Both the position numbers and the translations under genes were made by a program. From positions 990,260 through 1,054,259 of the forward strand of contig CAXXTW010000002.1 of NCBI GenBank assembly GCA_963678255.2: a stretch of DNA of 64,000 nt, read 5' to 3'. The notes under the pieces were generated by a model. The model was not told the origin of the DNA. It saw nothing but the letters and a program-made list of their open reading frames with translations, and ran no database searches. Of this stretch, positions 1-64,000 are shown one piece after another. Source of the stretch: Candidatus Cloacimonadales bacterium (GTDB lineage: Bacteria; Cloacimonadota; Cloacimonadia; Cloacimonadales; WRIO01). Every line of letters starts with the position of its first letter. Within the stretch, counting starts at the first letter, position 1.

Positions 1-1
1 A

Positions 2-952
2 CTTATATATGGTGATGACATATTAGTGGATCCGTTTTATTACAAATCATTTATTAAAACAATTATTCATATTTTCAGAAATGCTATAGATCATGGAATT
101 GAAGATCCTGAAGAACGTCTTTTAACTGGAAAAGATGAGATGGCAACAATAAAATGTCAAATAAAGGATGATACAACAGATTTTTATCTAATAATATCAG
201 ATGATGGAAGAGGAATTGATCCAGCAATTGTATTAAAAAAACTGATAGAAAATGGGATTGTAGAAAAAAATAAACACTTAACAGATAAAGAAATTTTCCA
301 ATACTTATTTTTAGATGAATTCACTACCAAAGATGAAGTTTCTGAAATATCAGGTAGAGGTATAGGTTTATCAGCTGTTTATCATGATTTAGAGAAAATA
401 CAGGCAGAAATAAGTATAGAATCGAAAATCGGTGTTGGGACAGATGTTATTATTAAATTAAAAAAAGAGATAAAAAATTACGATAACATTCAAATACAGA
501 GCAATTTGTTTGAAAATTTATTACAATTTACTAAAGATTATTTTTATAATGATTTTAATATAGAGTTAATAGAACACAATCAAACTAAATTGACAAATAG
601 TATAATTACCCATCAATTTTCTGCTTTTTTTTCTTTATCAGGTATGTTAAGAGGATTGTTAATAATTAGTTTTAATTTAGAATTAATGACACTCATCAAG
701 AAAAGTTTGGATATAATAAATGAGGATGAGTACAATTGGCATTTTAATGATATTTTTTCAGAGATATCAAATGTCATTATTGGAAGAGCTATAAGTAATT
801 TACCAAATCATTGGCAAATGATTAATTTTTCAACACCCCTCATAGTGCTGACAAAATCAAAAATAAATGTTTTAGAAGAAGTGAAGATTATAAATGGTTC
901 TTTACATTTTGAAAATTCAGAGTTAAGTTTTTCATTATACACAGGAAATTAA
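2..952 (+). CDS. CheA-type histidine kinase fragment, 5' end outside the window. HATPase (P4) domain followed by a CheC/CheX-like domain instead of a CheW-like P5 domain.
   Basis: The reading frame is open to base 2. P4-like motifs: IFRNAIDHGIEDPEER, ISDDGRGID, SGRGIGLSAV. The C-terminal region has a CheC/CheX-type motif, DIFSEISN...STP (D-x3-E-x2-N...P). Confidence 0.6.
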   Translation, partial: LIYGDDILVDPFYYKSFIKTIIHIFRNAIDHGIEDPEERLLTGKDEMATIKCQIKDDTTDFYLIISDDGRGIDPAIVLKKLIENGIVEKNKHLTDKEIFQYLFLDEFTTKDEVSEISGRGIGLSAVYHDLEKIQAEISIESKIGVGTDVIIKLKKEIKNYDNIQIQSNLFENLLQFTKDYFYNDFNIELIEHNQTKLTNSIITHQFSAFFSLSGMLRGLLIISFNLELMTLIKKSLDIINEDEYNWHFNDIFSEISNVIIGRAISNLPNHWQMINFSTPLIVLTKSKINVLEEVKIINGSLHFENSELSFSLYTGN

Positions 953-962
953 GAGGTGATTT

Positions 963-1352
963 ATGGATAGAGAATATGGGATTTTAATAGCAGATGATTC
1001 AGCAATAATGCGTAGAACATTGGCAAAGATTTTATCTGAGCACGGTTTTATTGTTGTAGCAGAAGCAAAAAGTGGAGTAGAAGTCTTGCCATTATATATC
1101 AAAACAAAACCAGATTTGGTTACTTTAGATATAAACATGCCATTCATGGATGGGATAGAAGCCTTAAAGCGCTTAAAAAGTGAATTTCCTGAAAGCAAAG
1201 TGATAATGATAAGTTCACAGGGACAAGAAAATCAGGTTTATGAAGCCATAAAAGCAGGAGCTTCAAATTTTCTTTTGAAACCAATTATTTCTTCAAGAGT
1301 AATCCAAACAGTTAAAGAAGTATTAGGAATTCAAGATTGGACAGAGGCTTGA
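963..1352 (+). CDS. cheY: CheY-like single-domain response regulator
   Basis: 129 aa. ILIADDS acidic pocket, DINMP phospho-acceptor Asp context, conserved SS...KAGA..FLLKP. Lies directly downstream of the kinase. Confidence 0.85.
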   Translation: MDREYGILIADDSAIMRRTLAKILSEHGFIVVAEAKSGVEVLPLYIKTKPDLVTLDINMPFMDGIEALKRLKSEFPESKVIMISSQGQENQVYEAIKAGASNFLLKPIISSRVIQTVKEVLGIQDWTEA

Positions 1353-1948
1353 TTCTATTGAATGGCATAACAGCGGTGATTTTAGCTGGAGGAAAAAATA
1401 GTCGAATTGGAGTAAACAAATGTTTTCTTCCAGTTGAAGATAATTATTTGATAGATAAACAGATCAATGTTTTAAAAGAAATATTTGGACGAATAATCAT
1501 AGTACATAATTCTCCAATGATATTCGAAAGATATCCAGACTATATGCATTCTATTGATGAGTACAACAATATTGGCCCTCTTGGAGGCATCTATACAGCT
1601 CTAAAACAGTGCGAGACAGAAGCAATTTTTGTTGTGGCATGTGATATGCCTAACCTAAACAAAGAATTCATAATCAGAGAAATAATGCATTTTAACAATA
1701 TTAATTGTGAAGGACTAGTCCCTATTCATCGTAAAGGGTTTGAACCTTTACATGCTATCTATAGTAAAACATGCTTGGTTGAAATGGAAAAAAATATTCA
1801 ATTAAAAGATTACAAGATACAAAACATAATACAGAAATTGAATTTTCAATATTTAAAAGTTTCAGACAAAAGCATAGAAATATTTTTTAATATAAATACA
1901 AAAAAGGACTTTCTTAATTATACTTTAACAAAAAAGAAAGTCCAATAA
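1337..1948 (+). CDS. mobA: Molybdenum cofactor guanylyltransferase (MobA-like nucleotidyltransferase). The start codon is ambiguous: TTG at 1337, 1349 or 1358.
   Basis: Motifs AVILAGGKNSRIG, GPLGGIYTAL and VVACDMP are typical of MobA. Confidence 0.65.
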   Translation: MDRGLILLNGITAVILAGGKNSRIGVNKCFLPVEDNYLIDKQINVLKEIFGRIIIVHNSPMIFERYPDYMHSIDEYNNIGPLGGIYTALKQCETEAIFVVACDMPNLNKEFIIREIMHFNNINCEGLVPIHRKGFEPLHAIYSKTCLVEMEKNIQLKDYKIQNIIQKLNFQYLKVSDKSIEIFFNINTKKDFLNYTLTKKKVQ

Positions 1949-1952
1949 TTTT

Positions 1953-3794
1953 TTATTCCACAGTCACGCTTTTTGCTAAATTCCTTGGTTGATCCACATT
2001 CAATTTTTTAATGTCAGCAACATGATAAGCAATTAATTGAAGAGGAATAACTGTAAGAAGAGGTCTTAAACAAGGCAAAGTTTCTGGAATATAAATAACC
2101 TGTTCAGCCACTGAAGCAATATTTGTATCTCCTTCATAAGCAATTGCAATAATCCGACCTTTACGAGCTTTTACTTCTTGAAGATTAGAAATCACTTTAT
2201 CATAGAGATAATCTTTAACAGCGATAGCAATCACAGGCATATTTTCATCAATAAGAGCTATTGGGCCATGTTTCATCTCAGCAGCTGGATATCCTTCTGC
2301 ATGAATATAAGAAATTTCTTTAAGTTTTAATGCCCCTTCCAGAGCAACAGGATAGTCAATACCTCGCCCTAAATATAAAGCATGGTGAGAATGAGCAATA
2401 GTATTAGCAATTTCGCGGATTTGGTCATTTTGATCAAGAATTTTCTGAATCTTTTCAGGAATTTTTTTTAATTCTTCAATATGATTTAATCCTTCCATAG
2501 GAGAAACATTTCTCATTCTTCCCAAGAGCAAAGCAACTAAGATTAAGACTGTAACCTGAGAAGTAAAAGCTTTTGTAGAAGCAACTCCAATTTCTGACCC
2601 AGCATGAGTATAAACTCCCCCATCACTTTCTCGCGCAATGGTTGAGCCAACAACATTAGTGATCCCAAAAACTTTTGCGCCTTTTGCTTTTGCTTCTTTT
2701 AAAGCTGCAAGAGTATCAGCAGTCTCTCCTGATTGACTAATTGTAAAAACTAAAGTGTCATTAGGTACTATAGGATTTTTATAGCGATATTCACTGGCAT
2801 ATTCTACATCAACAGGAACTCTTGCCAATGTTTCGATGACATATTTTCCTATCAAAGCAGCATGCCATGATGTTCCGCAACCAATTATTTGAATACGTTG
2901 AACATTTCTCAAATCGTGATAATTTGAGCTTAATCCCCCTAATCTGCTTGTAGATAATTCTTCAGAAAGTCTGCCTCTAAAAGCATTATATACTGAAACT
3001 GTTTGTTCATAAATTTCTTTTAACATATAATGTTTAAAATCTGCTTTATCAATTGCAGAAACATCCCAATCTATTTCAGAAATTTCAGCTTTGACAATTT
3101 CATTTTCTAAATTTAATATTTCATAACTGCCAGCTTTTAATAAAGCAATTTCTCCATCTCGAATATATATTACTTTTTTTGTGTAAAGAATAGTTGCATT
3201 GATATCTGATGTAATAAATAACTCATCATCACCAACAGCAATGATAACTGGGCTTCCTTTTCTAGCAGCGAATATCTGATCAGGGTAATCACTGTGTAAA
3301 AGAGCTAAGCCATATGTTCCTTCAACTTTTTTTAAAGATTTTCTGAGAGCATTTACGATATTTTTGTCTTTTTGATAATAGTAATGGATGAGCATAACAA
3401 GAACCTCAGTATCCGTTTGACTTTTAAAAAGATATCCTTTTTTTTCTAACTGATTCCTAAGAACTTTATAATTTTCAATGATTCCATTATGAACTATTGC
3501 CATTTTGTTATCTGGATCGCAGTGAGGATGAGCATTTTCTTCATTGGGTTCTCCATGTGTTGCCCATCTGGTATGAGAAATTCCAATACTACTATTCAGA
3601 TCATCTTTGTTTTCAGATAAAAATTTTTCTAATTCAATTATTTTCCCTTCTTTTTTATATACTTTCAGTTGGTTATTTTTATTAAGTATTGCAATTCCAG
3701 AACTATCGTAACCTCTATATTCAAGTCTTTTTAGACCTTCAATCATAATTGGTATAACATTTTTCTTTCCAATATATCCGACAATACCACACAT
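1953..3794 (-). CDS. glmS: Glutamine--fructose-6-phosphate aminotransferase
   Basis: 613 aa. N-terminal MCGIVGYIG (Cys nucleophile), two SIS domains, canonical C-terminal ...KSVTVE. Confidence 0.95.
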   Translation of the reverse strand: MCGIVGYIGKKNVIPIMIEGLKRLEYRGYDSSGIAILNKNNQLKVYKKEGKIIELEKFLSENKDDLNSSIGISHTRWATHGEPNEENAHPHCDPDNKMAIVHNGIIENYKVLRNQLEKKGYLFKSQTDTEVLVMLIHYYYQKDKNIVNALRKSLKKVEGTYGLALLHSDYPDQIFAARKGSPVIIAVGDDELFITSDINATILYTKKVIYIRDGEIALLKAGSYEILNLENEIVKAEISEIDWDVSAIDKADFKHYMLKEIYEQTVSVYNAFRGRLSEELSTSRLGGLSSNYHDLRNVQRIQIIGCGTSWHAALIGKYVIETLARVPVDVEYASEYRYKNPIVPNDTLVFTISQSGETADTLAALKEAKAKGAKVFGITNVVGSTIARESDGGVYTHAGSEIGVASTKAFTSQVTVLILVALLLGRMRNVSPMEGLNHIEELKKIPEKIQKILDQNDQIREIANTIAHSHHALYLGRGIDYPVALEGALKLKEISYIHAEGYPAAEMKHGPIALIDENMPVIAIAVKDYLYDKVISNLQEVKARKGRIIAIAYEGDTNIASVAEQVIYIPETLPCLRPLLTVIPLQLIAYHVADIKKLNVDQPRNLAKSVTVE

Positions 3795-4044
3795 AAATCC
3801 TCCAAAACTATTAAATGAATTCCATTAATCTTAATTAATAAAAAATAATCAAGTTTTAATTTTAAAAACATAAAAGAATTATTTTCTTAACAAATTGAAT
3901 ATTTTTCTCTTTTTTTTTATATAAGAATCAAAAGTGTATTTTAATTTTTTATTAACAAAATCCTATTTCATTATTTTTCATTATTTTATGTAATATAAAA
4001 CTCTTAATGCTTCTATTCAATAATGTGCAATAGAAAAAAAAGTT

Positions 4045-4060
4045 TGGCATAGGCAATGCA
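4045..4060 (+). promoter_or_regulatory. Candidate sigma54 (-24/-12) promoter upstream of flgB
   Basis: TGGCATaggcaaTGCA has GG and GC at the canonical spacing of TGGCAC-N5-TTGCA. It sits 24 nt upstream of the flgB ATG, in an intergenic region and in the correct orientation. Confidence 0.55.
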
Positions 4061-4083
4061 TGTATAGTTCTTTGGAGGTAGAT

Positions 4084-4497
4084 ATGTTAACTGATTTATT
4101 GTTTAACAAAACAGTGGTTCCAACTGTAGAACAAAGCATGAATACATATTCTTTGAGACAAAAGACTTTAGCAAACAATGTTGCTAATGCTATGACACCT
4201 GGATATAAAGCTCAAAAAGTTGATTTTGAGGAAGAATTAAGAAAATCATTAAGCAGCAATCATATAAAAGGTAATTTAACAGACAAAAATCATATTCCTG
4301 TAGGTTCTACTTCTCCTTCAATAATTAGTCCAAAAGTATCTTTAAAAGAAGATCCTTTAAATGATACAGGCGTAAATAATGTTGATATTGATAGAGAAAT
4401 GGCTGAAATGGCTGAAAACTCACTAAGATATGAGATGAGTTCAAAATTGATAACTAGAAGATTTTCAGTTATAAAATCTGCAATTCGTGGAAGATAA
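4084..4497 (+). CDS. flgB: Flagellar basal-body rod protein FlgB. Start moved from the track's 4060 to the ATG at 4084, which follows a GGAGG ribosome-binding site (RBS).
   Basis: Motifs LANNVANAMTPGYKA and C-terminal DREMAEMAEN..RYE. Located in a flagellar cluster. Confidence 0.85.
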   Translation: MLTDLLFNKTVVPTVEQSMNTYSLRQKTLANNVANAMTPGYKAQKVDFEEELRKSLSSNHIKGNLTDKNHIPVGSTSPSIISPKVSLKEDPLNDTGVNNVDIDREMAEMAENSLRYEMSSKLITRRFSVIKSAIRGR

Positions 4498-4507
4498 GGA
4501 GAGAATT

Positions 4508-5017
4508 ATGATATATAAATCATTATTCAGTACAATGGATATTAGCGCTCAGGGCTTATCAGTTAATCGCACAAAAATGAATGTTATTGCAGAAAATATA
4601 GCTAATGCTGAAACAACAAAAACAGAATCAGGAGAAGCTTACCGTCGGAAAATTGTAAAAGTGCAAAATGGAAATCATGAAAGAAAAAGTTTTTCTCAAT
4701 ATATGAAAGATAACAATTTAGATTTAACTCAAACTGAACAAGTACATATGCCAGATAAACCATTTGAATATCCTTACACTGATCAAAAAGCAGGGGTGCA
4801 TGTATCTGGGATAGTTAAAGATAATTCAGCATTCAAAATGGTTTATGATCCATCTCATCCAGATGCAAACGAACAAGGTTATTTAGAAATGCCAAATATC
4901 AACATCGTACAAGAAATGGTTGATATGATAACAGCTTCTCGATCCTATGAAGCTAACGTCACTTCTTTAAATAGTTCAAAAGACATGATTAGAAACGCTT
5001 TAAAAATAGGAGGATAA
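4508..5017 (+). CDS. flgC: Flagellar basal-body rod protein FlgC. Start set at the ATG at 4508, after an AAGGAGAG RBS.
   Basis: Motifs ISAQGLSVNRTKMNVIAENIANAETT and NINIVQEMVDMITASRSYEANV. Confidence 0.9.
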   Translation: MIYKSLFSTMDISAQGLSVNRTKMNVIAENIANAETTKTESGEAYRRKIVKVQNGNHERKSFSQYMKDNNLDLTQTEQVHMPDKPFEYPYTDQKAGVHVSGIVKDNSAFKMVYDPSHPDANEQGYLEMPNINIVQEMVDMITASRSYEANVTSLNSSKDMIRNALKIGG

Positions 5018-5018
5018 C

Positions 5019-5324
5019 GTGGCATTAACTATTCAAAATAATCAAATTGATAATGCATACAGCCTATATCAAAGAACAAGTGATCTTTACAAAAAGAACA
5101 CAAAAGATAGACAAACGTTACCAGCTAATCAAGCTAATAAAGAAGCTGAAAGCGTTCGTACTTTAACTAGTAAAGACTTAAAATCATTTCTAAGTAATGA
5201 TGAAAAAAAAGTTCTTAAAGAAGTATTTGGTGATTTATCAGTTGACAAAGAATCAATCCTTTTATATAATTCACCTAATTCGATAAATCTGCTAAAAGGC
5301 AGTAAGATTGATATTAAATTGTAG
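5019..5324 (+). CDS. Hypothetical 101-aa protein embedded between flgC and fliE
   Basis: GTG start 5 nt after a strong AGGAGG RBS. Tightly packed in the operon. No motif recognised. Confidence 0.5.
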   Translation: MALTIQNNQIDNAYSLYQRTSDLYKKNTKDRQTLPANQANKEAESVRTLTSKDLKSFLSNDEKKVLKEVFGDLSVDKESILLYNSPNSINLLKGSKIDIKL

Positions 5325-5335
5325 AGGAAAGAAGA

Positions 5336-5650
5336 ATGAATGATCCAAGAATGAATGCTATCAATCAGATGCGTGGAATTGATTCGTCTTCTCCACTTCT
5401 TAAAACATCTGATGTTAAAAAACAAGGAGCTGTTTCATTTTCTGAAACTATGAAAAGATACATTAATGACGCCAATGATCTTCAAACAAAGGCTGATAAT
5501 GATATTAAACGAATCATAGCTGGAGAAGAAGTTGATGCTCATGAAGTAATGACAGCCGTTGAAAAAGCCGGGATAAGTTTTGAAATGGTTATGGAAATCC
5601 GTAATAAAATGCTTGAAGCTTATCGTGAAGTCATGAAAACTCCTTTGTAA
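5336..5650 (+). CDS. fliE: Flagellar hook-basal body complex protein FliE
   Basis: 104 aa. FSETMKRYINDANDLQ...AGEEVDAHEVMTAVEKAGISFEMVMEIRNK is a typical FliE C-terminus. Confidence 0.85.
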   Translation: MNDPRMNAINQMRGIDSSSPLLKTSDVKKQGAVSFSETMKRYINDANDLQTKADNDIKRIIAGEEVDAHEVMTAVEKAGISFEMVMEIRNKMLEAYREVMKTPL

Positions 5651-5676
5651 ATATGGAAAACATGATAAAGTCTCAT

Positions 5677-5707
5677 AAAACGCTTTCTTTTCTGAGAGCG
5701 TTTTTTA
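5677..5707 (+). terminator. Hairpin plus T-run after fliE. Could be a terminator or an attenuator between the fliE and fliF units.
   Basis: aaaacgctttc-loop-gagagcgtttt followed by tttt. The stem has one mismatch. Confidence 0.45.
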
Positions 5708-5724
5708 TATAAAGAGGTTCTTTA

Positions 5725-7356
5725 ATGAAAGATAAAATGCAGAATATGTGGAGTAAAACCCAAGAAGTTTATCTAAGGATGGAGCTTCGTCAACGTGTTA
5801 TACTTGCTATACTGATAGCAATTACTTTAGCAGTAATAATTTGGTTAATCTCTTGGAGTTCAAAAGTTGAATATAGTCTTCTTTTTGGTAAACTAACTCC
5901 TGAAGATGCTCAGAAAGTAATAACAAAGCTAGATGAAGGGAAAATTTCTTACAAAATCCAAGATGAAGGAAGATCAATATATATCCCAGCAGATAAAGTG
6001 TACGAAACAAGAATTAAACTTTCATCTGAAGATATTGGATTAAAAAATAATGGTGTTGGTTTTGAAATTTTCGACAAAACACAATTAGGTATGACTGAGT
6101 TCGTCCAAAATGTAAATTATCGAAGAGCTATGGAAGGTGAATTACAAAGAACTATCCAATCAATTTCAGGAATCGAGTATGTGCGTGTGCATTTAGTCTT
6201 TCCTGAAGAAAAAATCTTCAAAGAAGATCAGCAACCACCTACTGCTTCTGTCATGATTAAAACATCAAGAAGCTTATCTGAAAAACAAGTGAATGGGATA
6301 ACAAATTTTATAGCTTCCGCTGTAGAAGGTTTAGACCCTTCTAAAGTAACAATTGTTGATCAAGAAGGAAAAATATTAACTGACAATAATGAAGATGGGT
6401 TAACAGGATTATCAAATAAACAACTAAAAGTTCAAAATCAATTGGAAAATCAATTATCGCTTAAAGTACAATCCATGTTAGATCAAATTGTCGGGGTTGG
6501 AAACGCTGTTGTCAGAGTCAGTGCTGAATTGAATTTTGATCAAGTTGAAACAACTATTGAAAAATACGATCCTGAAGGTCAGGTAGTTAGATCTGAAGAG
6601 CTTGAATCTAATAATAACACAAATTTAAAAGATAGTCTTTCTCAGACTTCTGAACACCAAATTACTAATTATGAGATAAATTCTTCTGTTCAAAAAATGA
6701 TAAATCAAATTGGTGGGGTCCGTAGATTGACAGTTGCAGTTAATGTAAATTATAAATTAAGAATACAAGAAAAAGATGGAAAAACAATAAAAGAATATCT
6801 AGAAAGAACTCCTAGTGAAATTCAACAAATTCAACAATTAGTTCAAAACGCAATAGGATATAATACAGAACGAGGTGATCAAATTGTTGTTAACAGTATG
6901 GCATTTGATAACTCAGAGCTAGAATTTCAAAAAACTACTGAAGACAAAGAGATTAAAAGAAAGCAATATATTAATTTAGCTGAAAAAGGATTGATTATTG
7001 TTATTTTAATAGTTTTACTTTTTGTGTTAACATCACAATTTAGAAAAATATTTGCTCAGCCTGAACCTGAAGGTGATTTAGAAGATGAGATGAGACCTGC
7101 ATTTGCAGAAGGGTCAGGTGTTGGAGAAGGATTTTATCCAGAAGGAGAAGAAGGCATGCCCATGGGTGAAGGTAAAATTTCTTATACTTTTAAACCAATG
7201 AAAGATATAGAAATTGAACAAACTGAGGCTATACTTCTTCAGGAAGCAATTCAAAAATTCGTTATAGAAAACCCAGATGTTGCAGTAAGATTAATAAAAA
7301 GCTGGATTTTAGAATCATCTTCTATTGGCGCCAGCAAATATAATCCAAAAAAATGA
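5725..7356 (+). CDS. fliF: Flagellar M-ring protein FliF
   Basis: 543 aa. N-terminal transmembrane (TM) segment, YscJ/FliF-type periplasmic domains (YRRAMEGELQRTI, VRVHLV.PE), second TM segment and a C-terminal FliG-binding tail. Confidence 0.9.
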   Translation: MKDKMQNMWSKTQEVYLRMELRQRVILAILIAITLAVIIWLISWSSKVEYSLLFGKLTPEDAQKVITKLDEGKISYKIQDEGRSIYIPADKVYETRIKLSSEDIGLKNNGVGFEIFDKTQLGMTEFVQNVNYRRAMEGELQRTIQSISGIEYVRVHLVFPEEKIFKEDQQPPTASVMIKTSRSLSEKQVNGITNFIASAVEGLDPSKVTIVDQEGKILTDNNEDGLTGLSNKQLKVQNQLENQLSLKVQSMLDQIVGVGNAVVRVSAELNFDQVETTIEKYDPEGQVVRSEELESNNNTNLKDSLSQTSEHQITNYEINSSVQKMINQIGGVRRLTVAVNVNYKLRIQEKDGKTIKEYLERTPSEIQQIQQLVQNAIGYNTERGDQIVVNSMAFDNSELEFQKTTEDKEIKRKQYINLAEKGLIIVILIVLLFVLTSQFRKIFAQPEPEGDLEDEMRPAFAEGSGVGEGFYPEGEEGMPMGEGKISYTFKPMKDIEIEQTEAILLQEAIQKFVIENPDVAVRLIKSWILESSSIGASKYNPKK

Positions 7357-8414
7357 GAGAGAGAACCATGGATTTAGATTTTCATTTTGATAAAGAAACT
7401 ATAGAAATGTACCAAAGCTTGCTAAGGAATATGGATGGTTTAACAAAAGCCTCTATCTTGCTAATCGGGTTAGGTAAACAAGCTACATCTTTAGTTTTTC
7501 AATTATTATCAGATTCAGATCTGGAAAGCGTTACAACCAAAATTGCAACAATTAGTGCTGTTGATCCCAAAATTTCTGAAGCAGTCTTTGAAGAATTTTA
7601 CGAGATGATTAAAGCTCAAGAATATATATCACTTGGTGGAATAGATTTTGCGAAAGAACTTTTACAAAATGCACTGGGTGACGTTAGAGCTATGGAAATT
7701 ATAAAAAAAGTACAAAGACTTTTACAGGTTAAAGGATTCAATGTTCTTAAACAAGTGGATTCCACACAATTACTAACTTTTATTCAAAAAGAACATCCTC
7801 AAACTATTGCTTTAGTTTTAACCCAATTAGAGCCCATACAAGCTGCAAATGTTTTAGGAGAACTACCTGAAGATATTCGTAATGATGTAGTTATCAGATT
7901 TGCTACCATGGAAAGAGTATCTCAGGAGATGATTAATACTGTTGAACAAATTCTCGAAGAAAGAATAGATTTTAGTCAACAAGGTACCCAATTTGGTGGT
8001 GTTAAAGCAGCAGCTGAAATCATTAACATGGTTGGTTCTACAATAGAAAGAGCTATCCTTGAAGCAATTGCCACAAAAGATCCTAAACTAGCAACAGAGA
8101 TAAAAAATCTTATGTTTGTTTTTGAAGATATCCTTTATTTAGATGATAGAACCATTCAAAAAATCCTCAGAGATGTCGATCAAAAAGATATTGCAATGGC
8201 TCTTAAAGCAGTTAATGATGAAGTCCAATCAAAGATATTCAAAAATATGTCTGAACGTGCAGCTGCAATTATTAAAGAAGAAATGGAATTCGCTGGACCA
8301 GTTAGACTAAGAGATGTTGAACAAGCGCAACAAAATGTACTGGATGTTATTAGAAAACTGGAAGAATTAGGTGAAATTCAACTAACAAAAGGCGGAGAGG
8401 ATTACGTTTCGTAA
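7353..8414 (+). CDS. fliG: Flagellar motor switch protein FliG. An alternative start exists at 7368.
   Basis: Motifs KASILLIGLG, EHPQTIALVL, and the C-terminal torque helix region MSERAA..IKEEME. ATGA overlap with the fliF stop. Confidence 0.9.
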   Translation: MRERTMDLDFHFDKETIEMYQSLLRNMDGLTKASILLIGLGKQATSLVFQLLSDSDLESVTTKIATISAVDPKISEAVFEEFYEMIKAQEYISLGGIDFAKELLQNALGDVRAMEIIKKVQRLLQVKGFNVLKQVDSTQLLTFIQKEHPQTIALVLTQLEPIQAANVLGELPEDIRNDVVIRFATMERVSQEMINTVEQILEERIDFSQQGTQFGGVKAAAEIINMVGSTIERAILEAIATKDPKLATEIKNLMFVFEDILYLDDRTIQKILRDVDQKDIAMALKAVNDEVQSKIFKNMSERAAAIIKEEMEFAGPVRLRDVEQAQQNVLDVIRKLEELGEIQLTKGGEDYVS

Positions 8415-9115
8415 TGAATAACAAAATAAAAGAACCCTCTTTTCAATTTAATATTAACCCAGGTTATCCCGTAAAGGGAGCTCAAAAAACAGATCATCAT
8501 CCTAATTCTAATGAAAGTATTTTTAATAAATATCAACAAGATATTATTTCTGAAATTATTCAATTTAATATTCAAGAAGCAGAAGATTCCTTTCAATCAT
8601 CTCTTGAAAAAGAAAAAAGTTTAGCTTATCAAAACGGAATTCAAGCAGGATTAAAACAAGCGCAACAACAATATCAAAAACAAATTAATCAATCTCTACA
8701 GACTTTACAATCCATTTACAATGAACTATCACATTTTTCAGAAAGATTTATTGAAGATCAAGAACAGACTTTTCTAACATTAATAATGACTCTCTCTAAA
8801 AAAGTGATTGATACAGAATTAACAATAAATCCTGAAGCCGTTTTAAATGTTGTGAGAAATTGTTTAAATCTAATAAATGAACGAGAAGAAATTAAAATAC
8901 TAGTAAATCAAAATGATTGGTCTACTGTTAAAGAAAACATAAATTATCTTAATCTAAGAAATGAATTACCAAAACAAATTGATATTATTAGTTCTCCTCA
9001 AATTTCTCAAGGTGGTTGCAGAATAGAGTTCAAATCAGGTTCTGTTGACGCAGATATCGATTCTCAATTTGAAGAAGTAAAAAGAAAATTACTCAAATAT
9101 GCTAAAACAGATTAA
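8414..9115 (+). CDS. fliH: Flagellar assembly protein FliH (export ATPase regulator)
   Basis: Positioned between fliG and fliI. Q-rich coiled-coil N-terminal half. The C-terminal FliH/YscL-type region ends GGCRIEFKSGSVDADIDSQFEEV. Confidence 0.65.
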   Translation: MNNKIKEPSFQFNINPGYPVKGAQKTDHHPNSNESIFNKYQQDIISEIIQFNIQEAEDSFQSSLEKEKSLAYQNGIQAGLKQAQQQYQKQINQSLQTLQSIYNELSHFSERFIEDQEQTFLTLIMTLSKKVIDTELTINPEAVLNVVRNCLNLINEREEIKILVNQNDWSTVKENINYLNLRNELPKQIDIISSPQISQGGCRIEFKSGSVDADIDSQFEEVKRKLLKYAKTD

Positions 9116-10406
9116 TCTTAATAAATACATTGAAATAATTGAAAAGACTAATTCCATAAAACAAAATGGAACGGTTTCTCAAATTATCGGATTAATCGTT
9201 GAATCTATAGGACCCTCTGCTTCTATTGGAGATATTTGCTATATTCATACCAATGATGATATAGTTCACATGGCAGAGGTTGTGGGTTTTAAAAACGAAA
9301 AGACTTTATTAATGCCACTAAAAGAATTATACGGTATTGCTCCAGGCAACAGAGTATCTACTTTCAGAGAGCCGTTTTCTGTCGGTTTGGGAGATGAATT
9401 AATGGGTCGAGTCTTAGATGGGCTTGGCAATCCTATTGATAACAAAACTCCATTAAAACTGAGAGAAAAAAGATCTGTTTATGCCCAACCACCAAACCCT
9501 CTGACACGTCAACGAATTCTTGAACCCCTTCAATTAGGAGTTAGAGCAATAGATGGTCTACTGACTTGCGGGAAAGGACAAAGAACTGGTATTTTTGCTG
9601 GTAGCGGGGTTGGAAAAAGTGTTTTACTAGGAATGATGGCCAGAAATACTAAAGCAGATGTTAATGTCATTGCTTTGATAGGAGAACGTGGCCGCGAAGT
9701 AAGAGATTTTTTAGAAAACGATTTAGGCGAAGAGGGCTTAAAACATTCTGTTGTTATTGTAGCTACTTCAGATCAAGCAGCACTAACCAGAATTAAAGGG
9801 GCCCTAGTTGCAACAACTATTGCAGAATATTTTCGAGATAAAGGCTTAAACGTTTTGCTTATGATGGATTCAGTTACCAGATTTTGTATGGCTCTCAGAG
9901 AAATTGGTTTAGCTGTAGGTGAACCTCCAACAACAAAAGGATATACGCCTTCTGTTTTTGCAACTCTACCAAAACTTCTAGAAAGAGCAGGAACCGCAGA
10001 AAAGGGTACAATTACTGGTTTATACACAGTGTTAGTTGAAGGGGATGATATGGATGAACCAATTGCTGATGCTGCTCGTTCCATTTTAGATGGGCATATT
10101 GTTCTTTCCAGAAGAATTGCGGCAAAAGGACATTATCCTGCAATAGACATTTTAAGCAGCATTAGTCGAGTAATGAACTCAGTTTCATCAAGTGAGCACA
10201 AATTAAATGCTAGAAAAGCTTTTGAGATATTAGCGACTTATAGAGATTCTGAAGACATGATCAATATTGGAGCTTATGCAAAAGGTTCTAACCAAAAAAT
10301 TGATTTTGCTATTGAAAAAATTAATGTGGTTAATCAATTTTTAATACAAGATATTGAAGAAAAATCAAGTTTTGAAGAAACATTGTCCAGACTAGCTTCT
10401 ATTTGA
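9099..10406 (+). CDS. fliI: Flagellum-specific ATP synthase FliI
   Basis: Walker A GSGVGKS, Walker B LLMMDSVTR, plus GERGREV and YPAIDIL.SISR. Confidence 0.95.
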   Translation: MLKQINLNKYIEIIEKTNSIKQNGTVSQIIGLIVESIGPSASIGDICYIHTNDDIVHMAEVVGFKNEKTLLMPLKELYGIAPGNRVSTFREPFSVGLGDELMGRVLDGLGNPIDNKTPLKLREKRSVYAQPPNPLTRQRILEPLQLGVRAIDGLLTCGKGQRTGIFAGSGVGKSVLLGMMARNTKADVNVIALIGERGREVRDFLENDLGEEGLKHSVVIVATSDQAALTRIKGALVATTIAEYFRDKGLNVLLMMDSVTRFCMALREIGLAVGEPPTTKGYTPSVFATLPKLLERAGTAEKGTITGLYTVLVEGDDMDEPIADAARSILDGHIVLSRRIAAKGHYPAIDILSSISRVMNSVSSSEHKLNARKAFEILATYRDSEDMINIGAYAKGSNQKIDFAIEKINVVNQFLIQDIEEKSSFEETLSRLASI

Positions 10407-10754
10407 CATTTATGAATCATGATTTTTATTTATTCGTAATTAATTGAATCAACAAATATCCATTCCTCAAGAAACTAAATTAGGCTAACATTAAAACAAT
10501 TTTTCATAAAAAATACTATTCTTTTCTTTATTTATCGAATTCTTCTATACTATATTATTAATTATTTTTATGAAATTTGAAAAAACTTATATTATTATCT
10601 TTTAATTAGTTAGTATTAAAATGGACCTTAAAGATTTTTTGCGTTTATTATTTTTAAAAGTTGTAATAGAATTTTTATTGACACAAACTAAAATATATTA
10701 CATTCTTGTTTCAGAAAAGTGAATATGTATAGTATAGAGATTTCAGGAGGATCT

Positions 10755-11543
10755 ATGTTAAAAAAAATATTTTTATTAAGTATTGTAATTGCATTGTTAG
10801 TAGGTTGTTCAAAAAAGCAACCAGAACCACAACAAAATGCAGTTGCAAAAATTGAAACAAGAAATTTTACTCTTCCCTCTTTTGCGGATTTGTTTAACTC
10901 TTTGGATTACCTTCAAAAACCAGATTTTGATAAAGCGCTTGCAAAAGAATATAAAAGTAATCCCAATGATGTCTTTATTGCTTCTTTTGATTTAGGTAAA
11001 TTAACTGCTGATGCCATCATTGCTACGAAATCCAGAAACAAAACCAAATTGTCTGAAATTGCAAATGCCATGATTGAGAATTCTAAACTTATTGGTGTTA
11101 AAGAAGATGTTTTAAAACTTGCTGATGAATTAATAACATTGATACAAACTGATAAATGGGAGGATCTACAATCTGCTTTAGACAAATATAAAAATCAGGT
11201 AGAAAACTCTTTGTATGAAACTCAACAGTTTGATCTTTTAACTCTTGTACAAACTGGAGGATGGACTCAGGGTTTAAATAGATTATCATTCCTTATAAGT
11301 GCAAATTATAAAGAAGATAAAACTCAGGTTTTGAATCAAAAAGGTATTTTGGTTAATGTAGTTACTAATTTTAGTAAAATTGAAAATACAGAAATTATCA
11401 ACAAACCTTGGTTTAAAACAATACAGAATAATTATTCTGAAATTCAGAAAATAATAAAACCAATTGAAAAACAAACTTTTTCTTCTGATGACATCAATAA
11501 ACTTATTAAGTTATCACAGTCCATCATTGAATCAGTAAAATAA
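10755..11543 (+). CDS. Hypothetical lipoprotein. Start moved to the ATG at 10755, after an AGGAGG RBS.
   Basis: Lipobox signal peptide MLKKIFLLSIVIALLVGCS. No other recognisable motif. Confidence 0.55.
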   Translation: MLKKIFLLSIVIALLVGCSKKQPEPQQNAVAKIETRNFTLPSFADLFNSLDYLQKPDFDKALAKEYKSNPNDVFIASFDLGKLTADAIIATKSRNKTKLSEIANAMIENSKLIGVKEDVLKLADELITLIQTDKWEDLQSALDKYKNQVENSLYETQQFDLLTLVQTGGWTQGLNRLSFLISANYKEDKTQVLNQKGILVNVVTNFSKIENTEIINKPWFKTIQNNYSEIQKIIKPIEKQTFSSDDINKLIKLSQSIIESVK

Positions 11544-11554
11544 CAGTTTTCTTT

Positions 11555-11588
11555 TAAAAAAGGCACAGAATTCTGTGCCTTTTTTTTT
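11555..11588. terminator. Bidirectional rho-independent terminator between convergent genes
   Basis: Perfect 20-nt palindrome AGGCACAGAATTCTGTGCCT, flanked by an A-run on the left and a T-run on the right. Confidence 0.8.
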
Positions 11589-11961
11589 AACTTTCCATAG
11601 CTATTAGCGAAATTTCAATATCTCCATTTTTTGGTAAACCTGAAACTTCTATGACTTCTCTCGCAGGATAAGGTTCACAAAAATACCGCTTATATATGTC
11701 ATTTAATATTGCAAAGTTACTCATATCCTTAATAAAGACTGACACTTTTACTACATGAGAAAAAGTCATATTTGAAGCAGTTAATATGTTTTTAAGATTA
11801 TTAAAAACCAATAATGCTTGATCTTCAAAAGAAGAAACTAATTCTCCACTAATTGGGTCAAGTCCTAATTGACCTGAAATAAATAATGTCCCTTTTTTAA
11901 AGGCTGCTTGTGAATAAGGACCTATTGCCTGAGGGGCATTTGGGGTTGAAATTGATTTCAT
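11587..11961 (-). CDS. ridA: RidA/YjgF family reactive intermediate deaminase
   Basis: 124 aa. AIGPYSQA, FISGQLGLDP and the C-terminal PARE.IEVS.LPK...EI motif. Confidence 0.9.
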   Translation of the reverse strand: MKSISTPNAPQAIGPYSQAAFKKGTLFISGQLGLDPISGELVSSFEDQALLVFNNLKNILTASNMTFSHVVKVSVFIKDMSNFAILNDIYKRYFCEPYPAREVIEVSGLPKNGDIEISLIAMES

Positions 11962-11978
11962 TTTTTTTCTCCAATTCT

Positions 11979-13250
11979 TTATATATTTCCAATTGCTTTT
12001 TTTAACCGAATCAGATATTCTGATACATGGCCAATAGATATAACTTCTTGATAGTCTTTTATAAAATTTTTAATACTCACTTTTCCATCTCGTATCATTT
12101 CTTCTGTAATAAATATTACAACTTGTGATTCTGAATTATCTAATTTATGATTAATTTTCTTATAATCTTCATCAAAATCAATTATTTCTGTATGAATATT
12201 ATGCTCATGTAATTCTTGAATAATCTGTAAGACCACTAGTTCTAAGTTTTTGGCCATGGGAGTGATTGTAACCCGAAAAGGTAATTCTTTTATGCTAATT
12301 AATCTTAAATCGCTCAATAATTGAATAATGTTGTCCATATTAGCGGAAAATCCAATAGCTGGCATATCTTTACCAATAATCGATTTTGAGAGTAAATCAT
12401 ACCTCCCTCCATTTCCCAATATCACTTTTTTATTATCAATTTCGTAAATAAAATTAAAAACTGTTTGATTATAATAATTGAATGATGATGGCATATAAGG
12501 ATTTACTGAATAAATTATACCTAAATTTGAAAGCATCCTTTGAATATTTTTAAAACTCTTGCTACAATCTGGACAAAGAAGTTCTATAACATTCGGTGAC
12601 TTTTCTGAAAGCTTTTGACAATTTGTATTAATACATTGAAGAATTTGTAATGGATTAATTTGGGTTTGATATTGACACTCGGGACACAAGTGATCTTGTT
12701 CTTCCTGGACAAAATTCTTCATTTCCTGAATATATCTAGGTCGGCAAACTTCACAACCAAAACTACTTAATTCAATTTTAACCTGATGAAGGCCTAAACG
12801 ATGAAACATTTTTTGACCTAGTAATAAGATTTCATTATCAGCCAAATGGGTTACATTTCCAATTAACTCAACACCTAATTGATGAAACTGCACAAGTTGA
12901 GCATTATTCTTCCTTCTGAACATTGGGCCAATATAATATAAACGTTGTGGCATTTCTTGAGAATCAGATTTTATAAAATTTTGTAATACAGTAATCGTAC
13001 CTTCAGGTCTCAGACTTAGGTTCTGCTGTTCGTTCAAGCTAAACAGAAATTGTTTAGAATAATCAAAATGCTCATTAAAAAAGGAGAGATAGGATTTAAA
13101 CAAATCTTGTGATTGTACTATTGATGTTCTGATTTCTTTATAATTATTTAACTCCATTGTTTCATGTATTGTCTTTTCAACAGCTGTCCATTTCCACACT
13201 TCAGTTGGTAGAATATCCTGTTGAGTGTTCTTTGAAATATCAAAATGCAT
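11979..13250 (-). CDS. hisS: Histidine--tRNA ligase
   Basis: LRPEGT, YIGPMFRR...QFHQLGVELIG, GNGGRYDLL, a Cys-rich insertion with NPLQILQC, and a C-terminal anticodon-binding-like domain. The motif-2 loop looks atypical. Confidence 0.75.
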   Translation of the reverse strand: MHFDISKNTQQDILPTEVWKWTAVEKTIHETMELNNYKEIRTSIVQSQDLFKSYLSFFNEHFDYSKQFLFSLNEQQNLSLRPEGTITVLQNFIKSDSQEMPQRLYYIGPMFRRKNNAQLVQFHQLGVELIGNVTHLADNEILLLGQKMFHRLGLHQVKIELSSFGCEVCRPRYIQEMKNFVQEEQDHLCPECQYQTQINPLQILQCINTNCQKLSEKSPNVIELLCPDCSKSFKNIQRMLSNLGIIYSVNPYMPSSFNYYNQTVFNFIYEIDNKKVILGNGGRYDLLSKSIIGKDMPAIGFSANMDNIIQLLSDLRLISIKELPFRVTITPMAKNLELVVLQIIQELHEHNIHTEIIDFDEDYKKINHKLDNSESQVVIFITEEMIRDGKVSIKNFIKDYQEVISIGHVSEYLIRLKKAIGNI

Positions 13251-13644
13251 GTTGTTTTCTCCAGAAAGTGTAATAAGAATAATACAAAAGCATAAATACT
13301 AATATTCCGAGTATGTCAGCGATAATATCGTAAATTGAACAACTACGACCAGGAATAAATAATTGATGCAATTCATCTAATATTGGCATTATTATTAATA
13401 TTTTTGATAAATTAATAATATTTTTCTTAAAAGAGTTTCCCTTTTCTATTTGGTAATTAACAAACAAGAAAGAAAGTATAAAATACTCAGAAAAATGAAC
13501 AAATTTATCAAAGAAGATAATCCTGATTTCAGGAATATTTTTAGAAGGAATAGAAGTAATTACCAACATAAATGTTATCCACATTACTAATAAAAGCTTA
13601 TTATTTATTATTTTTAACCTCAAAACTTCTCCTTTAATTACCAA
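13240..13644 (-). CDS. VanZ-like family membrane protein
   Basis: 134 aa with four hydrophobic segments. FDKFVHFSEYFILSFL and DIIADILG are VanZ-like. Confidence 0.55.
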   Translation of the reverse strand: MVIKGEVLRLKIINNKLLLVMWITFMLVITSIPSKNIPEIRIIFFDKFVHFSEYFILSFLFVNYQIEKGNSFKKNIINLSKILIIMPILDELHQLFIPGRSCSIYDIIADILGILVFMLLYYSYYTFWRKQHAF

Positions 13645-13670
13645 TTATATATATCGTTATGACAATTAAT

Positions 13671-14399
13671 CTATTTTTCATAATCTGTCAATACCCATGT
13701 AACAGAAAATGGAAAAGTGACATATTCTGCTTTTATAGGAATCTGTTTATCATCATCTGTAAACCAAAAAAATAAAACATTCTTTTCATTTACTAAATTA
13801 TTCGTTAGTAAATCACTCTTCTTCTTCTTTTTATGGTCTATTCTTATAAATTTAATCTGAACTTTTGCAGTTTTTATCTTTCCAAATATAGAAGAATTTT
13901 CTTCTATTCCTATTTTATGATATTGTGCTTTCCAGAGAATTTGATTTGAGTCTATAGAAATATTACCTTTATTGTTTAAATCAGTTTTTCTTAAATAAGA
14001 TAATGCTGAAAAAAAATCTCTAGTTTCATTTTCTATTAGAAACTGATTACTATACTGAGTTAATGAATCAAAATAAACAGCATTTTTATCTGATCTATGA
14101 TATTTAGTGACTGAATTTTCTTTATACTTATCCTGATTAATTATTTTTTTATAAACACTTGGCAAACAATTATCTTCAAATTCAATTTGATAATGATTGT
14201 CTAATTTGTCTGCCAAAAATTTAGTTATCCCTGATGATGTAGCTTCTACCTGTAGTGAATGATTATTATATAAAAATTGAACATTTGCTACTGAAATTCC
14301 CAAGTATTGGATTGAAAATTTAAGCTTTTCTCCATAAAGATGAAAAATCATGAATAATAATACTATAAGAATTTTATATTTCTTCATTACCTTCAGCAT
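13671..14399 (-). CDS. Hypothetical secreted protein, possibly DUF3108-like
   Basis: N-terminal signal peptide and a beta-rich sequence. The family assignment is tentative. Confidence 0.4.
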   Translation of the reverse strand: MLKVMKKYKILIVLLFMIFHLYGEKLKFSIQYLGISVANVQFLYNNHSLQVEATSSGITKFLADKLDNHYQIEFEDNCLPSVYKKIINQDKYKENSVTKYHRSDKNAVYFDSLTQYSNQFLIENETRDFFSALSYLRKTDLNNKGNISIDSNQILWKAQYHKIGIEENSSIFGKIKTAKVQIKFIRIDHKKKKKSDLLTNNLVNEKNVLFFWFTDDDKQIPIKAEYVTFPFSVTWVLTDYEK

Positions 14400-15654
14400 T
14401 CAATAAATGTAATTTTACATAATTAATTCTTTGTCTTTTGATTTGGGTAACAGTAAAAACAGCTTTATCGACTAATGTGTACGATTCGTTTTTTTGAGGC
14501 ATATGATTTATCATATCAAAAATAAATGCTGCTAAATTTTCATATTCATCTTCTATTTGTAAATCAAATTGATGATTTAAATCTGAAATATTATACATCC
14601 CACTCACAATATAATCAGTATCGTTGATTTTTGTAATCAAAGGCATCTCTTCATCATACTCATCCATGATCTCTCCAACTAATTGTTCCAAAATATCTTC
14701 CAGTGTGACTAACCCTGCGGTTCCACCATATTCATCTACTACAATGGCTATTTGTATTTTCTTGGTTTTAAACTGGTTTAACAAATTTTGGATCTTCATG
14801 TTCTCCGTTACATAAAATGGTTTTCTCATAAGAGTATTTAATTGTTTCTTCTCTGGATAAATTATAAGATCTTTTGCATATAAAACACCAATTATATCAT
14901 CAATGGATTTTTGATAAACAGGAATCCTACTATAGCCAGAATCTATGATTTTAGTTCGTGTATTTTCTATACTTTCAACTACATCAACACCAACGATATC
15001 TACTCGAGGGACGATGATCTCTTTTACTTCCGTTGTTGAAAACTTAAAAATACTATCAATAATCCTTTTCTCATTTTCTTCTAGTGGATGATTATTTGAT
15101 TTAGATTTTATAAAATTGTGAAAATCTTCTGATGTTAAAGTTGAACTTGAAGATGAATCTACATCATTCTTTTTTGTTATTAAAGAAACCAGTTTTTCTA
15201 ATAAATAGATAACTGGGAAAAAAATAATTTTTAGTATTTCTATTGGCAAACTAAAAAATGATGCAAATTTTATTGGTCTTGAAAAAGCAATAATTTTTGG
15301 TGTTATCTCCCCTAAAAACAATAATAAAATAGTCATTATTATAATTTCAAAAGTGATAATAAATGGCTTGTAAGATTGATTTTGAATTACTTTATCAGCA
15401 AAATCTATTGCAATTAAAGTAGCTAAAGATGTTGCTAGAATGTTTACTATTGTGTTACCTAATAATATGGTAATTAAAAGTTGTCTGGTTTTGTTTAATA
15501 ATCTAAATATCCTTTTTGAGGATGAAGTGTTTATTTTTTCCAGTTTTTTTAAGTGAATTTTTGATAATGAAAAAAAAGCTGTTTCACTTCCTGAAAAAAA
15601 TGCTGATAATAATAATAAGACAAATATGATTACGTAATAATAACTGTCATCCAC
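14374..15654 (-). CDS. CNNM/TlyC-family transporter-associated protein (DUF21-CBS pair-CorC_HlyC)
   Basis: N-terminal SGSETAFFSL, four TM segments, CBS region (IPVYQKSIDDIIGVLYAKDL), C-terminal CorC domain. Conserved neighbourhood with ybeY. Confidence 0.85.
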   Translation of the reverse strand: MDDSYYYVIIFVLLLLSAFFSGSETAFFSLSKIHLKKLEKINTSSSKRIFRLLNKTRQLLITILLGNTIVNILATSLATLIAIDFADKVIQNQSYKPFIITFEIIIMTILLLFLGEITPKIIAFSRPIKFASFFSLPIEILKIIFFPVIYLLEKLVSLITKKNDVDSSSSSTLTSEDFHNFIKSKSNNHPLEENEKRIIDSIFKFSTTEVKEIIVPRVDIVGVDVVESIENTRTKIIDSGYSRIPVYQKSIDDIIGVLYAKDLIIYPEKKQLNTLMRKPFYVTENMKIQNLLNQFKTKKIQIAIVVDEYGGTAGLVTLEDILEQLVGEIMDEYDEEMPLITKINDTDYIVSGMYNISDLNHQFDLQIEDEYENLAAFIFDMINHMPQKNESYTLVDKAVFTVTQIKRQRINYVKLHLLNAEGNEEI

Positions 15655-16099
15655 GATAGTTTTTACACTCCCTTTGTATCTGTATTTTTTTTAATTCTGA
15701 TTGAATGGATACTTCTATCTCTTTCATTTTCCTCTTTTCTATATCATTTAAATGATCATACCCTTTAAGATGTAGTAAACCATGGATAATCAATTCGCTG
15801 AATTCTTCCATCAATGACTTACTTCCTTTTTGCATATCTGCCACTCTCATGTCAATTAAAATATCTCCTAAAAATGGAATGCCTGCAAATTCTGAAGGAA
15901 AAGAAAGAACATCTGTTTCTTGATTCTTTCCTCTGTAACGCTGATTATACGATGATATTAATCCGCTATCATCGAGTTTTATACAAAATTGAGCATCTTC
16001 TGAAAACAAAGAAAAATGATCAAATACTCTGATAATGTCATCTATAACGGTTTCATTTATTGTATAATGACTTTCATTGATGAGTTCATAATGCGTCAT
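15647..16099 (-). CDS. ybeY: rRNA maturation endoribonuclease YbeY
   Basis: Zinc motif HGLLHLKGYDH. 150 aa. Confidence 0.9.
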   Translation of the reverse strand: MTHYELINESHYTINETVIDDIIRVFDHFSLFSEDAQFCIKLDDSGLISSYNQRYRGKNQETDVLSFPSEFAGIPFLGDILIDMRVADMQKGSKSLMEEFSELIIHGLLHLKGYDHLNDIEKRKMKEIEVSIQSELKKIQIQRECKNYRG

Positions 16100-18201
16100 T
16101 TTTTATCCTCTGGATATTCAATTCTCTTCCTATAAACGCTTTCCAAAATTGGTATCATTGTCGACTTTACAATATTTAAATCTCGCATAGTGATCGGAGC
16201 ATCATCTAACTGATGATCTTCTAATAATTTCAAAATTGTGTCATTAACTATTTTATTAATAGTTACTGAATTATATTCTTTCAAAGATTTTGCTGTTGAT
16301 TCTACAATATCAGCAATCATCACCAATACTGCTTCTTTTGTCTGAGGTCGAGGCCCTGTGTACATAAAAGAATTTTCATCAATTATTAATCCCTGTTCAA
16401 GTGCTTTATGTAAAAAAAACCTAATCTTACTGTCTCCATGATGCTGTATGATTATATCCTGTATTACTTTGGGAAGTTTGTGCTGTTTTGCTAATTGAAT
16501 TCCATTTAAGACATGGTCACGAATTCTTGTTGAACTTTCTGTTGGTGCTAAATTTTTATGTATATTTACAGAATCAACATTATTTTCTATAAATATACTA
16601 GGTTCTGTTAATTTCCCAATATCATGATAATAACTCCCTACTCTTGCGATAAGTGGATTAGCTCCAATTGCTTCTGCTGTTGCTTCTGCTAAATTTCCTA
16701 CAACCAGCGAATGATAATAGGTTCCTGGGGCTTCTTTTGCCAGTTGCTTTAATAATGGCTTATTGAAATCTAATAATTCCAACAAGGTCTGTTTACTAGA
16801 AAAGTTTAACTTACGATCTATAAAAGGAGCAAAAAGTATTGAGCCTATAATTGATAATATTATTGATACCGTGCCAAAAAACAAATTCTTACTGAATAGA
16901 GGTAACCCCTCATTCCGATACAAAGTCATGGCTATTAAACTTGTGGTAAACCCTAATAACATATAAATAAAAATAATAAAATAATTGACCTGATTGCTCC
17001 TTTTGATTGCTAATATTCCAAATACTGAAGCAAAGAATAAATTTATTAAATAATACATATTCCAGTTTAAAAACTGCCCTACTAGAAATATATCCATCAC
17101 TGCAAAAAGTAAGCCATAATTCCCTGCATATATTAAAGAAACTACTAAGATGATTAAGGGAAAGGGTATCACGGATATGACTTTTGTATCAAAACTATAA
17201 AAAACTACAACAGATATTATTACAGAAAAAACAAAGCAGGATAAAGAAAATAAAAAATAATTTAATGCTTCAAATTGCTTACTAAAAAATATCATAGAAA
17301 ATGTATAAAATACGCTTAAAAGCAATAAACAAAAAAGAAACTGCCCTAAAGAAGATAAAATCAAAGTGGGATAATCTCTCTGTAAATTCTTTTCCTTGTA
17401 TGCTTTTACCAAAGATTCTATTTTTATAATATCTGTATTAGTGATCCTATGATTCTTAACCACTATATATTCGTTCTTTTCTACTTTGCCTAACACTGGG
17501 TCTATACTTTTCCGTATATCATTCTTTTCTTTTTCTGTCGAAACCTGATCTAACTCTAAATTCGCTTCTAATATCGAATTTAATAAATCATCCGCAACAT
17601 TCTTCAGAGTTGAAACATCAATACTTCGCAGTATTCTTCTCTTTGCCTCATCTACAGATAATAAATCTGTCTTTTTATACACTTTTATCTGATTTTTGTC
17701 ATTAATTCTTATTTCGGGATAAGTTAATCGTTCATCATATATCCCATATCTCATGATCAAAGAAATCTGTTCAGTAAATAAACTATAGACAAATAATCTA
17801 TTTTTCTGATTTTTTAAATAGTTTAATGTATTTTGATTAAGATCAAATCCATTTTTTGATAATCTGTTTTTAAAATTTAGAGTATCACTTGATTCAAAAG
17901 CGTTATTAAATTCTAAAAATAAATAATCAATTTTTTTCTGTAAATTAAACTTAACGTCCTCAGATATTTTGAAAATTGGGAGTAAAATATTTAATCTTTC
18001 ATTGACTTCATGATTTAGTATTGGTTCTGGTTTAAAAATTGTATATGAAAAAGGGGCTTTTATGGCTTCCTGTGTGATTTGACCAATCTGATATTGATAC
18101 ATAGGAATTGAATTGTTATAAAAACTCAAATAAAAGTAAATTAGAGCTAGTATTAAAGAAGCTCCGCAAATATAATAAAAATATAATTTTCTAATTTTCA
18201 T
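16096..18201 (-). CDS. 7TM-receptor HD-domain phosphohydrolase (PgpH/YqfF-like)
   Basis: Extracellular N-terminal domain, about 7 TM helices, then an HD domain (GTYYHSLVVGNLAE, YYHDIGK, QHHG). Lies upstream of ybeY, as in many bacteria. Confidence 0.8.
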   Translation of the reverse strand: MKIRKLYFYYICGASLILALIYFYLSFYNNSIPMYQYQIGQITQEAIKAPFSYTIFKPEPILNHEVNERLNILLPIFKISEDVKFNLQKKIDYLFLEFNNAFESSDTLNFKNRLSKNGFDLNQNTLNYLKNQKNRLFVYSLFTEQISLIMRYGIYDERLTYPEIRINDKNQIKVYKKTDLLSVDEAKRRILRSIDVSTLKNVADDLLNSILEANLELDQVSTEKEKNDIRKSIDPVLGKVEKNEYIVVKNHRITNTDIIKIESLVKAYKEKNLQRDYPTLILSSLGQFLFCLLLLSVFYTFSMIFFSKQFEALNYFLFSLSCFVFSVIISVVVFYSFDTKVISVIPFPLIILVVSLIYAGNYGLLFAVMDIFLVGQFLNWNMYYLINLFFASVFGILAIKRSNQVNYFIIFIYMLLGFTTSLIAMTLYRNEGLPLFSKNLFFGTVSIILSIIGSILFAPFIDRKLNFSSKQTLLELLDFNKPLLKQLAKEAPGTYYHSLVVGNLAEATAEAIGANPLIARVGSYYHDIGKLTEPSIFIENNVDSVNIHKNLAPTESSTRIRDHVLNGIQLAKQHKLPKVIQDIIIQHHGDSKIRFFLHKALEQGLIIDENSFMYTGPRPQTKEAVLVMIADIVESTAKSLKEYNSVTINKIVNDTILKLLEDHQLDDAPITMRDLNIVKSTMIPILESVYRKRIEYPEDKK

Positions 18202-18202
18202 A

Positions 18203-18232
18203 CAAAAAATAGCCTCCCATTAGGAGGCTATT
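18203..18232 (-). terminator. Rho-independent terminator after the LysM gene
   Basis: Minus strand reads AATAGCCTCC-taatg-GGAGGCTATT followed by TTTTTG. Confidence 0.65.
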
Positions 18233-18243
18233 CTGTCAAGTAA

Positions 18244-19134
18244 TTAATCTCTAGGTATCGAGAATATTTGTTCTGGATATATCAAATTTGGATCCTTAAT
18301 CTGATCTTTGTTTGCTCTGTATATATGAGTCCATTTTGAACCCTTTCCATAAACCTCAGGATATGCTGAAATCTTCCATAAACTTTCACCACTATAGACT
18401 TTCCAACTTCCAGGTAAACCACGAGGAATCTTCAAATCCATTCCGTCTGAAATAACGTTAGGATCTTTGATCTGATCACGATTTGCTCTATAGATAATTC
18501 CCCACTTATTGGAATCACCATAAATAAATGAATAAGCTGAAATCTTAGATAAATAATCACCTTTCTTAACCTGATAATTATCTTCATAATAGGCAGGTTT
18601 ATCACTAGAGGATATCTTGTTCATAGATTCTTTTATTGCATTGTATCTTCTGTGAATATCTGAAAAATCTCTTTTAAATTCTGGTAACTGAGCTAATCGA
18701 TTCTTGCCTTCATTGTTAATGGTCTCATTTAATTCGATAAATTCTTTTTGTTTCTCCCAAAATTGTGAATCACTCATCTTCTCCCAGTTAGTCAAATCGT
18801 TTTTGATATTTGTAATTCTGGTTCTAAAGTCTGCTATGTTTTTTTCGGAGATTCCAAGTTTTTCAGTTAATGCTGTAATCTCCTGATTGACTGATTCAAT
18901 CCTACTTTGTAACACAGCAATCTCTTTATCAAGATTTCCCTGATTTTCGATTGCTGAAGTTTTTCTGCCTTGTAATGCTATCATCTCTGCATTTAAATCA
19001 TTGCAATACTGTTCTCTTTCGCTAGAACTGAGTTTCTTGTATTCCCCATCTGTCAAATATGTAACTCGAGCAGATAAAAGAATTGGAATAAGCAAGAGGC
19101 TCATGATCATTATTATAATTGAAAATTTTCGCAT
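18244..19134 (-). CDS. Coiled-coil protein with two C-terminal LysM domains
   Basis: Signal peptide. Two LysM repeats: YQVKKGDYLSKISA...IYRANRDQIKDPNVI and YSGESLWKISA...IYRANKDQIKDPNLI. Confidence 0.8.
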   Translation of the reverse strand: MRKFSIIIMIMSLLLIPILLSARVTYLTDGEYKKLSSSEREQYCNDLNAEMIALQGRKTSAIENQGNLDKEIAVLQSRIESVNQEITALTEKLGISEKNIADFRTRITNIKNDLTNWEKMSDSQFWEKQKEFIELNETINNEGKNRLAQLPEFKRDFSDIHRRYNAIKESMNKISSSDKPAYYEDNYQVKKGDYLSKISAYSFIYGDSNKWGIIYRANRDQIKDPNVISDGMDLKIPRGLPGSWKVYSGESLWKISAYPEVYGKGSKWTHIYRANKDQIKDPNLIYPEQIFSIPRD

Positions 19135-19143
19135 TTTTTCTCC

Positions 19144-19389
19144 TTACTGCTTCTGTGAATCGTCGATTTCCTTTAATGATTTTAATTTGTCTTCTCTTTC
19201 TTTAAGTTGCTTCTCCAAAAGAGCTTTCTGCTTTTGTTTTACCATCACCTGCTCTTCTGCCTGAAGTGTCTCACTTTCTGCAATAGAAAGTTGATCTTTA
19301 CTTACTGGTGGAGGAGGAGGTGTACAGGCAGTTAACATAATCGCAGAAATTATTATAAATGCCAAACTTACTTTGATAATTGCCTTCAT
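19144..19389 (-). CDS. Small coiled-coil lipoprotein
   Basis: Lipobox LTAC followed by a PPPPP linker and a charged helical region. Confidence 0.5.
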   Translation of the reverse strand: MKAIIKVSLAFIIISAIMLTACTPPPPPVSKDQLSIAESETLQAEEQVMVKQKQKALLEKQLKEREDKLKSLKEIDDSQKQ

Positions 19390-19489
19390 TTTTTTCTCCT
19401 TTTCTTAGATAAACCCAATTTTAACCAATCAACAATATGCTGTCAATATAAATCTTCTAAATAATATAACTAAAAATCATCTATTCGTC

Positions 19490-20263
19490 TCACTTTTTTT
19501 GTAAAATATCTAATAATATTTTCAAAAACAAAATAATAAAGACCAAGATAAAAACGGGACGTATTAATTTTGATCCTTTTTTAACCACCATTTTTGAACC
19601 GATCATGTTACCAGAGATCCCTGCTATAGCTGCTGGTATTCCCAGAAGAAGTATCACCTTGCCATTGATTAAAAATGTGGTCATGGCTGCTATATTAGAG
19701 GCTAGATTTATCACCTTGGTGTTCCCGTTAGCTACTACAAAATCGTAATGAAGCACTAATGTGAAAAATAATATTAAAAAGGATCCTGTCCCTGGTCCAA
19801 AAAATCCATCATAAAAACCTATAACCAAACCTGCTATTGAGGATAATAGTATTTTTTTAAAATTGCTGTAAATGTGTGAACTGTTCACCAATCCTATGTT
19901 TTTATTAACCAAAGTAAAAATTGTCATGACTGGTAACAATATAGCTAATATGTAACTTAAAAAATCAGGTTTGATCATTAAAACTACTTTTGCGCCAACA
20001 AATGAACCCAACAAGGCAAATACTGCGCTGAATACTGCTACTTTAACATCAATCATCCCATGTTTAAAATATCTCGCTGTTGAGAATAATGTCCCAAAAC
20101 ATGAAGAAAACTTGTTATTACCCAAGGCTAAATGAGGGGGTAATCCTGCAGCTAAATAACCTGGTACTGATATCAAACCACCACCACCTGCTATGGCATC
20201 AATGGCTCCTGCCAAAAATACTATTGGTAAAACTATTAAATAGGTATATAGTGTTAGTTCCAT
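19490..20263 (-). CDS. TauE/SafE family anion exporter membrane protein
   Basis: 257 aa, about 8 TM segments. GGGGLISVP and GPGTGSF motifs are typical of TauE. Confidence 0.75.
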   Translation of the reverse strand: MELTLYTYLIVLPIVFLAGAIDAIAGGGGLISVPGYLAAGLPPHLALGNNKFSSCFGTLFSTARYFKHGMIDVKVAVFSAVFALLGSFVGAKVVLMIKPDFLSYILAILLPVMTIFTLVNKNIGLVNSSHIYSNFKKILLSSIAGLVIGFYDGFFGPGTGSFLILFFTLVLHYDFVVANGNTKVINLASNIAAMTTFLINGKVILLLGIPAAIAGISGNMIGSKMVVKKGSKLIRPVFILVFIILFLKILLDILQKK

Positions 20264-21180
20264 TATTTTCCCTTTTTATTTATCATTAAAAAATAATACA
20301 ATCCTGGAAATGCTGGGATTATTGAATTATAAAAAAATATGATTAGTGAAACTGCTACTGCAATTTCAGCAGAGACTCCATAGCTCTTAAATGTGTACAC
20401 AAAAGCTGTTTCTCTCACACCTAGCCCACTATAGCTAACTGGTAGAATCGTAGATAATAAAGCTATTGATACGCCCTTACAAACTACAAACCAATGAGTT
20501 CTCGACAAGGTTTCAAATAATAACCAATATTGGAAAAAGGTGAAAATCTGATGTATATATTGAGAGATCATTAAATAGGGTATTTTTTGATTGTAACACT
20601 TCCATAACAAGTTATTTCCTTGTTTCTTAAAAACCAGTGGTACTAAAAAAGGAGAAATTGAAATAATTATTAACAAAATCATCCATAGTATCTTGTATTT
20701 TGTTGCAATAAACAAAAGACTAAGAACACCAAAAAAAAGACTTATCCAATTTTGAAAAAACTTTTCAATTAATATTGAAAGAAAAGTTGCCTTTTTTTGA
20801 TGTTGATTGATGAAAGCAATCTTACCAAATGTTCCATACCCTCCTGGAATAATTAATTTTAAATATAAACCAATAAAATGTGTCTTAATAACTTTTGACC
20901 AAGACTCATTAAACTGTGGATCTATCTTTAATACTAATGACCAATTCCATACTTGTGAAAAAAATTTAATGATGGTTGTTATCAAAAGCAAAAAAATGAT
21001 TCTAATGGGTAAATCCAACATTAATATCATAATTTTATGTAAATCTATTCTTGTATATAAATAATAAAACAATAGGCATGATAATAGGATTTTTAAAACA
21101 AATATTAGCCATTTCATTGATTCTTTATATTTCTTATAAAATAGTTGTATCCGTTCAAACATTACTTCTTCCACTCCCAA
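20263..21180 (-). CDS. Polytopic membrane protein, flippase-like (UPF0104 / LPG-synthase TM-region type)
   Basis: Multi-TM protein overlapping and co-oriented with the upstream GT2 gene. Assignment rests on architecture only. Confidence 0.45.
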   Translation of the reverse strand: MGVEEVMFERIQLFYKKYKESMKWLIFVLKILLSCLLFYYLYTRIDLHKIMILMLDLPIRIIFLLLITTIIKFFSQVWNWSLVLKIDPQFNESWSKVIKTHFIGLYLKLIIPGGYGTFGKIAFINQHQKKATFLSILIEKFFQNWISLFFGVLSLLFIATKYKILWMILLIIISISPFLVPLVFKKQGNNLLWKCYNQKIPYLMISQYIHQIFTFFQYWLLFETLSRTHWFVVCKGVSIALLSTILPVSYSGLGVRETAFVYTFKSYGVSAEIAVAVSLIIFFYNSIIPAFPGLYYFLMINKKGK

Positions 21181-22214
21181 GATTTACAATTCCCTATAAT
21201 AGATTTATATAGCAAATAATATGGATATATGATTGCATAAATCAAATAAATTATTCTAAACGGCTCTTTGTGAAGAAATATTGTTTTTAAAACTAACAAA
21301 TTAATTGTTATTAAATAAAAAAAAACTAAATAAAATAATTTATTGAAAAATAATAAGGGAAATACTAGATAAAATAATGCTACAAATACGGACAGAATTT
21401 GCCATTCGATCCGAGTCATAAAAAACTTGCCAAATCGTCTGTTATCCTGATTCTGTTGCTCCTTGACAGTTAAAGTATTTCTAGTAATGACTTTAGGACT
21501 TGGAAAATAATTGATTTGTTTTTTTCTTTTTACAAATTTATTCAATAAAAGCTTATCATCTCCCGATTTCTCTGAAAACAAACCTTGATAACCCTGAACT
21601 TCATTGAATGCTATCCGCCTTAAAACAAGATTTCTGCCTGAACAACTCATGGCTGAACGAAGAGATGTGGTGACTGCAAAAATAGTAGCGGTTATTAGTT
21701 GCGTAAAATGTCTAAATGACCCTGATTCTCGTTCAGGAGAATATCCTATTAACATATCTGGCTTATGGTCAGGATTTATCCATAAATTTAATTCTTTTAT
21801 ATATTCAGATGAAATTTCACAATCTGCGTCGGTTAAAATTATATAATTAAAACAAGAAAATTCTATCCCCTTTTGAAGAGCATACTTTTTACCTTGAAAG
21901 GGATAATCTGTTCTAAGAGCATGATAATTAGATCTTTGAGTTGCAAATTGTCTGATGATAGGAAATGTATTGTCTGTTGATTGATCATCTACTAAGATTA
22001 CCTCAAATTCTCTTTCGTTATAGTCTATTTGCTCTAGTGATTTTAATAATAAGGATAGATTGTTTTCTTCATTTCTGCAGGCAATAACAATTGAATATGT
22101 TTCTTGAGATCCTTTTTCAGGTTTTTTTACTAAAAACAAACTAAAAAAAAGTAAAAGAATAAAAAAACTATAAACGATAGTTATTATAATTATTATCATA
22201 ATAACTATCTTCAT
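21162..22214 (-). CDS. Family 2 glycosyltransferase
   Basis: YSIVIACRNEE, ILVDDQSTD and LTDADC (DxD) motifs, with C-terminal TM helices. Confidence 0.8.
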   Translation of the reverse strand: MKIVIMIIIIITIVYSFFILLLFFSLFLVKKPEKGSQETYSIVIACRNEENNLSLLLKSLEQIDYNEREFEVILVDDQSTDNTFPIIRQFATQRSNYHALRTDYPFQGKKYALQKGIEFSCFNYIILTDADCEISSEYIKELNLWINPDHKPDMLIGYSPERESGSFRHFTQLITATIFAVTTSLRSAMSCSGRNLVLRRIAFNEVQGYQGLFSEKSGDDKLLLNKFVKRKKQINYFPSPKVITRNTLTVKEQQNQDNRRFGKFFMTRIEWQILSVFVALFYLVFPLLFFNKLFYLVFFYLITINLLVLKTIFLHKEPFRIIYLIYAIIYPYYLLYKSIIGNCKSWEWKK

Positions 22215-22615
22215 CTAATCCTGCTAATTGTCAATACAAATCTCTCCATTATTAGGTAAATTTTTCCATGACCAATTTAATTGAAAAACTCGTTTCTTTT
22301 GACTATATAAAAAATGGTTTTTTAAAACTTAGATTAGTGTTATTTTTATTGATTTAATTGATACTCTTTTGATTGCTTACTGCTTGCTTGGAGATCAAGG
22401 TTTGTATTTTGTATGATTTCTTAATTTTCTACCTGTTACATTTATAAAGTTTAAGTCTTCAGTCACACAGAAAATATGCTTAAAAAATTAACTAATTAAG
22501 AATATACTTATGTCTAATATAATGAAACATTTGTAGTTAACTATTTTAAAGAAAGCTATTCAAATGATTATTAAAAAAATGACTGGTATAGTCAAGATTA
22601 AACAAACAATCTGAT

Positions 22616-23596
22616 TTATCTAAAAGAAATCTTCAAATTACTGATATCACTTTTTACTTTGTTTGACATCACCATTTCAAATGAATGAAAAGGTGCAATA
22701 TCTATACCAGAATTTTCAAAAGTCCCTACATAATTTGTGAAATCAGCTTCACCTTTATTCAAATCTTTAAGAAAACTATACATATAATTCTCAACATTAA
22801 TAATTCCAGAAGTAATAGTAATATCCTGTAGTTCAGGATAAATGTAAAAGAAATCAACTTCTTGCCCGACGATGTATTTCCCATTTTCTCGGACACCTTT
22901 ATAAGCTATTTGATTCTTCTCTCCTATAGCTATAAAATATACAATGACATTTTTCTTGGATAACTGATTGATAAGAGATAATATAAACTGATCAGAACGT
23001 TTTTCTTCTACTATTTGATCAATAAACTCAACTGATTTTTTATTATCTGAATTAAATTGAGAAACACCTTTTTTAAACCCTTCTAACCATAGATTTCTTC
23101 TTGAGTCTGTATAATGTAAAAATGATACTTTTCCGTCTCTGGGTAATTTTATATCAGCAAAAACTGCAGCTATATATCCTGTTACACAAGCGACATTATC
23201 AATTTTATAATCTATACATTTTAAATTGTTATATTTTTCTTCCAAAGTAACACCAATAACAATGAATTGAATTTGAGGATTCTGCTTTACTGCTTTTAAT
23301 AAAAACTGTGGATTATCTGGATTTATAATAAAGATAGCTTTACGATTGAGTTTAAGTTGTTCATTTAATACGATGACAAAATCTTTACCTTTTATATCAA
23401 TTTCATCTATTTTGAGATTAAGATCAAAAGTTGATTTTTCCAATCCCCGTTTTACACTGCTATTAAATCGTTTATCTTCAAAACCATCTGAATCTGATAT
23501 TAAAACTAAATTAGAATGTGATGTATTTGTATCTTTTTGCACACAAGCACTTAAAATTAAAAATATCCATACTATGGAAAAAAAGTATATTTTCAT
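22616..23596 (-). CDS. BMP-family (PnrA-like) substrate-binding lipoprotein
   Basis: Lipobox ILSAC. The DGFEDKRFNSSVKRGLEK segment resembles the BMP N-terminal motif. Confidence 0.5.
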   Translation of the reverse strand: MKIYFFSIVWIFLILSACVQKDTNTSHSNLVLISDSDGFEDKRFNSSVKRGLEKSTFDLNLKIDEIDIKGKDFVIVLNEQLKLNRKAIFIINPDNPQFLLKAVKQNPQIQFIVIGVTLEEKYNNLKCIDYKIDNVACVTGYIAAVFADIKLPRDGKVSFLHYTDSRRNLWLEGFKKGVSQFNSDNKKSVEFIDQIVEEKRSDQFILSLINQLSKKNVIVYFIAIGEKNQIAYKGVRENGKYIVGQEVDFFYIYPELQDITITSGIINVENYMYSFLKDLNKGEADFTNYVGTFENSGIDIAPFHSFEMVMSNKVKSDISNLKISFR

Positions 23597-23716
23597 TCAT
23601 CCTCCAAATATAAACAACATAGTCATTTTACATTAATAGTCAAGTTTATTTTTGTTTTTCTTTAATTGACAAATTCCTTTCAGACGATAATTATGGCATA
23701 GTGAGGTGCTAGTAAA

Positions 23717-25195
23717 ATGGAATATAAATATTTAAAAAAATGGTGTTATGAAAATAACAATCAAAAACTGTCTTTTAAAACTATGTACAAAAAACAAGAT
23801 CAATATTTCATCCAGTTCAAAAATAACAAAAAAACTCTACAAATTAACCTTTCTTCAAAAGACTGTTATCTGTTTTTTACTGAAATAACCAACACTTTTG
23901 ACACTTCTTCTCATGAAATGACCATGCTGAATACTCACCTTTCTCACTCAAACCTGAATACTATCAATATTGATGATAATGATCGCATTATCTACCTTCA
24001 GTTTGAAAAATTTAATATCTATAACCAAATAGAACAATATACCCTAATTTTTGAACTCATTTCTAAATTTCAAAACATAATCCTGACTAAAAAAACTGAA
24101 GACAATTCTATTATTATTGATTGCTTAAAAAAAATTAGCTATAGTGAAAATACCACCAGACAAATTCTGCCTGGATTAAATTATGAAAAACCTTCCACTC
24201 AATATAAACCGTATAATACTGAACTTTCTTATCCTCTCTTTTTAAACAATGATGGTCTAATTAATTCTACTCAAAAAAACTATGAATTAAACAATATGAA
24301 TGAATTATTCAATCTTCTTTATTATCAAATTGAAGTAACTAAAGAAAAAAACAGATTAAAAAATCAAGTGATAAAAAAAATTGAAAATCATATAAAAAAG
24401 AAAACCGATAAAATTTGCAAACTTGAACTGGAACTAACTTCTGACCTAGATGCTCAGGAATTTAAAAAAAAGGGAGATCTACTGCTGGCGAATTATCATC
24501 TGGGTAAACAAGGAATGAATGAAATAAAAGTTCTTGATTTCTTTACTGAAAGCTCTGAGGAAACTACCATTAGTTTAGATCAATCTATCAGCTGGCAACA
24601 TAATATTGACCGTTATTTTAAAAAATACAGGAAATCTATAAATGGTAAAGAAAAAATTGAAAACCAGATAAATCTTACCAAAAAAGAAATTATCCTACTT
24701 AATTCAAAAATTAACCAAATAAATAGTCTTGAAGATTTTAACGAAATATCTGATCTGGTTAAATCAGAAAAAGACTTTGATAAACAAGAAAAAGCCAAAG
24801 CCTTTAGAAGATTAATTATCAATGAAAATTGGGAGATCTGGATTGGACGATCTTCAACCGAAAATGATTTGCTTACCTGCAAATCATCCCAACCAAATGA
24901 TTGGTGGTTTCACACCAGAGTCTTTCAGGGAACTCATGTTGTTTTAAGAAACTTTAAAAAAATAGAACCTGCAGAAGACTTATTAATGCTATGCTGTCGT
25001 CTAGCTGCTTATTACAGTCGAGCTAAAAATTCTTCGAATGTTCCAGTTGATTATACTCAAATACGATATGTACGTAAACCCAGAGGATCTGCTCCAGGTT
25101 ATGTAACCTATACGAATCAAAAAACCATTTTTGTTGAGCCAATTTCCTTTAGGGATGCTGGTTTAATGGTTGCAAATAAATTATTAAAGGTTTAA
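23717..25195 (+). CDS. NFACT/FbpA-family protein (RqcH-like ribosome quality control factor)
   Basis: Coiled-coil middle region and a C-terminal DUF814-like segment, NDWWFHTRVFQGTHVVLRN...AAYYSRAK. Confidence 0.65.
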   Translation: MEYKYLKKWCYENNNQKLSFKTMYKKQDQYFIQFKNNKKTLQINLSSKDCYLFFTEITNTFDTSSHEMTMLNTHLSHSNLNTINIDDNDRIIYLQFEKFNIYNQIEQYTLIFELISKFQNIILTKKTEDNSIIIDCLKKISYSENTTRQILPGLNYEKPSTQYKPYNTELSYPLFLNNDGLINSTQKNYELNNMNELFNLLYYQIEVTKEKNRLKNQVIKKIENHIKKKTDKICKLELELTSDLDAQEFKKKGDLLLANYHLGKQGMNEIKVLDFFTESSEETTISLDQSISWQHNIDRYFKKYRKSINGKEKIENQINLTKKEIILLNSKINQINSLEDFNEISDLVKSEKDFDKQEKAKAFRRLIINENWEIWIGRSSTENDLLTCKSSQPNDWWFHTRVFQGTHVVLRNFKKIEPAEDLLMLCCRLAAYYSRAKNSSNVPVDYTQIRYVRKPRGSAPGYVTYTNQKTIFVEPISFRDAGLMVANKLLKV

Positions 25196-25196
25196 T

Positions 25197-25787
25197 ATGA
25201 ATCCTATATTTTATTCTTATATCATTCTTCCGCTAATTATCATTATTGCCAGAATTATGGATGTTAGTCTAGGAACTCTACGTATTATTCTCATCTCAAA
25301 AGGATTAAAAAAAGTTGCTCCTCTGATTGGCTTTTTCGAAGTATTCATCTGGATTGTTGTTGTCAAACAAATTCTTACTGACATTCAAAACCCCATAACT
25401 TATTTTGCTTATGCTTTTGGTTATGCTCTTGGCACTTACATTGGTATTTGGATCGAAGATAAATTATCTCTGGGTAATGTAATGATACGTTTTGTGATTA
25501 AAGATCATGCACAAGTTCTGACAGAAACTCTTCGTTCAAAAAACTATGGCGTCACGACTGTTGATGCACAGGGAAAAGATGGTTTGGTAAAAATTGTTTT
25601 TACTATTATCAACAGAAAAGATTTAATCCAAACAATTAAAATTATTGAGAATATAAATCCAAATGCCTTTTATACCATTGAAGATATTCAATCGGTTAAT
25701 AGCGGTTTTTTTTATATGCCTCTCACAAAACAATCAGGAAGAGATAAAATCAGATCTATGTTTCTAACAACTAAAAAAAGCAAGTAA
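25197..25787 (+). CDS. UPF0316/DUF2179 family membrane protein
   Basis: N-terminal TM region with MDVSLGTLRIILISKG, and a C-terminal DUF2179-like soluble domain. Confidence 0.6.
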   Translation: MNPIFYSYIILPLIIIIARIMDVSLGTLRIILISKGLKKVAPLIGFFEVFIWIVVVKQILTDIQNPITYFAYAFGYALGTYIGIWIEDKLSLGNVMIRFVIKDHAQVLTETLRSKNYGVTTVDAQGKDGLVKIVFTIINRKDLIQTIKIIENINPNAFYTIEDIQSVNSGFFYMPLTKQSGRDKIRSMFLTTKKSK

Positions 25788-25802
25788 CCTTTAAATAAAT
25801 AT

Positions 25803-26807
25803 TTATTCTAATATCTTTTCCAAAACCATTTTCACACTCACTGCTTTCATGCATTCACAAACACTTGGATTGGGGCATTTAAAACACTTTCCAGCTTTAA
25901 CCACAACTTTTGCATTTATTCCTACAGGAGCCCATCTACCTGGATGAATTGGTCTTTTAGGCACAAATATTCCTATGGCTTTAATACCAAAAGCTGAGGC
26001 AATATGCAAAACCCCTGTACTTGCTGAAACTAATGCTTCTGATTGACTGATTAAATTAATAAGCTCTTCTAATGTTAATAATCCACAAGTATTGATGACG
26101 TTGTCTCTACGAATAGTTTGAAAAACCTTTTCACCTTCTTCTTTGGTTCCTGTTATAATGATTTGATAATCCTTTTTATGCAAAACATCAATTAACTCTT
26201 GAAACTTTTTTAAAGACCATTCTCGTGCACTTCCTTTTGATTTCGGATGAATAATTATAGTTCTTTTACTCTGATTGATAATGCTTTGAACTTTTTCACA
26301 AACATTATGTTCTTTTTTAAAACCATAATAGTTAGGAATCACCTCTAAATTAGGTATACTAATTTTGAATGGTTTTAATAAAAGACTATTAAGCTGGCTT
26401 TCATGATATTGTGAATTTTTCCTGTTTAGTGGTATCAAAATGTTGCAATAAAGCCAATGAAAAAGCCTGTGAGATGTTCCAATTCGATTAACAATCTTCG
26501 CTTTAAAAGCAAGTCTGGAGATTCTTTTATTAGGGAAAACATGAATAATGGTATCATAAGTATCCAATTGATATTTATTTATGATTTCTTTATCTGTTAA
26601 TCCAGAAAACTCATCATAATCAATCAAAATATCTAAATGAGTACATTGAGAAATAATGGGTAATGTATATTTTTTCCCGAGGAAGGCAATCTTGCAATTT
26701 GGAAATCTTTCTTTCAATAATCCTGCTATTGGTAAGGTCAAAACCACGTCACCGATATTATCTGTTCTGGATATTATGATTCTGGATACCTTGTTGATAA
26801 TCTTCAT
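25803..26807 (-). CDS. Family 9 glycosyltransferase (LPS heptosyltransferase-like)
   Basis: RTDNIGDVVLTLP at the N-terminus, and SGVLHIASAFGIKAIGIF, typical of GT9. Confidence 0.8.
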   Translation of the reverse strand: MKIINKVSRIIISRTDNIGDVVLTLPIAGLLKERFPNCKIAFLGKKYTLPIISQCTHLDILIDYDEFSGLTDKEIINKYQLDTYDTIIHVFPNKRISRLAFKAKIVNRIGTSHRLFHWLYCNILIPLNRKNSQYHESQLNSLLLKPFKISIPNLEVIPNYYGFKKEHNVCEKVQSIINQSKRTIIIHPKSKGSAREWSLKKFQELIDVLHKKDYQIIITGTKEEGEKVFQTIRRDNVINTCGLLTLEELINLISQSEALVSASTGVLHIASAFGIKAIGIFVPKRPIHPGRWAPVGINAKVVVKAGKCFKCPNPSVCECMKAVSVKMVLEKILE

Positions 26808-26973
26808 ATTCTTCTCCTAAAGAAAAAATAAGGTCTGCATTACACTTGTCAAGTAGTTCTTCAGTTAAGCAAAAAAAAAGTAATGTTAACCAAATCTTCA
26901 TAAAACGCTTATACTAAAATTAACAACTGTGGTATAGATTCAGAGTAAATAAAAAAAAATTGTGGAGGAATTT

Positions 26974-28041
26974 ATGAGAAAAATCATGTTAATCTTAGGA
27001 TTATTAAGCATGTCTGCCTATTACTTATTTGCAGAAGCTGATATCAAACCTTATGGTAGTGCTAGATTGGGGTATTGGTACGAAAACCTAAACAAAGATA
27101 TGACAGGCTATGACAAAACAGACATGGATTTAAACTATATGCTTCAAACAAATAGTCGTTTTGGTGTTAATTTTAAAAATGATAACTTAACTGCAAAAGT
27201 AGAATTAGGCTCAAAAGATCCTCTAAATCTCAGATTATTATGGGCAAAATTTAAATTCACTGGCTACAGCGTATTGATCGGTCAGGATAATGATGGAACA
27301 AACGAATATTCTGCTCAAGTATATGGTGAAGATTTAAATCTTATTGGGTATGGTGCAGTGGATGGAGGTCGTAATCCAATGGTAAAAATGGAATTGGACA
27401 ATGGTTTTTACTTTTCTTTAATTAAACTTTATACTGATAAAGACCCAGCATCTGTTTCAGATACAAAAAAAATGGACATCTTATTCCCAAAATTAAACCT
27501 TGGTTATAAAATAAAAATGGATAATCTTTACTTTCATCCAACCTTTGTTTACCAATCCTATTCTTATGATAAAGATGCTACAACGGTTATTGATGGTTCT
27601 GTAAACTCATGGTTAGTTGCTTGTACTGCTCAAATGAATTTAGATCCTTTAACCATCCGTGCTCATGTAAACTATGGCATTAATACTGGCAATATGGGCT
27701 ACAAGGGGCCAAGTAATAAAGCTAAATGGGATAGTGAAAAGAATGAAACCATTGATACAACTACAATGGGTGGTTTTGGTGAAATAGCTTTCAAAATGAA
27801 TGATACAATGACATTTGATTCTGGAGTTGGTTTTGCTTCTTCTGCAAATGATACATTTGTTGATGCCAACAATAAAAAGATTTCTGATTCTCAAATGAGT
27901 GCTTATGCGCAAATGAAAATAAAAATGAGTAAATTACAACTAATACCTGAAATTGGTATTGTTGATAATATGAAAAAAACTGATGATACTAAAGAAGGTT
28001 CAAAGTTATATTTTGGAACTCAGTTAAGAATGGATTTCTAA
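26974..28041 (+). CDS. Porin-like outer membrane beta-barrel protein, paralogue 1
   Basis: Signal peptide, alternating beta-strand pattern, C-terminal ...QLRMDF (terminal Phe). Start set at the ATG after GGAGG. Confidence 0.6.
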   Translation: MRKIMLILGLLSMSAYYLFAEADIKPYGSARLGYWYENLNKDMTGYDKTDMDLNYMLQTNSRFGVNFKNDNLTAKVELGSKDPLNLRLLWAKFKFTGYSVLIGQDNDGTNEYSAQVYGEDLNLIGYGAVDGGRNPMVKMELDNGFYFSLIKLYTDKDPASVSDTKKMDILFPKLNLGYKIKMDNLYFHPTFVYQSYSYDKDATTVIDGSVNSWLVACTAQMNLDPLTIRAHVNYGINTGNMGYKGPSNKAKWDSEKNETIDTTTMGGFGEIAFKMNDTMTFDSGVGFASSANDTFVDANNKKISDSQMSAYAQMKIKMSKLQLIPEIGIVDNMKKTDDTKEGSKLYFGTQLRMDF

Positions 28042-28074
28042 AAAAAGAACTTTTGAATAACAAACCTCTAAAAT

Positions 28075-28110
28075 GGAATTACCTCTTAACTGAGGTAATT
28101 TCATTTTTTT
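28075..28110 (+). terminator. Rho-independent terminator after OMP paralogue 1
   Basis: ggaattacctc-ttaact-gaggtaatttc followed by attttttt. Confidence 0.6.
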
Positions 28111-28111
28111 C

Positions 28112-28140
28112 TTGACATCCTTTTTACTATATATTATATT
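28112..28140 (+). promoter_or_regulatory. Sigma70-like promoter for OMP paralogue 2
   Basis: TTGACA, 17-nt spacer, TATATT. About 30 nt upstream of the GGGAGG RBS. Confidence 0.5.
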
Positions 28141-28172
28141 TTTAATATAAAATTAAGTGTGGGAGGTTTGTT

Positions 28173-29261
28173 ATGAAAAAAATCATTATTGGGGTGATAT
28201 TAATGACTTCGTTAATATCAATGATTTATGCTCAAGTGGATATTAAGCCATATGGTAGTGCTCGCGTAGGTTATTGGTATGAGAGTCTCAGCAAAGAAAT
28301 GACATCTTATCAAAAAGAAGACATGGATTTAAACTACATGCTTCAATCAAACAGTCGTTTTGGAGTTAATTTTAAAAATGATAAATTAACGGCTAAAGTT
28401 GAATATGGCACGGGTGTCAATTTAAGATTATTGTGGGTAAAGCAAGATATGGGGAGCTATAGTGTTTTAATTGGACAAGATTACGATGGTACAAGTGAAT
28501 ACTCTGCTCAGGTTTACAGTACTGATAAAGGTCTTATAGAATTTGGTGCTGTAGATGGAGGACGTAACCCTCAAATTAAACTTGAAATGAAAAATGGTTT
28601 TTATGTTTCACTAATAAAACCTAATACCCTTACAAATCCAGCTGGATATGATAACAAAGCTATTGACTTGCTCATTCCAAAAATTAACTTAGGTTTCAAG
28701 TATAAATATTATAATTTTTATTCACACCCTACTTTAGTATTCCAGACTTACTCCTTTGACAAAAACTTCCCTTATATGTATGCAGGAACAGATTCTGCAA
28801 AAACTGGTATTAACGAAAGTGTCAATTCATGGTTATTTGCTTATACTGGACAAATAAATATTGATGATTTGATGATTAGAGGACATGTTAATTATGGGAG
28901 TAACACTGGTTATATGGGTTATAATGGACCTAGTAATTCAGGTTATTGGGATGCAACTAGACACGAAATTACAAACACAACTACAATGGGGGGATTTTTT
29001 GAATTTGGTTATAAATTGAATAGTCAAGTAAATATCAATACTGGTGTTGGATATGAAGCCTCTTCCAACGACAAATACTTAAATAACAATAACAAAAAAG
29101 TATCTGATGAACAAATGAGTGCTTATGCGCAAATAAAATTCCAAGTTAACAAATTTATGATTATCCCTGAAATTGGATTGTTAGATTATATGAATAGCAT
29201 TTCTGGAGAAAAACAAGGATCACTTATGTACTTCGGAACACAACTTAGAATGGACTTTTAA
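28173..29261 (+). CDS. Porin-like outer membrane beta-barrel protein, paralogue 2
   Basis: Clearly paralogous to 26974-28041: DIKPYGSAR.GYWYE.L.K.MT.Y.K.DMDLNYMLQ.NSRFGVNFKND.LTAKVE, with the same C-terminal FGTQLRMDF. Confidence 0.6.
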   Translation: MKKIIIGVILMTSLISMIYAQVDIKPYGSARVGYWYESLSKEMTSYQKEDMDLNYMLQSNSRFGVNFKNDKLTAKVEYGTGVNLRLLWVKQDMGSYSVLIGQDYDGTSEYSAQVYSTDKGLIEFGAVDGGRNPQIKLEMKNGFYVSLIKPNTLTNPAGYDNKAIDLLIPKINLGFKYKYYNFYSHPTLVFQTYSFDKNFPYMYAGTDSAKTGINESVNSWLFAYTGQINIDDLMIRGHVNYGSNTGYMGYNGPSNSGYWDATRHEITNTTTMGGFFEFGYKLNSQVNINTGVGYEASSNDKYLNNNNKKVSDEQMSAYAQIKFQVNKFMIIPEIGLLDYMNSISGEKQGSLMYFGTQLRMDF

Positions 29262-29283
29262 TTAGAGCATAAACTTGTTATAA

Positions 29284-29316
29284 AATACCTTAGGGAAACT
29301 TAAGGTATTTTTTTTT
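29284..29316 (+). terminator. Rho-independent terminator after OMP paralogue 2
   Basis: aatacctta-gggaaact-taaggtatt followed by a run of 8 T. Confidence 0.65.
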
Positions 29317-29336
29317 GCTATAAATAAAAAAAAGGT

Positions 29337-29365
29337 TTGACAGCAAATTAAATATACTTTATATT
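29337..29365 (+). promoter_or_regulatory. Sigma70-like promoter for the third OMP gene
   Basis: TTGACA, 17-nt spacer, TATATT. Same architecture as the promoter at 28112. Confidence 0.5.
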
Positions 29366-29395
29366 TTTCCAAATAAGAAATTATGGAGGTTTGTT

Positions 29396-30634
29396 ATGAA
29401 AAGAATCGTACTACTCATGGTGCTAACAGCTTTGTTTATTACATTAGTTGCTACGGATATCACTACTTCTGGTGATTTTAGAACCAGATTTACCTGGTAC
29501 AAAGATTTTGGCAACTCTTTAGCGCAAAACTATTTTGACTCTAGAGCTCAATTAAAATTTGATGTTAGTCTTGAAAAAGATTTAAGCTTTGTTTACTTAC
29601 TTCGTTCAGGAGATATGCTATGGGGTGGTTCTTCAGCAGGCGAATTTAGTAAAGCAATAAATGTTAAAACAAGACATGCTTATCTTGATTGGAAATGTCC
29701 TTTTACTGGAATGAATGTTAAACTTGGGTTGCAACCCTGGTATGATCACAGAAGTTTAGTTTTAGATGATGATATGGCAGGACTTATCCTTTCTTCAGAG
29801 ATGAATGAGAACACAACCGTCCAATATGGTTATGTTCAATGGGAAGAAGCAAACGAAGAATCTGAATTGAATGGTTATGACAAACAAATGTATATGGTGA
29901 ATTTTGATAGTAAACTCAATGAAGAGTTGGGATTGGGGTTAAACACCTTATTTAACCGCTTTAGAAATGATGCCGAATATTCTGCTTATGATATGTGGTT
30001 AATGCCTTTTGTTACATATACAACAGGTCCATTATCTCTTGATGGTATGTTTGCTTTATCAATGGGTAATTCTCCAAAAGCATTAGGAACTGATGATTTG
30101 AAAAACTCTGGTATGGCTATTTCTGTAAAAGCTGATTATGATATGCAATCTCAGGGTACTTATGGATTTGATTTCCTCTATACATCTGGTGATGATGGCA
30201 GCGATCCAAAATCAACTACTGAATTCAAAACAATTTCTTCCTATTATATGAATGGCTTAGAATATTTAGGGATTGGCGTTCATGATAGCTTTTGGCTAAA
30301 TGGAAATCCCATGCCTACTTATTATTTCGATGGAAATGGTCAATTAAATAATCATCCTTTTGGTATTATGAGTATGGTTATTAAAGGAAATTATCCACTA
30401 AAAGAAAAAACAAACATCCACTTTGCAGCTGGTATGGTTAATTTTTCAACAAAAATTAAAAATTCAAATATGAAAACTGATATCGGTACTGAATTCGATT
30501 TGGGTGTAAAACACCAATTGTACGAAAAATTATCTGTTGATCTCGTTGGCGCTTATGTCCTCCCAGGTGAAGCTTATGGCCCAGATCTTGATAATGTGTA
30601 TGAAGTCAGTTCTGTATTCACTCTTGAATTTTAA
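29396..30634 (+). CDS. Outer membrane beta-barrel protein (distinct porin-like family)
   Basis: Signal peptide, beta-strand periodicity, C-terminal ...VFTLEF (terminal Phe). Confidence 0.55.
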   Translation: MKRIVLLMVLTALFITLVATDITTSGDFRTRFTWYKDFGNSLAQNYFDSRAQLKFDVSLEKDLSFVYLLRSGDMLWGGSSAGEFSKAINVKTRHAYLDWKCPFTGMNVKLGLQPWYDHRSLVLDDDMAGLILSSEMNENTTVQYGYVQWEEANEESELNGYDKQMYMVNFDSKLNEELGLGLNTLFNRFRNDAEYSAYDMWLMPFVTYTTGPLSLDGMFALSMGNSPKALGTDDLKNSGMAISVKADYDMQSQGTYGFDFLYTSGDDGSDPKSTTEFKTISSYYMNGLEYLGIGVHDSFWLNGNPMPTYYFDGNGQLNNHPFGIMSMVIKGNYPLKEKTNIHFAAGMVNFSTKIKNSNMKTDIGTEFDLGVKHQLYEKLSVDLVGAYVLPGEAYGPDLDNVYEVSSVFTLEF

Positions 30635-30652
30635 TTAATTTAAATAAACATT

Positions 30653-30677
30653 AAGCGGTCTTCGGACCGCTTTTTTT
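30653..30677 (+). terminator. Rho-independent terminator
   Basis: AAGCGGTC-ttcg-GACCGCTT followed by TTTTT. Confidence 0.8.
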
Positions 30678-31347
30678 ATGGATTACATTCAGAACAGGGT
30701 TCCAAACCTTCTTTTTCTGCTTCAGACTTTTTATTAAAATATCTCCTGTTTTCTTTTGCTATCTTTTTCACCCATTTACAGGTTGATCGATGAAATTTAT
30801 TCGAATTTGACGAAGCAACATAAGCTCCTGATTTTAAATGGCTATCACTCATTTTTGGTCTTTGCGGACTCAATAATCCTTTTTTCTTTGCTTTTCTAAA
30901 ATTCCAGGGTTCTATGGGATTATTATCCTTCCAAAGCCCCAATTTTGCCTCTCTCGCTTGCAATTCCATCTCAGACAGTCTCTCTTCCTTGTTATACTCT
31001 TTATAGTGCCAGGCAAAACCATTTTTAAGTAATTCATCATTTAAACATCTTCCATCTTCCAAATAAATCTCTGCTACCGATCGACCATACATATCCATGT
31101 TTTTTATATCTGCTTTTACCATTTTTCCAAAAACAAGAGATGAAGTAAACATTTTTGCTTTTGTTCCATAATCCTGATCTTTTTCAGGACAATCAACAGC
31201 ATAAAGCCGAATACGTAAGGGTATTTTCGCATTTAATATCTCAATGGTATCACCGTCTAATACTGAGATTACTTTACCTCGAATCGTTTCAGATAATACT
31301 AAACTACAAACTAAAAGCAAACTAATACATAAGATTATTCTTTTCAT
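30676..31347 (-). CDS. Secreted thermonuclease (SNase-like) with a C-terminal Cys-rich, Ada-type metal-binding tail
   Basis: Signal peptide. SNase motifs VLDGDTIE, IRLYAVDCPE, AWHYKEY. Tail FHRSTCKW...EPCSECNP. Confidence 0.75.
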   Translation of the reverse strand: MKRIILCISLLLVCSLVLSETIRGKVISVLDGDTIEILNAKIPLRIRLYAVDCPEKDQDYGTKAKMFTSSLVFGKMVKADIKNMDMYGRSVAEIYLEDGRCLNDELLKNGFAWHYKEYNKEERLSEMELQAREAKLGLWKDNNPIEPWNFRKAKKKGLLSPQRPKMSDSHLKSGAYVASSNSNKFHRSTCKWVKKIAKENRRYFNKKSEAEKEGLEPCSECNP

Positions 31348-31372
31348 AATAATTCCAATCCCTCTTCATAAG

Positions 31373-31400
31373 AAATAGGCTTTCATCAAGAAAGCCTATT
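31373..31400 (-). terminator. Hairpin downstream of rdgB, a probable operon terminator
   Basis: AATAGGCTTTC-loop-GAAAGCCTATT. The T-tract on the minus strand is weak. Confidence 0.4.
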
Positions 31401-31429
31401 GTTAAAATTCTTTTATTATTCAAAACAGA

Positions 31430-32017
31430 TCATTTTAATGTTTTTAAATCTGGAATTATCGCTTGAAAAGCTCGGGCTCGATGACTGATCTGATTCTTTT
31501 CTGCGTCTGTTAACTCCGCAAAAGTCTTATCAAATCCTTCAGGTTGAAAGATTGGATCATATCCAAACCCGGAATTTCCCTGAGGGATTTCTGTAACGAC
31601 ACCATTTATCTGACCTTTTTTAACAGAAACAATTTGTCCATCTGGATTAACCAATGCAACAACTGTTTCAAACCTTGCCTTACGATTGGATTGATCACCC
31701 AAATTCTTTAACAATTTATTCACATTATCCTGATATGAGCAATTCTCACCTGCATAACGGGCAGCAAAGACTCCAGGTTCATCATTTAATGCGTCCACAA
31801 AAAAACCAGTATCGTCCGCTAAAGCTGGCAAACCAGTATATCTGGAAATTTCAACAGCTTTCTTAATGGCATTTCCTTCTATTGTAGTTTGGTCTTCATC
31901 GACATCTGGTAAATCTTTGATATCTGCTGCACAAATAAACTCAATATCGATTTCGTTTAAAATATCCTTCATTTCTGAATATTTATGTCTATTTTTTGTT
32001 GCTAAAACAATCTTCAT
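31430..32017 (-). CDS. rdgB: Non-canonical purine NTP pyrophosphatase (RdgB/HAM1)
   Basis: KIVLATKNRHK, EDQTT.EGNA.KKA, DDTGFFVDALNDEPGV, GFGYDPIF and ISHRARA motifs. Confidence 0.9.
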   Translation of the reverse strand: MKIVLATKNRHKYSEMKDILNEIDIEFICAADIKDLPDVDEDQTTIEGNAIKKAVEISRYTGLPALADDTGFFVDALNDEPGVFAARYAGENCSYQDNVNKLLKNLGDQSNRKARFETVVALVNPDGQIVSVKKGQINGVVTEIPQGNSGFGYDPIFQPEGFDKTFAELTDAEKNQISHRARAFQAIIPDLKTLK

Positions 32018-32556
32018 TTCTTTGATCCTGTCACTTTATTAAAAAACTCTTTAATAGTTTTTATCGCCGGATTCTTCATTTTTGCCTGAATCATGGCTGT
32101 CAGAGATCGGATAAGCTCGATTACATTGCTTTTCCCACTCCAATTATCAATTAATACTCGTTCTTCTATATCATTAAGAATTTGATCCAAAGCTAAAACA
32201 ACTAGTACTAAATCATCTAAATACCCTAATATCGGTATAAAATCAGGGATCAAATCAAAAGGTAAAAGCATGTATCCAATGATGGAACCAAGGAATACTT
32301 TTTTATTTCCAGGAACACGTTTATCTAGAAATAATCGGGTTAAAAGGATAAAAAAATCTGGTAAAGCAAACAAAAAGTCGGTTAATTGAAGTTTTTCTGG
32401 ATCCTTACTTTTAGGCAATTTACTCCCTAATTTACTCCTTAGTTTCTCATAAAACTGTAATTTCTTTTTATCATCAGAAATGATCTGCTCATTAATACGC
32501 TTTAGCTCATCCAGATCAATATTTTCTGTTTTTACTTCTTCAGTTTCTTTAGCCAT
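32014..32556 (-). CDS. DUF1232 (YkvA-like) membrane protein
   Basis: The characteristic DLIPDFIPILGYLDDLVLV segment. Confidence 0.7.
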   Translation of the reverse strand: MAKETEEVKTENIDLDELKRINEQIISDDKKKLQFYEKLRSKLGSKLPKSKDPEKLQLTDFLFALPDFFILLTRLFLDKRVPGNKKVFLGSIIGYMLLPFDLIPDFIPILGYLDDLVLVVLALDQILNDIEERVLIDNWSGKSNVIELIRSLTAMIQAKMKNPAIKTIKEFFNKVTGSKK

Positions 32557-32567
32557 AAAACCTCCCT

Positions 32568-35216
32568 TTATAAACCGGTTAAAATGTCCTTCAATTTGTT
32601 CAACTTATCATTGACTTCCATCTCTTTTTCTTTCTCTTTAGCAACAACTTCTGGTTTGGCATTTTGAACAAATTGCTCATTATTCAATTTTCTCTGAATA
32701 TTTAGCAATTCTTGTTCGATTTTCTGTAATTGCTTAGTCAACCGTTCTTTTTCAGCATCTACATCAATTAACCCTTCAAGAGGTAAAAATATCTGTACAT
32801 TCTGAGCTACCGCAGCTAATGAAGCTTTTGGTCTTTCGATCTGAATTCCTACTGAGGCAGATTGTACCTTTGCCAATTTCTTCAAATAATTCCTGTAATT
32901 GTCATATAAATCAACCTGAGCTTGATTTACTACATTGATTGTGACATCAATTTCAATCCCAGGTGCTAAATTTACCTGTTTTCTTAAATTTCGAATAGCT
33001 GTTATTGATTCCATGATGAGAGACATATTGTTCATAATCGTTTCATCAATCATGGTAGGATCAGCTATTGGAAACTCAGCAATGATTAAAGCTTCCTCAT
33101 CCATTGGATAACATTCCTTAATTAACTGCCAAATCTCTTCAGTTATAAATGGCATGATGGGATGTAGTAAACGCATTGATTTCTGAAATACATCCAATAA
33201 AACTGTTTTAGTTGTTAAATGAACGATGGAATCTGTGTCTGTATAGAACTTCTCTTTGGCAATTTCTAAATACCAGGAACAATAATCATTCCAAACAAAT
33301 TGCATTAAATTCTGAGCTGCATCATTAAATCTTAAGTTCTCATAATCATCTGTTACCTGAACAATTACCTGATTTAATCGACTATATATCCATTTGTCTG
33401 CCAAATCTAAGCATATAGTTTCTTTTGTGGCTAAACCTTCAATTTTCTCGATATTCATGATCATGAAACGAAAAGCATTCCAAATCTTATTACAGAAATT
33501 CCTGCCAGTTTCCAGGATAGCATCAGAGTAATATGAATCTTGACCCTTTGGTGTATTAAAAATCATTGAAAATCGAAGTGCATCAGCACCAACTGTTTGA
33601 ATGATATCTATCGGATCAGGCGAATTACCTAATGATTTACTCATTTTTCTACCAAGCTCATCTCTTACTGTTCCATGCAATAAAACTGTATCAAAAGGAA
33701 TCATATCTTTAAACTCTAAAGTTGCCATAATCATCCGGGCAACCCATAAATAGATGATCTCAGGAGCTGTTATTAACAGATTGGTAGGCAAAAAGTACTT
33801 TAAGTCTTCTGTTTCTACAGGCCAACCCATTGTTGAAAATGGCCATAACCAGGAAGAAAACCATGTATCCAATACATCTTCATCCTGTTTGAAACTATGT
33901 GAATGACATTTTGGGCATTCTTTAGGAGTCTCAGAATCTACAAGCATCTGACCACAGGTTTCACAATAATAAGCAGGAATTCGATGACCCCACCAAATCT
34001 GACGGGAGATACACCAATCTCTGATATTATTCATCCAATGCATATAAACCTTAGTCCAACGCTCAGGATAAAAATTGATCTGTCCTGTTTCTACCACTTC
34101 TATAGCCCGTTTTGCTAAGGGTTTCATCCGAACAAACCACTGAGTGGATAAATAAGGTTCGATTACTGTATCACAACGATAACAATGACCAACTGAATGA
34201 TCATGATTCTCTGTTTTTTCCAATAAACCTTCTGATTCTAAAAGAGAAAGTAATTTTTTTCGACATTCAAATCGATCCATTCCGATAAATTGTTCACCAG
34301 CATCTTCATTCATTTTTCCATGCTCATCCATGATGGTCAAGGGTGTTAACTGATGACGATTCCCAACTTCAAAATCATTGGGATCATGGGCTGGTGTGAT
34401 CTTAACACACCCTGTTCCAAACTCTTTATCTACATAATCATCGGCAATAATGGGGATTAATTTATTAGCTATAGGTAAGATAACATTCTTACCAATCAAA
34501 TGTTGATATCGTTCATCCTGAGGATTAACAGCAACAGCTACATCGCCCAACATCGTTTCAGGTCGGGTGGTAGCAACAACTAAATACCCTTCCCCATTCT
34601 CAAATGGATAACGAATATGCCAAAGTTTGCCCTTTTCATCTTCATATTCAACTTCATCATTTGCTAAAGCTGTAACACAGCGAGGACACCAGTTGATTAT
34701 ATATTTTCCCTTATAAATCAAATCTTTGTTATATAAATGAATAAATACTTCTTTTACAGATTTGGAAAGACCTTCATCCATGGTAAAACGTTCTTTAGTC
34801 CAGTCACATGAGGCTCCAAGCTGTTTTAGTTGTTCAATAATGTGACCACCCTTTTCTTCTTTCCATGCCCAAATCCGCTTTATTAATTCTTCTCTGCCAA
34901 TATCATGACGAGTCAAGCCCTGTTTAGCTAAGTCTTTTTCAACCATATTTTGTGTAGCAATACCGGCATGATCTGTACCAGGAATCCATAAAGTTGGCTC
35001 TTGTTTCATACGATGATAACGAATAGCAACATCTTGTAGAGTATTATTTAAAACATGCCCCATATGCAAAATACCTGTTACATTTGGAGGGGGGATTAAA
35101 ATGGTAAATGGTTTTTTATTGGGGTCTTTCTTTGGTGTAAAATGACCATTTTTCAACCAATAAGCATACCATTTTTTTTCTATTTCTTTCGCTTCATAAT
35201 GTTTATTTAATTCCAT
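32568..35216 (-). CDS. valS: Valine--tRNA ligase
   Basis: 882 aa. HMGH (HIGH) and KMSKS motifs, editing domain, C-terminal coiled coil. Confidence 0.97.
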   Translation of the reverse strand: MELNKHYEAKEIEKKWYAYWLKNGHFTPKKDPNKKPFTILIPPPNVTGILHMGHVLNNTLQDVAIRYHRMKQEPTLWIPGTDHAGIATQNMVEKDLAKQGLTRHDIGREELIKRIWAWKEEKGGHIIEQLKQLGASCDWTKERFTMDEGLSKSVKEVFIHLYNKDLIYKGKYIINWCPRCVTALANDEVEYEDEKGKLWHIRYPFENGEGYLVVATTRPETMLGDVAVAVNPQDERYQHLIGKNVILPIANKLIPIIADDYVDKEFGTGCVKITPAHDPNDFEVGNRHQLTPLTIMDEHGKMNEDAGEQFIGMDRFECRKKLLSLLESEGLLEKTENHDHSVGHCYRCDTVIEPYLSTQWFVRMKPLAKRAIEVVETGQINFYPERWTKVYMHWMNNIRDWCISRQIWWGHRIPAYYCETCGQMLVDSETPKECPKCHSHSFKQDEDVLDTWFSSWLWPFSTMGWPVETEDLKYFLPTNLLITAPEIIYLWVARMIMATLEFKDMIPFDTVLLHGTVRDELGRKMSKSLGNSPDPIDIIQTVGADALRFSMIFNTPKGQDSYYSDAILETGRNFCNKIWNAFRFMIMNIEKIEGLATKETICLDLADKWIYSRLNQVIVQVTDDYENLRFNDAAQNLMQFVWNDYCSWYLEIAKEKFYTDTDSIVHLTTKTVLLDVFQKSMRLLHPIMPFITEEIWQLIKECYPMDEEALIIAEFPIADPTMIDETIMNNMSLIMESITAIRNLRKQVNLAPGIEIDVTINVVNQAQVDLYDNYRNYLKKLAKVQSASVGIQIERPKASLAAVAQNVQIFLPLEGLIDVDAEKERLTKQLQKIEQELLNIQRKLNNEQFVQNAKPEVVAKEKEKEMEVNDKLNKLKDILTGL

Positions 35217-35224
35217 ATTTTCCT

Positions 35225-35746
35225 CTATTTGATATAATTTATTTTTCTTAAAAAATGAATGTGTGATTTAAACGCTATTGGGGGGAGTGCCCCCACTGAG
35301 TAAAATTTAGCTTCTAAGGCATCATCACCAGCTTGAAGTCTTCCACCCTTGATCTTCATCACAAATCCTAATGAAAGCACACGTAAATAAATCGGTGAAA
35401 AACCATTATAATAATCTATAAAGCTTTCTACTTCTCCGATCAATCCTGTCTCTTCTTCCAATTCATCAATTGCAGCCTGCTCAGGTGATTGCCAAATTTC
35501 CATATATCCACTTGGTAAAGCCCATTCATTTGGTTTTGGTTCAAATTTCCTCTTAATCAGTAAAACCTCGTGAGCCTCATTGATAACAACACACGCGACA
35601 GCAGGTATGGGATTTTTATAATAAATCCATCCACATTTGTTGCATTGAGGTCTTTCCTTTTCTTCCCGGTCTTCCCGTATCTCTAATTCATTCCCGCACC
35701 GGATGCAGAAATTGATCTGATCATACAAATTATCGAATTCTTTCAT
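35225..35746 (-). CDS. NUDIX hydrolase with an N-terminal zinc ribbon
   Basis: CIRCG...CNKCG zinc ribbon. Nudix box GYMEIWQSPEQAAIDELEEETGL. Confidence 0.8.
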   Translation of the reverse strand: MKEFDNLYDQINFCIRCGNELEIREDREEKERPQCNKCGWIYYKNPIPAVACVVINEAHEVLLIKRKFEPKPNEWALPSGYMEIWQSPEQAAIDELEEETGLIGEVESFIDYYNGFSPIYLRVLSLGFVMKIKGGRLQAGDDALEAKFYSVGALPPIAFKSHIHFLRKINYIK

Positions 35747-36012
35747 ATCTGCTTATTATATTATTTTAACTTAAATGTCAAGCAAAATGATAGAAATACA
35801 ATTTAAACCATTGTTATATAATACTTAATACTTATTTGCCATAAACATATCTTCTCTTAATTCCAAAAGTGATTTATAATAATAAATTCAACTCTATCTC
35901 GATAAATACACTAACTCCTCCTGAAATAGCTAAAAATCTATAGTAGTAAACATGTTAATTTTTTAAATTGACAAAGTAAAGATAATGTTTCAACATATTT
36001 ATAGAGGTAATT

Positions 36013-36684
36013 ATGATAAAAACAGATTATTTTTCTCATGAGTTTGCGTATCAAAAGTTAAAAAAATCTAATAGTTTTGGTTGGGATACTGAAGAATCAT
36101 CAAATGATTTCATTCAGATTATTGAGAATTTCCTGGACAATAAAGCTCTTTTAACTAAGGGTAAAATCTTGGAATTAGGTTGTGGAAACGGAAAAGTTAT
36201 CAAATACTTTGCTCATAAAGGAGCAGAAGGTTTTGGTATAGATGTTTCTCCCACAGCTATAGAATGGGCTAACGAAGACAAAGAAGATTTGGATATCAAT
36301 TTCCAAGTTGGCGATGTTACTCGTTTAACTAATTATCAAGATAATGTCTTCGATTTATTGATAGATGCTCACTGCTATCATTGCATTATCGGAGAGGATA
36401 GAGTTCATTTTATCAATTCAGCTTATAGAGTTTTAAAAAATAATGGCTTTTTATTAATTGCAAGCATGTGTGGAGATGTAACATTCAGTCATCCCAACAG
36501 TACCTTTGACCCAATTTTAAAATGTTTGATAAACCCAGGAGGTGTTGCTAATCGTTATATAGGACTTAAAGAAGATCTTTTACAAGAAATAGAAAACAGC
36601 CCTTTTACTCTGATTAAATGGCAAATTGTTGAGAGAATTGAACCTGATGAGCAGGATATGTTTTATGCTCTTTTAATGAAATAA
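36013..36684 (+). CDS. Class I SAM-dependent methyltransferase
   Basis: Motif I ILELGCGNG, followed by GIDVS and VFDLLID. Confidence 0.8.
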   Translation: MIKTDYFSHEFAYQKLKKSNSFGWDTEESSNDFIQIIENFLDNKALLTKGKILELGCGNGKVIKYFAHKGAEGFGIDVSPTAIEWANEDKEDLDINFQVGDVTRLTNYQDNVFDLLIDAHCYHCIIGEDRVHFINSAYRVLKNNGFLLIASMCGDVTFSHPNSTFDPILKCLINPGGVANRYIGLKEDLLQEIENSPFTLIKWQIVERIEPDEQDMFYALLMK

Positions 36685-36706
36685 AAAAAGCCGCTTTACA
36701 GCGGCT
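36683..36706 (-). terminator. Terminator of the tRNA-Asp pair. The hairpin is also usable by the convergent methyltransferase gene.
   Basis: Minus strand reads AGCCGC-tgtaaa-GCGGCT followed by TTTTTTT. Confidence 0.6.
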
Positions 36707-36709
36707 AAA

Positions 36710-36786
36710 TGGCGGGAGAGACGAGGCTCGAACTCGCGGCCTTCTGCGTGACAGGCAGACGTTCTGACCAACTGAACTACTCCCCC
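36710..36786 (-). tRNA. tRNA-Asp (anticodon GTC), CCA encoded
   Basis: Hand-folded minus strand: GGGGGAG TA GTTC AGTTGGTCA GAAC G TCTGC CTGTCAC GCAGA AGGCC GCGAG TTCGAGC CTCGT CTCTCCC G CCA. Clean cloverleaf with one G-U pair in the acceptor stem. Confidence 0.93.
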
Positions 36787-36808
36787 GAAAATCGGAAGAT
36801 CTATAAAA

Positions 36809-36885
36809 TGGCGGGAGAGACGAGGCTCGAACTCGCGGCCTTCTGCGTGACAGGCAGACGTTCTGACCAACTGAACTACTCCCCC
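36809..36885 (-). tRNA. tRNA-Asp (anticodon GTC), second identical copy
   Basis: 77/77 identical to 36710-36786, separated from it by 22 nt. Confidence 0.93.
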
Positions 36886-36912
36886 GCTTCACTATATCTA
36901 ACTAACAACTCA

Positions 36913-36941
36913 CTTTTATTAAGCTATAGTTTTTCTGTCAA
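36913..36941 (-). promoter_or_regulatory. Possible promoter of the tRNA-Asp pair
   Basis: Minus strand has TTGACA, 17-nt spacer, TAAAAG (weak -10). About 27 nt upstream of the first tRNA. Confidence 0.3.
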
Positions 36942-37096
36942 CACTTTTTTTATCCTGTATTTCCCAATTTTCATAATTTTAACCTCTATTTTTTTATAAA
37001 TCAATGTTTTAAATTAATTCATTTTTTTATTGTGTTTTATTTATCAAAATCTATTTTTCAATTTTTTATCGCTAATCAAGTCTAAAATATTGGTGT

Positions 37097-37165
37097 AAAT
37101 TGATAAGTATCATATGGTCGATAAGTATTAATTTTTGTATTAATTTAATAGGTTTTGTTCTAAAA
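37097..37165. repeat. Copy A of a roughly 70-bp direct repeat
   Basis: aaattgataagtatcatatggtcgataagtattaatttttgtattaatttaataggttttgttctaaaaa. About 93% identical to copy B at 38539-38609. Confidence 0.85.
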
Positions 37166-37235
37166 AGTATTTTCAGTTATATTGTTATATAGACTATATG
37201 GCAGTTATTATCAGTATTCGAAATCAATTTTTATT

Positions 37236-38444
37236 TTATTCTCCAAACAATTTGATCATTGTTTTATCAATAAAAAGAATATTCTTAAATTTATCAGAAA
37301 CAAAACAATCAAATTTGGTATAGAATAACTTTCCAGAATTATCATATAGCTGATTTAAATGATCTCTATAGGGATAGTATTTGCTATAATTAATAATCAA
37401 ATTATTATTTTTATTGTAAACAAGAGATTTTCCAACCAAATTTACAGTTTCTTTACTTTTTTTCTGATTATCAGCAAAGGTTTTATAATTCTTCATACTT
37501 TCAATTGAATATTCCTGTAATTTATTATCCAATACTGCTAAATATGGAGCTGAGTATTTCATGATCTCATTACCTCGAAGATCATAGACAGTTTTTGATA
37601 CTCTATCAATGAAGTAGTTGTTAACTTGTATTAAACTATTTTCCTGAAAGAAGAAATTATTAATATCATAATTATAATCATTTTTAAGATTCGTTGTTTT
37701 TATCAATGAAAGTGTATTATTTTTGAAACTATAGAATTCAAATTTTTTAGAAACCTGATAGGACTCTCCTTCTCCTGATCTATATTTTTTTAAACAAACG
37801 ATTAAAGAATCGTTAAATACTTTACAGGTTACCAAGGCAGTATCTTTGTTAAATCCTGATAGATTAATTGGTTTTAAATATTTGTCATAAATACAGATAT
37901 TGTAAAAATCTTTAAAAAGCAGAAATTCTAAGGAATTAAAATCTCCATCAAAATCAATATATTGTTTGTATATGTATTTACCTGAAGGTGAGACACCATA
38001 GATCGTTGGTTCATCTTTTATTTCAGCTAAAAGATTACCCTGATTATCCCAAGAACTAATCAAAAAAAAACCAGGTTCATCATTTTCTGATGGTTTGTGT
38101 AATACAATAGTACGACCATTATCAGAAATATAAACATCATTAGATCCATTTATAAGATTATTTTTTTTCTCCCATAAAATCTTTAAATCCTTATCATAAA
38201 AAACCATCCGATACTGGTGGTTCAGTTCTTCAATTACAACTAAATTGCCAGTATCTTTGGCATAGGCATAATTAATAATTTCACCTTTGAAATTTAAGGT
38301 TTTAATCAAGTGTTGTTCCGGGGCAATCATTTTAGCGGTTTCATCGATTGATTTGAAAACTATAGTCTCGCTATTTGCCCATAATCCAAAAACCAACAAC
38401 ATTAAGGTTAATAATATGAATTGTTTTTTAAAATTAGTATGCAT
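37236..38444 (-). CDS. Hypothetical secreted protein (402 aa)
   Basis: Signal peptide MHTNFKKQFILLTLMLLVFGLWA. Beta-rich, N/Y/K-rich sequence. No recognised motif. Confidence 0.5.
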   Translation of the reverse strand: MHTNFKKQFILLTLMLLVFGLWANSETIVFKSIDETAKMIAPEQHLIKTLNFKGEIINYAYAKDTGNLVVIEELNHQYRMVFYDKDLKILWEKKNNLINGSNDVYISDNGRTIVLHKPSENDEPGFFLISSWDNQGNLLAEIKDEPTIYGVSPSGKYIYKQYIDFDGDFNSLEFLLFKDFYNICIYDKYLKPINLSGFNKDTALVTCKVFNDSLIVCLKKYRSGEGESYQVSKKFEFYSFKNNTLSLIKTTNLKNDYNYDINNFFFQENSLIQVNNYFIDRVSKTVYDLRGNEIMKYSAPYLAVLDNKLQEYSIESMKNYKTFADNQKKSKETVNLVGKSLVYNKNNNLIINYSKYYPYRDHLNQLYDNSGKLFYTKFDCFVSDKFKNILFIDKTMIKLFGE

Positions 38445-38538
38445 AAATGTGCTCCATAATTATATACTTTTTGTTTTTAAAATTTATTTAGCAAATATAA
38501 TATTTGATTTTCTATTTGTCAATAGTAATATTTATTTT

Positions 38539-38609
38539 AAAATTGATGAGTATCATATGGTCGATAAGTAATAAATTTTGTATTAATTTAATAGGTTTTG
38601 TTCTAAAAA
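38539..38609. repeat. Copy B of the roughly 70-bp direct repeat
   Basis: aaattgatgagtatcatatggtcgataagtaataaattttgtattaatttaataggttttgttctaaaaa. Confidence 0.85.
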
Positions 38610-38680
38610 TGTTCAACAGTAAAGAGATTTGGGTATGTTTTGCATTATAACCAAAGTTAAAACCATGGCCTACCAATATT

Positions 38681-38711
38681 CAACCCCGAATGGGGTTGTT
38701 AATTTTTATTT
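38681..38711 (+). terminator. Orphan rho-independent terminator-like hairpin with no upstream plus-strand CDS
   Basis: CAACCCC-gaat-GGGGTTG followed by ttaatttttattt. Confidence 0.45.
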
Positions 38712-38959
38712 ATCCAAGGAACTCCCCTTTACCACCCCTTCTTGGTATTACTCAGACTAATCGACAACTAATTACAGAATGAATTAAAAGCCAAACTCTA
38801 AAAAAAAATCTACATTTTCTAGTGTTGTTCTATTTGCTCTACATCAATAAATCTGACTTGATTAGCAAAAGGGAGATACTTCAATTTTTTGCTTGACTTA
38901 AAGCTGGGAATAAAAAATGATGTAATTTAAAGAAAAGATTAATCTCAAGGAGATAGAAT

Positions 38960-39133
38960 ATGTCAAAGAATCATCGTGGAAAAGGTTTGAAAAAAGAACC
39001 AAATCATGGAAGAGGCATTTGTCCTGTATGTCATAGAACTGGAATTAAGATAATTTTTGAATCTAAGATAGAAGAAAACACAGTTAAAGTTTGTAAAACT
39101 TGTAGCAAGACTATAGCAAACAAAGCTGCATAA
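38960..39133 (+). CDS. Small basic zinc-ribbon protein, 57 aa. Below the ORF-track length cutoff.
   Basis: AAGGAGA RBS 6 nt upstream of the ATG. Translation: MSKNHRGKGLKKEPNHGRGICPVCHRTGIKIIFESKIEENTVKVCKTCSKTIANKAA, with CxxC...CxxC. Followed by a terminator. Confidence 0.55.
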   Translation: MSKNHRGKGLKKEPNHGRGICPVCHRTGIKIIFESKIEENTVKVCKTCSKTIANKAA

Positions 39134-39157
39134 TCTTAATTACATTCATGAAGTTTT

Positions 39158-39192
39158 AATCGGCAAACTAAAGTTTGTCGATTATTTTTTTT
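39158..39192 (+). terminator. Rho-independent terminator after the small zinc-ribbon ORF
   Basis: aatcggcaaac-taaa-gtttgtcgatt followed by a run of 8 T. Confidence 0.7.
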
Positions 39193-39292
39193 AAAAATCA
39201 CTTTACAGGTTCAAACCCATAATTAAATTCGTCAAAGAATTAGTAATATAAGATTAATTCTAAAGATCAATAAAGTAGTGACAGGGCAAAAT

Positions 39293-41212
39293 ATGAGAAA
39301 TAGATTATTTCTTTCAGTGCTTTTTTTTAGCATAATAATTAATTGTTTTTCAATAGGTTATTTAAAAAAGAATATTCCCATTGAAGCATTAAACGATAAA
39401 GGTATCAACATATCCTATCATCAATCCCAAATAGACTATCAGTTATATGGTAGTAAACAATGGGCTGTCTTATTTGATTTTACACAGTGGTTTCCTTCAG
39501 ACACAACCACTGTGTTTCAAGCAAGCGGAGTTGCTTTTTATTCAGAGGTTCCTGTAGATACTTGTAAAGTTTATATTTGTGAGTCCTTAATGAATCAGCC
39601 AGGTGCTGTTTTAGAAGAAAAATTAATTACTCAGGTAAATGCAGGATGGAATGAGTTTAATTTTACCAACATTTATGCCAGAAAGAAAGTTTGGATTGTT
39701 ATAGACTATTCAACTTCAGCAAATGGTCCTTATATGAGTGCCTCATTGGGAACAGGAAAAAACAGTTATTATCGAGAAACGGCCAATACAGGCTCATCTA
39801 CAATTGGTTCATGCTTTTATAATTTTTATGAGACAGGCTTACAGGCAGAGTTATTAGTTTCACTGAAGGGTTCCTTTTCTGATGATGTCATAGATCTTCA
39901 ACTAAATGATTTTTCATTTAACGAAGCAGTTTCCCCCAGATCAGAGGTAAAACCAATATTTTCGATTACAAATAATTCTAGCACTCCAATAAGTAATATT
40001 TCATTGCATATTTCAGCAACTTCTCCGGGTTTAGTCATGCAAATAGCAGATTCATTATATATTACAGACCGGTTAAACCCTTATGAAACGTATAGCTATG
40101 ACGGTTCTGGAGAATATTCTATTACTTTTCCTGAACTACCAACACAGGTGAGCTTTACAGTAAGAGTAAAAAGTGAATCGGATGACAAGGATAATGACAA
40201 CAATAATATTAAGAGTTTTACAATAAATTCTTTTTCAAAAGATAAGGGTCTTGTGTTTTTTGAGGAGTTTATTCAGTCTTTTGATCAAACATCAAATGAG
40301 TTATTTTTAACAAACAACTCAAATTTAAACGATAATGAGTTTTTAATCTTAACCTATTTTCCTGATTTATCGGACACACTGAATACAAATATTTCTTTTA
40401 AAAGAAATCAATTTTACAAAAACTTTGGATATCCAAATAGTGTCATAGATGGACAATATAAAGTGAGTGGTTATTTAGACACTTATAGGCAATCAATATT
40501 AGATAAGGTTACTTTTGCAAAGAATAGTCGAACATTTTTAGATTTAATTCATTTTGAATTACATCAAAATGAGTCTAATCTGGACATGAGTTTTGTTCTT
40601 GTTAATTCAGACACAAAGCTTTCCACCGCATATTTAGCAAAGTGTAATGTAAATGTATATATATTAGAGAAATTTCAATATTTAGGCCGTTCAATAAATT
40701 CGATATCCAATCAGTTAACAAGTGCTGCAACACCTATCACTTTATTCGATTTAGAACAAGGCTATGAGAAACAGATCACTTTATCAATCCCTTTTGACCA
40801 GATTTTTTTAAAATACACCAAGGAATTGAATAATAATATGATCTTAGTTACAGTACAGGATCAGACAACCAATGAAATTTTATGTAATTTTACCTCGGTG
40901 ATATCAGGCATAGATTTTACACAAGATTCTGCTCCAGTTATAACTCAACCAGATTTTTCTATCTATCCCAATCCCATCCAATCGACCAAAATATTATCTA
41001 TAAAATCTGAGAATCAAGAAGAAATTCAATCTCTGGAATTATTTAATATAAAAGGGCAAAAGATTAGGACTTATAGAAACGAAGGACAAAAAACCCAATT
41101 AAAAGCAGATATCAGCAAGCTTTCTTCTGGGCTATACTTATGTAGAATAAAATATTCAAATGGGAAAAACCACGGAATGACCAAAATAAAACCAATCGTA
41201 ATTGTAAAGTAA
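39293..41212 (+). CDS. Large secreted protein with a T9SS C-terminal sorting domain
   Basis: Signal peptide. C-terminal Por_Secre_tail-like segment FSIYPNPIQS...LELFNIKGQKI...LSSGLYLCRIKY. Confidence 0.65.
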   Translation: MRNRLFLSVLFFSIIINCFSIGYLKKNIPIEALNDKGINISYHQSQIDYQLYGSKQWAVLFDFTQWFPSDTTTVFQASGVAFYSEVPVDTCKVYICESLMNQPGAVLEEKLITQVNAGWNEFNFTNIYARKKVWIVIDYSTSANGPYMSASLGTGKNSYYRETANTGSSTIGSCFYNFYETGLQAELLVSLKGSFSDDVIDLQLNDFSFNEAVSPRSEVKPIFSITNNSSTPISNISLHISATSPGLVMQIADSLYITDRLNPYETYSYDGSGEYSITFPELPTQVSFTVRVKSESDDKDNDNNNIKSFTINSFSKDKGLVFFEEFIQSFDQTSNELFLTNNSNLNDNEFLILTYFPDLSDTLNTNISFKRNQFYKNFGYPNSVIDGQYKVSGYLDTYRQSILDKVTFAKNSRTFLDLIHFELHQNESNLDMSFVLVNSDTKLSTAYLAKCNVNVYILEKFQYLGRSINSISNQLTSAATPITLFDLEQGYEKQITLSIPFDQIFLKYTKELNNNMILVTVQDQTTNEILCNFTSVISGIDFTQDSAPVITQPDFSIYPNPIQSTKILSIKSENQEEIQSLELFNIKGQKIRTYRNEGQKTQLKADISKLSSGLYLCRIKYSNGKNHGMTKIKPIVIVK

Positions 41213-41213
41213 T

Positions 41214-42278
41214 ATGATAAAAAAACTAATAATCAATAGATACTTTAATGAATTAACAGGTTCAATCCACAATCATACAGAGTATTCCAAAGATGGTAGA
41301 GTTCCTGTTCGTGAAATCATGAGATATGCAGAGAAAGCAGAGCTTGATTTTTTTACTATTAATGATCATAATACTCTTGAAGCGAAAAAGGAAAAGATCC
41401 TCAAATCAAAGAGCTATCCCATTGTTATTGTTGGAATAGAAGTAAATGATCCAGAGGATAACCATCATCTATTAGTTTTTAATAGCTCAGTAATCAAGAC
41501 AGAGGTAAAAGCTCAAGAATACATGGATTATTATCACGAAGAAAATGCAATTACCTTTGCTGCCCATCCTAATGAAAGACGAATTAGTCAGCAATTTCGT
41601 AAATATGAATGGCTTGATAGAAGTTTAAATAAATTTGATGGATTAGAGATATGGAATTACAGCTCAAGTTGGTTGGGCAAAGTAAAACCATCTTTAAATG
41701 GGTTAATTTGTGTATTATTCCCTCAGTTATTTATAAGAAAACCACTACGAAAGAACTTAAATTTCTGGGATTCTTTAAATCTAGCAAACATGAGAAAATC
41801 AGCTATTGGGTCCGTAGATGCTCATGATATCATTAAGAGAGTGTGTTATTGTAAATTGCACATATTACCCCATAAAAAATTATTCAAAACAATTAGAACG
41901 AATGTTTTGATTCCTGAAAAAACGGAAGTCAATGAAGAGAATATATTAAAAGCTTTAAAACAGGGAAACTCTTATATAGTAAATTATTCTTTAGGAAAAC
42001 CTTGGAATTTTTATGCTGTAGCGAGTGATAAAGAGGGACATTCAGCAATCTTTGGAGAAGAGATTCGTTTGAGTCCCACCTTAAGATTTTTCTATAATTT
42101 ACCCATGGAATCGACTGTAGCTTTATATTATAATGGGAAAAAAATTGATGTTAAAAAAAGCAAAAATGGTTATTTTAAAATTAATGAAGCGGGTTTTTAC
42201 CGTTTAGAAATATCAAGATATCGTTATGGTTGGATATATTCAAATCCAATCTATGTATTACCATACGATAGTGAATAA
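41214..42278 (+). CDS. PHP-domain (CehA/McbA-like) metallohydrolase
   Basis: HNHTEYSKDG, FFTINDHN, AAHPN and VDAHD metal-ligand motifs. Confidence 0.6.
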   Translation: MIKKLIINRYFNELTGSIHNHTEYSKDGRVPVREIMRYAEKAELDFFTINDHNTLEAKKEKILKSKSYPIVIVGIEVNDPEDNHHLLVFNSSVIKTEVKAQEYMDYYHEENAITFAAHPNERRISQQFRKYEWLDRSLNKFDGLEIWNYSSSWLGKVKPSLNGLICVLFPQLFIRKPLRKNLNFWDSLNLANMRKSAIGSVDAHDIIKRVCYCKLHILPHKKLFKTIRTNVLIPEKTEVNEENILKALKQGNSYIVNYSLGKPWNFYAVASDKEGHSAIFGEEIRLSPTLRFFYNLPMESTVALYYNGKKIDVKKSKNGYFKINEAGFYRLEISRYRYGWIYSNPIYVLPYDSE

Positions 42279-42287
42279 GAGGACATA

Positions 42288-43241
42288 ATGGAAAGACTAA
42301 TGAGAATTCAAACACAAGATTTATATCAATATGTAAATCAGGAAATAACAACTTATATGCTGGTAGTATCCAAAGAATTAAGAGAAGGAAAAAAGGACTA
42401 TTATATAAGAGTCTCTATGATGGATAAAACAGGGCCTATCATTGGGAATGTCTGGTCAAATGCGATGCAAATGATAGACACTTTTAATGATGGAGATGTA
42501 GTAAAGATACAAGGAATGGTTCTCAATTACAAAGAACAGATACAGATTAATTTAAAAAAAATCAGGAAAGCCGGTCAGGAAGAGTACGATATGATGGATT
42601 TTATTCCAAAAACAAATAAGGATCTCGACGAGATGGCGGAGCAGTTTTATGGTCTTATTGAGAGTATCACAGATTTAAACATTCAAAACCTTTTAAAGAG
42701 TATTTATGAAGATAAAGAGTTTTTCACAAAATTTGCACAATGCCCAGCTGCAAAATCATGGCATCACAATTATATTGGGGGATTATTAGAGCATACGTTA
42801 TCTGTTATGAAGATTTGTGATTATGCCTCCAAAAACTATGCTGTAAATCGTGATGTCCTCATAGCTGGTGCTGCATTGCATGATGTAGGCAAAATCTATG
42901 AATACACCACTGTTCCTGTGATTGATTTTACAGATGAAGGAAGATTGTTAGGTCATATTCCAATGGGAGATCAATTAGTGAAAGAAAAAGCCATGCAAAT
43001 CAATAATTTCCCTATGAAAACCTTATTAAAGATTAGGCATTTAATCTTATCTCATCACGGAGAATTAGAAAAAGGAGCAGTAAAAATCCCACAAACTGTT
43101 GAAGCAGTCGTTTTACATTTTGCTGATAATCTTGATGCTCAGACAGTAGGAGTATTACAGTTAATTGATGCATCTACTGATCCAAAAGCAAGATGGACAG
43201 AATATGACAAACTAAATAACCGATACATTTTCATGGGATAA
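42288..43241 (+). CDS. OB-fold plus HD-domain 3'-5' exoribonuclease (YhaM-like)
   Basis: N-terminal OB-like domain, then an HD domain: HHNYIGGLLEHTL, AALHDVGK, LSHHG. Confidence 0.65.
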   Translation: MERLMRIQTQDLYQYVNQEITTYMLVVSKELREGKKDYYIRVSMMDKTGPIIGNVWSNAMQMIDTFNDGDVVKIQGMVLNYKEQIQINLKKIRKAGQEEYDMMDFIPKTNKDLDEMAEQFYGLIESITDLNIQNLLKSIYEDKEFFTKFAQCPAAKSWHHNYIGGLLEHTLSVMKICDYASKNYAVNRDVLIAGAALHDVGKIYEYTTVPVIDFTDEGRLLGHIPMGDQLVKEKAMQINNFPMKTLLKIRHLILSHHGELEKGAVKIPQTVEAVVLHFADNLDAQTVGVLQLIDASTDPKARWTEYDKLNNRYIFMG

Positions 43242-43243
43242 GT

Positions 43244-44029
43244 ATGTTAAAGACATCAGTAATTACTAGTGGGAGCAAAGGGAATTGCATTTTAGCCAGC
43301 AGTGGAAACACAAATTTATTAATTGATGCAGGGATTACATTTAAAAAGCTTAATCAAGCTTTACAGACTTTTGAGATTCCATCAGAGAAGATCAATGGGA
43401 TTTTGATCAGTCATGAGCATAGCGATCATGTGAATGGAGCAGGTGTTTTATGCCGTAAGACAAAAGCACCTCTATACATCACAGTGCAAACCTATCGCAG
43501 ATGTAAAGAGAAATTAGGCGAATTACCCTACCCACCAGTACATTTTGAAGTAGGAGATACAATCCGGATAAATGACTTAACCGTCAAAACTTTTACATCT
43601 TCACACGATGCAATAGATAGCTGTAATTTTGTTATATTTCATCAAGATTATCCTGACAAACAATTAGCCATAGCCACAGATTTAGGTTATTCTCCACAAA
43701 TCTTAATAAATAATTTGAGAGAAGCGACCACGATCATTTTGGAAAGTAACCACGATGTAAAGATGCTTTTAGAGGGTCCATATGACTGGCATTTAAAGCA
43801 AAGAATTAAAAGCAATGTTGGTCATTTATCCAATGAGCAAGCTGTTGGAGTAATTTCTCAGATCATTAGCGATAAACTGGAACATTTATTTTTGGCTCAT
43901 TTAAGTGAAATCAATAATTCTCCAGACCTTGCCTACAATTTAATGAACAATTTTTTAACCTCTATCAGTGCAACAACCAAACTAATTATGACTTCTCAGA
44001 CAGAACACACCCCTCTGTTTAACGTATAA
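43244..44029 (+). CDS. MBL-fold metallo-hydrolase
   Basis: LISHEHSDH (HxHxDH), with downstream His and Asp ligands. Confidence 0.75.
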   Translation: MLKTSVITSGSKGNCILASSGNTNLLIDAGITFKKLNQALQTFEIPSEKINGILISHEHSDHVNGAGVLCRKTKAPLYITVQTYRRCKEKLGELPYPPVHFEVGDTIRINDLTVKTFTSSHDAIDSCNFVIFHQDYPDKQLAIATDLGYSPQILINNLREATTIILESNHDVKMLLEGPYDWHLKQRIKSNVGHLSNEQAVGVISQIISDKLEHLFLAHLSEINNSPDLAYNLMNNFLTSISATTKLIMTSQTEHTPLFNV

Positions 44030-44622
44030 TGAAAGATCGAGCCAAACTAAGTGTTTATAATGATTATATAATAAAGAGTTTTAGATATCAAAAGGATTTT
44101 AGTAATGAACTCTTAATCTATTCCTTTCATATAGATATGGTTCCCGAACTTATAGAAACGGGTTTTAAAAAGTTATATATTCAAAGAATCGAAGATCAGT
44201 CAATCTTTACAAATCCGTTAACATCAATCCCAAAAGCAATAAAAAGTTTATGCAATTTTCATACAGCTTTACAAGCACGTAATTCTGATCTTATCCATTT
44301 TGATACCAATCCAAAGAATTATTTATTTACAGAGGAAAAAGTATATTTAATTGATTTTTCAGAGATGGCAGTTGGTAGAAAGGAAAGTGATATCATATCA
44401 TTTTTTTTATACTGGTGTTTAATATTAAACTCTTCTGAGTTTGAAACAGTGCTTCTGTCTTCAACAGTATATTTGAATAATTATCACTTTATAGAGTCAG
44501 ATTTTATAAAAGAATTTGAGCGATTTAATGACAGAAGAATAGAGTATAATGACGGAGAGGGATTACTCCGAAATGATAATCCTGCCTATTTATTTTTAAA
44601 GAAAATATTACTAAACAAATAA
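44029..44622 (+). CDS. Protein-kinase-fold (APH/choline-kinase-like) protein
   Basis: Catalytic-loop-like LIHFDTNPKNYLF and VYLIDFSE. Weak call. Confidence 0.4.
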   Translation: MKDRAKLSVYNDYIIKSFRYQKDFSNELLIYSFHIDMVPELIETGFKKLYIQRIEDQSIFTNPLTSIPKAIKSLCNFHTALQARNSDLIHFDTNPKNYLFTEEKVYLIDFSEMAVGRKESDIISFFLYWCLILNSSEFETVLLSSTVYLNNYHFIESDFIKEFERFNDRRIEYNDGEGLLRNDNPAYLFLKKILLNK

Positions 44623-44667
44623 TTGAATTGATATAACCCTTACATTTTATCCGTCTTTATCTTCCAT

Positions 44668-44683
44668 TGGCATGTACTATGCA
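44668..44683 (+). promoter_or_regulatory. Candidate sigma54 (-24/-12) promoter
   Basis: TGGCATgtactaTGCA has the same GG/GC spacing and the same TGGCAT-N5-ATGCA form as the flgB element. Intergenic, pointing at the 44786-46410 genes. Confidence 0.45.
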
Positions 44684-44785
44684 ATTATTAATAATAAAAT
44701 TCAAAACAGGGAAACCAGGATAATCCTATAGTTAAGATTATCCTATAGGAAATGAGTTTTATTTTTTATTGGGGGAGGTATTTAA

Positions 44786-44911
44786 ATGAAAGCTGTTCAA
44801 CACTTTAATTGTAAAACCATACATATATCAATCCGAACAGAGAGAAAACAGAATATAGAGTATTTATCAAATTATACAGACTTATCTCTCAAAATAGAAG
44901 TCGGTCAATAA
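44786..44911 (+). CDS. Possible 41-aa leader ORF
   Basis: Strong GGGGGAGG RBS 7 nt upstream of the ATG. Its stop overlaps the next ATG (TAATG). Translation: MKAVQHFNCKTIHISIRTERKQNIEYLSNYTDLSLKIEVGQ. Confidence 0.25.
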   Translation: MKAVQHFNCKTIHISIRTERKQNIEYLSNYTDLSLKIEVGQ

Positions 44912-44982
44912 TGAACCACATACATAAACTAAGTTTATATTTCGAATCAATGGTAAAAAACGTATTAACAGGGGGAGAGTAT

Positions 44983-45225
44983 ATGCGTGTTTTATTTATG
45001 TTAATAATGCTAATCCCTTTTATGATTCAGGGAATAGTTGTTCCATTTTCAAATGAGCTAATAAAAACAGAGACTAATCACACAGGGCAAATGGTTAAAA
45101 CAAGTCCACCTGATCAAGCTGTAGCAAATTTAAAAACAGACACATGGTTTTGGCATGATGGGAAAAATCTTTACATCTACTGGGAAGTCGAAATAGATGA
45201 CAATTTCAGAATCCTATTGGTTTAA
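44983..45225 (+). CDS. Small secreted hypothetical protein, possibly a truncated gene fragment. The track start at 44911 is also possible.
   Basis: GGGGGAG RBS before the ATG at 44983. Signal-like MRVLFMLIMLIPFMIQG. Only about 80 aa. Confidence 0.35.
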   Translation: MRVLFMLIMLIPFMIQGIVVPFSNELIKTETNHTGQMVKTSPPDQAVANLKTDTWFWHDGKNLYIYWEVEIDDNFRILLV

Positions 45226-45267
45226 AGTTTCAAAAATGTGTTAATCACTTTGTTATTAAAAGGAGCG

Positions 45268-46410
45268 ATGATGTCAAAGAAAAGAGCAATATTTATTTTG
45301 ATACTATTCAGTATAGTATTCAGTTTATCGGGTCTAAACCCATTATTTAACCAAAAATCTACTTACCCAAGAGTCAATTTGTTAAATCAACCAGAAAGTG
45401 TGGAGTATTATTCAGCAGAAAACCTCTGGTTAGTATCTAACTGGGGAAGTGGAGAAATCATAGCCATTGATAGTTTGGGAAATCAATCCATATTTAATCA
45501 GGATCTATCATCGGTTGCAGGGATTAAGATCTATAACAATAAGCTTTATTGTTGTAACACCACTGGGATTGGGATCATTGATTTATCAAGCAGAGTGCTT
45601 GATACTTTAATTGTGATCGAAGGGTCTGATCTGTTAAATGATCTTGTGATTAATGATGGGAAAATCTATGTCTCGGATTACTGGGATCCTAAAATTTACA
45701 TAATCTACATGGAAGATTATAGTTACGATATTTTAGTTCAAGAACCTAATTTTGTACCTAACGGTTTATATTTTGAAGAAGAGAACAATAGAATAATGGC
45801 AGTAGTCCGAAATGAGAATGGTACCCAACCCAGAGTAATGGCTATAAATCCTGAAAATGGAGAATTAACACTTGTAAAGAACACACCCTATTATTCTTTG
45901 GATGGAATCTATAGAGATTGTGAAGGCAATTATTACATTACCTCATGGTTAATATCAACGGGTGTTGAGGGGGTAATTAAATATAACTCAGATTTTTCTG
46001 ATGCTGGGGAAATAATTACCACCAATTGTTCAGGTCCTGCTGATATTTTTATTTATGAATCCATTCTGGCTATACCAAATCTAAATAGTAACACATTAGA
46101 TTTGGTTGATCTCAATATTACTGGTAATGAAGATGAAGTGAAGCCTCCTCTGGTACGATTAAACCAGAACTATCCAAATCCATTTAATCCGGAAACGACA
46201 ATTTGCTTTAATCTTCAAAAAAAATGTAAGGTAGATTTATCTGTTTACAACATAAAAGGTGAAAGAGTCCAGAATCTCATTCATCAGGAATATTCTCAAG
46301 GAGAACATAAGATTACATTTAATGCAAATCATCTATCAAGTGGCGTATATTTTTATAAATTGCAGACAGGTAATCTCGTTCAAACTCGTAAAATGCTTTT
46401 AATTAAGTAA
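45268..46410 (+). CDS. Secreted beta-propeller-like protein with a T9SS C-terminal sorting domain
   Basis: Signal peptide. C-terminal LNQNYPNPFNPETTICFNL...LSVYNIKGERV...LSSGVYFYKLQ. Confidence 0.65.
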   Translation: MMSKKRAIFILILFSIVFSLSGLNPLFNQKSTYPRVNLLNQPESVEYYSAENLWLVSNWGSGEIIAIDSLGNQSIFNQDLSSVAGIKIYNNKLYCCNTTGIGIIDLSSRVLDTLIVIEGSDLLNDLVINDGKIYVSDYWDPKIYIIYMEDYSYDILVQEPNFVPNGLYFEEENNRIMAVVRNENGTQPRVMAINPENGELTLVKNTPYYSLDGIYRDCEGNYYITSWLISTGVEGVIKYNSDFSDAGEIITTNCSGPADIFIYESILAIPNLNSNTLDLVDLNITGNEDEVKPPLVRLNQNYPNPFNPETTICFNLQKKCKVDLSVYNIKGERVQNLIHQEYSQGEHKITFNANHLSSGVYFYKLQTGNLVQTRKMLLIK

Positions 46411-46587
46411 AGAACGAAGGCTGGTGAAATAATTAAAAGGTTATTTGTTATGACTTTTATGATGTGCTCAATACAGTTAGATTCCAAAGTGTACAGCACC
46501 CAATTTTTAAAATTCACATTATACTCATTAGCTTACCCGATTCTTCAATAATTTTCATGTATTTTATCAGATATTTAAACAAAGATC

Positions 46588-47526
46588 TTTAACTACTAAA
46601 AAGACTAAGATAATTTAATGAACAGGCAGAAACCACGGATTTCACGAATATGCACGGATAGAACACGAATTAGCCACTGAGTTACACTGAGAAACACAGA
46701 GGAACACACCGATAAAAGATTTTCACAACCGCTGCGCTCGAGTACAAGAGAAAAGAGAGAGATGATAACAACTATAATTTTCCTAGTCTTCCTCTAATCC
46801 ACACTAATTTTCAAGAAAGATAAGAACAACCCTCCGGGAACCACCGAGTTTAGCGAATCACACAGAGGAACAACACTTTTTTAACTACTAAAAAGACTAA
46901 GATAATTTAATGAATAGGCTGGAACCACGGATTTCACGAATATGCACGGATAGAACACGAATTAGCCACTGAGTTACACCGAGAAACACAGAGGAACACA
47001 CCGATAAAAGATTTTCACAACCGCTGCGCTCGAGTACAAGAGAAAAGAGAGAGATGATAACAACTATAATTTTCCTAGTCTTCCTCTAATCCACACTAAT
47101 TTTCAAGAAAGATAAGAACAACCCTCCGGGAACCACCGAGTTTAGCGAATCACACAGAGGAACAACACTTTTTTAACTACTAAAAAGACTAAGATAATTT
47201 AATGAACAGGCAGAAACCACGGATTTCACGAATATGCACGGATAGAACACGAATTAGCCACTGAGTTACACTGAGAAACACAGAGGAACACACCGATAAA
47301 AGATTTTCACAACCGCTGCGCTCGAGTACAAGAGAAAAGAGAGAGATGATAACAACTATAATTTTCCTAGTCTACTACTAATCCACACTAATTTTCAAGA
47401 AAGAAAAGAACAACCCTCCGGGAACCACCGAGTTTAACGAATCACACAGAGGAACAACACTTTTTTAACTACTAAAAAGACTAAGATAATTTAATGAATA
47501 GGCTGGAACCACGGATTTCACGAATA
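46588..47526. repeat. 292-bp tandem repeat: 3 full copies plus a 60-bp partial fourth
   Basis: Copy starts (aactactaaaaagactaag...) at 46591, 46883, 47175 and 47467, an exact 292-nt period. Copies are more than 97% identical. Two variants alternate in an A-B-A-B pattern. Confidence 0.92.
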
Positions 47527-47572
47527 AAAGAGCATTTGTATATCATCTACGTGCGTTATTCTTTCTGAAAAA

Positions 47573-47594
47573 GGGCAGACACACAGGTCTGCCC
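47573..47594. repeat. GC-rich REP-like hairpin
   Basis: GGGCAGAC-acacag-GTCTGCCC followed by CTACA, in AT-rich non-coding DNA. Confidence 0.6.
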
Positions 47595-47713
47595 CTACAA
47601 AATATATTTTACATTGAACATAAATATATTACATTCGGTTTGCAGAATAGTTGTTTACCATTAATTTACGTCTGTCCTTTAATATCACAAGCTGTGGTAC
47701 TGGCTCTGGCTTT

Positions 47714-47733
47714 GGGCGATTCGTGAATCGCCC
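47714..47733. repeat. GC-rich REP-like hairpin (second type)
   Basis: GGGCGATT-cgtg-AATCGCCC followed by CTACA. Same tail as the hairpin at 47573. Confidence 0.6.
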
Positions 47734-47823
47734 CTACACAAATTTCTACCAGAATTTTGTTTTTACAAACGAAATGAGAGAATCTCCCTGTGGAATTCCT
47801 CTTTCCCTTATACATTCAACAAA

Positions 47824-48158
47824 GTTGAAAGCCCCTGCAGCGCTTACAGGTCAATTCTACTCTTCAAATTGTTCGACGCTAGAGGAATTTAAACAATGTC
47901 GCAACCCCTGCAGCGCTTACAGGTCAATTCTACTCTAAAATCAAAACTATCGTTACTCATAATGGACAATTGTCGCAACCCCTGCAGCGCTTACAGGTCA
48001 ATTCTACTTAACGGTTAAAGTAGACCAAGAGATTAATGCCGAATATGTCGCAACCCCTGCAGCGCTTACAGGTCAATTCTACATACTAGAATATGTCTTA
48101 AAAATGAGACTAAAGTCTTTTAGTCGCAACCCCTGCAGCGCTTACAGGTCAATTCTAC
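47824..48158 (-). CRISPR. CRISPR array 1: 5 repeats, with the leader-distal one degenerate, and 4 spacers
   Basis: 36-nt repeat, plus strand GTCGCAACCCCTGCAGCGCTTACAGGTCAATTCTAC, at 47898, 47972, 48047 and 48123, plus a degenerate copy at 47824. Spacers are 37, 38, 39 and 40 nt. Minus-strand orientation is inferred from the repeat 3' end ...GGGGTTGCGAC and the cas gene direction. Confidence 0.95.
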
Positions 48159-48280
48159 CGACTACCTTTTTTACCCGCTCTGGGAGTGGGTTTGAAGGGT
48201 GCTTTGCGCGAACCTCAAAAAAAAGAGCAAAAAACACCCCTTTTTTTGAGTTTTTTCTATAGGTTCGCGCAAAATGGTTT
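48159..48280 (-). promoter_or_regulatory. CRISPR leader 1, between cas2 and array 1
   Basis: About 115 nt nearly identical to the sequence flanking array 2 (51901-52017). Contains a long imperfect palindrome. Confidence 0.6.
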
Positions 48281-48489
48281 TCCACACTATGATTGTTCAA
48301 AATTATTATATTTTTTATTGCATGTCAAGTAGTTTAATTTAAATGTTTAATAAAACCCTGCCTCAATAGTCAAAGGCGATATTGAGACAGGTCATTCTTC
48401 TCTTGTTCATTCATCCCTTTTTTTGTCCTTTTTTCTTTTTCTCCTCTTAGGGATATCACTTTTTCATTTCGGACATATCAGGAGATATC

Positions 48490-48753
48490 TTATAATACAA
48501 TTAGCATTTCATGCTGATCATTAACTGCCACAGCTTTTTGCTCGCAGGATGAACATAAGGTGAAAACATGTATCTTCCCATTCTTCTGGTTGATTTTCTC
48601 CAGTTGATTCATAAACCAATTTATATTCTTTGAGTTGATATTAGCTACAAAAACAGATTCCTGAATCCTTAAACCATGTTTTTCCAAAAACTTTGAGAGA
48701 CGATAACGAATCTTATCATTAGGGATGTCATATGCAATCACTCTTTTCATCAT
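48490..48753 (-). CDS. cas2: CRISPR-associated endoribonuclease Cas2
   Basis: 87 aa. The N-terminal VIAYDIPNDKIRYRLSKFLEKHGLRIQESVF pattern is typical of Cas2. Overlaps the cas1 stop. Confidence 0.9.
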   Translation of the reverse strand: MMKRVIAYDIPNDKIRYRLSKFLEKHGLRIQESVFVANINSKNINWFMNQLEKINQKNGKIHVFTLCSSCEQKAVAVNDQHEMLIVL

Positions 48754-51395
48754 TACCTCAACCGATAGGTTTTATATTCCACACCAAGAACAATGCTATT
48801 ATGCAAAGAACTGACAGTTTCATCCAATAATCCATAATGGGTCATAACTTTATCATGATATTTCAATACCTGATTCATTGACCATTCAAAACGATTGAGA
48901 AACTTTTTAAACCCTTCATTATTTAAACGAGTACATTTGCCACCATGTGTTGAAAAATCAACAAAATCTTCAGGCAGAATCTGATGATTATGGATCAGAT
49001 GCAGGATAACTCTTTCAGGAATAAAACGAAGTGGTTCCATAAGATCTGAAGCAAGGGCTTTATGTAAACCTTTCACTATATGATAAACACCCTCATAAGG
49101 ATAGTATCCTTTACTAATTAATACTTCACAAAGCCTGTTATATAGTAATGTATAACCCAGAGAGAGCATTGCATTAACAGGTCCCACAGGAGGATAGTAT
49201 TCTCTTTTCTCAAAAGGGAATGGGGTTGTCAGTTTTCTGAAATGCCGAAAATACTCTGCAGAGGCTGCTCCTTCTTTCCCACGAATAGAATCAATATTAT
49301 CCATATTTGAGATAGAGTTTAAAATTTCCTGTAACAATTCTGATTTTATCTCTCTCTTTTGAAGCATCATTTTCTGATTATGAATCTTGGCTTCAACGAT
49401 TGTTTTGATAAAATTCATAACAAAGTGATCATAATTGTTGCCTCTTCTCTCAACTAATTCTTTGATATTTATCCATTTGATTATATTGTGAAAAGCACCT
49501 TTGGGATTTCCTAATATATCAGAAAAGATAATTCCTTTTTGATACTCCAAAGCTTTTTTGATAACAGATGCACTAACTCTGGGCTTTCCAATGATTACCA
49601 GCCTTTGAATTTCCTTCCAGGGTATCTTTCTTTTTTCTGAATCCATTTCAATGACAAGCGTTTCCCCCTCCGTCCTGGCATAGGAGTTATAATAAGAAAG
49701 ATAAACAGGAATTCCACCCAATCTGTTTTTATCAAAAAGATGAGTCCAGGTAGGATCAGTATTTTCCTGACATTTAATAGATCTGGCTTCACCATTCTGA
49801 ACCAAATGACCTAAAAATTCAAAAGGAATATTCGGATCAACCTTGACAGTTTTATCAATAGACAGCTTTAAATCATATTTAATCAATACATTTTCTACAA
49901 ACTGAAGGATCTGATCATTATTTTCTTTACTGAGAATAAGAATATCGTCAGCAAAACGTACCATTCGAAAAGGTTTTTTTTGTAAATCCTGATCAAATCC
50001 AATCATATAGATATTCGACAATAAAGGAGACAGGGCATTTCCCTGATTTAACCCGATCTGATCCTCTGTGAAAATTTTTCGAAGAATGCCCAATAGGGGA
50101 TCAAACAGAAACAAAGCCTCTAATATCAGAAATATACTTTTTAAAGGGATACTGTCAAAAAAAGATTCGATATCAACTTTTACACCATATCTAAAGCCTT
50201 GATCATACAGTTCTTTCACTCTTTGCACAGCTTTATGGTAGCCCATTCCGCTTCGATAGGCATAAGAGTCTGAGGACATTAATTCATCACAGGAATTTGC
50301 TAATAATTTAGCTAAATTCTTAAAAACAAAGCGATCAGTGAAATTAAAAACACTTATTGTTCTATATTTGCCATTTTTCTTTTTTTTATGAAAAGTTTGA
50401 AATTCAGAGGGGATAAAGGTATTGTTTTTTAACTTTTCAATTAATTTATTGATATAATCCTCTTTATTTAAAAGCACATCATTCAGGTTAATGCCATCAA
50501 AATCAAGGCTTTCCTGATCCATGTCATTAAGATGCTCTTCTAAATAGGAATGGGTGGTCATCTGCAGAAATAGATTTTTAATAGATCTAAACTCATCATA
50601 AAAGATATCATTCTTTAATGATATTCTATACTGACCAAAACCAAAGCTTGTATTTTTTCCAATACCTGCTGTCTGCCCCCATACCAGCAATTGAATCAAC
50701 TCTTCTGAAAACCTGCCTTTTATAATCAAACTACCAATGATTCCACCTAAAGAATTTTTGTATGCCATATCCACCCAGATGAATTGCTTGTTCGACAGGA
50801 TATATTCAGTAGAAGATTGAAGTTTTTGTCCTGATTTAATCTCAATTATTCTGAGAAAATCATTAAAATTAAAGTAATCAGAATCATAGTATTTATGCCC
50901 CTTTTCTTTATCCTGATCAGGTCTTTTCAGCCTTAAAGGGCTGATGAAGATCACACGAATTTCATCTGATGAAGTTAATTTTTGAAGAGAGTTTTGATCA
51001 AGAGGAAAATTGTATTTCGTGGTTGGATTATTCAAATTTTCATTTGGATCAAGGGCCTTAATGAGTTCAACCGTTTTGTTAATAATGAACTGTCCGGATT
51101 TACCATAATTAACCTGTTCACCGGATTGAACAGCCTGAATCCAGGCTTGAATATTATCAGAAATATCTTCAGGGAAAAACATTAAAAGAGATATCTTGTC
51201 ACCTGGAAAGTATTCAATAATGCCCTTATTTACAGGCAGAATTTTAATGTTACTTTCAGAAAGAACATTAAGCTGAATATTATTCAACCAGGGTCTGATG
51301 GAATGACTTATTCCTGCATACCACTGAACTCCGCTATATAATAAAACATGATCTATTTTTTTTATGCACTTGAATTCCAGTTGAAGGCATTTCAT
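48753..51395 (-). CDS. cas1: Cas6-reverse transcriptase-Cas1 fusion protein. Start set at the ATG at 51395, after a GGAGAAGGGGGG RBS; the track's TTG start is at 51419.
   Basis: Cas6 G-rich loop GIGKNTSFGFGQY. RT motifs: RTISVFNFTDRF, YAYRSGMGYHKAV, VDIESFFDSIP, GLNQGNALSPLLSNIYM, VRFADDILILS. Cas1 region: NAMLSLGYTLLYNRL, ALASDLMEPLRF. Confidence 0.88.
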   Translation of the reverse strand: MKCLQLEFKCIKKIDHVLLYSGVQWYAGISHSIRPWLNNIQLNVLSESNIKILPVNKGIIEYFPGDKISLLMFFPEDISDNIQAWIQAVQSGEQVNYGKSGQFIINKTVELIKALDPNENLNNPTTKYNFPLDQNSLQKLTSSDEIRVIFISPLRLKRPDQDKEKGHKYYDSDYFNFNDFLRIIEIKSGQKLQSSTEYILSNKQFIWVDMAYKNSLGGIIGSLIIKGRFSEELIQLLVWGQTAGIGKNTSFGFGQYRISLKNDIFYDEFRSIKNLFLQMTTHSYLEEHLNDMDQESLDFDGINLNDVLLNKEDYINKLIEKLKNNTFIPSEFQTFHKKKKNGKYRTISVFNFTDRFVFKNLAKLLANSCDELMSSDSYAYRSGMGYHKAVQRVKELYDQGFRYGVKVDIESFFDSIPLKSIFLILEALFLFDPLLGILRKIFTEDQIGLNQGNALSPLLSNIYMIGFDQDLQKKPFRMVRFADDILILSKENNDQILQFVENVLIKYDLKLSIDKTVKVDPNIPFEFLGHLVQNGEARSIKCQENTDPTWTHLFDKNRLGGIPVYLSYYNSYARTEGETLVIEMDSEKRKIPWKEIQRLVIIGKPRVSASVIKKALEYQKGIIFSDILGNPKGAFHNIIKWINIKELVERRGNNYDHFVMNFIKTIVEAKIHNQKMMLQKREIKSELLQEILNSISNMDNIDSIRGKEGAASAEYFRHFRKLTTPFPFEKREYYPPVGPVNAMLSLGYTLLYNRLCEVLISKGYYPYEGVYHIVKGLHKALASDLMEPLRFIPERVILHLIHNHQILPEDFVDFSTHGGKCTRLNNEGFKKFLNRFEWSMNQVLKYHDKVMTHYGLLDETVSSLHNSIVLGVEYKTYRLR

Positions 51396-51636
51396 AGTCC
51401 CCCCTTCTCCTAACTTCAATTAGTTAAACAACAGAATTCAGTAAATCGCAGGATCTAAAAACATCTTTTGGTTTATAAATGTACAATGTACTTCCAGTTG
51501 CGTTTCTTCTGCTCATAAATGTTTCCGGAATATCATGTTACATATCGCAATCCATCATTTAACAATATAAAACTCAGCATCAACCTGATGTTCTCCCACT
51601 CACCAAATTACTTTTTTAAATTATAACTTCAACGAA

Positions 51637-51900
51637 GTTGAAGCCCCTGCAGCGCTTACAGGTCAATTCTACGAAAACGTAGTTTGTGAAAAATTAGAAA
51701 TAAATAAAAAAGTCGCAACCCCTGCAGCGCTTACAGGTCAATTCTACTAAAGAAATATCAATTCAGGCTGAAACAAGGAAAGGCATACTATAGTCGCAAC
51801 CCCTGCAGCGCTTACAGGTCAATTCTACGAATCAAAGGAGGGAACCATCTGAGATACGCAGAAAGTCGCAACCCCTGCAGCGCTTACAGGTCAATTCTAC
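51637..51900 (-). CRISPR. CRISPR array 2: 4 repeats, with the leader-distal one degenerate, and 3 spacers
   Basis: Same 36-nt repeat at 51712, 51793 and 51865, plus a degenerate copy at 51637 (gttgaagcccc...). Spacers are 39, 45 and 36 nt. Confidence 0.95.
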
Positions 51901-52020
51901 CGACTACCTTTTTTGTCCGCTCTGGGAGTGGGTTTGAAGGGTGCTTTGCGCGAACCTCAAAAAAAAGAGCAAAAAACACCCCTTTTTTTGAGTTTTTTCA
52001 ATAGGTCTGCGCAAAGCCAA
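51901..52020 (-). promoter_or_regulatory. CRISPR leader 2
   Basis: Near-identical copy of leader 1: cgactacctttttt..ccgctctgggagtgggtttgaagggtgctttgcgcgaacctcaaaaaaaagagcaaaaaacacccctttttttgag... Confidence 0.6.
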
Positions 52021-52415
52021 TTTTCACAGTCTATAATGATCCCAAAATTACCTTTCCTGATAAACCAGTCAAGATAATTTTCTATCTAATGCATGAATGA
52101 TATTCCTGAATTTTGCTAATTACAGATATTATCGCATGTAAACCACATTCTTAGACTTTTAAGATCATCCATCCTGATATTATTTTCTGAATTCACAAAC
52201 CAGTCATTCATCATACTAATAAATCTAGCAAATTCATATAATTTAAAACATTCTTCCTTTCAGTTAATGGAAGTCAATCTTAGTTGATTGACATTCAACA
52301 TCTTCACATATATTTGCCATTTGATTCAAAATATACCCAAAATCAAACTTAATATTGATTTTGTAGTCATAAATTTTCCATATCATCATTTCAAAGGATT
52401 GTCAAATTAATTTTC

Positions 52416-52445
52416 AAAAAAAAACCCGGGTTTTCACCACGGGAC
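52416..52445 (-). terminator. Weak terminator candidate after the Gly-zipper gene
   Basis: Minus strand has CCCG...CGGG (a short stem) followed by a run of 9 T. Confidence 0.3.
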
Positions 52446-52485
52446 ATAAGATAATATGTTACTCTCAATTATTGTCTAACAAAAA

Positions 52486-53319
52486 TTAATTATCGAAAAT
52501 AGATTTAATAAATGAACAGATCCCTATTCCCACGCCAATAGTAACGGCAATTGGAGTAAGAACCACTGCACCTGTTGCGATTACCCCTGTTGCTCCTATA
52601 GTTGTAAGACCAGTGGCAATTGCCCCACCAGCAAATGTTCCTGCCGCACTTCCAGCTGCTGCTGATATTGCTCCTATTGATGCGCTTTTTGCTACACTAC
52701 CTGCAGCTTCTCCGATGGAGTGTTCTCCGTCAATAACACTTTTTATTTCACAAATAGCCGTTATACCTGCCGAAATTGCAGCACCACCGAAAGCACTTCC
52801 TTTTGCAGCAGTCTTACAGGCATTACCTATTCCCGACAATCCATTAACCCCTGCTTTAGCTGCTAATGCTGAAGTTGTATTTGTTGAGATACCAGATGAA
52901 GTGACTGTTTTTTTAATTCCTTCTTTAGTTAGTTTTTCTCCAATATTTTGGACGGTTTCTTTTGTACCAAAAATCTTTGCGGAATTGTACTGTCCTGATT
53001 TTATTTGCGAAACAACTTTCCCCACTGAAGCAGGAGTATCTTTAGCCTGAATTCGGCTGATGATTTTTCCGCCTTGTTTAACTACGACATCAACAGTTTT
53101 TGCATTAGTACTTTGAGTTAATTGAGCATTAATTCCCTTAATGATATTCAAAGGATTGGCATTAATTCCGTCTTTGATGAGAATTTCATGAATGATTCCT
53201 TTTAATTGTGGATTATTTCCTGCACGATTGAAAGCTTCAGCAATAACTTTTCCTTCATAACCACTTCTGACTGTATTGTTAACGGCACTGGTAAATTGAT
53301 CTTTAGTTCTGTTTTCCAT
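52486..53319 (-). CDS. Membrane protein with a soluble N-terminal domain (about 150 aa) and a Gly/Ala-rich glycine-zipper C-terminal region. Putative CRISPR-associated membrane effector.
   Basis: ATG at 53319, preceded by a GGGAGGG RBS and a sigma54 promoter. The C-terminus GAISAAAGSAAGTFAGGAIATGLTTIGATGVIATGAVVLTPIAVTIGVGIGI contains repeated small-xxx-small motifs. Confidence 0.6.
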   Translation of the reverse strand: MENRTKDQFTSAVNNTVRSGYEGKVIAEAFNRAGNNPQLKGIIHEILIKDGINANPLNIIKGINAQLTQSTNAKTVDVVVKQGGKIISRIQAKDTPASVGKVVSQIKSGQYNSAKIFGTKETVQNIGEKLTKEGIKKTVTSSGISTNTTSALAAKAGVNGLSGIGNACKTAAKGSAFGGAAISAGITAICEIKSVIDGEHSIGEAAGSVAKSASIGAISAAAGSAAGTFAGGAIATGLTTIGATGVIATGAVVLTPIAVTIGVGIGICSFIKSIFDN

Positions 53320-53352
53320 TTTCCCTCCCAAATATTTAATACCATTGTAATT

Positions 53353-53368
53353 TGCAGTACCTGTGCCA
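53353..53368 (-). promoter_or_regulatory. Sigma54 (-24/-12) promoter of the Gly-zipper gene
   Basis: Minus strand reads TGGCACaggtacTGCA, with GG/GC spacing identical to the consensus TGGCAC-N5-TTGCA. It sits about 35 nt upstream of the ATG at 53319, directly downstream of a sigma54-type activator gene. Confidence 0.6.
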
Positions 53369-53439
53369 TTTTATAAAGAAGATTCTAAATATTTTATTAT
53401 TATATAGTTATGTAATAATAGAATCAGATAAGCATAAAC

Positions 53440-53478
53440 TATAGATTGATAAAATACACTTAAAGTTTATAATCTATA
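53440..53478. promoter_or_regulatory. Candidate upstream activator site (imperfect inverted repeat)
   Basis: TATAGATTgATAAAa-N9-AGTTTATAATCTATA, centred about 95 nt upstream of the -24 element. The AT-rich context makes a chance occurrence plausible. Confidence 0.25.
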
Positions 53479-53507
53479 ACTCAAATTTTTACAAATAGTA
53501 ATATTTA

Positions 53508-55085
53508 TTACTTATCTTTGTTAGATGTTTTATTGTGGTAGTCTTTGAGCCATTTCGATAAAGCTTGTGGAGTTATTTTTAAGACTTCAGCGACAAGATT
53601 TTGTTTTCCATTATATTGATTGAGCAAACAGTTAATAGCTTTAAATCTTATTTGGGCAATTTCCTTATCTAAATCAATAAAATCATTTTTCTCCATAACA
53701 ATGTTTAAATCATCCTGTATTGGGAAATGTAGAGTATCTGGTAAATCAGTAAAGAAATCCTGATGAAATACATTTTGCTTTAAGACTGTTTTATTAATCA
53801 TAATGTCATCTGAATTAAAACAGCATCTTTTTATTACAAATTGTAATTCTCTAATATTTCCTTTCCAGAGGTATTTTTTTATAAACTCTTGACCTTCATC
53901 ATTCAACACTTTTTCTACATAAGATTTATTCATTTTTTTAAATTCATTGTTACATTTTGTAAGAATCTCTTTGGCTATTTCTATAACATCTGTGCGCGTT
54001 CTCAAAGGTGGCAGATCAATCACAACATCAGCCAGCCGATAATAAAGGTCTGGTCTGAGTTTTTGAGGACTATGAGTGGCAGATATAATTCTAACATCAA
54101 CCCCTATATCCTCTACAGAACCAACTTTTTTTATTTTTTTTTCCTGGATGGCTCTCAGTAGTTTGACTTGTGAAGTTTCAGGCAAATCACCGATCTCATC
54201 AATGAATAATGTCCCTCCGTTCGCAGACTCAATTAATCCAATTTTTTCTTTATCTGCACCGGTAAAAGCACCTTTGACATGACCAAATAATTCTGATTCT
54301 ATAAGAGTCTCAGAAATGGCGGAAATGTTAAATTCTACAAAGTTATTTTTTCGTTTTGTTGTTTTCTCATATATTTTTCTGGCATAGTATCCTTTTCCAG
54401 TTCCTGTTTCACCTAAAATTAAGACATTTACATTATTGTAACAAGAAAGTTTATCTACCATTAAATTAATAGCGTTTATCTTAGGATCCGAACATTCTTT
54501 ATTAATAAAATCAGTCATTTTTGAATCTATATCCAAATAAGATTCTTCATGCTTTTTTAAATTCTCTTTCATCCTCTTCAATTTGATATCCAACTCAAGC
54601 GGGATAACATATTTCTCACATTTTGTTACATCATTTTTTTTATCATACCAGGATTGAAGTAACGAGGCTCGATTTTTTGCTATGGAGATCAAAGTCCAAC
54701 AAACCTTCATAATATCTGTTCCTGATGTTGTGTTAAAACTGAGATCATCATCAATTTGAAGAAAACCCTCGTTATACAGATTAGTAATTGCATTTTCAGT
54801 CATTCTGAACACAGCATTTATATCTGCAGCATTGAATTTATCTGTTTGATAGCTTTCGATCTTTTTGTAAGGAAATGCCTTTCTCAATGCATCAAGATAT
54901 TCTTTAAAAGACTCATAATGCCAATTATCCTTCTTATTTTGCTGATCATCTAACACAATTACTTTTTGAAAATCAAAAGTATTTGAGAATAACAAAGCTT
55001 CCAGAGGTGCCATTCTATTTTTCATTTCAATTTTGGTTTCAAAGTCATGAAACCCCAACCAGGAGATTAAACAATTTTTTTGCAC
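53508..55085 (-). CDS. RtcR-like transcriptional activator: N-terminal CARF-type sensor domain, sigma54-interaction AAA+ domain, C-terminal helix-turn-helix (HTH)
   Basis: GTG start after an AAGAGG RBS. N-terminal CLISWLGFHDF and FNTTSGTDIMKVCWTLI parallel the E. coli RtcR ITTGTHVAQICWFLL segment. LILGETGTGKG (Walker A), ESELFGHVKGAFTGA, GGTLFIDEIGDL (Walker B). C-terminal QNLVAEVLKITPQALSKWLK (HTH). Confidence 0.8.
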   Translation of the reverse strand: MQKNCLISWLGFHDFETKIEMKNRMAPLEALLFSNTFDFQKVIVLDDQQNKKDNWHYESFKEYLDALRKAFPYKKIESYQTDKFNAADINAVFRMTENAITNLYNEGFLQIDDDLSFNTTSGTDIMKVCWTLISIAKNRASLLQSWYDKKNDVTKCEKYVIPLELDIKLKRMKENLKKHEESYLDIDSKMTDFINKECSDPKINAINLMVDKLSCYNNVNVLILGETGTGKGYYARKIYEKTTKRKNNFVEFNISAISETLIESELFGHVKGAFTGADKEKIGLIESANGGTLFIDEIGDLPETSQVKLLRAIQEKKIKKVGSVEDIGVDVRIISATHSPQKLRPDLYYRLADVVIDLPPLRTRTDVIEIAKEILTKCNNEFKKMNKSYVEKVLNDEGQEFIKKYLWKGNIRELQFVIKRCCFNSDDIMINKTVLKQNVFHQDFFTDLPDTLHFPIQDDLNIVMEKNDFIDLDKEIAQIRFKAINCLLNQYNGKQNLVAEVLKITPQALSKWLKDYHNKTSNKDK

Positions 55086-55094
55086 AAAGACCTC

Positions 55095-56735
55095 TTATAA
55101 AACTATCTGTATTATTAAATGTATCAAGTCCAAACCGATTTCCCTTTCGGGAGTTAAATGATTAAAATCTTCACCATAAACATTTTTTGCGATCGTATGA
55201 AAGATTGTATCTTCAATTAACAGGGATTTTTCGAAGTTAAGGATATCTTCCCATTTGTATTGATCGCTGTTTATTTTTCTCATGATATCATTATATAGTC
55301 GGGTTATTTTTAAAAAATGAAGAATATTTTCTCTGATTTTAAAATTCCCTAATTGAGACATCCCCCGATGTATGAAAAAGTTTCTTTCATCTCTAAATTT
55401 TTGATAATTTCCTGTATAAATTAAACGAAATTTCTGATAAATATTTTTATTTTGTTTTAAAAATAAGGGTTTAAACTTTAGATTAAATTCATCAATAAGT
55501 TTTTGAAATTCTTGATTATTCGGACTATCTATCAGTTTATCAATCAGATTTATATTTATATCCTGTTCGAAGCCATTAATCAGTATTTTTTTCTCTTTAT
55601 CTGTAAAGAGTGAAGGATCAATATGTTTTTTTATGATAAATCTGAAATACTGATCTTCCAAAGAAACCAAAAAGACCGAAGCGGTTATAAAATCATCTTT
55701 GTAGATTGAGGAAAAAAACAAGGAAAAAAGATTGTAAAACCAGTTTTCCTTATTTTCTTTAAAATCTTTGATTTTTTTAAATAAAGCTTCGATGTCATTA
55801 AGAACAGGTTGATTGAGCTCAGTATTGACATAATTCTTTAATAGATTGTATTTTCTATCCGCATCATAAAAATCGTTGTTTTTGACAGACTGTATTAATT
55901 CCTTAAGAATTGTATAATAACTGTTGGCGTTTTTTGTAATCTTTAAGTAAGAAGAACTTTCAGTAATATAAACCGGAATAAGGTTTGCATTAATGAAGCC
56001 TGTATAGAGAATATTTTCAACCGCTTTTTGCAACAGTGGCAGTCCTCCTGCATAAAGTGAAAGGAAAATATTGTTTTCTGAGTCATCCATCTCTGAGAAA
56101 TCGAACAAACTGATGATTTTATTATGAAACTGCCTGGTTAAATAATCAATATTGTTCAAATCAAAGGATTTCAGATAATTCATCATTTGAGATGACGTTT
56201 CTATCACAACATTATTAAAATCTTCCTCGAAAATCTCACCAATTGACAGGATATCCACATCATCAATTTTTATCTTGTGATAGTTAGTAATCTCATCCAT
56301 TTTCATGATTATAAGTTCTGCAGTTTGTTTTGATTTATCATTCTGAATATATTTATTAACAAGATCCTTTGCAAAATCTGAGCAATCCTTCCATTTCTGA
56401 TGAAGTGATTCCTCTTTTGCTTTATTTATTAAAGTGAGATTATTTCTTCTATCTGTGACAATTAAAATTAGCTTATGAATATGGTTTTTACTGTGAATAT
56501 CTTTCAAGGCACTTAGATTTTTACTCAACATGGGAAAATCTAAACCTTTTAAATCTAACTCTTTTGTTTCTAACTTTTCTTTTTTTGGATTGATCTCTAT
56601 ATTGGTTTGCAAAAAAGGTAAAGAAACAAGATCTTTGATGTTTGAATTATTTATCTCTATACGAGTCAAATTCCCCTCATGATCAACAACTCCCATGCAG
56701 TCCCTTTGTCCTATGGTCATAAATAAAAGATTCAT
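55095..56735 (-). CDS. Csx1/Csm6-like ancillary protein with a C-terminal HEPN RNase motif. The N-terminal sensor domain is possibly CARF.
   Basis: HEPN R-x4-H motif in the Csx1-like context ERNFFIHRG. N-terminal MNLLFMTIGQRD resembles the first CARF strand. Translationally coupled (TAATG) to the effector operon. Confidence 0.55.
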   Translation of the reverse strand: MNLLFMTIGQRDCMGVVDHEGNLTRIEINNSNIKDLVSLPFLQTNIEINPKKEKLETKELDLKGLDFPMLSKNLSALKDIHSKNHIHKLILIVTDRRNNLTLINKAKEESLHQKWKDCSDFAKDLVNKYIQNDKSKQTAELIIMKMDEITNYHKIKIDDVDILSIGEIFEEDFNNVVIETSSQMMNYLKSFDLNNIDYLTRQFHNKIISLFDFSEMDDSENNIFLSLYAGGLPLLQKAVENILYTGFINANLIPVYITESSSYLKITKNANSYYTILKELIQSVKNNDFYDADRKYNLLKNYVNTELNQPVLNDIEALFKKIKDFKENKENWFYNLFSLFFSSIYKDDFITASVFLVSLEDQYFRFIIKKHIDPSLFTDKEKKILINGFEQDININLIDKLIDSPNNQEFQKLIDEFNLKFKPLFLKQNKNIYQKFRLIYTGNYQKFRDERNFFIHRGMSQLGNFKIRENILHFLKITRLYNDIMRKINSDQYKWEDILNFEKSLLIEDTIFHTIAKNVYGEDFNHLTPEREIGLDLIHLIIQIVL

Positions 56736-58717
56736 TAAAATCTCCTTTGATTTTGAGAGGGTTTGTTTTTAGGTTTAGGTTTATTAGAAACTAAGCTTTT
56801 TTCAGAAGACCCTGATCTTAGTTTAAAATCATCTGCTCTGATCTCAGAATGCCATTTCGGAATTTCACCATCTCTCTGAGGATAAGAAAATTCTTTTGTT
56901 TTTAATTTAAAAGAATCCTTCAGTTCTGATTTGTTTTCAAAAGAATGAGCATTAATAAAATCCAAGGGATTGAATGATTTTTGGTTTAATTTTGAATCCA
57001 GCACTATCATTTGATCGATAAATATCTTTACTGCCCCTAAACCGTAATTTTTACCATATCCTATTTGATGACATAATATATTTTCGTTTTCATACTGAGT
57101 GAATAAATCATTTTTTTTCTTATCATCAAGCTGAAGAGAAAAGCATAAAAGAGATAATTCATCTTGTGTTAAGTTGTTAAAATGCAACTTGAATTTAAAT
57201 TCTGGAAAAGAGTCTAAATTGTTCTTAATATTATGTGGTCTCACAACTTTCTTGAGACAGATCATCATTTTCTGATCTTCATCGGTTAATGATATGGGAA
57301 GATAATTTTTTGAGGAGCGTTTGTAAACTTTACGCCCGGATAAGACGGCTTTGTCGTGATCCTCTCTTGCCCGATCTCCATAAGTGATTAATGGTTTCTC
57401 TTCATTATCTGATTCTTCCTGTTTAAGATAAAACTCATAAGCACTTGGCATGGGTTGACCTGGTCTTTTGAGATTAAACCCATTTCTATCAATACTTCCT
57501 CCGGATATATATTGTGCATAATTGATGTGAATCTTTCCTGCTTTAGAATTTTGCACCTTATCTTTGTGGTTTTCATGTTTCAGCATATCTTCTTTAGTGA
57601 AACCGAACATTTCATAAAACCTGGAAATTCTGATTTCGTCATTTATTGTTTTGAAGAATTCATCTTTCAGATTATTCTTAACAATATCCTCCAAACTGTT
57701 TTGGTAAAGCCAAAGGTAATAGAAGTTTTTTCCAAAGGAAATAATCTGATCTTGTTCAGCATCATATTGAAAAATTATCGGTTCTCCGACTTTAAAGATT
57801 CGCATTTTCTCAATATTCTCTTTTATTTCTTTTTTTTCATCTTCATTAAAGTGAAAAGGATGTTTATTAACAAATCCGGATCCTAACTCATCAATAGTTT
57901 TATGATAATGATCTAAAATGTCCTGGTTCACTTTTAATTTTAAATGATCACCAAATTTTATAGCATCCGTAAATTTTTTTTTATTGAATCCAATACAATT
58001 ATGATGCTTTAACTTTGAGTTATTCTCTTTATCATGCTCTAAAAATTTATCAACCGTAAGTCCGTTTCCGACCCATCCATCAGGATAACTAAAGAAATAA
58101 TATGCTGTTTTACTATTACCAATCTTTATATTAGTCTCGTGTAATTTTTCGATATCTTTTTCATTAAATGAATTTAGTAATGGGTTTAAAGAAATATTTT
58201 TTAATGAAGAATCTTCGAACTTCAGAAGACCATCAATCGGCAGAATTTCCATACTGTCTTTTAAAACTTTAGTTATTATCCCGGCTCCGGTTATTAATCT
58301 TTTATTATCTTTGTTATCATGAAGTTTTGTGTATATATTGATGTTTGGTCTCATCATAAAAGATTGTTGATTAATTTTCCTAATGGGGACATTCAAATAT
58401 TGTTTCACGAAGGAAGCAACGGCTCCCTTTAAAGTATGAGGAGAGATTAGTATTTTATTGTTCATTTCCAAGGGATTGATGACAGTATATTCATTCTCTT
58501 GATCTTCATTTTCTTTCTTGGTGAGATTTCCAACTATTAAATGATTTAATGCATACAGGGAACAGTTGATAGACCCCGAATACAATTCCTCATCCCCTTT
58601 TAATATTTTATTGAATTCGGCAATGTTAACATAATCAGAATCTTCATGAGCTTTGACAGGTATAAAAGAATAGACTAAATTATCTTTAGCGGTTTTGATT
58701 TTATTATAAAGAGTCAT
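56735..58717 (-). CDS. Type III RAMP protein, Cas7 with a large insertion (Cas7-insertion-like)
   Basis: YSFIPV...YSGSINCSLYALNHLIVGN, PHTLKGAVASF, and G-rich loop GYGKNYGLGAV. Start set at the ATG at 58717, after a GGAGA RBS; the track start is 58747. Confidence 0.6.
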   Translation of the reverse strand: MTLYNKIKTAKDNLVYSFIPVKAHEDSDYVNIAEFNKILKGDEELYSGSINCSLYALNHLIVGNLTKKENEDQENEYTVINPLEMNNKILISPHTLKGAVASFVKQYLNVPIRKINQQSFMMRPNINIYTKLHDNKDNKRLITGAGIITKVLKDSMEILPIDGLLKFEDSSLKNISLNPLLNSFNEKDIEKLHETNIKIGNSKTAYYFFSYPDGWVGNGLTVDKFLEHDKENNSKLKHHNCIGFNKKKFTDAIKFGDHLKLKVNQDILDHYHKTIDELGSGFVNKHPFHFNEDEKKEIKENIEKMRIFKVGEPIIFQYDAEQDQIISFGKNFYYLWLYQNSLEDIVKNNLKDEFFKTINDEIRISRFYEMFGFTKEDMLKHENHKDKVQNSKAGKIHINYAQYISGGSIDRNGFNLKRPGQPMPSAYEFYLKQEESDNEEKPLITYGDRAREDHDKAVLSGRKVYKRSSKNYLPISLTDEDQKMMICLKKVVRPHNIKNNLDSFPEFKFKLHFNNLTQDELSLLCFSLQLDDKKKNDLFTQYENENILCHQIGYGKNYGLGAVKIFIDQMIVLDSKLNQKSFNPLDFINAHSFENKSELKDSFKLKTKEFSYPQRDGEIPKWHSEIRADDFKLRSGSSEKSLVSNKPKPKNKPSQNQRRF

Positions 58718-59132
58718 GATATAATCTCCAATTGTTTTTCTCGTCAATGAGAATGGTTAATGATTCATTTGGGATGTTTTTAAGTATTCCCAATTCATCA
58801 GCATATGCGTAACGCTTTTTATTATTCTTAATCGATCTAACAGTTACTTTTTTTACATTCTCATCAGATAATGATAATGTTTTAATAACTTCAAAATAGA
58901 CATCCCTATCTTGCAGGTAATAAGATCTCTGTTCATTTTCATTAAACAAAACAAGAATACTTAAATCTTTGATGCTTTGAAGTGTAATTTTGACATCCTT
59001 AGTAATAAAGAACATCCCGGCATGATCATTTCCCAGATTGTTTCTTAATTGATCGGTCCAGCCTCTTTCTCCAATAGCCCAATCACTGTTTTTAATTTTT
59101 TCTATCATATCAGTAAAAGATATTTTATTCAT
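58704..59132 (-). CDS. Small type III-D accessory subunit, Csx19-like by position
   Basis: 142 aa, located between two RAMP genes as in fused-subunit III-D loci. Has a GGAG RBS. No motif I can verify. Confidence 0.35.
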   Translation of the reverse strand: MNKISFTDMIEKIKNSDWAIGERGWTDQLRNNLGNDHAGMFFITKDVKITLQSIKDLSILVLFNENEQRSYYLQDRDVYFEVIKTLSLSDENVKKVTVRSIKNNKKRYAYADELGILKNIPNESLTILIDEKNNWRLYHDSL

Positions 59133-60414
59133 GATTCAGCTCCAATTCCCAAATAGGATAAGTTGAATGAGCTCCCAGAGAAATAACCCGGGCTTTCATT
59201 CCATTATTTATTAATTCAAACATTTGTTTCATTTCATCATTCCAGTCTTTTTTGTAAATTTTAATAAATCCTGAAAATGAGGTATAAAACAATGCTTCCT
59301 CATCAAACTTTGATGATCCTAAAACTGCTCTGGTAAATTCATCCTGAGCATGGTGATTGATGACAGCCAAATGATCCTTATTAAAGTTGTCTGGATAAAA
59401 ATCAGATATATATACCTTTCCTGCTGTTGCTTCTTTTTCTTCAGTTTGACCAAAAAAAATCTCGTTCCATTGAATATGACCATACTTTTCTAAAAATGCC
59501 GTAATAACCCCTTTAACCGATGAACCAGGAATTAGCAAACGAGTTCCATTATTCATAAAAACAGCATCTGGTTCAATATCATCTTTATTTCCAAGACTAA
59601 ACATAGCCTCTCCACCTCTTATCAGAAGAGTGTTGGTACCATACCCATCTGCTTCATCTTTTATAATTATCCTGAGAGGAATCTCAACAAATAGATTATT
59701 ATGTACTTTATTGTTGTCATCGTTAATATTCACATCTTTTTTCGGATAACAATTAAAACTTTTAAGAATAGCCCAACCACAACCGGAGCTTGAAAAAGCT
59801 CCAATAAACAGACCATCCTTTTCCCACGAGTTGAAGACTTTTTCAGCCCATGTTTTTAACAGATCAATATCCCATTTTTTAATATCATTTTCTGAAGCTG
59901 TAGGAACAATATCAGATGAGTCAAAATCAACAGGCAGATACTTGTCGGTATTGATAGTCATTTCCAAAGTCATCATAACTGGATTTTCATCTAATTCATA
60001 GGGTTCAATTTCCCAATGCGAAAACTTTGCTTTATCTTCAGCAGTTTTTCTGGATCTGTTAATTTTCACCCTGTCTCTGATAGCCGGTTTAACTTTTGCC
60101 ATATTAAAGAAATAAGTTGAAAACTCATAAGGACTTGAGAATGATTTCAAATCTGTTTCCCTTTCCTGATTACCTGACTCCTGATGATCAGCTGGAACGA
60201 TTTTTTTGTATTGATCAGTTGATTTTTCATTCTCTGTTAAGAGCTGATCAAGTCTATCAAAAAAAAGACCGGCAATACTGGTTCCGGGAATGATAAACTC
60301 ACCTTTTCCATTTCTGACCATATTTGCGGCACCTAAAGCATCTTCAATCAATCCGGAGCCAATATGAAGTGCTGTTTTCAATTGGATATCCAACTTATAT
60401 TTTATCTTACTCAT
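59125..60414 (-). CDS. Double-Cas7 RAMP fusion (Cas7-2x-like; Csm3/Cmr4 family)
   Basis: Two RAMP cores: LKTALHIGSG...FIIPGTSIAGLF and LLIPGSSVKGVITAFL. Confidence 0.65.
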   Translation of the reverse strand: MSKIKYKLDIQLKTALHIGSGLIEDALGAANMVRNGKGEFIIPGTSIAGLFFDRLDQLLTENEKSTDQYKKIVPADHQESGNQERETDLKSFSSPYEFSTYFFNMAKVKPAIRDRVKINRSRKTAEDKAKFSHWEIEPYELDENPVMMTLEMTINTDKYLPVDFDSSDIVPTASENDIKKWDIDLLKTWAEKVFNSWEKDGLFIGAFSSSGCGWAILKSFNCYPKKDVNINDDNNKVHNNLFVEIPLRIIIKDEADGYGTNTLLIRGGEAMFSLGNKDDIEPDAVFMNNGTRLLIPGSSVKGVITAFLEKYGHIQWNEIFFGQTEEKEATAGKVYISDFYPDNFNKDHLAVINHHAQDEFTRAVLGSSKFDEEALFYTSFSGFIKIYKKDWNDEMKQMFELINNGMKARVISLGAHSTYPIWELELNHE

Positions 60415-62419
60415 TATCTTCTCCTTTCAGAACTTCTCTGAGAATGAACCCTAAGATTTCATAATTGGATATGTTTGTTAACATTTTATTTAAAAGATCA
60501 AAAAGAAGATTATGATCTTTAACTTTTACTTTTTTCTCTTTTAGTAAATCATAAATAATGTTCAAGGGTGTACCAGCTTCAACGAATGTTAAAGTGTAGC
60601 GCAAGATTCTTTTCCATCGTTTCAAAGTCTTCATTGCTTTTAATTGATCAGAATAACTTTTCTTACAATCATGTTTTTGGGACATTTTAAGACAGAAATC
60701 ATCCTGTCTGGGAATATAGATCTCAGGGTTATCTGAGTTTTGGTTCTGGTTATTTATGCTATGTACAGGGTGGTTGATTCTTACCTTACCAAATCCTTCA
60801 TTTTTTCGTAAACCGATGCCTTTATCTAAAAGTTGTTTAAGATTGGCACGGTCTTCAGGAGATAAATTTATCAATTTATATTCAAAAACACTCCCGGCTT
60901 TGATTGCTTTCACCCCAAATCGACGGGTTCCACTTAATCCATGAAATGAATGAATAATCCTTGTTTCTGAATTGTGTCTCTTTAAAACGATTTTTTGATC
61001 TTCTGTAAGATGAATCTCTTTTGCAAAGTATCCCGGTTTAATGATTGAAGCAAAACTGCCATTTTCTTCGAGTAAAATCGCATCAGATTGTAAAGTCAAT
61101 ATGAAAATATCTTTATCTATGACAGAATCTTGGCTTATCTCAGTAAAGTAATAATCAAATATTTCAACAGGTTTTGACCCTCTGCCCAAATGCAGCCAGA
61201 CATTTTTATCTAACCATGGTTTCATTAGTCTTAAAAACGTATGTAAATCTTCATTATTTTGAAAAGTAACTGTCCCCTGAAAATAATTATTCTTCAATAC
61301 CTTCTCTTCTGTAAAAAGTGACTGATCACTTACAGCCTGTGTAGAGCTATCTATTTTATTCCTCATTTGAATTGTAACCGGAACAGAATAATAACTCATA
61401 TCTCCGTTTTTATTGATCAGATATCCACCAGAAAAACTTTTATTGGATTCGTTATTGTTTTTATCATTGATAAACTCATCTTTATCAATTTTATTCCCTA
61501 ATGATTTCAACGCCCAATGTGGTATGGGTTGATCTTTAAATCCATCCTTTTTCTTCTTTCTAGCAGTGAAAGGAATAGGGATAATATCAGGATTTTGATT
61601 CTGATCTTTAAAATAATTGATACAGTCAAAAGGAATAGGCAGAAAATTACTTACCATGATTCTCGAATCATTTAACATTGATAAATCCTGATCAGTTTTT
61701 GCCAAATGTACTCTCAGCATACCCAGCACGCTTGTACCGCTGAAATAATCTAAAGTTCTATAATGATTATTGTTAAGTAATGCGCCATCTGCAATGGTTA
61801 CGTTATCCTTTAATTGTAATATCAAACTGATGGAATTAGCAGAACTTTCAGACAAGGTAGCTTCATCAAAAGAATATTCATCAATACGGTGAACTATGTT
61901 TGATATAGAAATTTTCCCAATACCTCTGGTTCTGCTTCCACCAACTCTTTGAAGATTTAGTAAACTTTCTATTAACAAATCAGAAATTTTGTTTAAATCT
62001 ACAGAATCATTTGCCAGATATCTGATTTCACCATTAAATGAGCACCCTTTTTTAAGGCATTCAATGCTTCGTAAAGACTTATCTGTTGATTTACGGGTAT
62101 TTCTATCAATTCTGGTAAAGGTATGAATAATAAAGGGATATTCATCATCCTTTTTGTTATAACTGATTAAAATATCAAGAGATTGTTGATTTTTGTAGAA
62201 AAATAAGTTTGAATATTCAGATTTAAATTCAGGTTTTTGATGGATGATTTCATGAGCTGATTGCCTTAATAATCCTTTAAAGGTATCAAAGTTGAATATG
62301 GGGTCACCGTTATGATCTTTTGTAAAGCCATCATCATAAAGCCCCGGACAATTAAGCCCATTGCCAAGATGAATATCTTCCAAAGTTTCTATACTAAAGT
62401 TGATGTTTAATATTTTCAT
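60407..62419 (-). CDS. Multi-domain RAMP fusion, Cas7-Cas5-Cas11-like
   Basis: First RAMP: IHLGNG...FKGLLRQSAHE and GGSRTRGIGKISI. Second RAMP: FSGTSVLGMLRVHL and LRKNEGFGKVRI. Helical C-terminal tail of about 120 aa. Start set at the ATG at 62419, after an AAGGAGA RBS. Confidence 0.55.
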   Translation of the reverse strand: MKILNINFSIETLEDIHLGNGLNCPGLYDDGFTKDHNGDPIFNFDTFKGLLRQSAHEIIHQKPEFKSEYSNLFFYKNQQSLDILISYNKKDDEYPFIIHTFTRIDRNTRKSTDKSLRSIECLKKGCSFNGEIRYLANDSVDLNKISDLLIESLLNLQRVGGSRTRGIGKISISNIVHRIDEYSFDEATLSESSANSISLILQLKDNVTIADGALLNNNHYRTLDYFSGTSVLGMLRVHLAKTDQDLSMLNDSRIMVSNFLPIPFDCINYFKDQNQNPDIIPIPFTARKKKKDGFKDQPIPHWALKSLGNKIDKDEFINDKNNNESNKSFSGGYLINKNGDMSYYSVPVTIQMRNKIDSSTQAVSDQSLFTEEKVLKNNYFQGTVTFQNNEDLHTFLRLMKPWLDKNVWLHLGRGSKPVEIFDYYFTEISQDSVIDKDIFILTLQSDAILLEENGSFASIIKPGYFAKEIHLTEDQKIVLKRHNSETRIIHSFHGLSGTRRFGVKAIKAGSVFEYKLINLSPEDRANLKQLLDKGIGLRKNEGFGKVRINHPVHSINNQNQNSDNPEIYIPRQDDFCLKMSQKHDCKKSYSDQLKAMKTLKRWKRILRYTLTFVEAGTPLNIIYDLLKEKKVKVKDHNLLFDLLNKMLTNISNYEILGFILREVLKGEDNE

Positions 62420-62432
62420 AATTATTCTCCTT

Positions 62433-64000
62433 TTAGTGAGGTAAAACATCTAATAGTTCGATATAATCTAAAGCATTACAGGTTCTTACTAAAACGTTGT
62501 TAATAAATTGACCTGCAGCAGGTTTTAGAAACTCATAATGATTTTTAAATAGTTGATCGTATATGTATTCAGTATGTTTTAATCCCTTCTTCAATGAAGT
62601 TCGATAGCTTTTAATTTTATTTCGCCCGAGTTTCTTGTTTTCATTCTTAAAATCATTATTCATTTCAGTTGCCTTTTTATACATATTCACAGCATCTGTA
62701 ATCATGTATGGTCTCATTGACAATAATTCTATAGTGTCCCGAGTATCTTGTTTATAGTGCATCATATAGTCTCTTCTACGTATATCTTCAATATCTTCAG
62801 GCATTGTAGAGTATAGAATGTGCCAATCTACTGCAAACTGATCATTTTTTTCCATTTTTCTGATTTTAGTTTTTGCAGAGGATAATAATGATTCTGCCAG
62901 GGCATGTCCATGAATAAAGGGATAATTGTATTTAGTAAACGCAATACCAGCACAGAAACTGGATTTTTCACACTTTAACTTATAGTTTTTTTGAAATATT
63001 TCTAAAAAATTAAATGCAAACTCAGGTGTAGAGACGATTAGCAGATCGTCCCCCCCCAGCATGAGTATTTGATAAGGCAGATTATAAAACTCTGCATTCT
63101 TTGTTAGAGTTTCTATTAATGCTCTTCTCATTCCTGATCTTTTTGAATACCAGAATTTTTCTATCTCAATAAAAGCCTCAATAGCAGAATTTTTGTTTTT
63201 TAGGGGCTCTTCAATTTTCCTAAACAAATTTCCCATTTCATTACCGTCGATAGCGGTAATAGCCAGTAAATTTTTCTTTTTTGTAGTGGATTTTTTTTTG
63301 ATTCCTTCGAAACTATATGATAGGTTTTGCTTACTTATTTCATTATTTTCAAACAATTTATTATATAAGAAACTTAAAAAATTATCTGATTTTTGATTAT
63401 AGAAACGATTGCCATGATTTTCCAGTATTTTTTCAATATTTAAATCATTATCATTCAAGTTTGCAGTCAAACCATCGGCTGATAATTCAAAAAAGGGGTT
63501 ATCCAAAAACATATCATTCATTGAGTTTTCAATAATTCTTGATTGTAATTCTGGTTCCTCTTCAAATAATGAAGCAGAATCTTTGAATTTTTTATACGAT
63601 TGATTTTTAAGAAGCTTTTTAATATCATAGGATAATTTTAAATTGGGTAGTTTTTTCTTTATAAGATTCAAGCTCTCAATAATAAAATTTACAGCATCCT
63701 CTTTATTTTTAAACAAGGCTTCAAAATGCCCACCTGCAGAACAAAGAATTCCTTTTTTAAATAATAAATTGGGATTGTCTTCAGAGATATCTGATGGATT
63801 AATCATTACTTGATCTTTTGATTTATCCAAAGGGACAATCTGACTATCCGTTTTCTTTTTCAAAGCTGGCAGATCTACATAGAAAAATTCACCTAAGGCT
63901 GCATTTGCCCCAAGCATACATTTTAAAGTCGGGAACTGAAAAATAAATTTCTGAACTTTTTTAGCAGAAATGGACACATGATAATAATCTAATTCAGCCA
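62433..64000 (-). CDS. cas10: Cas10 (type III large subunit). The N-terminus is probably outside the window.
   Basis: KVQKFIFQFPTLKCMLGANAALGEF (Palm1 start), LMLGGDDLLIV (intact GGDD cyclase motif), AGIAFTKYNYPF...LLSSAK. The reading frame has no stop between 63977 and base 64000. Confidence 0.8.
   Translation of the reverse strand, partial: AELDYYHVSISAKKVQKFIFQFPTLKCMLGANAALGEFFYVDLPALKKKTDSQIVPLDKSKDQVMINPSDISEDNPNLLFKKGILCSAGGHFEALFKNKEDAVNFIIESLNLIKKKLPNLKLSYDIKKLLKNQSYKKFKDSASLFEEEPELQSRIIENSMNDMFLDNPFFELSADGLTANLNDNDLNIEKILENHGNRFYNQKSDNFLSFLYNKLFENNEISKQNLSYSFEGIKKKSTTKKKNLLAITAIDGNEMGNLFRKIEEPLKNKNSAIEAFIEIEKFWYSKRSGMRRALIETLTKNAEFYNLPYQILMLGGDDLLIVSTPEFAFNFLEIFQKNYKLKCEKSSFCAGIAFTKYNYPFIHGHALAESLLSSAKTKIRKMEKNDQFAVDWHILYSTMPEDIEDIRRRDYMMHYKQDTRDTIELLSMRPYMITDAVNMYKKATEMNNDFKNENKKLGRNKIKSYRTSLKKGLKHTEYIYDQLFKNHYEFLKPAAGQFINNVLVRTCNALDYIELLDVLPH

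Follow-up and report, generated by a model that had tools for sequence, protein, structure and literature searches.

A putative type III CRISPR accessory protein with a nuclease-like head, a Gly/Ala-rich tail and a predicted sigma-54-dependent promoter

We describe a 277-residue protein (henceforth the target), encoded in a window of 64 kb, by which we mean the whole stretch of DNA that was analyzed. The target represents an unnamed family with a nuclease-like head and a Gly/Ala-rich, predicted membrane tail that is recurrent in type III CRISPR loci. Our preferred reading, to which we assign a probability of about one half, is that the target is a type III CRISPR accessory protein with a cytoplasmic PD-(D/E)xK-like head and a Gly/Ala membrane anchor, which would be expressed in a sigma-54-dependent manner as a second-line effector. 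Neither the family nor the arrangement of activator, promoter and target gene is described in the literature that we searched. The features of the locus are collected in Table 1.

Table 1. Features of the target gene and of the surrounding locus (positions in the window)
Feature	Position	Strand	Basis or details
Target gene, 277 aa and stop	52486..53319	minus	ORF and sequence, homologues
N-terminal soluble domain, aa 1-158, predicted restriction-endonuclease-like (PD-(D/E)xK) fold	52846..53319	minus	AF2 model, Foldseek, alignments
C-terminal Gly/Ala-rich region, aa 159-277	52489..52845	minus	Composition, hydropathy, alignment
Sigma-54 (-24/-12) promoter, TGGCAC-aggta-CTGCA, GG-N10-GC spacing	53353..53368	minus	Sequence match
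Candidate upstream activator sites	53390..53456	.	AT-rich inverted repeats, 20-nt arms, 85% complementary
Intrinsic-terminator-like hairpin	52416..52443	minus	CCCGTGGT-GAAA-ACCCGGG then T9
RtcR-like enhancer-binding protein, 525 aa	53508..55085	minus	Divergent CARF, sigma-54 AAA+, C-terminal HTH
546-aa protein, no database match	55095..56735	minus	R-N-x3-H-x-G (HEPN-type) motif, CARF-like N-terminus
Type III-D-like effector genes	56735..63977	minus	
TIGR03986 RAMP	56735-58747	minus	
142-aa protein	58704-59132	minus	
Csx7/Cas7 RAMP	59125-60414	minus	
Csx10-like RAMP	60407-62449	minus	
Cas10	62433-63977	minus	GGDD present, no HD domain
Adaptation module and arrays	47810..52028	minus	Directly downstream of the target
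Leader and array 2	51622-52028	minus	
Cas6-RT-Cas1 fusion	48753-51419	minus	
Leader and array 1	47810-48286	minus	

The gene family and its genomic context

The start codon of the gene, at 53319, is an ATG and is preceded by a ribosome-binding site (GGGAGGG) at a distance of 5 nt. The first-pass annotation had given the coordinates of the gene exactly, and all the peptides that it quoted are found in the translation. The list of open reading frames has the target in a 281-aa form, which starts at an upstream TTG. The plus-strand ORF of 145 aa (52613-53050) arises antisense to the target as a by-product of its richness in GCN/GGN codons. A word-indexed search retrieved 59 homologues, and a profile search with the N-terminal domain retrieved 326 cluster representatives (clusters at 50% identity, cut-off E ≤ 1e-3), 257 of them at E ≤ 1e-10. 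Architecture and length are near-uniform among the homologues. With these homologues, the target is a real and conserved gene and not a chance ORF. We detected no match to the target in Pfam, NCBIfam or PHROG. Searches against PDB sequences with single-protein and profile queries led to no family (the best match, a subtilisin prosegment with an E-value of 0.013, is noise), and the sole PADLOC match was a weak one to PDC-M72B (2e-5, residues 31-142). No CARF, SAVED or other recognized cyclic-nucleotide sensor domain was found in the target using Pfam, NCBIfam and PADLOC.

In the window, the target is as near to the adaptation genes and arrays as to the effector genes. The 546-aa protein of the locus is probably a divergent Csx1/Csm6-like RNase, given its HEPN-type motif and its CARF-like N-terminus. 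The motif is invariant across the family of this protein, whose homologues are the proteins of ~540 aa encoded around the closest homologues of the target (loci L035, L050, L131 and L132). At these loci, the III-D set comprises a Cas10 of ~520 aa, three RAMPs and a 162-aa protein in addition to the HEPN-motif proteins. The place of the target at the end of the III-D operon is kept down to about 50% protein identity.

The first-pass annotation had proposed that the target is linked to CRISPR, and this link is well supported. The family recurs beside type III cas genes and arrays in many lineages of several phyla, with hosts that include Cloacimonadota, Burkholderiaceae/Zoogloea, Lachnospiraceae, Synergistota and Symbiobacteriaceae, among others. 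We considered a locus CRISPR-linked if an array or cas genes were present within 10 kb. This was the case for 45 of the 113 scanned loci (about 40%), a lower bound because the contigs are short. The linked loci comprise 9 out of 33 from species-representative genomes and 36 out of 80 from metagenomes, the latter despite short contigs. Look-ups of homologues on long contigs placed seven out of eight beside CRISPR-Cas systems, six of these being type III. The PADLOC census of neighbors at the species-representative loci contains Csm3, Cmr4, Cas7_IIId, Cas5_IIId, Cas6 and Cas1_IIIb.

Loci without CRISPR elements are defense or mobile-element islands. There, the neighbors are recombinases, STAND/NB-ARC, TIR and NYN proteins, helicases and kinase-nuclease fusions, which is not the setting of housekeeping envelope proteins unlinked to defense that the first-pass annotation had named as the contrary outcome. 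One clade of the family is the cargo of Tn7-like transposons, and the pair formed by the RtcR-like activator and the effector also moves alone as transposon cargo. We searched for a conserved small partner, such as an antitoxin or an immunity protein, by clustering the flanking ORFs of 30-130 aa, and retrieved only lineage-specific ones. A phage or plasmid origin of the target was rejected because relatives are nearly absent from phages (one in 2.9 million viral contigs and one phage record) and absent from plasmids.

The target could alternatively be an independent single-gene defense or selfish element that gathers in the same islands and has no functional tie to CRISPR. This would agree with the roughly 60% of loci that have no CRISPR element in the available sequence, with the heterogeneity of the neighbors and with the clade carried by Tn7-like transposons. 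However, the share of CRISPR-linked loci, itself a lower bound, is far above the level of a random gene, the linked systems are consistently type III, the position at the end of the III-D operon is conserved, and the gene immediately upstream of the target, which closes the effector operon, encodes a CARF regulator. We thus regard an independent element as improbable.

The gene order also bears on a role in adaptation, in which the target would be a membrane-tethered PD-(D/E)xK nuclease that provides Cas1-Cas2 or RT-Cas1 with processed substrates, either from incoming DNA or derived from RNA, as a functional analogue of Cas4, which is normally missing from type III loci. The target adjoins an array leader and RT-Cas1 in the window, follows RT-Cas1, Cas2 and an array in L035 and L050, and is flanked by Cas1 and Cas10 in L085 and L096. 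In the L042 lineage and in many metagenome relatives, cas2-cas1, a 62-aa ORF and the target follow one another directly in this order, all on one strand and with gaps of 2-10 nt. The nuclease-like fold of the head, described below, would also be in line with such a role. Yet the cas2-cas1 operon arrangement is essentially that of one lineage, the family is also found without any CRISPR genes, and the target has neither Cas4/RecB-type nuclease similarity nor Fe-S cysteines. In addition, stress-type sigma-54 gating by a CARF activator would be unexpected for an adaptation factor, and we give this explanation little credence.

Nuclease-like head and Gly/Ala-rich tail

The composition of the target agrees with the soluble N-terminal part and the Gly/Ala-rich C-terminal part that had been noted at first pass. 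Residues 1-150 contain 32 charged residues and zero hydrophobic windows, and residues 151-277 comprise 23% Ala, 18% Gly and 14% Ile, with 11 charged residues. The N-terminal domain had been left without a nameable family. From the structural model, the Foldseek matches and the alignments, this domain is predicted to adopt a restriction-endonuclease-like fold and to carry a conserved motif that resembles an active site. The matches are individually weak, and almost all of them are to proteins with this fold.

The AF2 model of the N-terminal domain alone has a pLDDT of 87.5 and the topology a-a-b-b-b-a-b-a-b-a, with helices at residues 4-33, 39-54 and 99-107, and strands at residues 63-67, 78-82, 85-93 and 115-118. 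It contains the core alpha-beta-beta-beta-alpha-beta fold of the PD-(D/E)xK superfamily, with low TM-scores for all the Foldseek matches (0.3-0.4). Among PDB structures, Foldseek ranked EcoT38I first (E-value 7e-4, probability 0.99), followed by MspJI, Can2 (twice), YaeQ, VC1899 and SduA. The best matches in BFVD are mostly named "restriction endonuclease" or "nuclease" and also include VRR-NUC, ERCC4 and Mrr. One match per library reached E ≤ 1e-3. With the full-length model, Foldseek returned nothing significant, and significance rose only when the N-terminal domain was used alone. No sequence-profile match of the target to any nuclease family was obtained.

In the alignments of the N-terminal domain, the invariant residues are E22, R32, H44/E45, D77, Q91-x-K93-D94, Y111 and E121-T122. 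E45 is on helix 1, D77 precedes strand 2, Q91-x-K93 is on strand 3 and E121 follows strand 4. Compared with the PD-(D/E)xK signature, E45, D77 and K93 are at the expected places, and Q91 is invariant where an acidic residue is expected. The invariant E121 could stand in for the missing D/E, as occurs in some restriction enzymes. We call the fold because the hit lists agree with each other and because the motif fits. Due to the glutamine at the third residue of the motif, the domain could be catalytically inactive and act as a binding or sensor module. On the basis of the modeled fold, the chemistry of the effector may be nucleolytic, instead of or besides pore formation.

The C-terminal region is composed of two amphipathic G/A helices with conserved K/E/D residues, an uncharged run of 60 residues (residues 212-271, nt 52507-52686) and a conserved tail ending in (W/F)D. 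The Kyte-Doolittle maximum of the run, over 19 residues, is 2.09. All of the 38 aligned homologues have an uncharged C-terminal run, of 47-69 residues and with hydropathy maxima of 1.65-2.39, and Gly and Ala together average 42% over their last 120 residues. AF2 models this region of the target as helices with low confidence. The run is long enough for a predicted two-helix membrane hairpin. The small-xxx-small zipper spacing reported at first pass is explained by composition alone. The target has 35 such pairs (i/i+4), shuffled sequences of the same composition have 31.0 ± 2.8 (p about 0.10), and small residues at spacings of 2, 3, 5 and 7 are as frequent or more so. A glycine-zipper periodicity is therefore not supported. 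Some homologues carry weak precomputed tags for MamC (PF26373), and hmmscan, run on the target and on five of these homologues, detected nothing even at E ≤ 10, so that the likeness to MamC is compositional. The target thus shares Gly/Ala-rich hydrophobic segments with glycine-zipper membrane toxins and MamC-type helices and differs from them in periodicity and in profile matches.

A sigma-54 promoter behind an RtcR-like activator gene

The target had been suggested to have its own specialized promoter, and a canonical sigma-54 element, TGGCACaggtaCTGCA (53368-53353), is indeed located 49 nt 5' of its ATG, after the gene for a CARF-containing sigma-54 activator. The element has GG at -24 and GC at -12 in GG-N10-GC spacing and is the sole sigma-54 promoter match in the 64-kb window, where 0.04 are expected by chance. 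We found no sigma-70-type match on the strand of the target in the intergenic region. The candidate activator-site repeats are situated 22-90 bp upstream of the -24 element; chance matches are likely here because the region is AT-rich. The terminator-like hairpin is 43 nt past the stop codon of the target, and we interpret the target as a probable single-gene transcription unit on this basis.

The activator gene closes the effector operon and begins 9 nt past the preceding ORF. Its motifs comprise a Walker A (GETGTGKG), a GAFTGA at residue 272 and a Walker B (DEIGD). With a GAFTGA loop, a DNA-binding domain and a gene directly upstream of the target, it has the attributes of an enhancer-binding protein. 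Pfam detects Sigma54_activat (3.4e-53) and, weakly, the RtcR domain; the best PADLOC model is RtcR_PspF2--CARF_AAA_HTH (1.9e-101), and the PDB matches are NtrC1, ZraR and PspF. The activator scores about 251 bits against the NCBIfam model for RtcR (NF038308), for which the cut-off is 650. Because of this score, and because no rtcB or rtcA is found downstream, we refer to the activator as RtcR-like and not as RtcR. According to published predictions, defense operons are driven via sigma-54 by RtcR-like CARF activators (PMC4012209; PMC11090510). A basic residue after strand 4 is typical of CARF domains that bind cyclic oligoadenylate (cOA) (PMC4012209). The CARF domain of the activator is without this residue, which makes direct cOA sensing uncertain.

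The order of activator, promoter and target is kept in three to four further lineages. The activator adjoins the target in the window and in L001/L002/L004/L051, L005/L054, L050, L131 and L053/L129. In four of the five activator-bearing lineages (L005/L054, L050, L131 and L053/L129), GG-N10-GC elements lie 47-56 nt 5' of the ATG, and those of L005, L050 and L131 keep TGGCTC...TGGCT with different 5-nt spacers (GGAGA, AGGTT and TAGTT, respectively). The promoter-like element of the L001 type has a GG-N8-GC spacing, which is non-canonical for sigma-54, and L132 has neither the activator nor a sigma-54 element. We searched for further RtcR-like regulators with a single-sequence genome scan, a word-indexed CARF search and an alignment-based scan. 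None of these enlarged the set, and the alignment-based scan re-found only the same Cloacimonadota loci.

The predicted sigma-54 gating of the target is well supported in the window. The first-pass annotation had gone further and suggested that a dangerous gene was being kept silent. This does not hold as a rule of the family, since most homologues, including close III-D ones (L035 and L132), have no adjacent activator or sigma-54 promoter. This distribution suggests that transcriptional gating is lineage-specific and that the protein is probably not toxic merely on expression. The same annotation had advised looking for co-occurrence with CARF regulators. Such co-occurrence is seen in the window and in the further lineages, and does not extend to most of the homologues.

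The absence of an adjacent activator from most CRISPR-linked homologues would fit a direct effector that is activated post-translationally. In this alternative, the N-terminal domain would bind the type III messenger or a nucleic-acid cue and oligomerize, and the tail would open the membrane, in the manner of Csx23, CorA and Cam1; the sigma-54 gate would be an extra layer present in a few lineages. The strong conservation of polar residues in the N-terminal domain points in the same direction. Among proteins of the restriction-endonuclease fold, NucC would be a parallel, as it binds cA3 and has no CARF domain. Non-CARF sensor domains also have precedent on type III membrane effectors (PMC11014256; PMC11229360). 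We nevertheless consider a direct effector unlikely. The target is devoid of CARF, SAVED and other known nucleotide-sensor domains, the conserved residues fit the pattern of a nuclease active site and no known ligand pocket, and some members are far from any cyclase, as transposon cargo or in defense islands.

The identity of the activator also raises the possibility of a protective function, either as a Psp-like protein of membrane stress or damage control, which a PspF-like activator would induce so that the cell suffers less self-damage in the type III response, or as an off-switch that degrades the signal. RtcR and PspF are the classic inducers of repair or protective genes (PMC7790460; PMC4012209), the best PADLOC model of the activator carries both names and its AAA+ domain is PspF-like. 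This function is very doubtful given that neither PspA-family proteins nor known ring nucleases show similarity to the target, that its conserved nuclease-like motif would be unexpected in a membrane protector, and that the family is present in loci without genes for membrane-damaging effectors.

Proposed mechanism and comparison with known systems

For the preferred reading, a sigma-54-dependent second-line effector, we infer the CARF ligand, the membrane insertion, the catalysis and the effect on the cell. The Cas10 complex, with its GGDD cyclase site and without an HD domain, would detect invader RNA and produce a nucleotide signal. The CARF domain of the activator would sense this signal directly, or would sense RNA ends with 2',3'-cyclic phosphates made by the neighboring HEPN-motif protein. 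The AAA+ domain would then remodel the sigma-54 RNA polymerase waiting at TGGCAC-N5-CTGCA, resulting in a burst of synthesis of the membrane-anchored target. As a second-line effector, the target would cut nucleic acids at the membrane, damage the membrane or do both, and the infected cell would be arrested. More tentatively, we propose that the III-D response has two tiers. A CARF enhancer-binding protein, transcribed together with the Cas10 complex, would respond to cOA or to HEPN-made 2',3'-cyclic-phosphate ends and would act on a promoter that is fully silent at other times. The resulting sigma-54-dependent transcription would lead to the synthesis of a nuclease-fold effector tethered to the membrane.

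Many type III CRISPR accessory effectors are known, and almost all those described are controlled allosterically via a fused CARF or SAVED sensor. Our analysis suggests a new effector family, sensorless and with a nuclease-fold head on a membrane anchor, in type III loci of several phyla. It also suggests a new wiring, in which the CARF sensor is carried by a sigma-54 enhancer-binding ATPase, so that the effector would be synthesized only once infection has been detected. If the two-tier proposal were true, type III signaling would for the first time be connected to sigma-54/bEBP transcription, and the target would be the first CRISPR effector deployed by new synthesis and not by allosteric activation. 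The RtcR-like activator and effector that travel alone as transposon cargo would be a portable "RNA-damage alarm" module. It has long been predicted that defense genes are controlled by RtcR-like CARF activators. The locus provides a concrete case in which this can be tested, as can the question of the ligand (cyclic oligoadenylate or cleaved RNA ends). The family, at present without a Pfam or NCBIfam model, merits inclusion in the annotation sets for CRISPR accessory and defense proteins.

We compared the target and its locus to known systems. Can1, Can2 and Card1 (CARF plus PD-(D/E)xK) resemble the target in their association with type III loci and in their restriction-endonuclease-fold domain, and Can2 structures are among the best Foldseek matches of the N-terminal domain. 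The CARF domain that they carry is missing from the target, which has a predicted C-terminal membrane region that they lack and shows no detectable similarity to them in sequence. Their control is allosteric, and that of the target is apparently transcriptional. Cam1, Csx23, CorA and the predicted Cam2 and Cam3 (PMC11229360; PMC11014256; PMC13294483) combine a soluble cytoplasmic domain with a transmembrane region, as is predicted for the target, occur like it in type III loci and have been proposed to cause arrest. The order is reversed in the target, with the soluble head at the N-terminus and the membrane part at the C-terminus, and the head is nuclease-like whereas theirs is a CARF, REC or CorA/Csx23 sensor. 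Cam3 invariably adjoins Cami1 in III-B loci, and the conservation of its soluble domain is poor; the target family differs in both respects. Zero profile matches of the target to Cam1, Csx23, CorA, Cam2 or Cam3 were detected using Pfam, NCBIfam and PADLOC. The ring nuclease Crn4, Cam2 and Cam3 were rejected as relatives, being set apart by their published descriptions. ShdA of the Shield system (a TM helix plus an RmuC-like PD-(D/E)xK domain; cited in PMC11090510) is, as we propose for the target, membrane-anchored, anti-phage and of the restriction-endonuclease superfamily. ShdA differs in its N-terminal anchor, its coiled coil, its RmuC-type domain and its lack of a CRISPR link, and no sequence relation to the target was detected.

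Regarding control, RtcR-RtcBA and the RtcR/PspF-like CARF activators (PMC7790460; PMC9650030; PMC4012209; PMC11090510) share with the window the CARF-AAA+(GAFTGA)-HTH architecture and a sigma-54 promoter directly downstream, and the RtcR lineage likewise has a CARF domain without the basic residue after strand 4. In contrast to those systems, neither rtcBA nor an R-M system nor a CoCoNuT follows the window activator, and the activator is embedded as the final gene of a type III-D effector operon. RtcR is not named together with a Cas10 locus in this sense in the literature searched. The concept of a type III signal that leads to new transcription is common to the window locus, to CalpL-CalpT-CalpS and to Csa3, and the means differ. 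The Calp system relies on a SAVED-Lon protease that frees an ECF sigma factor, and Csa3 joins CARF and HTH in one factor, whereas in the window a CARF enhancer-binding ATPase would drive one effector gene via sigma-54.

The target protein and its fold

The target gene encodes a soluble-looking N-terminal head followed by a Gly/Ala-rich tail. The first-pass annotation had placed this ORF exactly, and every peptide it quoted is present. Its start codon is preceded, at a distance of 5 nt, by a GGGAGGG ribosome-binding site. That annotation saw a soluble-looking N-terminal part, and the first 150 residues are indeed polar, 32 of them charged. In the final 127 residues, Ala accounts for 23%, Gly for 18% and Ile for 14%, and 11 residues are charged; the tail end carries a 60-residue uncharged run (aa 212-271), with a 19-residue hydropathy maximum of 2.09. 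A word-indexed protein search retrieved 59 homologues at 36-60% identity, and a profile of the N-terminal domain matched 326 proteins among 1.84 billion cluster representatives (257 at E ≤ 1e-10), almost all of them 270-370 aa in length and carrying this domain at their N-terminal end. Across 38 aligned homologues, 18 positions of this domain are invariant and the C-terminal part averages 42% Gly+Ala, with an uncharged stretch of 47-69 residues. The target gene is real and conserved. An ORF on the opposite strand (52613-53050, plus) was rejected as an antisense artefact of the GCN/GGN-rich codons of the target.

The Gly/Ala zipper proposed for the tail stands in composition but not in periodicity: there are 35 small-xxx-small pairs, shuffled sequences have 31.0 ± 2.8 (p about 0.1), and other spacings occur just as often. 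We consider it likely that the protein is membrane-anchored and rather unlikely that it forms pores. No conserved small partner gene was found beside the homologues in the examined loci.

The head was left unplaced by the first-pass annotation, and Pfam, NCBIfam and PHROG models did not match the target protein. Residues 31-142 weakly match PDC-M72B, an uncharacterised defence candidate (PADLOC, 2e-5). A few homologues carry a precomputed "MamC" (PF26373) tag, which did not recur on re-search and is compositional. AlphaFold2 modelled aa 1-155 with high confidence in a full-length run (pLDDT >90 over most) and the N-terminal domain alone at pLDDT 87.5; the C-terminal part was modelled as low-confidence helices. 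The modelled topology of the domain is helix-helix-strand-strand-strand-helix-strand-helix-strand-helix. Its best Foldseek match in the PDB is the restriction endonuclease EcoT38I (E 7e-4, probability 0.99), and further top matches are MspJI, the CRISPR ancillary nuclease Can2 (twice), YaeQ, VC1899 and Shedu SduA; BFVD matches are mostly "restriction endonuclease", "nuclease", VRR-NUC, ERCC4 and Mrr entries. The matches are individually weak (TM 0.3-0.4) and the lists very consistent. The invariant residues fit canonical PD-(D/E)xK positions, with E45 on the first core helix, D77 directly before strand 2, Q91-x-K93 on strand 3 and the invariant E121-T122 after strand 4. The predicted structure is that of a restriction-endonuclease-fold, nuclease-like domain. 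Its catalytic activity is in doubt because Q replaces the usual acidic residue, and we consider an active nuclease somewhat less likely than not.

Some distant family members show other architectures. In P0185 the N-terminal domain is joined to a C-terminus resembling a DNA methyltransferase, P0206 and P0147 begin with signal peptides that would put the nuclease-like domain outside the cytoplasm, and several members carry acidic D-x-hydrophobic repeats after the membrane region.

Promoter and operon context in the window

Features of the window, in minus-strand order
Feature	Position	Strand	Details
Cas10	62433-63977	minus	GGDD intact ("LMLGGDDLLIV"), HD domain absent
Csx10-like RAMP		minus	
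Csx7/Cas7 RAMP		minus	
142-aa protein		minus	
TIGR03986 RAMP		minus	
546-aa protein	55095-56735	minus	invariant R-N-x3-H-x-G motif, CARF-like N-terminus
Activator	53508-55085	minus	525 aa; followed by 188-bp spacer
Sigma-54 promoter	53368-53353	minus	near-consensus, GG-N10-GC, 49 nt upstream of ATG
Target	52486-53319	minus	277 aa; ATG 53319, stop 52486-52488
Terminator	52416-52443		hairpin then T9, 43 nt past target stop
CRISPR leader and array 2	51622-52028	minus	4 repeats
Cas6-RT-Cas1 fusion		minus	
CRISPR leader and array 1	47810-48286	minus	5 repeats
Tandem repeat	46588-47526		292-bp unit x3.2, 97% identity
T9SS-sorting-tail protein gene	45238-46410		
Weaker sigma-54-like element	22694-22709	minus	TGGTATagataTTGCA, inside 3' end of ORF 22616-23596

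The specialised promoter that the first-pass annotation attributed to the gene is a sigma-54 element, the sole match in the 64-kb window (0.04 expected by chance). No sigma-70-type promoter was found on the target strand of the spacer by a scan that does not cover Bacteroidota-type promoters. AT-rich inverted repeats 22-90 bp upstream of the promoter are candidate activator sites and may be chance matches. Since it has a sigma-54 promoter and its own terminator, the target is a single-gene unit, and we think it quite likely that its expression in this locus depends on sigma-54 and the activator. Elsewhere in the window there is a second, weaker sigma-54-like element, and the next gene on the minus strand lies ~495 nt downstream of it.

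One operon encodes Cas10, which carries a cyclase motif, together with a probable HEPN RNase and a CARF enhancer-binding protein (the activator). Searches of Pfam, NCBIfam, PADLOC and PDB sequences gave no match for the 546-aa protein. Four related III-D loci encode homologues of it (~540 aa) in the equivalent position, with the same motif and CARF-like N-terminus. Judging from the motif, the 546-aa protein is probably an unrecognised, divergent HEPN RNase of the Csx1/Csm6 type. The activator starts 9 nt past the end of this ORF and is therefore the last gene of the effector operon. It is RtcR-like, with a sigma-54 interaction AAA+ domain (3.4e-53; Walker A, GAFTGA loop at aa 272, Walker B) and a C-terminal HTH. 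Its CARF domain is divergent (weak Pfam RtcR match; PADLOC RtcR_PspF2--CARF_AAA_HTH at 1.9e-101), and assignment as an RtcR equivalog was rejected (251 bits versus a cut-off of 650). The CARF motif "FN(T/L)(T/S)SGT" is without the basic residue usual in cOA-binding CARFs, a trait of the RtcR lineage (PMC4012209).

The two mini CRISPR arrays have the same 36-nt repeat and flank the Cas6-RT-Cas1 fusion gene. A 165-nt block that includes the last repeat and presumed leader is duplicated between them at 93% identity. Degenerate terminal repeats lie at their low-coordinate ends, and both arrays are therefore read on the minus strand. The tandem repeat lies between the T9SS-sorting-tail protein gene and array 1.

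Target homologues in other loci

We examined 33 loci from species-representative genomes, 80 from metagenome contigs and eight long-contig look-ups. An array or cas genes lay ≤10 kb from the target homologue in 9 of the 33 genome loci. CRISPR linkage was found for 36 of the 80 metagenome loci, many on contigs <5 kb and searched with a small Cas query panel only, and for seven of the eight look-ups. Six of these are type III; one look-up lies 7 kb from a type II-A locus, beside a mini-array. When 104 neighbours from eight CRISPR-positive loci of previously undetermined type were classified with PADLOC, the result was a type III set: Csm3, Cmr4, Cas7_IIId, Cmr6, Cas5_IIId, Cas6 and Cas1_IIIb. 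The CRISPR link suggested for the gene is thus borne out, mostly with type III. Hosts of the family include Cloacimonadota, Burkholderiaceae/Zoogloea, Lachnospiraceae, Synergistota and Symbiobacteriaceae.

The target's closest homologues (L035/36, L050, L131 and L132; 50-59% identity) hold the position that it has in the window, at the end of a III-D set of the same genes: a ~520-aa Cas10, three RAMPs, a protein of ~162 aa, and either one or two HEPN-motif proteins of ~540 aa. A Lachnospiraceae locus (L012) has the order array, target homologue, 637-aa HEPN protein, Cas6, Cas10, RAMPs. The target gene also often adjoins cas1-cas2, RT-Cas1 or array leaders, and in the L042 lineage the homologue comes after cas2, cas1 and a 62-aa ORF, all on one strand and almost without gaps. 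These positions would suit a Cas4-like helper of adaptation, a role we nevertheless consider improbable.

Two loci have further features. L034 (8516-10822) has two tandem target paralogues (274 and 273 aa), with small ORFs before each; downstream of them is a III-D locus that includes Csx19, and a SAVED-domain protein of 508 aa is encoded nearby. L039 (10001-20721) encodes, in this order, the target homologue, a 316-aa protein, a Prok-E2_E protein, a ThiF-type E1, Cas2, RT, Cas1, a WYL regulator, an NYN RNase and Cas6, and so places a ubiquitin-like conjugation pair within a CRISPR neighbourhood.

Neighbours in the non-CRISPR loci include serine recombinases, integrases, DEAD/ResIII helicases, NB-ARC/STAND ATPases, TIR, NYN and RyR proteins, AbiEii-like ATPases, kinase-STAND and kinase-Card1-nuclease fusions, SNF2-NOV_C and PP2C. 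This setting is that of defence islands and mobile elements, not of housekeeping envelope genes, the alternative raised in the first-pass annotation. The family is nearly absent from viruses (1 in 2.9 million viral contigs and 1 phage record), and none was found on plasmids. Mere co-residence in defence islands we rate as very unlikely; a functional link of the target to type III CRISPR or defence has a probability of roughly 85%. In two Selenomonadales-type loci that also encode kinase-Card1-nuclease fusions, RyR-domain proteins of ~100 aa lie directly downstream of the target homologues (L023, 10833-11171; L027, 4996-5301).

Lineages in which an RtcR-like gene directly adjoins the target
Lineage	Activator direction	Context	Sigma-54-type element
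Window	same as target	type III-D locus	TGGCAC-aggta-CTGCA
L053/L129	same as target	no CRISPR in 10 kb downstream; upstream sequence cut	TGGAAT-gtgat-TTGCG
L005/L054	divergent	short contig, 2.7 kb	L005: TGGCTC-ggaga-TGGCT
L050 and L131	divergent	full III-D loci; L050 also RT-Cas1, Cas2, array	L050: TGGCTC-aggtt-TGGCT; L131: TGGCTC-tagtt-TGGCT
L001/2/4/51	divergent, 71-aa HNH_3 gene between	Tn7-like cargo (Mu-transposase, TniB); no CRISPR ≤10 kb	TGGAAC-gcc-TTGCT

Co-occurrence with CARF regulators, too, extends beyond the window, to five lineages in all. In four of the five, a GG-N10-GC element precedes the ATG by 47-56 nt. Across L005, L050 and L131, hexamer and pentamer are constant and the spacer varies, as a functional -24/-12 promoter would be expected to show. 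In the L001 lineage the only such element is GG-N8-GC, 2 nt too short and hence non-canonical. Neither an adjacent activator nor a sigma-54-type element was found in L132, and L035 has only a weak element 81 nt upstream of the ATG; the gate is therefore conserved in part of the family only. In L001 (1-16468; also L002, L004 and L051), the RtcR-like gene, the HNH_3 endonuclease gene and the target homologue adjoin Mu-transposase, TniB and wHTH genes, and the downstream genes encode a TPR-ATPase (1432 aa), an AAA ATPase and an SNF2-NOV_C helicase.

Proposed mechanism and known systems

Sigma-54 promoters are silent unless an activator hydrolyses ATP, CARF domains sense nucleotide ligands, and HEPN RNases leave 2',3'-cyclic-phosphate RNA ends. 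We propose that Cas10 would be activated by invader RNA and that its product, or indirectly RNA ends from the HEPN protein, would trigger the activator. The target would then be made, insert in the membrane and cut nucleic acid near it and/or disturb it, in a second-line, abortive-type response. Earlier publications predict that defence operons are driven by RtcR-like activators (PMC4012209; PMC11090510). We give about even odds to the target acting as a growth-arresting effector; the opposite role, as a Psp-like protective protein or off-switch, seems hardly probable. Most homologues are without the gate, so the protein is probably not lethal merely on expression and may need a further cue. 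The same ungated majority weakens, as a general rule, the proposal that the gene is kept silent because it is dangerous. Overall, the first-pass observation is confirmed except for the zipper periodicity, and its interpretation is partly supported.

A target that is itself a direct ligand-gated membrane effector, like Csx23, CorA or Cam1, is unlikely in our view. Among type III membrane effectors already described, Cam1, Csx23, CorA, Cam2 and Cam3 all fail to match the family (PMC11229360; PMC11014256; PMC13294483); Cam2 and Cam3, as well as the ring nuclease Crn4, are set apart from it by their published descriptions. Uncharacterised membrane protein families, which may include this one, have been noted in type III loci by Shmakov et al. 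(bioRxiv 10.1101/270033). Full-text searches, with Makarova et al. 2020 outside their scope, found no paper that describes a Cas10 locus with an RtcR-like or sigma-54 activator, and the 2025 CRISPR classification does not mention one. Both the family and its regulatory wiring are new; the kind of system to which they belong, that of type III ancillary effectors, is known.

Follow-up and report, generated by a model that had tools for sequence, protein, structure and literature searches.

A probable sigma-54 promoter between a CARF-AAA+ activator gene and a nuclease-like effector gene at a type III-D CRISPR-Cas locus of a Cloacimonadales bacterium

A -24/-12 element lying between two minus-strand genes of a Candidatus Cloacimonadales bacterium is very probably a real sigma-54 promoter. 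We put at roughly 0.7 the probability that it works as an RpoN promoter for the 277-amino-acid gene downstream, here called the effector gene, and is activated by the CARF-AAA+-HTH protein encoded upstream. The activator gene stands at the end of a type III-D cas operon. Positions are those of the window, the whole 64-kb stretch of DNA that was analyzed, and the features discussed are collected in Table 1.

Table 1. Positions and descriptions of the features discussed in the 64-kb window
Feature	Position	Strand	Description
Sigma-54-type -24/-12 promoter element	53353..53368	minus	TGGCACAGGTACTGCA = TGGCAC-AGGTA-CTGCA
Ribosome-binding site	53323..53329	minus	GGGAGGG, 3 nt before the ATG at 53319
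Effector gene (promoter target)	52486..53319	minus	277 aa; nuclease-like domain and Gly/Ala/Ser-rich tail
Activator gene (presumed promoter activator)	53508..55085	minus	525 aa; CARF-AAA+-HTH enhancer-binding protein (Sigma54_activat, PADLOC)
Candidate upstream activator site	53464..53481	minus	AGTTATAGATTATAAACT; palindrome AGTTW-N8-RAACT
Inverted repeat	53390..53456		20-nt arms (53390-53409, 53437-53456), 17/20 complementary
Csx1/Csm6-like ancillary gene	55095..56735	minus	546 aa; R-x4-H (RNFFIH) motif in the sequence
Type III-D effector genes	56735..63977	minus	Tightly packed with the csx1-like and activator genes
Cas7/Csm3-like gene	56735-58747	minus	
142-aa protein gene	58704-59132	minus	
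Cas7 gene	59125-60414	minus	
Cas5/Csx10-Cas7 fusion gene	60407-62449	minus	PADLOC Cas5_IIId, 3e-35
Cas10d gene	62433-63977	minus	PADLOC Cas10/Cas10d, 4e-56
Cas6-reverse transcriptase-Cas1 fusion gene	48753..51419	minus	Adaptation module (Pfam)
CRISPR array 1	47825..48158	minus	5 copies of GTCGCAACCCCTGCAGCGCTTACAGGTCAATTCTAC
CRISPR array 2	51637..51900	minus	4 repeats of GTCGCAACCCCTGCAGCGCTTACAGGTCAATTCTAC; downstream of the effector gene, same strand
Second -24/-12 element	4045..4060	plus	TGGCATAGGCAATGCA; matrix score 14.6
Third -24/-12-like element	44668..44683	plus	TGGCATGTACTATGCA; matrix score 16.3

An earlier note, made from the sequence of this DNA, had proposed a minus-strand TGGCAC-AGGTA-CTGCA with GG and GC placed as in the consensus. 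Reading from 53368 to 53353 confirmed this, with GG at 53367/53366, GC at 53355/53354, and 10 nt between them; the sole departure from TGGCAC-N5-TTGCW is C for T at -15. The ATG that the note had placed about 35 nt downstream, behind a GGGAGGG ribosome-binding site, was found at 53319-53317, with a measured gap of 33 nt and the binding site at 53329-53323. Bearing on the choice of this ATG, homologs of the effector share the same first residue in an alignment. Transcription would start near 53342, and the leader of about 23 nt from this predicted start contains GGGAGGG.

A search with TGGCACN5YTGCW returned one zero-mismatch match in the window, namely this element. It also ranked top, with a score of 17.8, when both strands (128 kb) were scanned with a sigma-54 weight matrix that we wrote from the published consensus and that was not trained on this organism. 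In first-order Markov sequence of matching composition (20 Mb), scores like 17.8 arose at 4e-7 per position; the number expected by chance is 0.05 for the full window and 1e-4 for the minus strand of this intergenic region. Six matches scoring at least 14.6 were observed in the window versus 0.9 expected, and three of the six fall in the non-coding 11% of the window, each in the same orientation as the gene that follows (binomial P = 0.023). The earlier claim that the match is not due to chance is supported by the expectation of 0.05, the top matrix score, and the recurrence of the element across activator-linked loci described below. The matrix scan suggested as a check, carried out within the window, gave no other site reaching 17.8 and only three intragenic sites scoring at least 14.6. 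Near-consensus sites inside genes of the window lie at 56037, 17101, and 2634.

Two additional elements cited earlier as evidence that the organism uses promoters of this form are both present and differ in weight. The one at 4045 precedes flgB, whose ATG at 4084 lies 23 nt further on and whose product is FlgB by TIGR01396 (2e-29). The one at 44668 is ambiguous: it doubles as a sigma-70-like TTGGCA-17-AATAAT and is therefore weaker support than had been assumed. Genes in the window also include those for T9SS-tail proteins, GldE, and a flagellar operon, which would fit a flagellated member of the Fibrobacterota-Chlorobiota-Bacteroidota (FCB) group close to Cloacimonadota.

A sigma-70 or Bacteroidetes-type promoter for the effector gene was considered and rejected, none being present on the correct strand. 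TAnnTTTG is the Bacteroidetes-type -7 promoter element. The minus strand from 53320 to 53507 contains neither a sigma-70-like match nor TAnnTTTG, with the qualification that the host's own housekeeping promoter type may differ, and TAnnTTTG is not enriched anywhere in the window. No rpoN is found among the genes of the window; the host presumably carries it.

Comparison across loci is stronger evidence for the promoter than the points raised in the earlier note, as judged from the sequences compared. The activator gene abuts the effector gene divergently in L014, L040, and L045 and in tandem in L042. GG-N10-GC precedes the start codon in each of them: the elements are TGGCTCGGAGATGGCT at 32 nt, TGGCTCTAGTTTGGCT at 31 nt, TGGCACAGGGATGGCT at 31 nt, and TGGAATGTGATTTGCG at 40 nt. 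When the three divergent regions were aligned, the -24/-12 block and the ribosome-binding site were among the conserved islands. Effector genes without a neighboring activator (L001/L012, L002/L003, L044, L004/L005, and L015-L039) have no -24/-12 element. In the lineage of L010, L011, L013, and L041, an HNH gene separates the activator and effector genes, and only TTGGAACGCCTTGCTT is found, a GG-N8-GC arrangement that is not a valid sigma-54 spacing.

In other loci of the activator family, -24/-12 elements lie 30 to 38 nt before other nearby operons. L006, which adjoins a Cas10 homolog, has the elements TGGCACAGTCATTGCA and TGGCACAAGTAATGCT and an EcsC-like operon as candidate cargo; L046, in which the cas gene order is as in the window, has the element TGGCACACGGATAGCT and a radical-SAM operon as candidate cargo. 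A promoter was also expected in L046 between the activator gene and the RT-Cas1 gene, and none was found in that interval. Intragenic near-consensus sites occur in L046 at 2816 and 2659.

The intergenic region upstream of the promoter contains a candidate site for the activator, a palindrome centered about 106 nt upstream of the GG. AGTTW-N8-RAACT occurs at three places in the window versus 1.4 expected. The homologous regions between the two genes in L014 and L045 carry it too, at about 95 nt before the GG, and L040 carries a form with N7 spacing. The upstream regions of the window and L006 have in common the 12-mer AGATTATAAACT, for which about 0.15 occurrences would be expected by chance (a rough estimate), and we retain it only as part of the candidate palindrome lead. 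An inverted repeat, matched by 5 of 300 dinucleotide shuffles, sits between the palindrome and the promoter. Folding of the intergenic RNA gave a stability no better than that of shuffles (z = 0.25), so the inverted repeat is not taken to be a terminator, and a terminator or structured RNA in this region was rejected on the same fold energies. No terminator was found between the activator and effector genes, and read-through from the cas operon could give some sigma-54-independent expression of the effector.

The element had been described earlier as lying just downstream of a gene for a sigma-54-dependent activator, and the gene at 53508-55085 on the minus strand bears this out: its product matches Pfam Sigma54_activat at 3e-53 (180 bits versus a cutoff of 20). 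The family alignment displays GAFTGA (...VKGAFTGADKE...), Walker A GETGTGKG, and Walker B LFIDEIGD motifs, and Foldseek superimposes the AAA+ domain on NtrC1 (1ny6) with a TM score of 0.87, a root mean square deviation of 2.5 Å, and 40% identity. The PADLOC model RtcR_PspF2--CARF_AAA_HTH matches the full-length protein at 1.9e-101, with an alignment reaching residue 517, and helices are predicted at residues 472 to 524, the putative HTH region. Pfam HTH_8 was not detected in the window activator; a weak match is recorded for the relative P0143.

Profile and model evidence assigns the N terminus of the activator to the RtcR-like branch of CARF domains, with ligand binding predicted. An N-terminal profile of the family matched Csm6' (8pcw, 8e-5) and Csm6 (6tug, 2e-4) in the PDB. 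Pfam RtcR matched 10 of 13 family members and Cas_Csm6_CARF 9 of 13; the window activator alone falls below the RtcR cutoff (17 bits versus 23). AlphaFold2 gave a six-stranded Rossmann model with a beta5-beta6 hairpin (strands at residues 4-9, 41-47, 75-81, 114-118, 140-148, and 153-159, with helices between) at a moderate pLDDT of 60 to 85, which we compared with the CARF fold as defined in PMC4012209. Residues G11, D14, G122, and T123 (in W-x-G-x-x-D and S-G-T) are invariant in the family alignment. The domain is rare: an exhaustive search found 10 relatives among 1.84 billion representatives. A word-index search with residues 1 to 200 returned nothing and missed even the protein itself.

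The effector had been labeled a Gly-zipper protein. This label fits the tail and overlooks the N-terminal domain: residues 1 to 160 form a putative restriction-endonuclease-like (PD-(D/E)xK-like) domain, and residues 161 to 277 form a Gly/Ala/Ser-rich predicted membrane tail. The 58 homologs are about 275 residues long, and E45, D77, Q91, and K93 are invariant in the family, Q91-x-K93 having Q where D or E is usual. AlphaFold2 modeled residues 1 to 160 with pLDDT 75 to 97, mostly above 90, and the best Foldseek match was EcoT38I (probability, 0.99; E = 5e-3), followed among the top matches by MspJI, YaeQ, Can2, and VC1899, all with TM scores of only about 0.2. From this weak fold match and the variant QxK motif we call the domain nuclease-like. 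No sequence match was found in Pfam, and a family search of the PDB was likewise empty; PADLOC PDC-M72B matches at 2e-5. The tail is 50% G/A/S, with 33 [GAS]xxx[GAS] and five GxxxG motifs, and is hydrophobic over residues 229 to 277 (mean hydropathy above 1.5 across most of 236 to 276), a composition of the glycine-zipper membrane type. No CARF or SAVED domain is recognizable in the effector. The idea that the effector is a phage protein was rejected, as it has no PHROG match and the family is seen in one viral contig only. One homolog comes after holin and endolysin genes.

Neither the type III-D CRISPR-Cas locus nor the CARF domain of the activator figured in the earlier note. By gene content the locus is classed as type III-D, with a Cas10 that has a cyclase palm, a Csx10-type Cas5, Cas7 genes, and two arrays. 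Beyond the matches given in Table 1, the cas block matches PADLOC Cas7_IIId and Csm3 as well as Pfam RAMPs and the Cas10 palm2 domain, and Cas10 retains its GGDD motif (LMLGGDDLL). The stop codon of the csx1-like gene lies 9 nt before the start of the activator gene. The csx1-like product has no Pfam or PADLOC match, and our reading of it as a HEPN protein is taken from the R-x4-H motif by itself; two paralogs occupy the same position in L002. The adaptation fusion matches Pfam Cas_Cas1 (1e-52), RVT_1 (5e-28), and CRISPR_Cas6 (2e-8). Array 2 is probably transcribed on the minus strand, because the degenerate repeat marks its low-coordinate end, the flank at its high end contains a 165-nt duplication, and a near-identical repeat lies on the cas strand in L046.

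Taken together, these features suggest a mechanism. The activator would be made together with the type III-D Cas proteins, and sigma-54 RNA polymerase would wait at the -24/-12 element in a closed complex, leaving the effector gene silent. A sigma-54 closed complex cannot open unaided and needs an ATP-driven activator. On receipt of a signal by the CARF domain, the AAA+ domains would assemble, probably bound at the AGTTW-N8-RAACT candidate site about 100 nt upstream, and, with their GAFTGA loops in contact with sigma-54, they would spend ATP on promoter opening. The resulting protein, in which a glycine-zipper membrane tail carries a restriction-endonuclease-like domain, would then harm the infected cell or the invader; both the activity and the toxicity of the effector are presumed, and the binding site is predicted from sequence. 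Our first choice of signal would be cyclic oligoadenylate from the GGDD-bearing Cas10, and our second would be 2',3'-cyclic phosphate RNA ends of the kind proposed for RtcR. For CARF domains of the RtcR type, the reported triggers are tRNA fragments or RtcAB and not cyclic oligoadenylate (PMC7790460, PMC9650030). We advance only tentatively, at somewhat less than even odds, the full chain in which Cas10-made cyclic oligoadenylate acts on the CARF activator to open a silent -24/-12 promoter so that a toxic effector is synthesized only after target RNA is detected. Its cargo would be exchangeable: the gly-zipper/nuclease gene here, the EcsC-like operon in L006, and the radical-SAM operon in L046.

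The promoter and activator could be genuine and yet form an independent stress or defense cassette that travels with CRISPR loci, its CARF domain sensing damaged RNA (e.g., 2',3'-cyclic phosphate) or another infection cue and not cyclic oligoadenylate. Several activator-effector pairs are in fact carried by a Tn7/Mu-like element, where TPR-ATPase and SNF2-helicase genes adjoin them and cas genes are absent from the neighborhood, so the signal could come from a source other than Cas10; the genomes bearing these transposons, however, may hold a type III system in another place. Pfam RtcR matches members of the family, and the best PADLOC model for the window activator is RtcR-type, but the CARF profile also picks up Csm6 domains with cyclic hexa-adenylate as their ligand. 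CoCoNuTs (coiled-coil nuclease tandems) are type IV restriction systems. In PMC4012209 and PMC11090510, RtcR-like CARF activators are predicted upstream of restriction-modification and CoCoNuT defense operons, which they would control via RNA fragments. Cyclic-phosphate ends would also arise from HEPN RNases and from the cleavage of RNA by type III systems. Several facts speak against a cassette independent of CRISPR: type III-D genes surround or adjoin the activator gene in the window, L040, L045, L046, and L006; in the window and in L046 it ends the cas operon, immediately behind the csx1-like gene; and the GGDD of Cas10 is intact. On balance we consider this explanation rather unlikely.

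The element could instead be a chance match or a non-productive sigma-54 site, with effector expression supplied by transcripts running on from the cas operon or by an unrecognized housekeeping promoter. The lack of a terminator between the two genes would permit this, and near-consensus sites also lie inside genes of the window and of L046. Such an account is highly improbable given a chance expectation of only 1e-4 for the region and strand, the recurrence of the element, at the same distance, in four independent loci with a linked activator and in none of the unlinked ones, and the lack of any sigma-70-like or Bacteroidetes-type element on the minus strand from 53320 to 53507. A different possibility is that the main output of the promoter is read-through transcription of CRISPR array 2 and its leader, some 450 nt downstream, which would raise the crRNA supply when the system is triggered. 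The effector gene, presumed leader, and array 2 share a strand, and no terminator was found after the effector gene within the scanned interval 52300-52486. A sigma-70-like TAGACA-16-TATTAT just past the effector stop codon, however, could serve the array alone, the promoter-effector unit occurs with no array behind it in L014, L042, and the transposon loci, and the tight spacing of the ribosome-binding site points to a translated product; we regard array read-through as improbable. The reading we prefer remains a working RpoN promoter whose target is the effector gene.

Under the preferred reading, sensor and effector are separate proteins joined by a sigma-54 promoter, and a promoter class that is silent until ATP-driven opening is well matched to a toxic product. 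Should the ligand of the CARF domain be a Cas10 product, the locus would provide a direct path from RNA-guided detection to new bacterial gene expression, with swappable cargo operons; if the signal is damaged RNA, the module would still tie RtcR-type sensing to abortive-infection-like effectors. In either case, the catalogued but uncharacterized CARF family RtcR_PspF2 gains a testable target made up of promoter, candidate binding site, and cargo gene. These three parts could also act as an inducible switch with a reporter readout.

The closest known arrangement is RtcR/rtcBA of E. coli and Salmonella, in which, as here, a CARF-AAA+-HTH-type activator with an N-terminal sensor domain and a GAFTGA AAA+ core is encoded beside the -24/-12 promoter of its target, which here is a presumed one. 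The cargo of RtcR is the RNA repair pair RtcA/RtcB, whereas the cargo here is a nuclease-like predicted membrane protein, and unlike RtcR the activator here is encoded at the end of a type III-D cas operon. The RtcR-like activators of restriction-modification and CoCoNuT operons have the same architecture, a CARF sensor acting on defense genes via sigma-54; as presented in PMC4012209 and PMC11090510, these are gene-order predictions that appear to name no promoter, whereas here the element, a candidate activator site, and the cargo are supported across loci and the partner system is type III-D CRISPR-Cas. Csa3 (CARF-HTH) regulators, which respond to cyclic tetra-adenylate (PMC9704534), likewise tie a CARF sensor to CRISPR signaling with transcription as the output, but they are simple DNA-binding regulators of sigma-70 or archaeal-type promoters, mostly in type I-A systems, with no AAA+ motor and no sigma-54 dependence.

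PspF resembles the present activator in being an enhancer-binding protein with a -24/-12 promoter next to its own gene and a membrane-stress-related target; it differs in lacking a sensor domain, being controlled by PspA, and having no CRISPR link. To our knowledge, the known ancillary effectors of type III CRISPR systems are already synthesized when a second messenger binds and activates them. Cam1, Cap1, Csx23, and CorA, type III membrane effectors that bind the signal directly (e.g., 10.1101/2025.11.13.688252, PMC12669027), are, like the protein described here, membrane-associated ancillary effectors in a type III locus that are expected to harm the host cell. They carry their own sensor domain and are activated post-translationally, whereas here a transcription factor distinct from the effector carries the sensor and no CARF or SAVED domain is recognizable in the effector itself, and control would therefore be at the level of synthesis. 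Overall, we regard the locus as a variant of the known RtcR-type circuit.

The element preceding the effector gene, which encodes a 277-aa protein with a nuclease-like N-terminal domain and a glycine-zipper membrane tail, is predicted to be an ordinary sigma-54 promoter. It reads TGGCAC-AGGTA-CTGCA on the minus strand, compared here with the consensus TGGCAC-N5-TTGCW. Its GG and GC are separated by exactly 10 nt, the consensus spacing, which bears out the motif form and dinucleotide placement claimed in the earlier note. That note had set the element about 35 nt before an ATG with a GGGAGGG ribosome binding site (RBS); the RBS is present, and the exact distance from the end of the element is 33 nt. 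A TTG start from a mechanical open reading frame list is disfavored, as homologue alignment and the RBS point to the ATG. Searches of the minus strand between the activator and effector genes found neither a sigma-70-like match nor the Bacteroidetes-type TAnnTTTG.

Coordinates of the features discussed. L numbers denote other genome or metagenome loci with effector and/or activator homologues and have local coordinates; all other positions are in the window.
Feature	Position (strand)	Sequence or remark
Sigma-54 element	53368..53353 (-)	non-coding; score 17.8
GG; GC of element	53367/53366; 53355/53354 (-)
RBS GGGAGGG	53329-53323 (-)
Effector ATG	53319 (-)
Activator gene	53508-55085 (-)	525 aa
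Disfavored TTG start	53331 (-)
Palindrome AGTTW-N8-RAACT	53464-53481
20-nt inverted repeat	53390-53456
Site before flgB	4045	non-coding; score at least 14.6
Third non-coding site	44668	score at least 14.6
Inverted repeat, T-rich stretch	44700-44790	AGGATAATCCTATAG...GATTATCCTATAGG; next ATG 44787
Site in csx1-like gene	56037-56052 (+)	TGGCAGTCCTCCTGCA; score 16.4
Other sites within genes	17101; 2634	score at least 14.6
Tightly packed genes	63977 down to 55085 (-)
165-nt duplicates	48122-48286; 51864-52028
TAGACA-16-TATTAT	52451-52478 (-)
Tandem repeat, 292-nt unit	46588-47526
T9SS proteins, GldE and flagellar operon (listed together)	39278-41212; 45238-46410; 14374-15654; 4084-10406
L014 effector		TGGCTCGGAGATGGCT; 32 nt to start codon
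L040 effector		TGGCTCTAGTTTGGCT; 31 nt to start codon
L045 effector		TGGCACAGGGATGGCT; 31 nt to start codon
L042 effector		TGGAATGTGATTTGCG; 40 nt to start codon
L006 activator relative and facing operons (listed together)	2928-5828 (-)
L006 EcsC-like gene		TGGCACAGTCATTGCA; 34 nt before gene
L006 five-gene operon		TGGCACAAGTAATGCT; 38 nt before operon
L046 radical-SAM operon	13187-17348 (-)	TGGCACACGGATAGCT; 30 nt before operon
L046 sites in RAMP genes	2816-2831 (+); 2659-2674 (-)
HNH lineage, example L010	5236-5650
HNH lineage element		TTGGAACGCCTTGCTT
TGGCAGG-N4-T(A/T)TCC	L001 7935-7950; L004 7936-7951	50-51 nt before start codon
L004 effector setting	6506-8837

The possibility that the match is due to chance was weighed within the window, using an approximate weight matrix that we wrote from the published consensus. 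The element ranked first on both strands, with a score that arises at 4e-7 per position in 20 Mb of first-order Markov sequence of the window's composition (31% G+C). This corresponds to an expectation of 0.05 for the window and of 1e-4 for the effector intergenic region on the minus strand. It is also the sole zero-mismatch match to TGGCACN5YTGCW in the window, and on this window-wide scan the claim that it is not a chance match holds. Six sites score at least 14.6 (0.9 expected), and three of these fall in the non-coding 11% of the window, each oriented toward the next gene. Two had been put forward earlier as further intergenic elements: one does precede a gene that we confirmed as flgB, while the other doubles as a sigma-70 pattern (TTGGCA-17-AATAAT) and therefore lends weaker support. 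Between the latter and the next ATG lies an inverted repeat followed by a T-rich stretch, which was not called in a terminator scan. Among the sites within genes, the second best in the window is near consensus and antisense within the csx1-like gene, and locus L046 has two similarly strong sites inside RAMP genes. These three intragenic sites could be chance matches, functionless sigma-54 binding sites, or antisense promoters.

The comparison covered loci with the effector gene, 30 from genomes and several from metagenomes. In four of them the effector gene directly adjoins a full-length homologue of the activator. The two genes are divergent in L014, L040, and L045, whereas L042 has the tandem arrangement of the window; L040 and L045 are likewise type III-D loci. 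GG-N10-GC stands just before the effector start codon in all four, and when the intergenic regions of the three divergent loci are aligned, the -24/-12 block and the RBS are among the islands of conservation. No comparable element was found before effector genes without an adjoining activator. The exception is a Cloacimonadota lineage (L010, L011, L013, and L041) in which a 71-aa HNH gene lies between activator and effector; only an element with a GG-GC spacing of 8 nt, not 10, is present. There a Tn7/Mu-like element carries the pair, whose neighbors are a 1432-aa TPR-ATPase, an AAA protein, and an SNF2-NOV_C helicase. Before the activator-less effector genes of L001 and L004 we observed a sequence that resembles a -24 element and has CC in place of the -12 GC.

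The activator's closest relatives have -24/-12 elements before other cargo. The closest of all (41% identity), beside a Cas10 homologue in L006, faces two operons with a strong element at the head of each, one beginning with an EcsC-family protein and the other encoding five small proteins without family assignment. L046 shares the window's cas gene order and, on the cas strand, a near-identical CRISPR repeat; the glycine-zipper gene is absent. Its only intergenic element lies past the array, before a four-gene operon whose products include a dihydroorotate-dehydrogenase-like Fe-S protein along with two radical-SAM proteins, the second of which has a 3e-58 match to "radical SAM mobile pair protein B", below the curated threshold of that model. 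For the activator family, this operon could be an alternative cargo.

The gene directly upstream of the element does encode a sigma-54-dependent activator, as had been proposed. Its AAA+ core contains the sigma-54 interaction domain (Pfam, 3e-53), the GAFTGA loop, and Walker A and B motifs, and the modeled core resembles Aquifex NtrC1 (TM 0.87, 40% identity). Residues 1-165 form a CARF sensor domain. A 13-member family profile matches the CARF domains of Csm6' (8pcw, 8e-5) and Csm6 (6tug, 2e-4), 10 of the 13 members match Pfam RtcR, and 9 match Cas_Csm6_CARF. The invariant residues coincide with the two classic CARF motifs, past strands 1 and 4, and the modeled domain, six-stranded with a hairpin between beta5 and beta6, agrees with the published description of the CARF fold (PMC4012209). 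Relatives of this N-terminal domain are rare: 10 matches came out of an exhaustive search of 1.84 billion representatives, and apart from the activator itself only two had an E value of <1e-10. Where the activator might bind is suggested by a palindrome centered ~106 nt upstream of the GG, which the window contains just three times and which recurs at the equivalent position in L014 and L045 and, in an N7 form, in L040. A second inverted repeat was equalled in 5 of 300 shuffles. Both are leads, candidate binding sites only; folding the intergenic region as RNA gave no structure.

The activator gene ends a run of genes with overlaps or few-base gaps. The type III-D genes encode Cas10d, a Cas5(Csx10)-Cas7 fusion, Cas7 proteins, a 142-aa protein, and a Csm3/Cas7-like protein; the Cas10 retains its GGDD motif, and no HD domain is recognizable in it. 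A 546-aa Csx1-like protein follows, with an R-x4-H motif by our reading and no family match, and the activator gene starts 9 nt past its stop codon. A 188-nt gap containing the element then separates activator from effector, beyond which lie a CRISPR array (array 2), the gene for a Cas6-RT-Cas1 fusion, and another array (array 1). Each array has at its high-coordinate end a copy of a duplicated 165-nt sequence (93% identity); these are probably two leader copies flanking the fusion gene. This flank and the degenerate repeats indicate that array transcription runs on the minus strand, as it does for the genes. A sigma-70-like sequence (10/12) directly past the effector stop codon, 5' of the array 2 leader, may be that array's own promoter. 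Between array 1 and a T9SS-tail protein gene is a tandem repeat (3.2 copies, 97% identity), and the window also encodes T9SS sorting-domain proteins and GldE alongside a flgB-to-fliI-type flagellar operon, read from gene order with flgB alone confirmed. On a 1.84-Mb contig of 31% G+C, this gene content is suggestive of a flagellated FCB-group bacterium with a small genome.

The effector has 58 homologues of ~275 aa, some in type III loci (L001/L012, L002/L003, L040, L044, and L045). It had no match in Pfam or among PDB sequences, and PADLOC gave a weak match to the candidate defense protein PDC-M72B. Residues 1-160, modeled at high confidence, contain invariant E45, D77, and Q91-x-K93; the best structural matches, all with low TM-scores, are the restriction endonucleases EcoT38I (probability 0.99, E=5e-3) and MspJI, along with YaeQ and the nuclease portions of Can2 and VC1899. 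We take the domain to be a probable PD-(D/E)xK-like fold, short of a proven nuclease. Residues 161-277 are half Gly/Ala/Ser, with 33 small-xxx-small motifs, and terminate in ~45 strongly hydrophobic residues, and the earlier "Gly-zipper" label is therefore fair. In L004 one homologue sits behind a holin and an endolysin: immediately before it are genes for a holin, an M15 peptidase, and a 144-aa protein, recombinase and integrase genes adjoin, and the arrangement resembles a prophage lysis cassette.

The sigma-54 holoenzyme forms a closed complex whose opening needs an ATP-driven activator of the NtrC/PspF/RtcR class. A promoter of this kind before a potentially toxic effector gene would most likely provide tight control, and a sensor-activator encoded last in the cas operon would be present whenever the surveillance complex is. 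Because a scan found no terminator between the activator and effector genes, transcripts running on from the cas operon may contribute some basal expression of the effector. Two triggers are candidates. Operon position, the Cas10 GGDD, and likeness to Csm6 CARF domains favor cyclic oligoadenylate; kinship to RtcR (PMC7790460, PMC9650030) favors RNA with cyclic-phosphate ends, as does the occurrence of this pair on a Tn7/Mu-like element that lacks cas genes.

The proposed circuit follows the RtcR type, which is already known, as is its ordinary class of promoter. The PADLOC model RtcR_PspF2--CARF_AAA_HTH spans the entire activator (1.9e-101), and the family is therefore already catalogued. RtcR-like activators are predicted to govern restriction and CoCoNuT defense operons (PMC4012209, PMC11090510), Csa3 is the characterized CARF transcription factor of CRISPR signaling (PMC9704534), transcriptional regulators appear in the 2025 CRISPR classification among signal-dependent effectors (PMC12669027), and Myxococcus is reported to have a sigma-54 promoter in front of cas-like genes (PMC9765219). 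In our literature search no paper placed a CARF enhancer-binding protein within a type III locus and described its promoter and cargo along with it.
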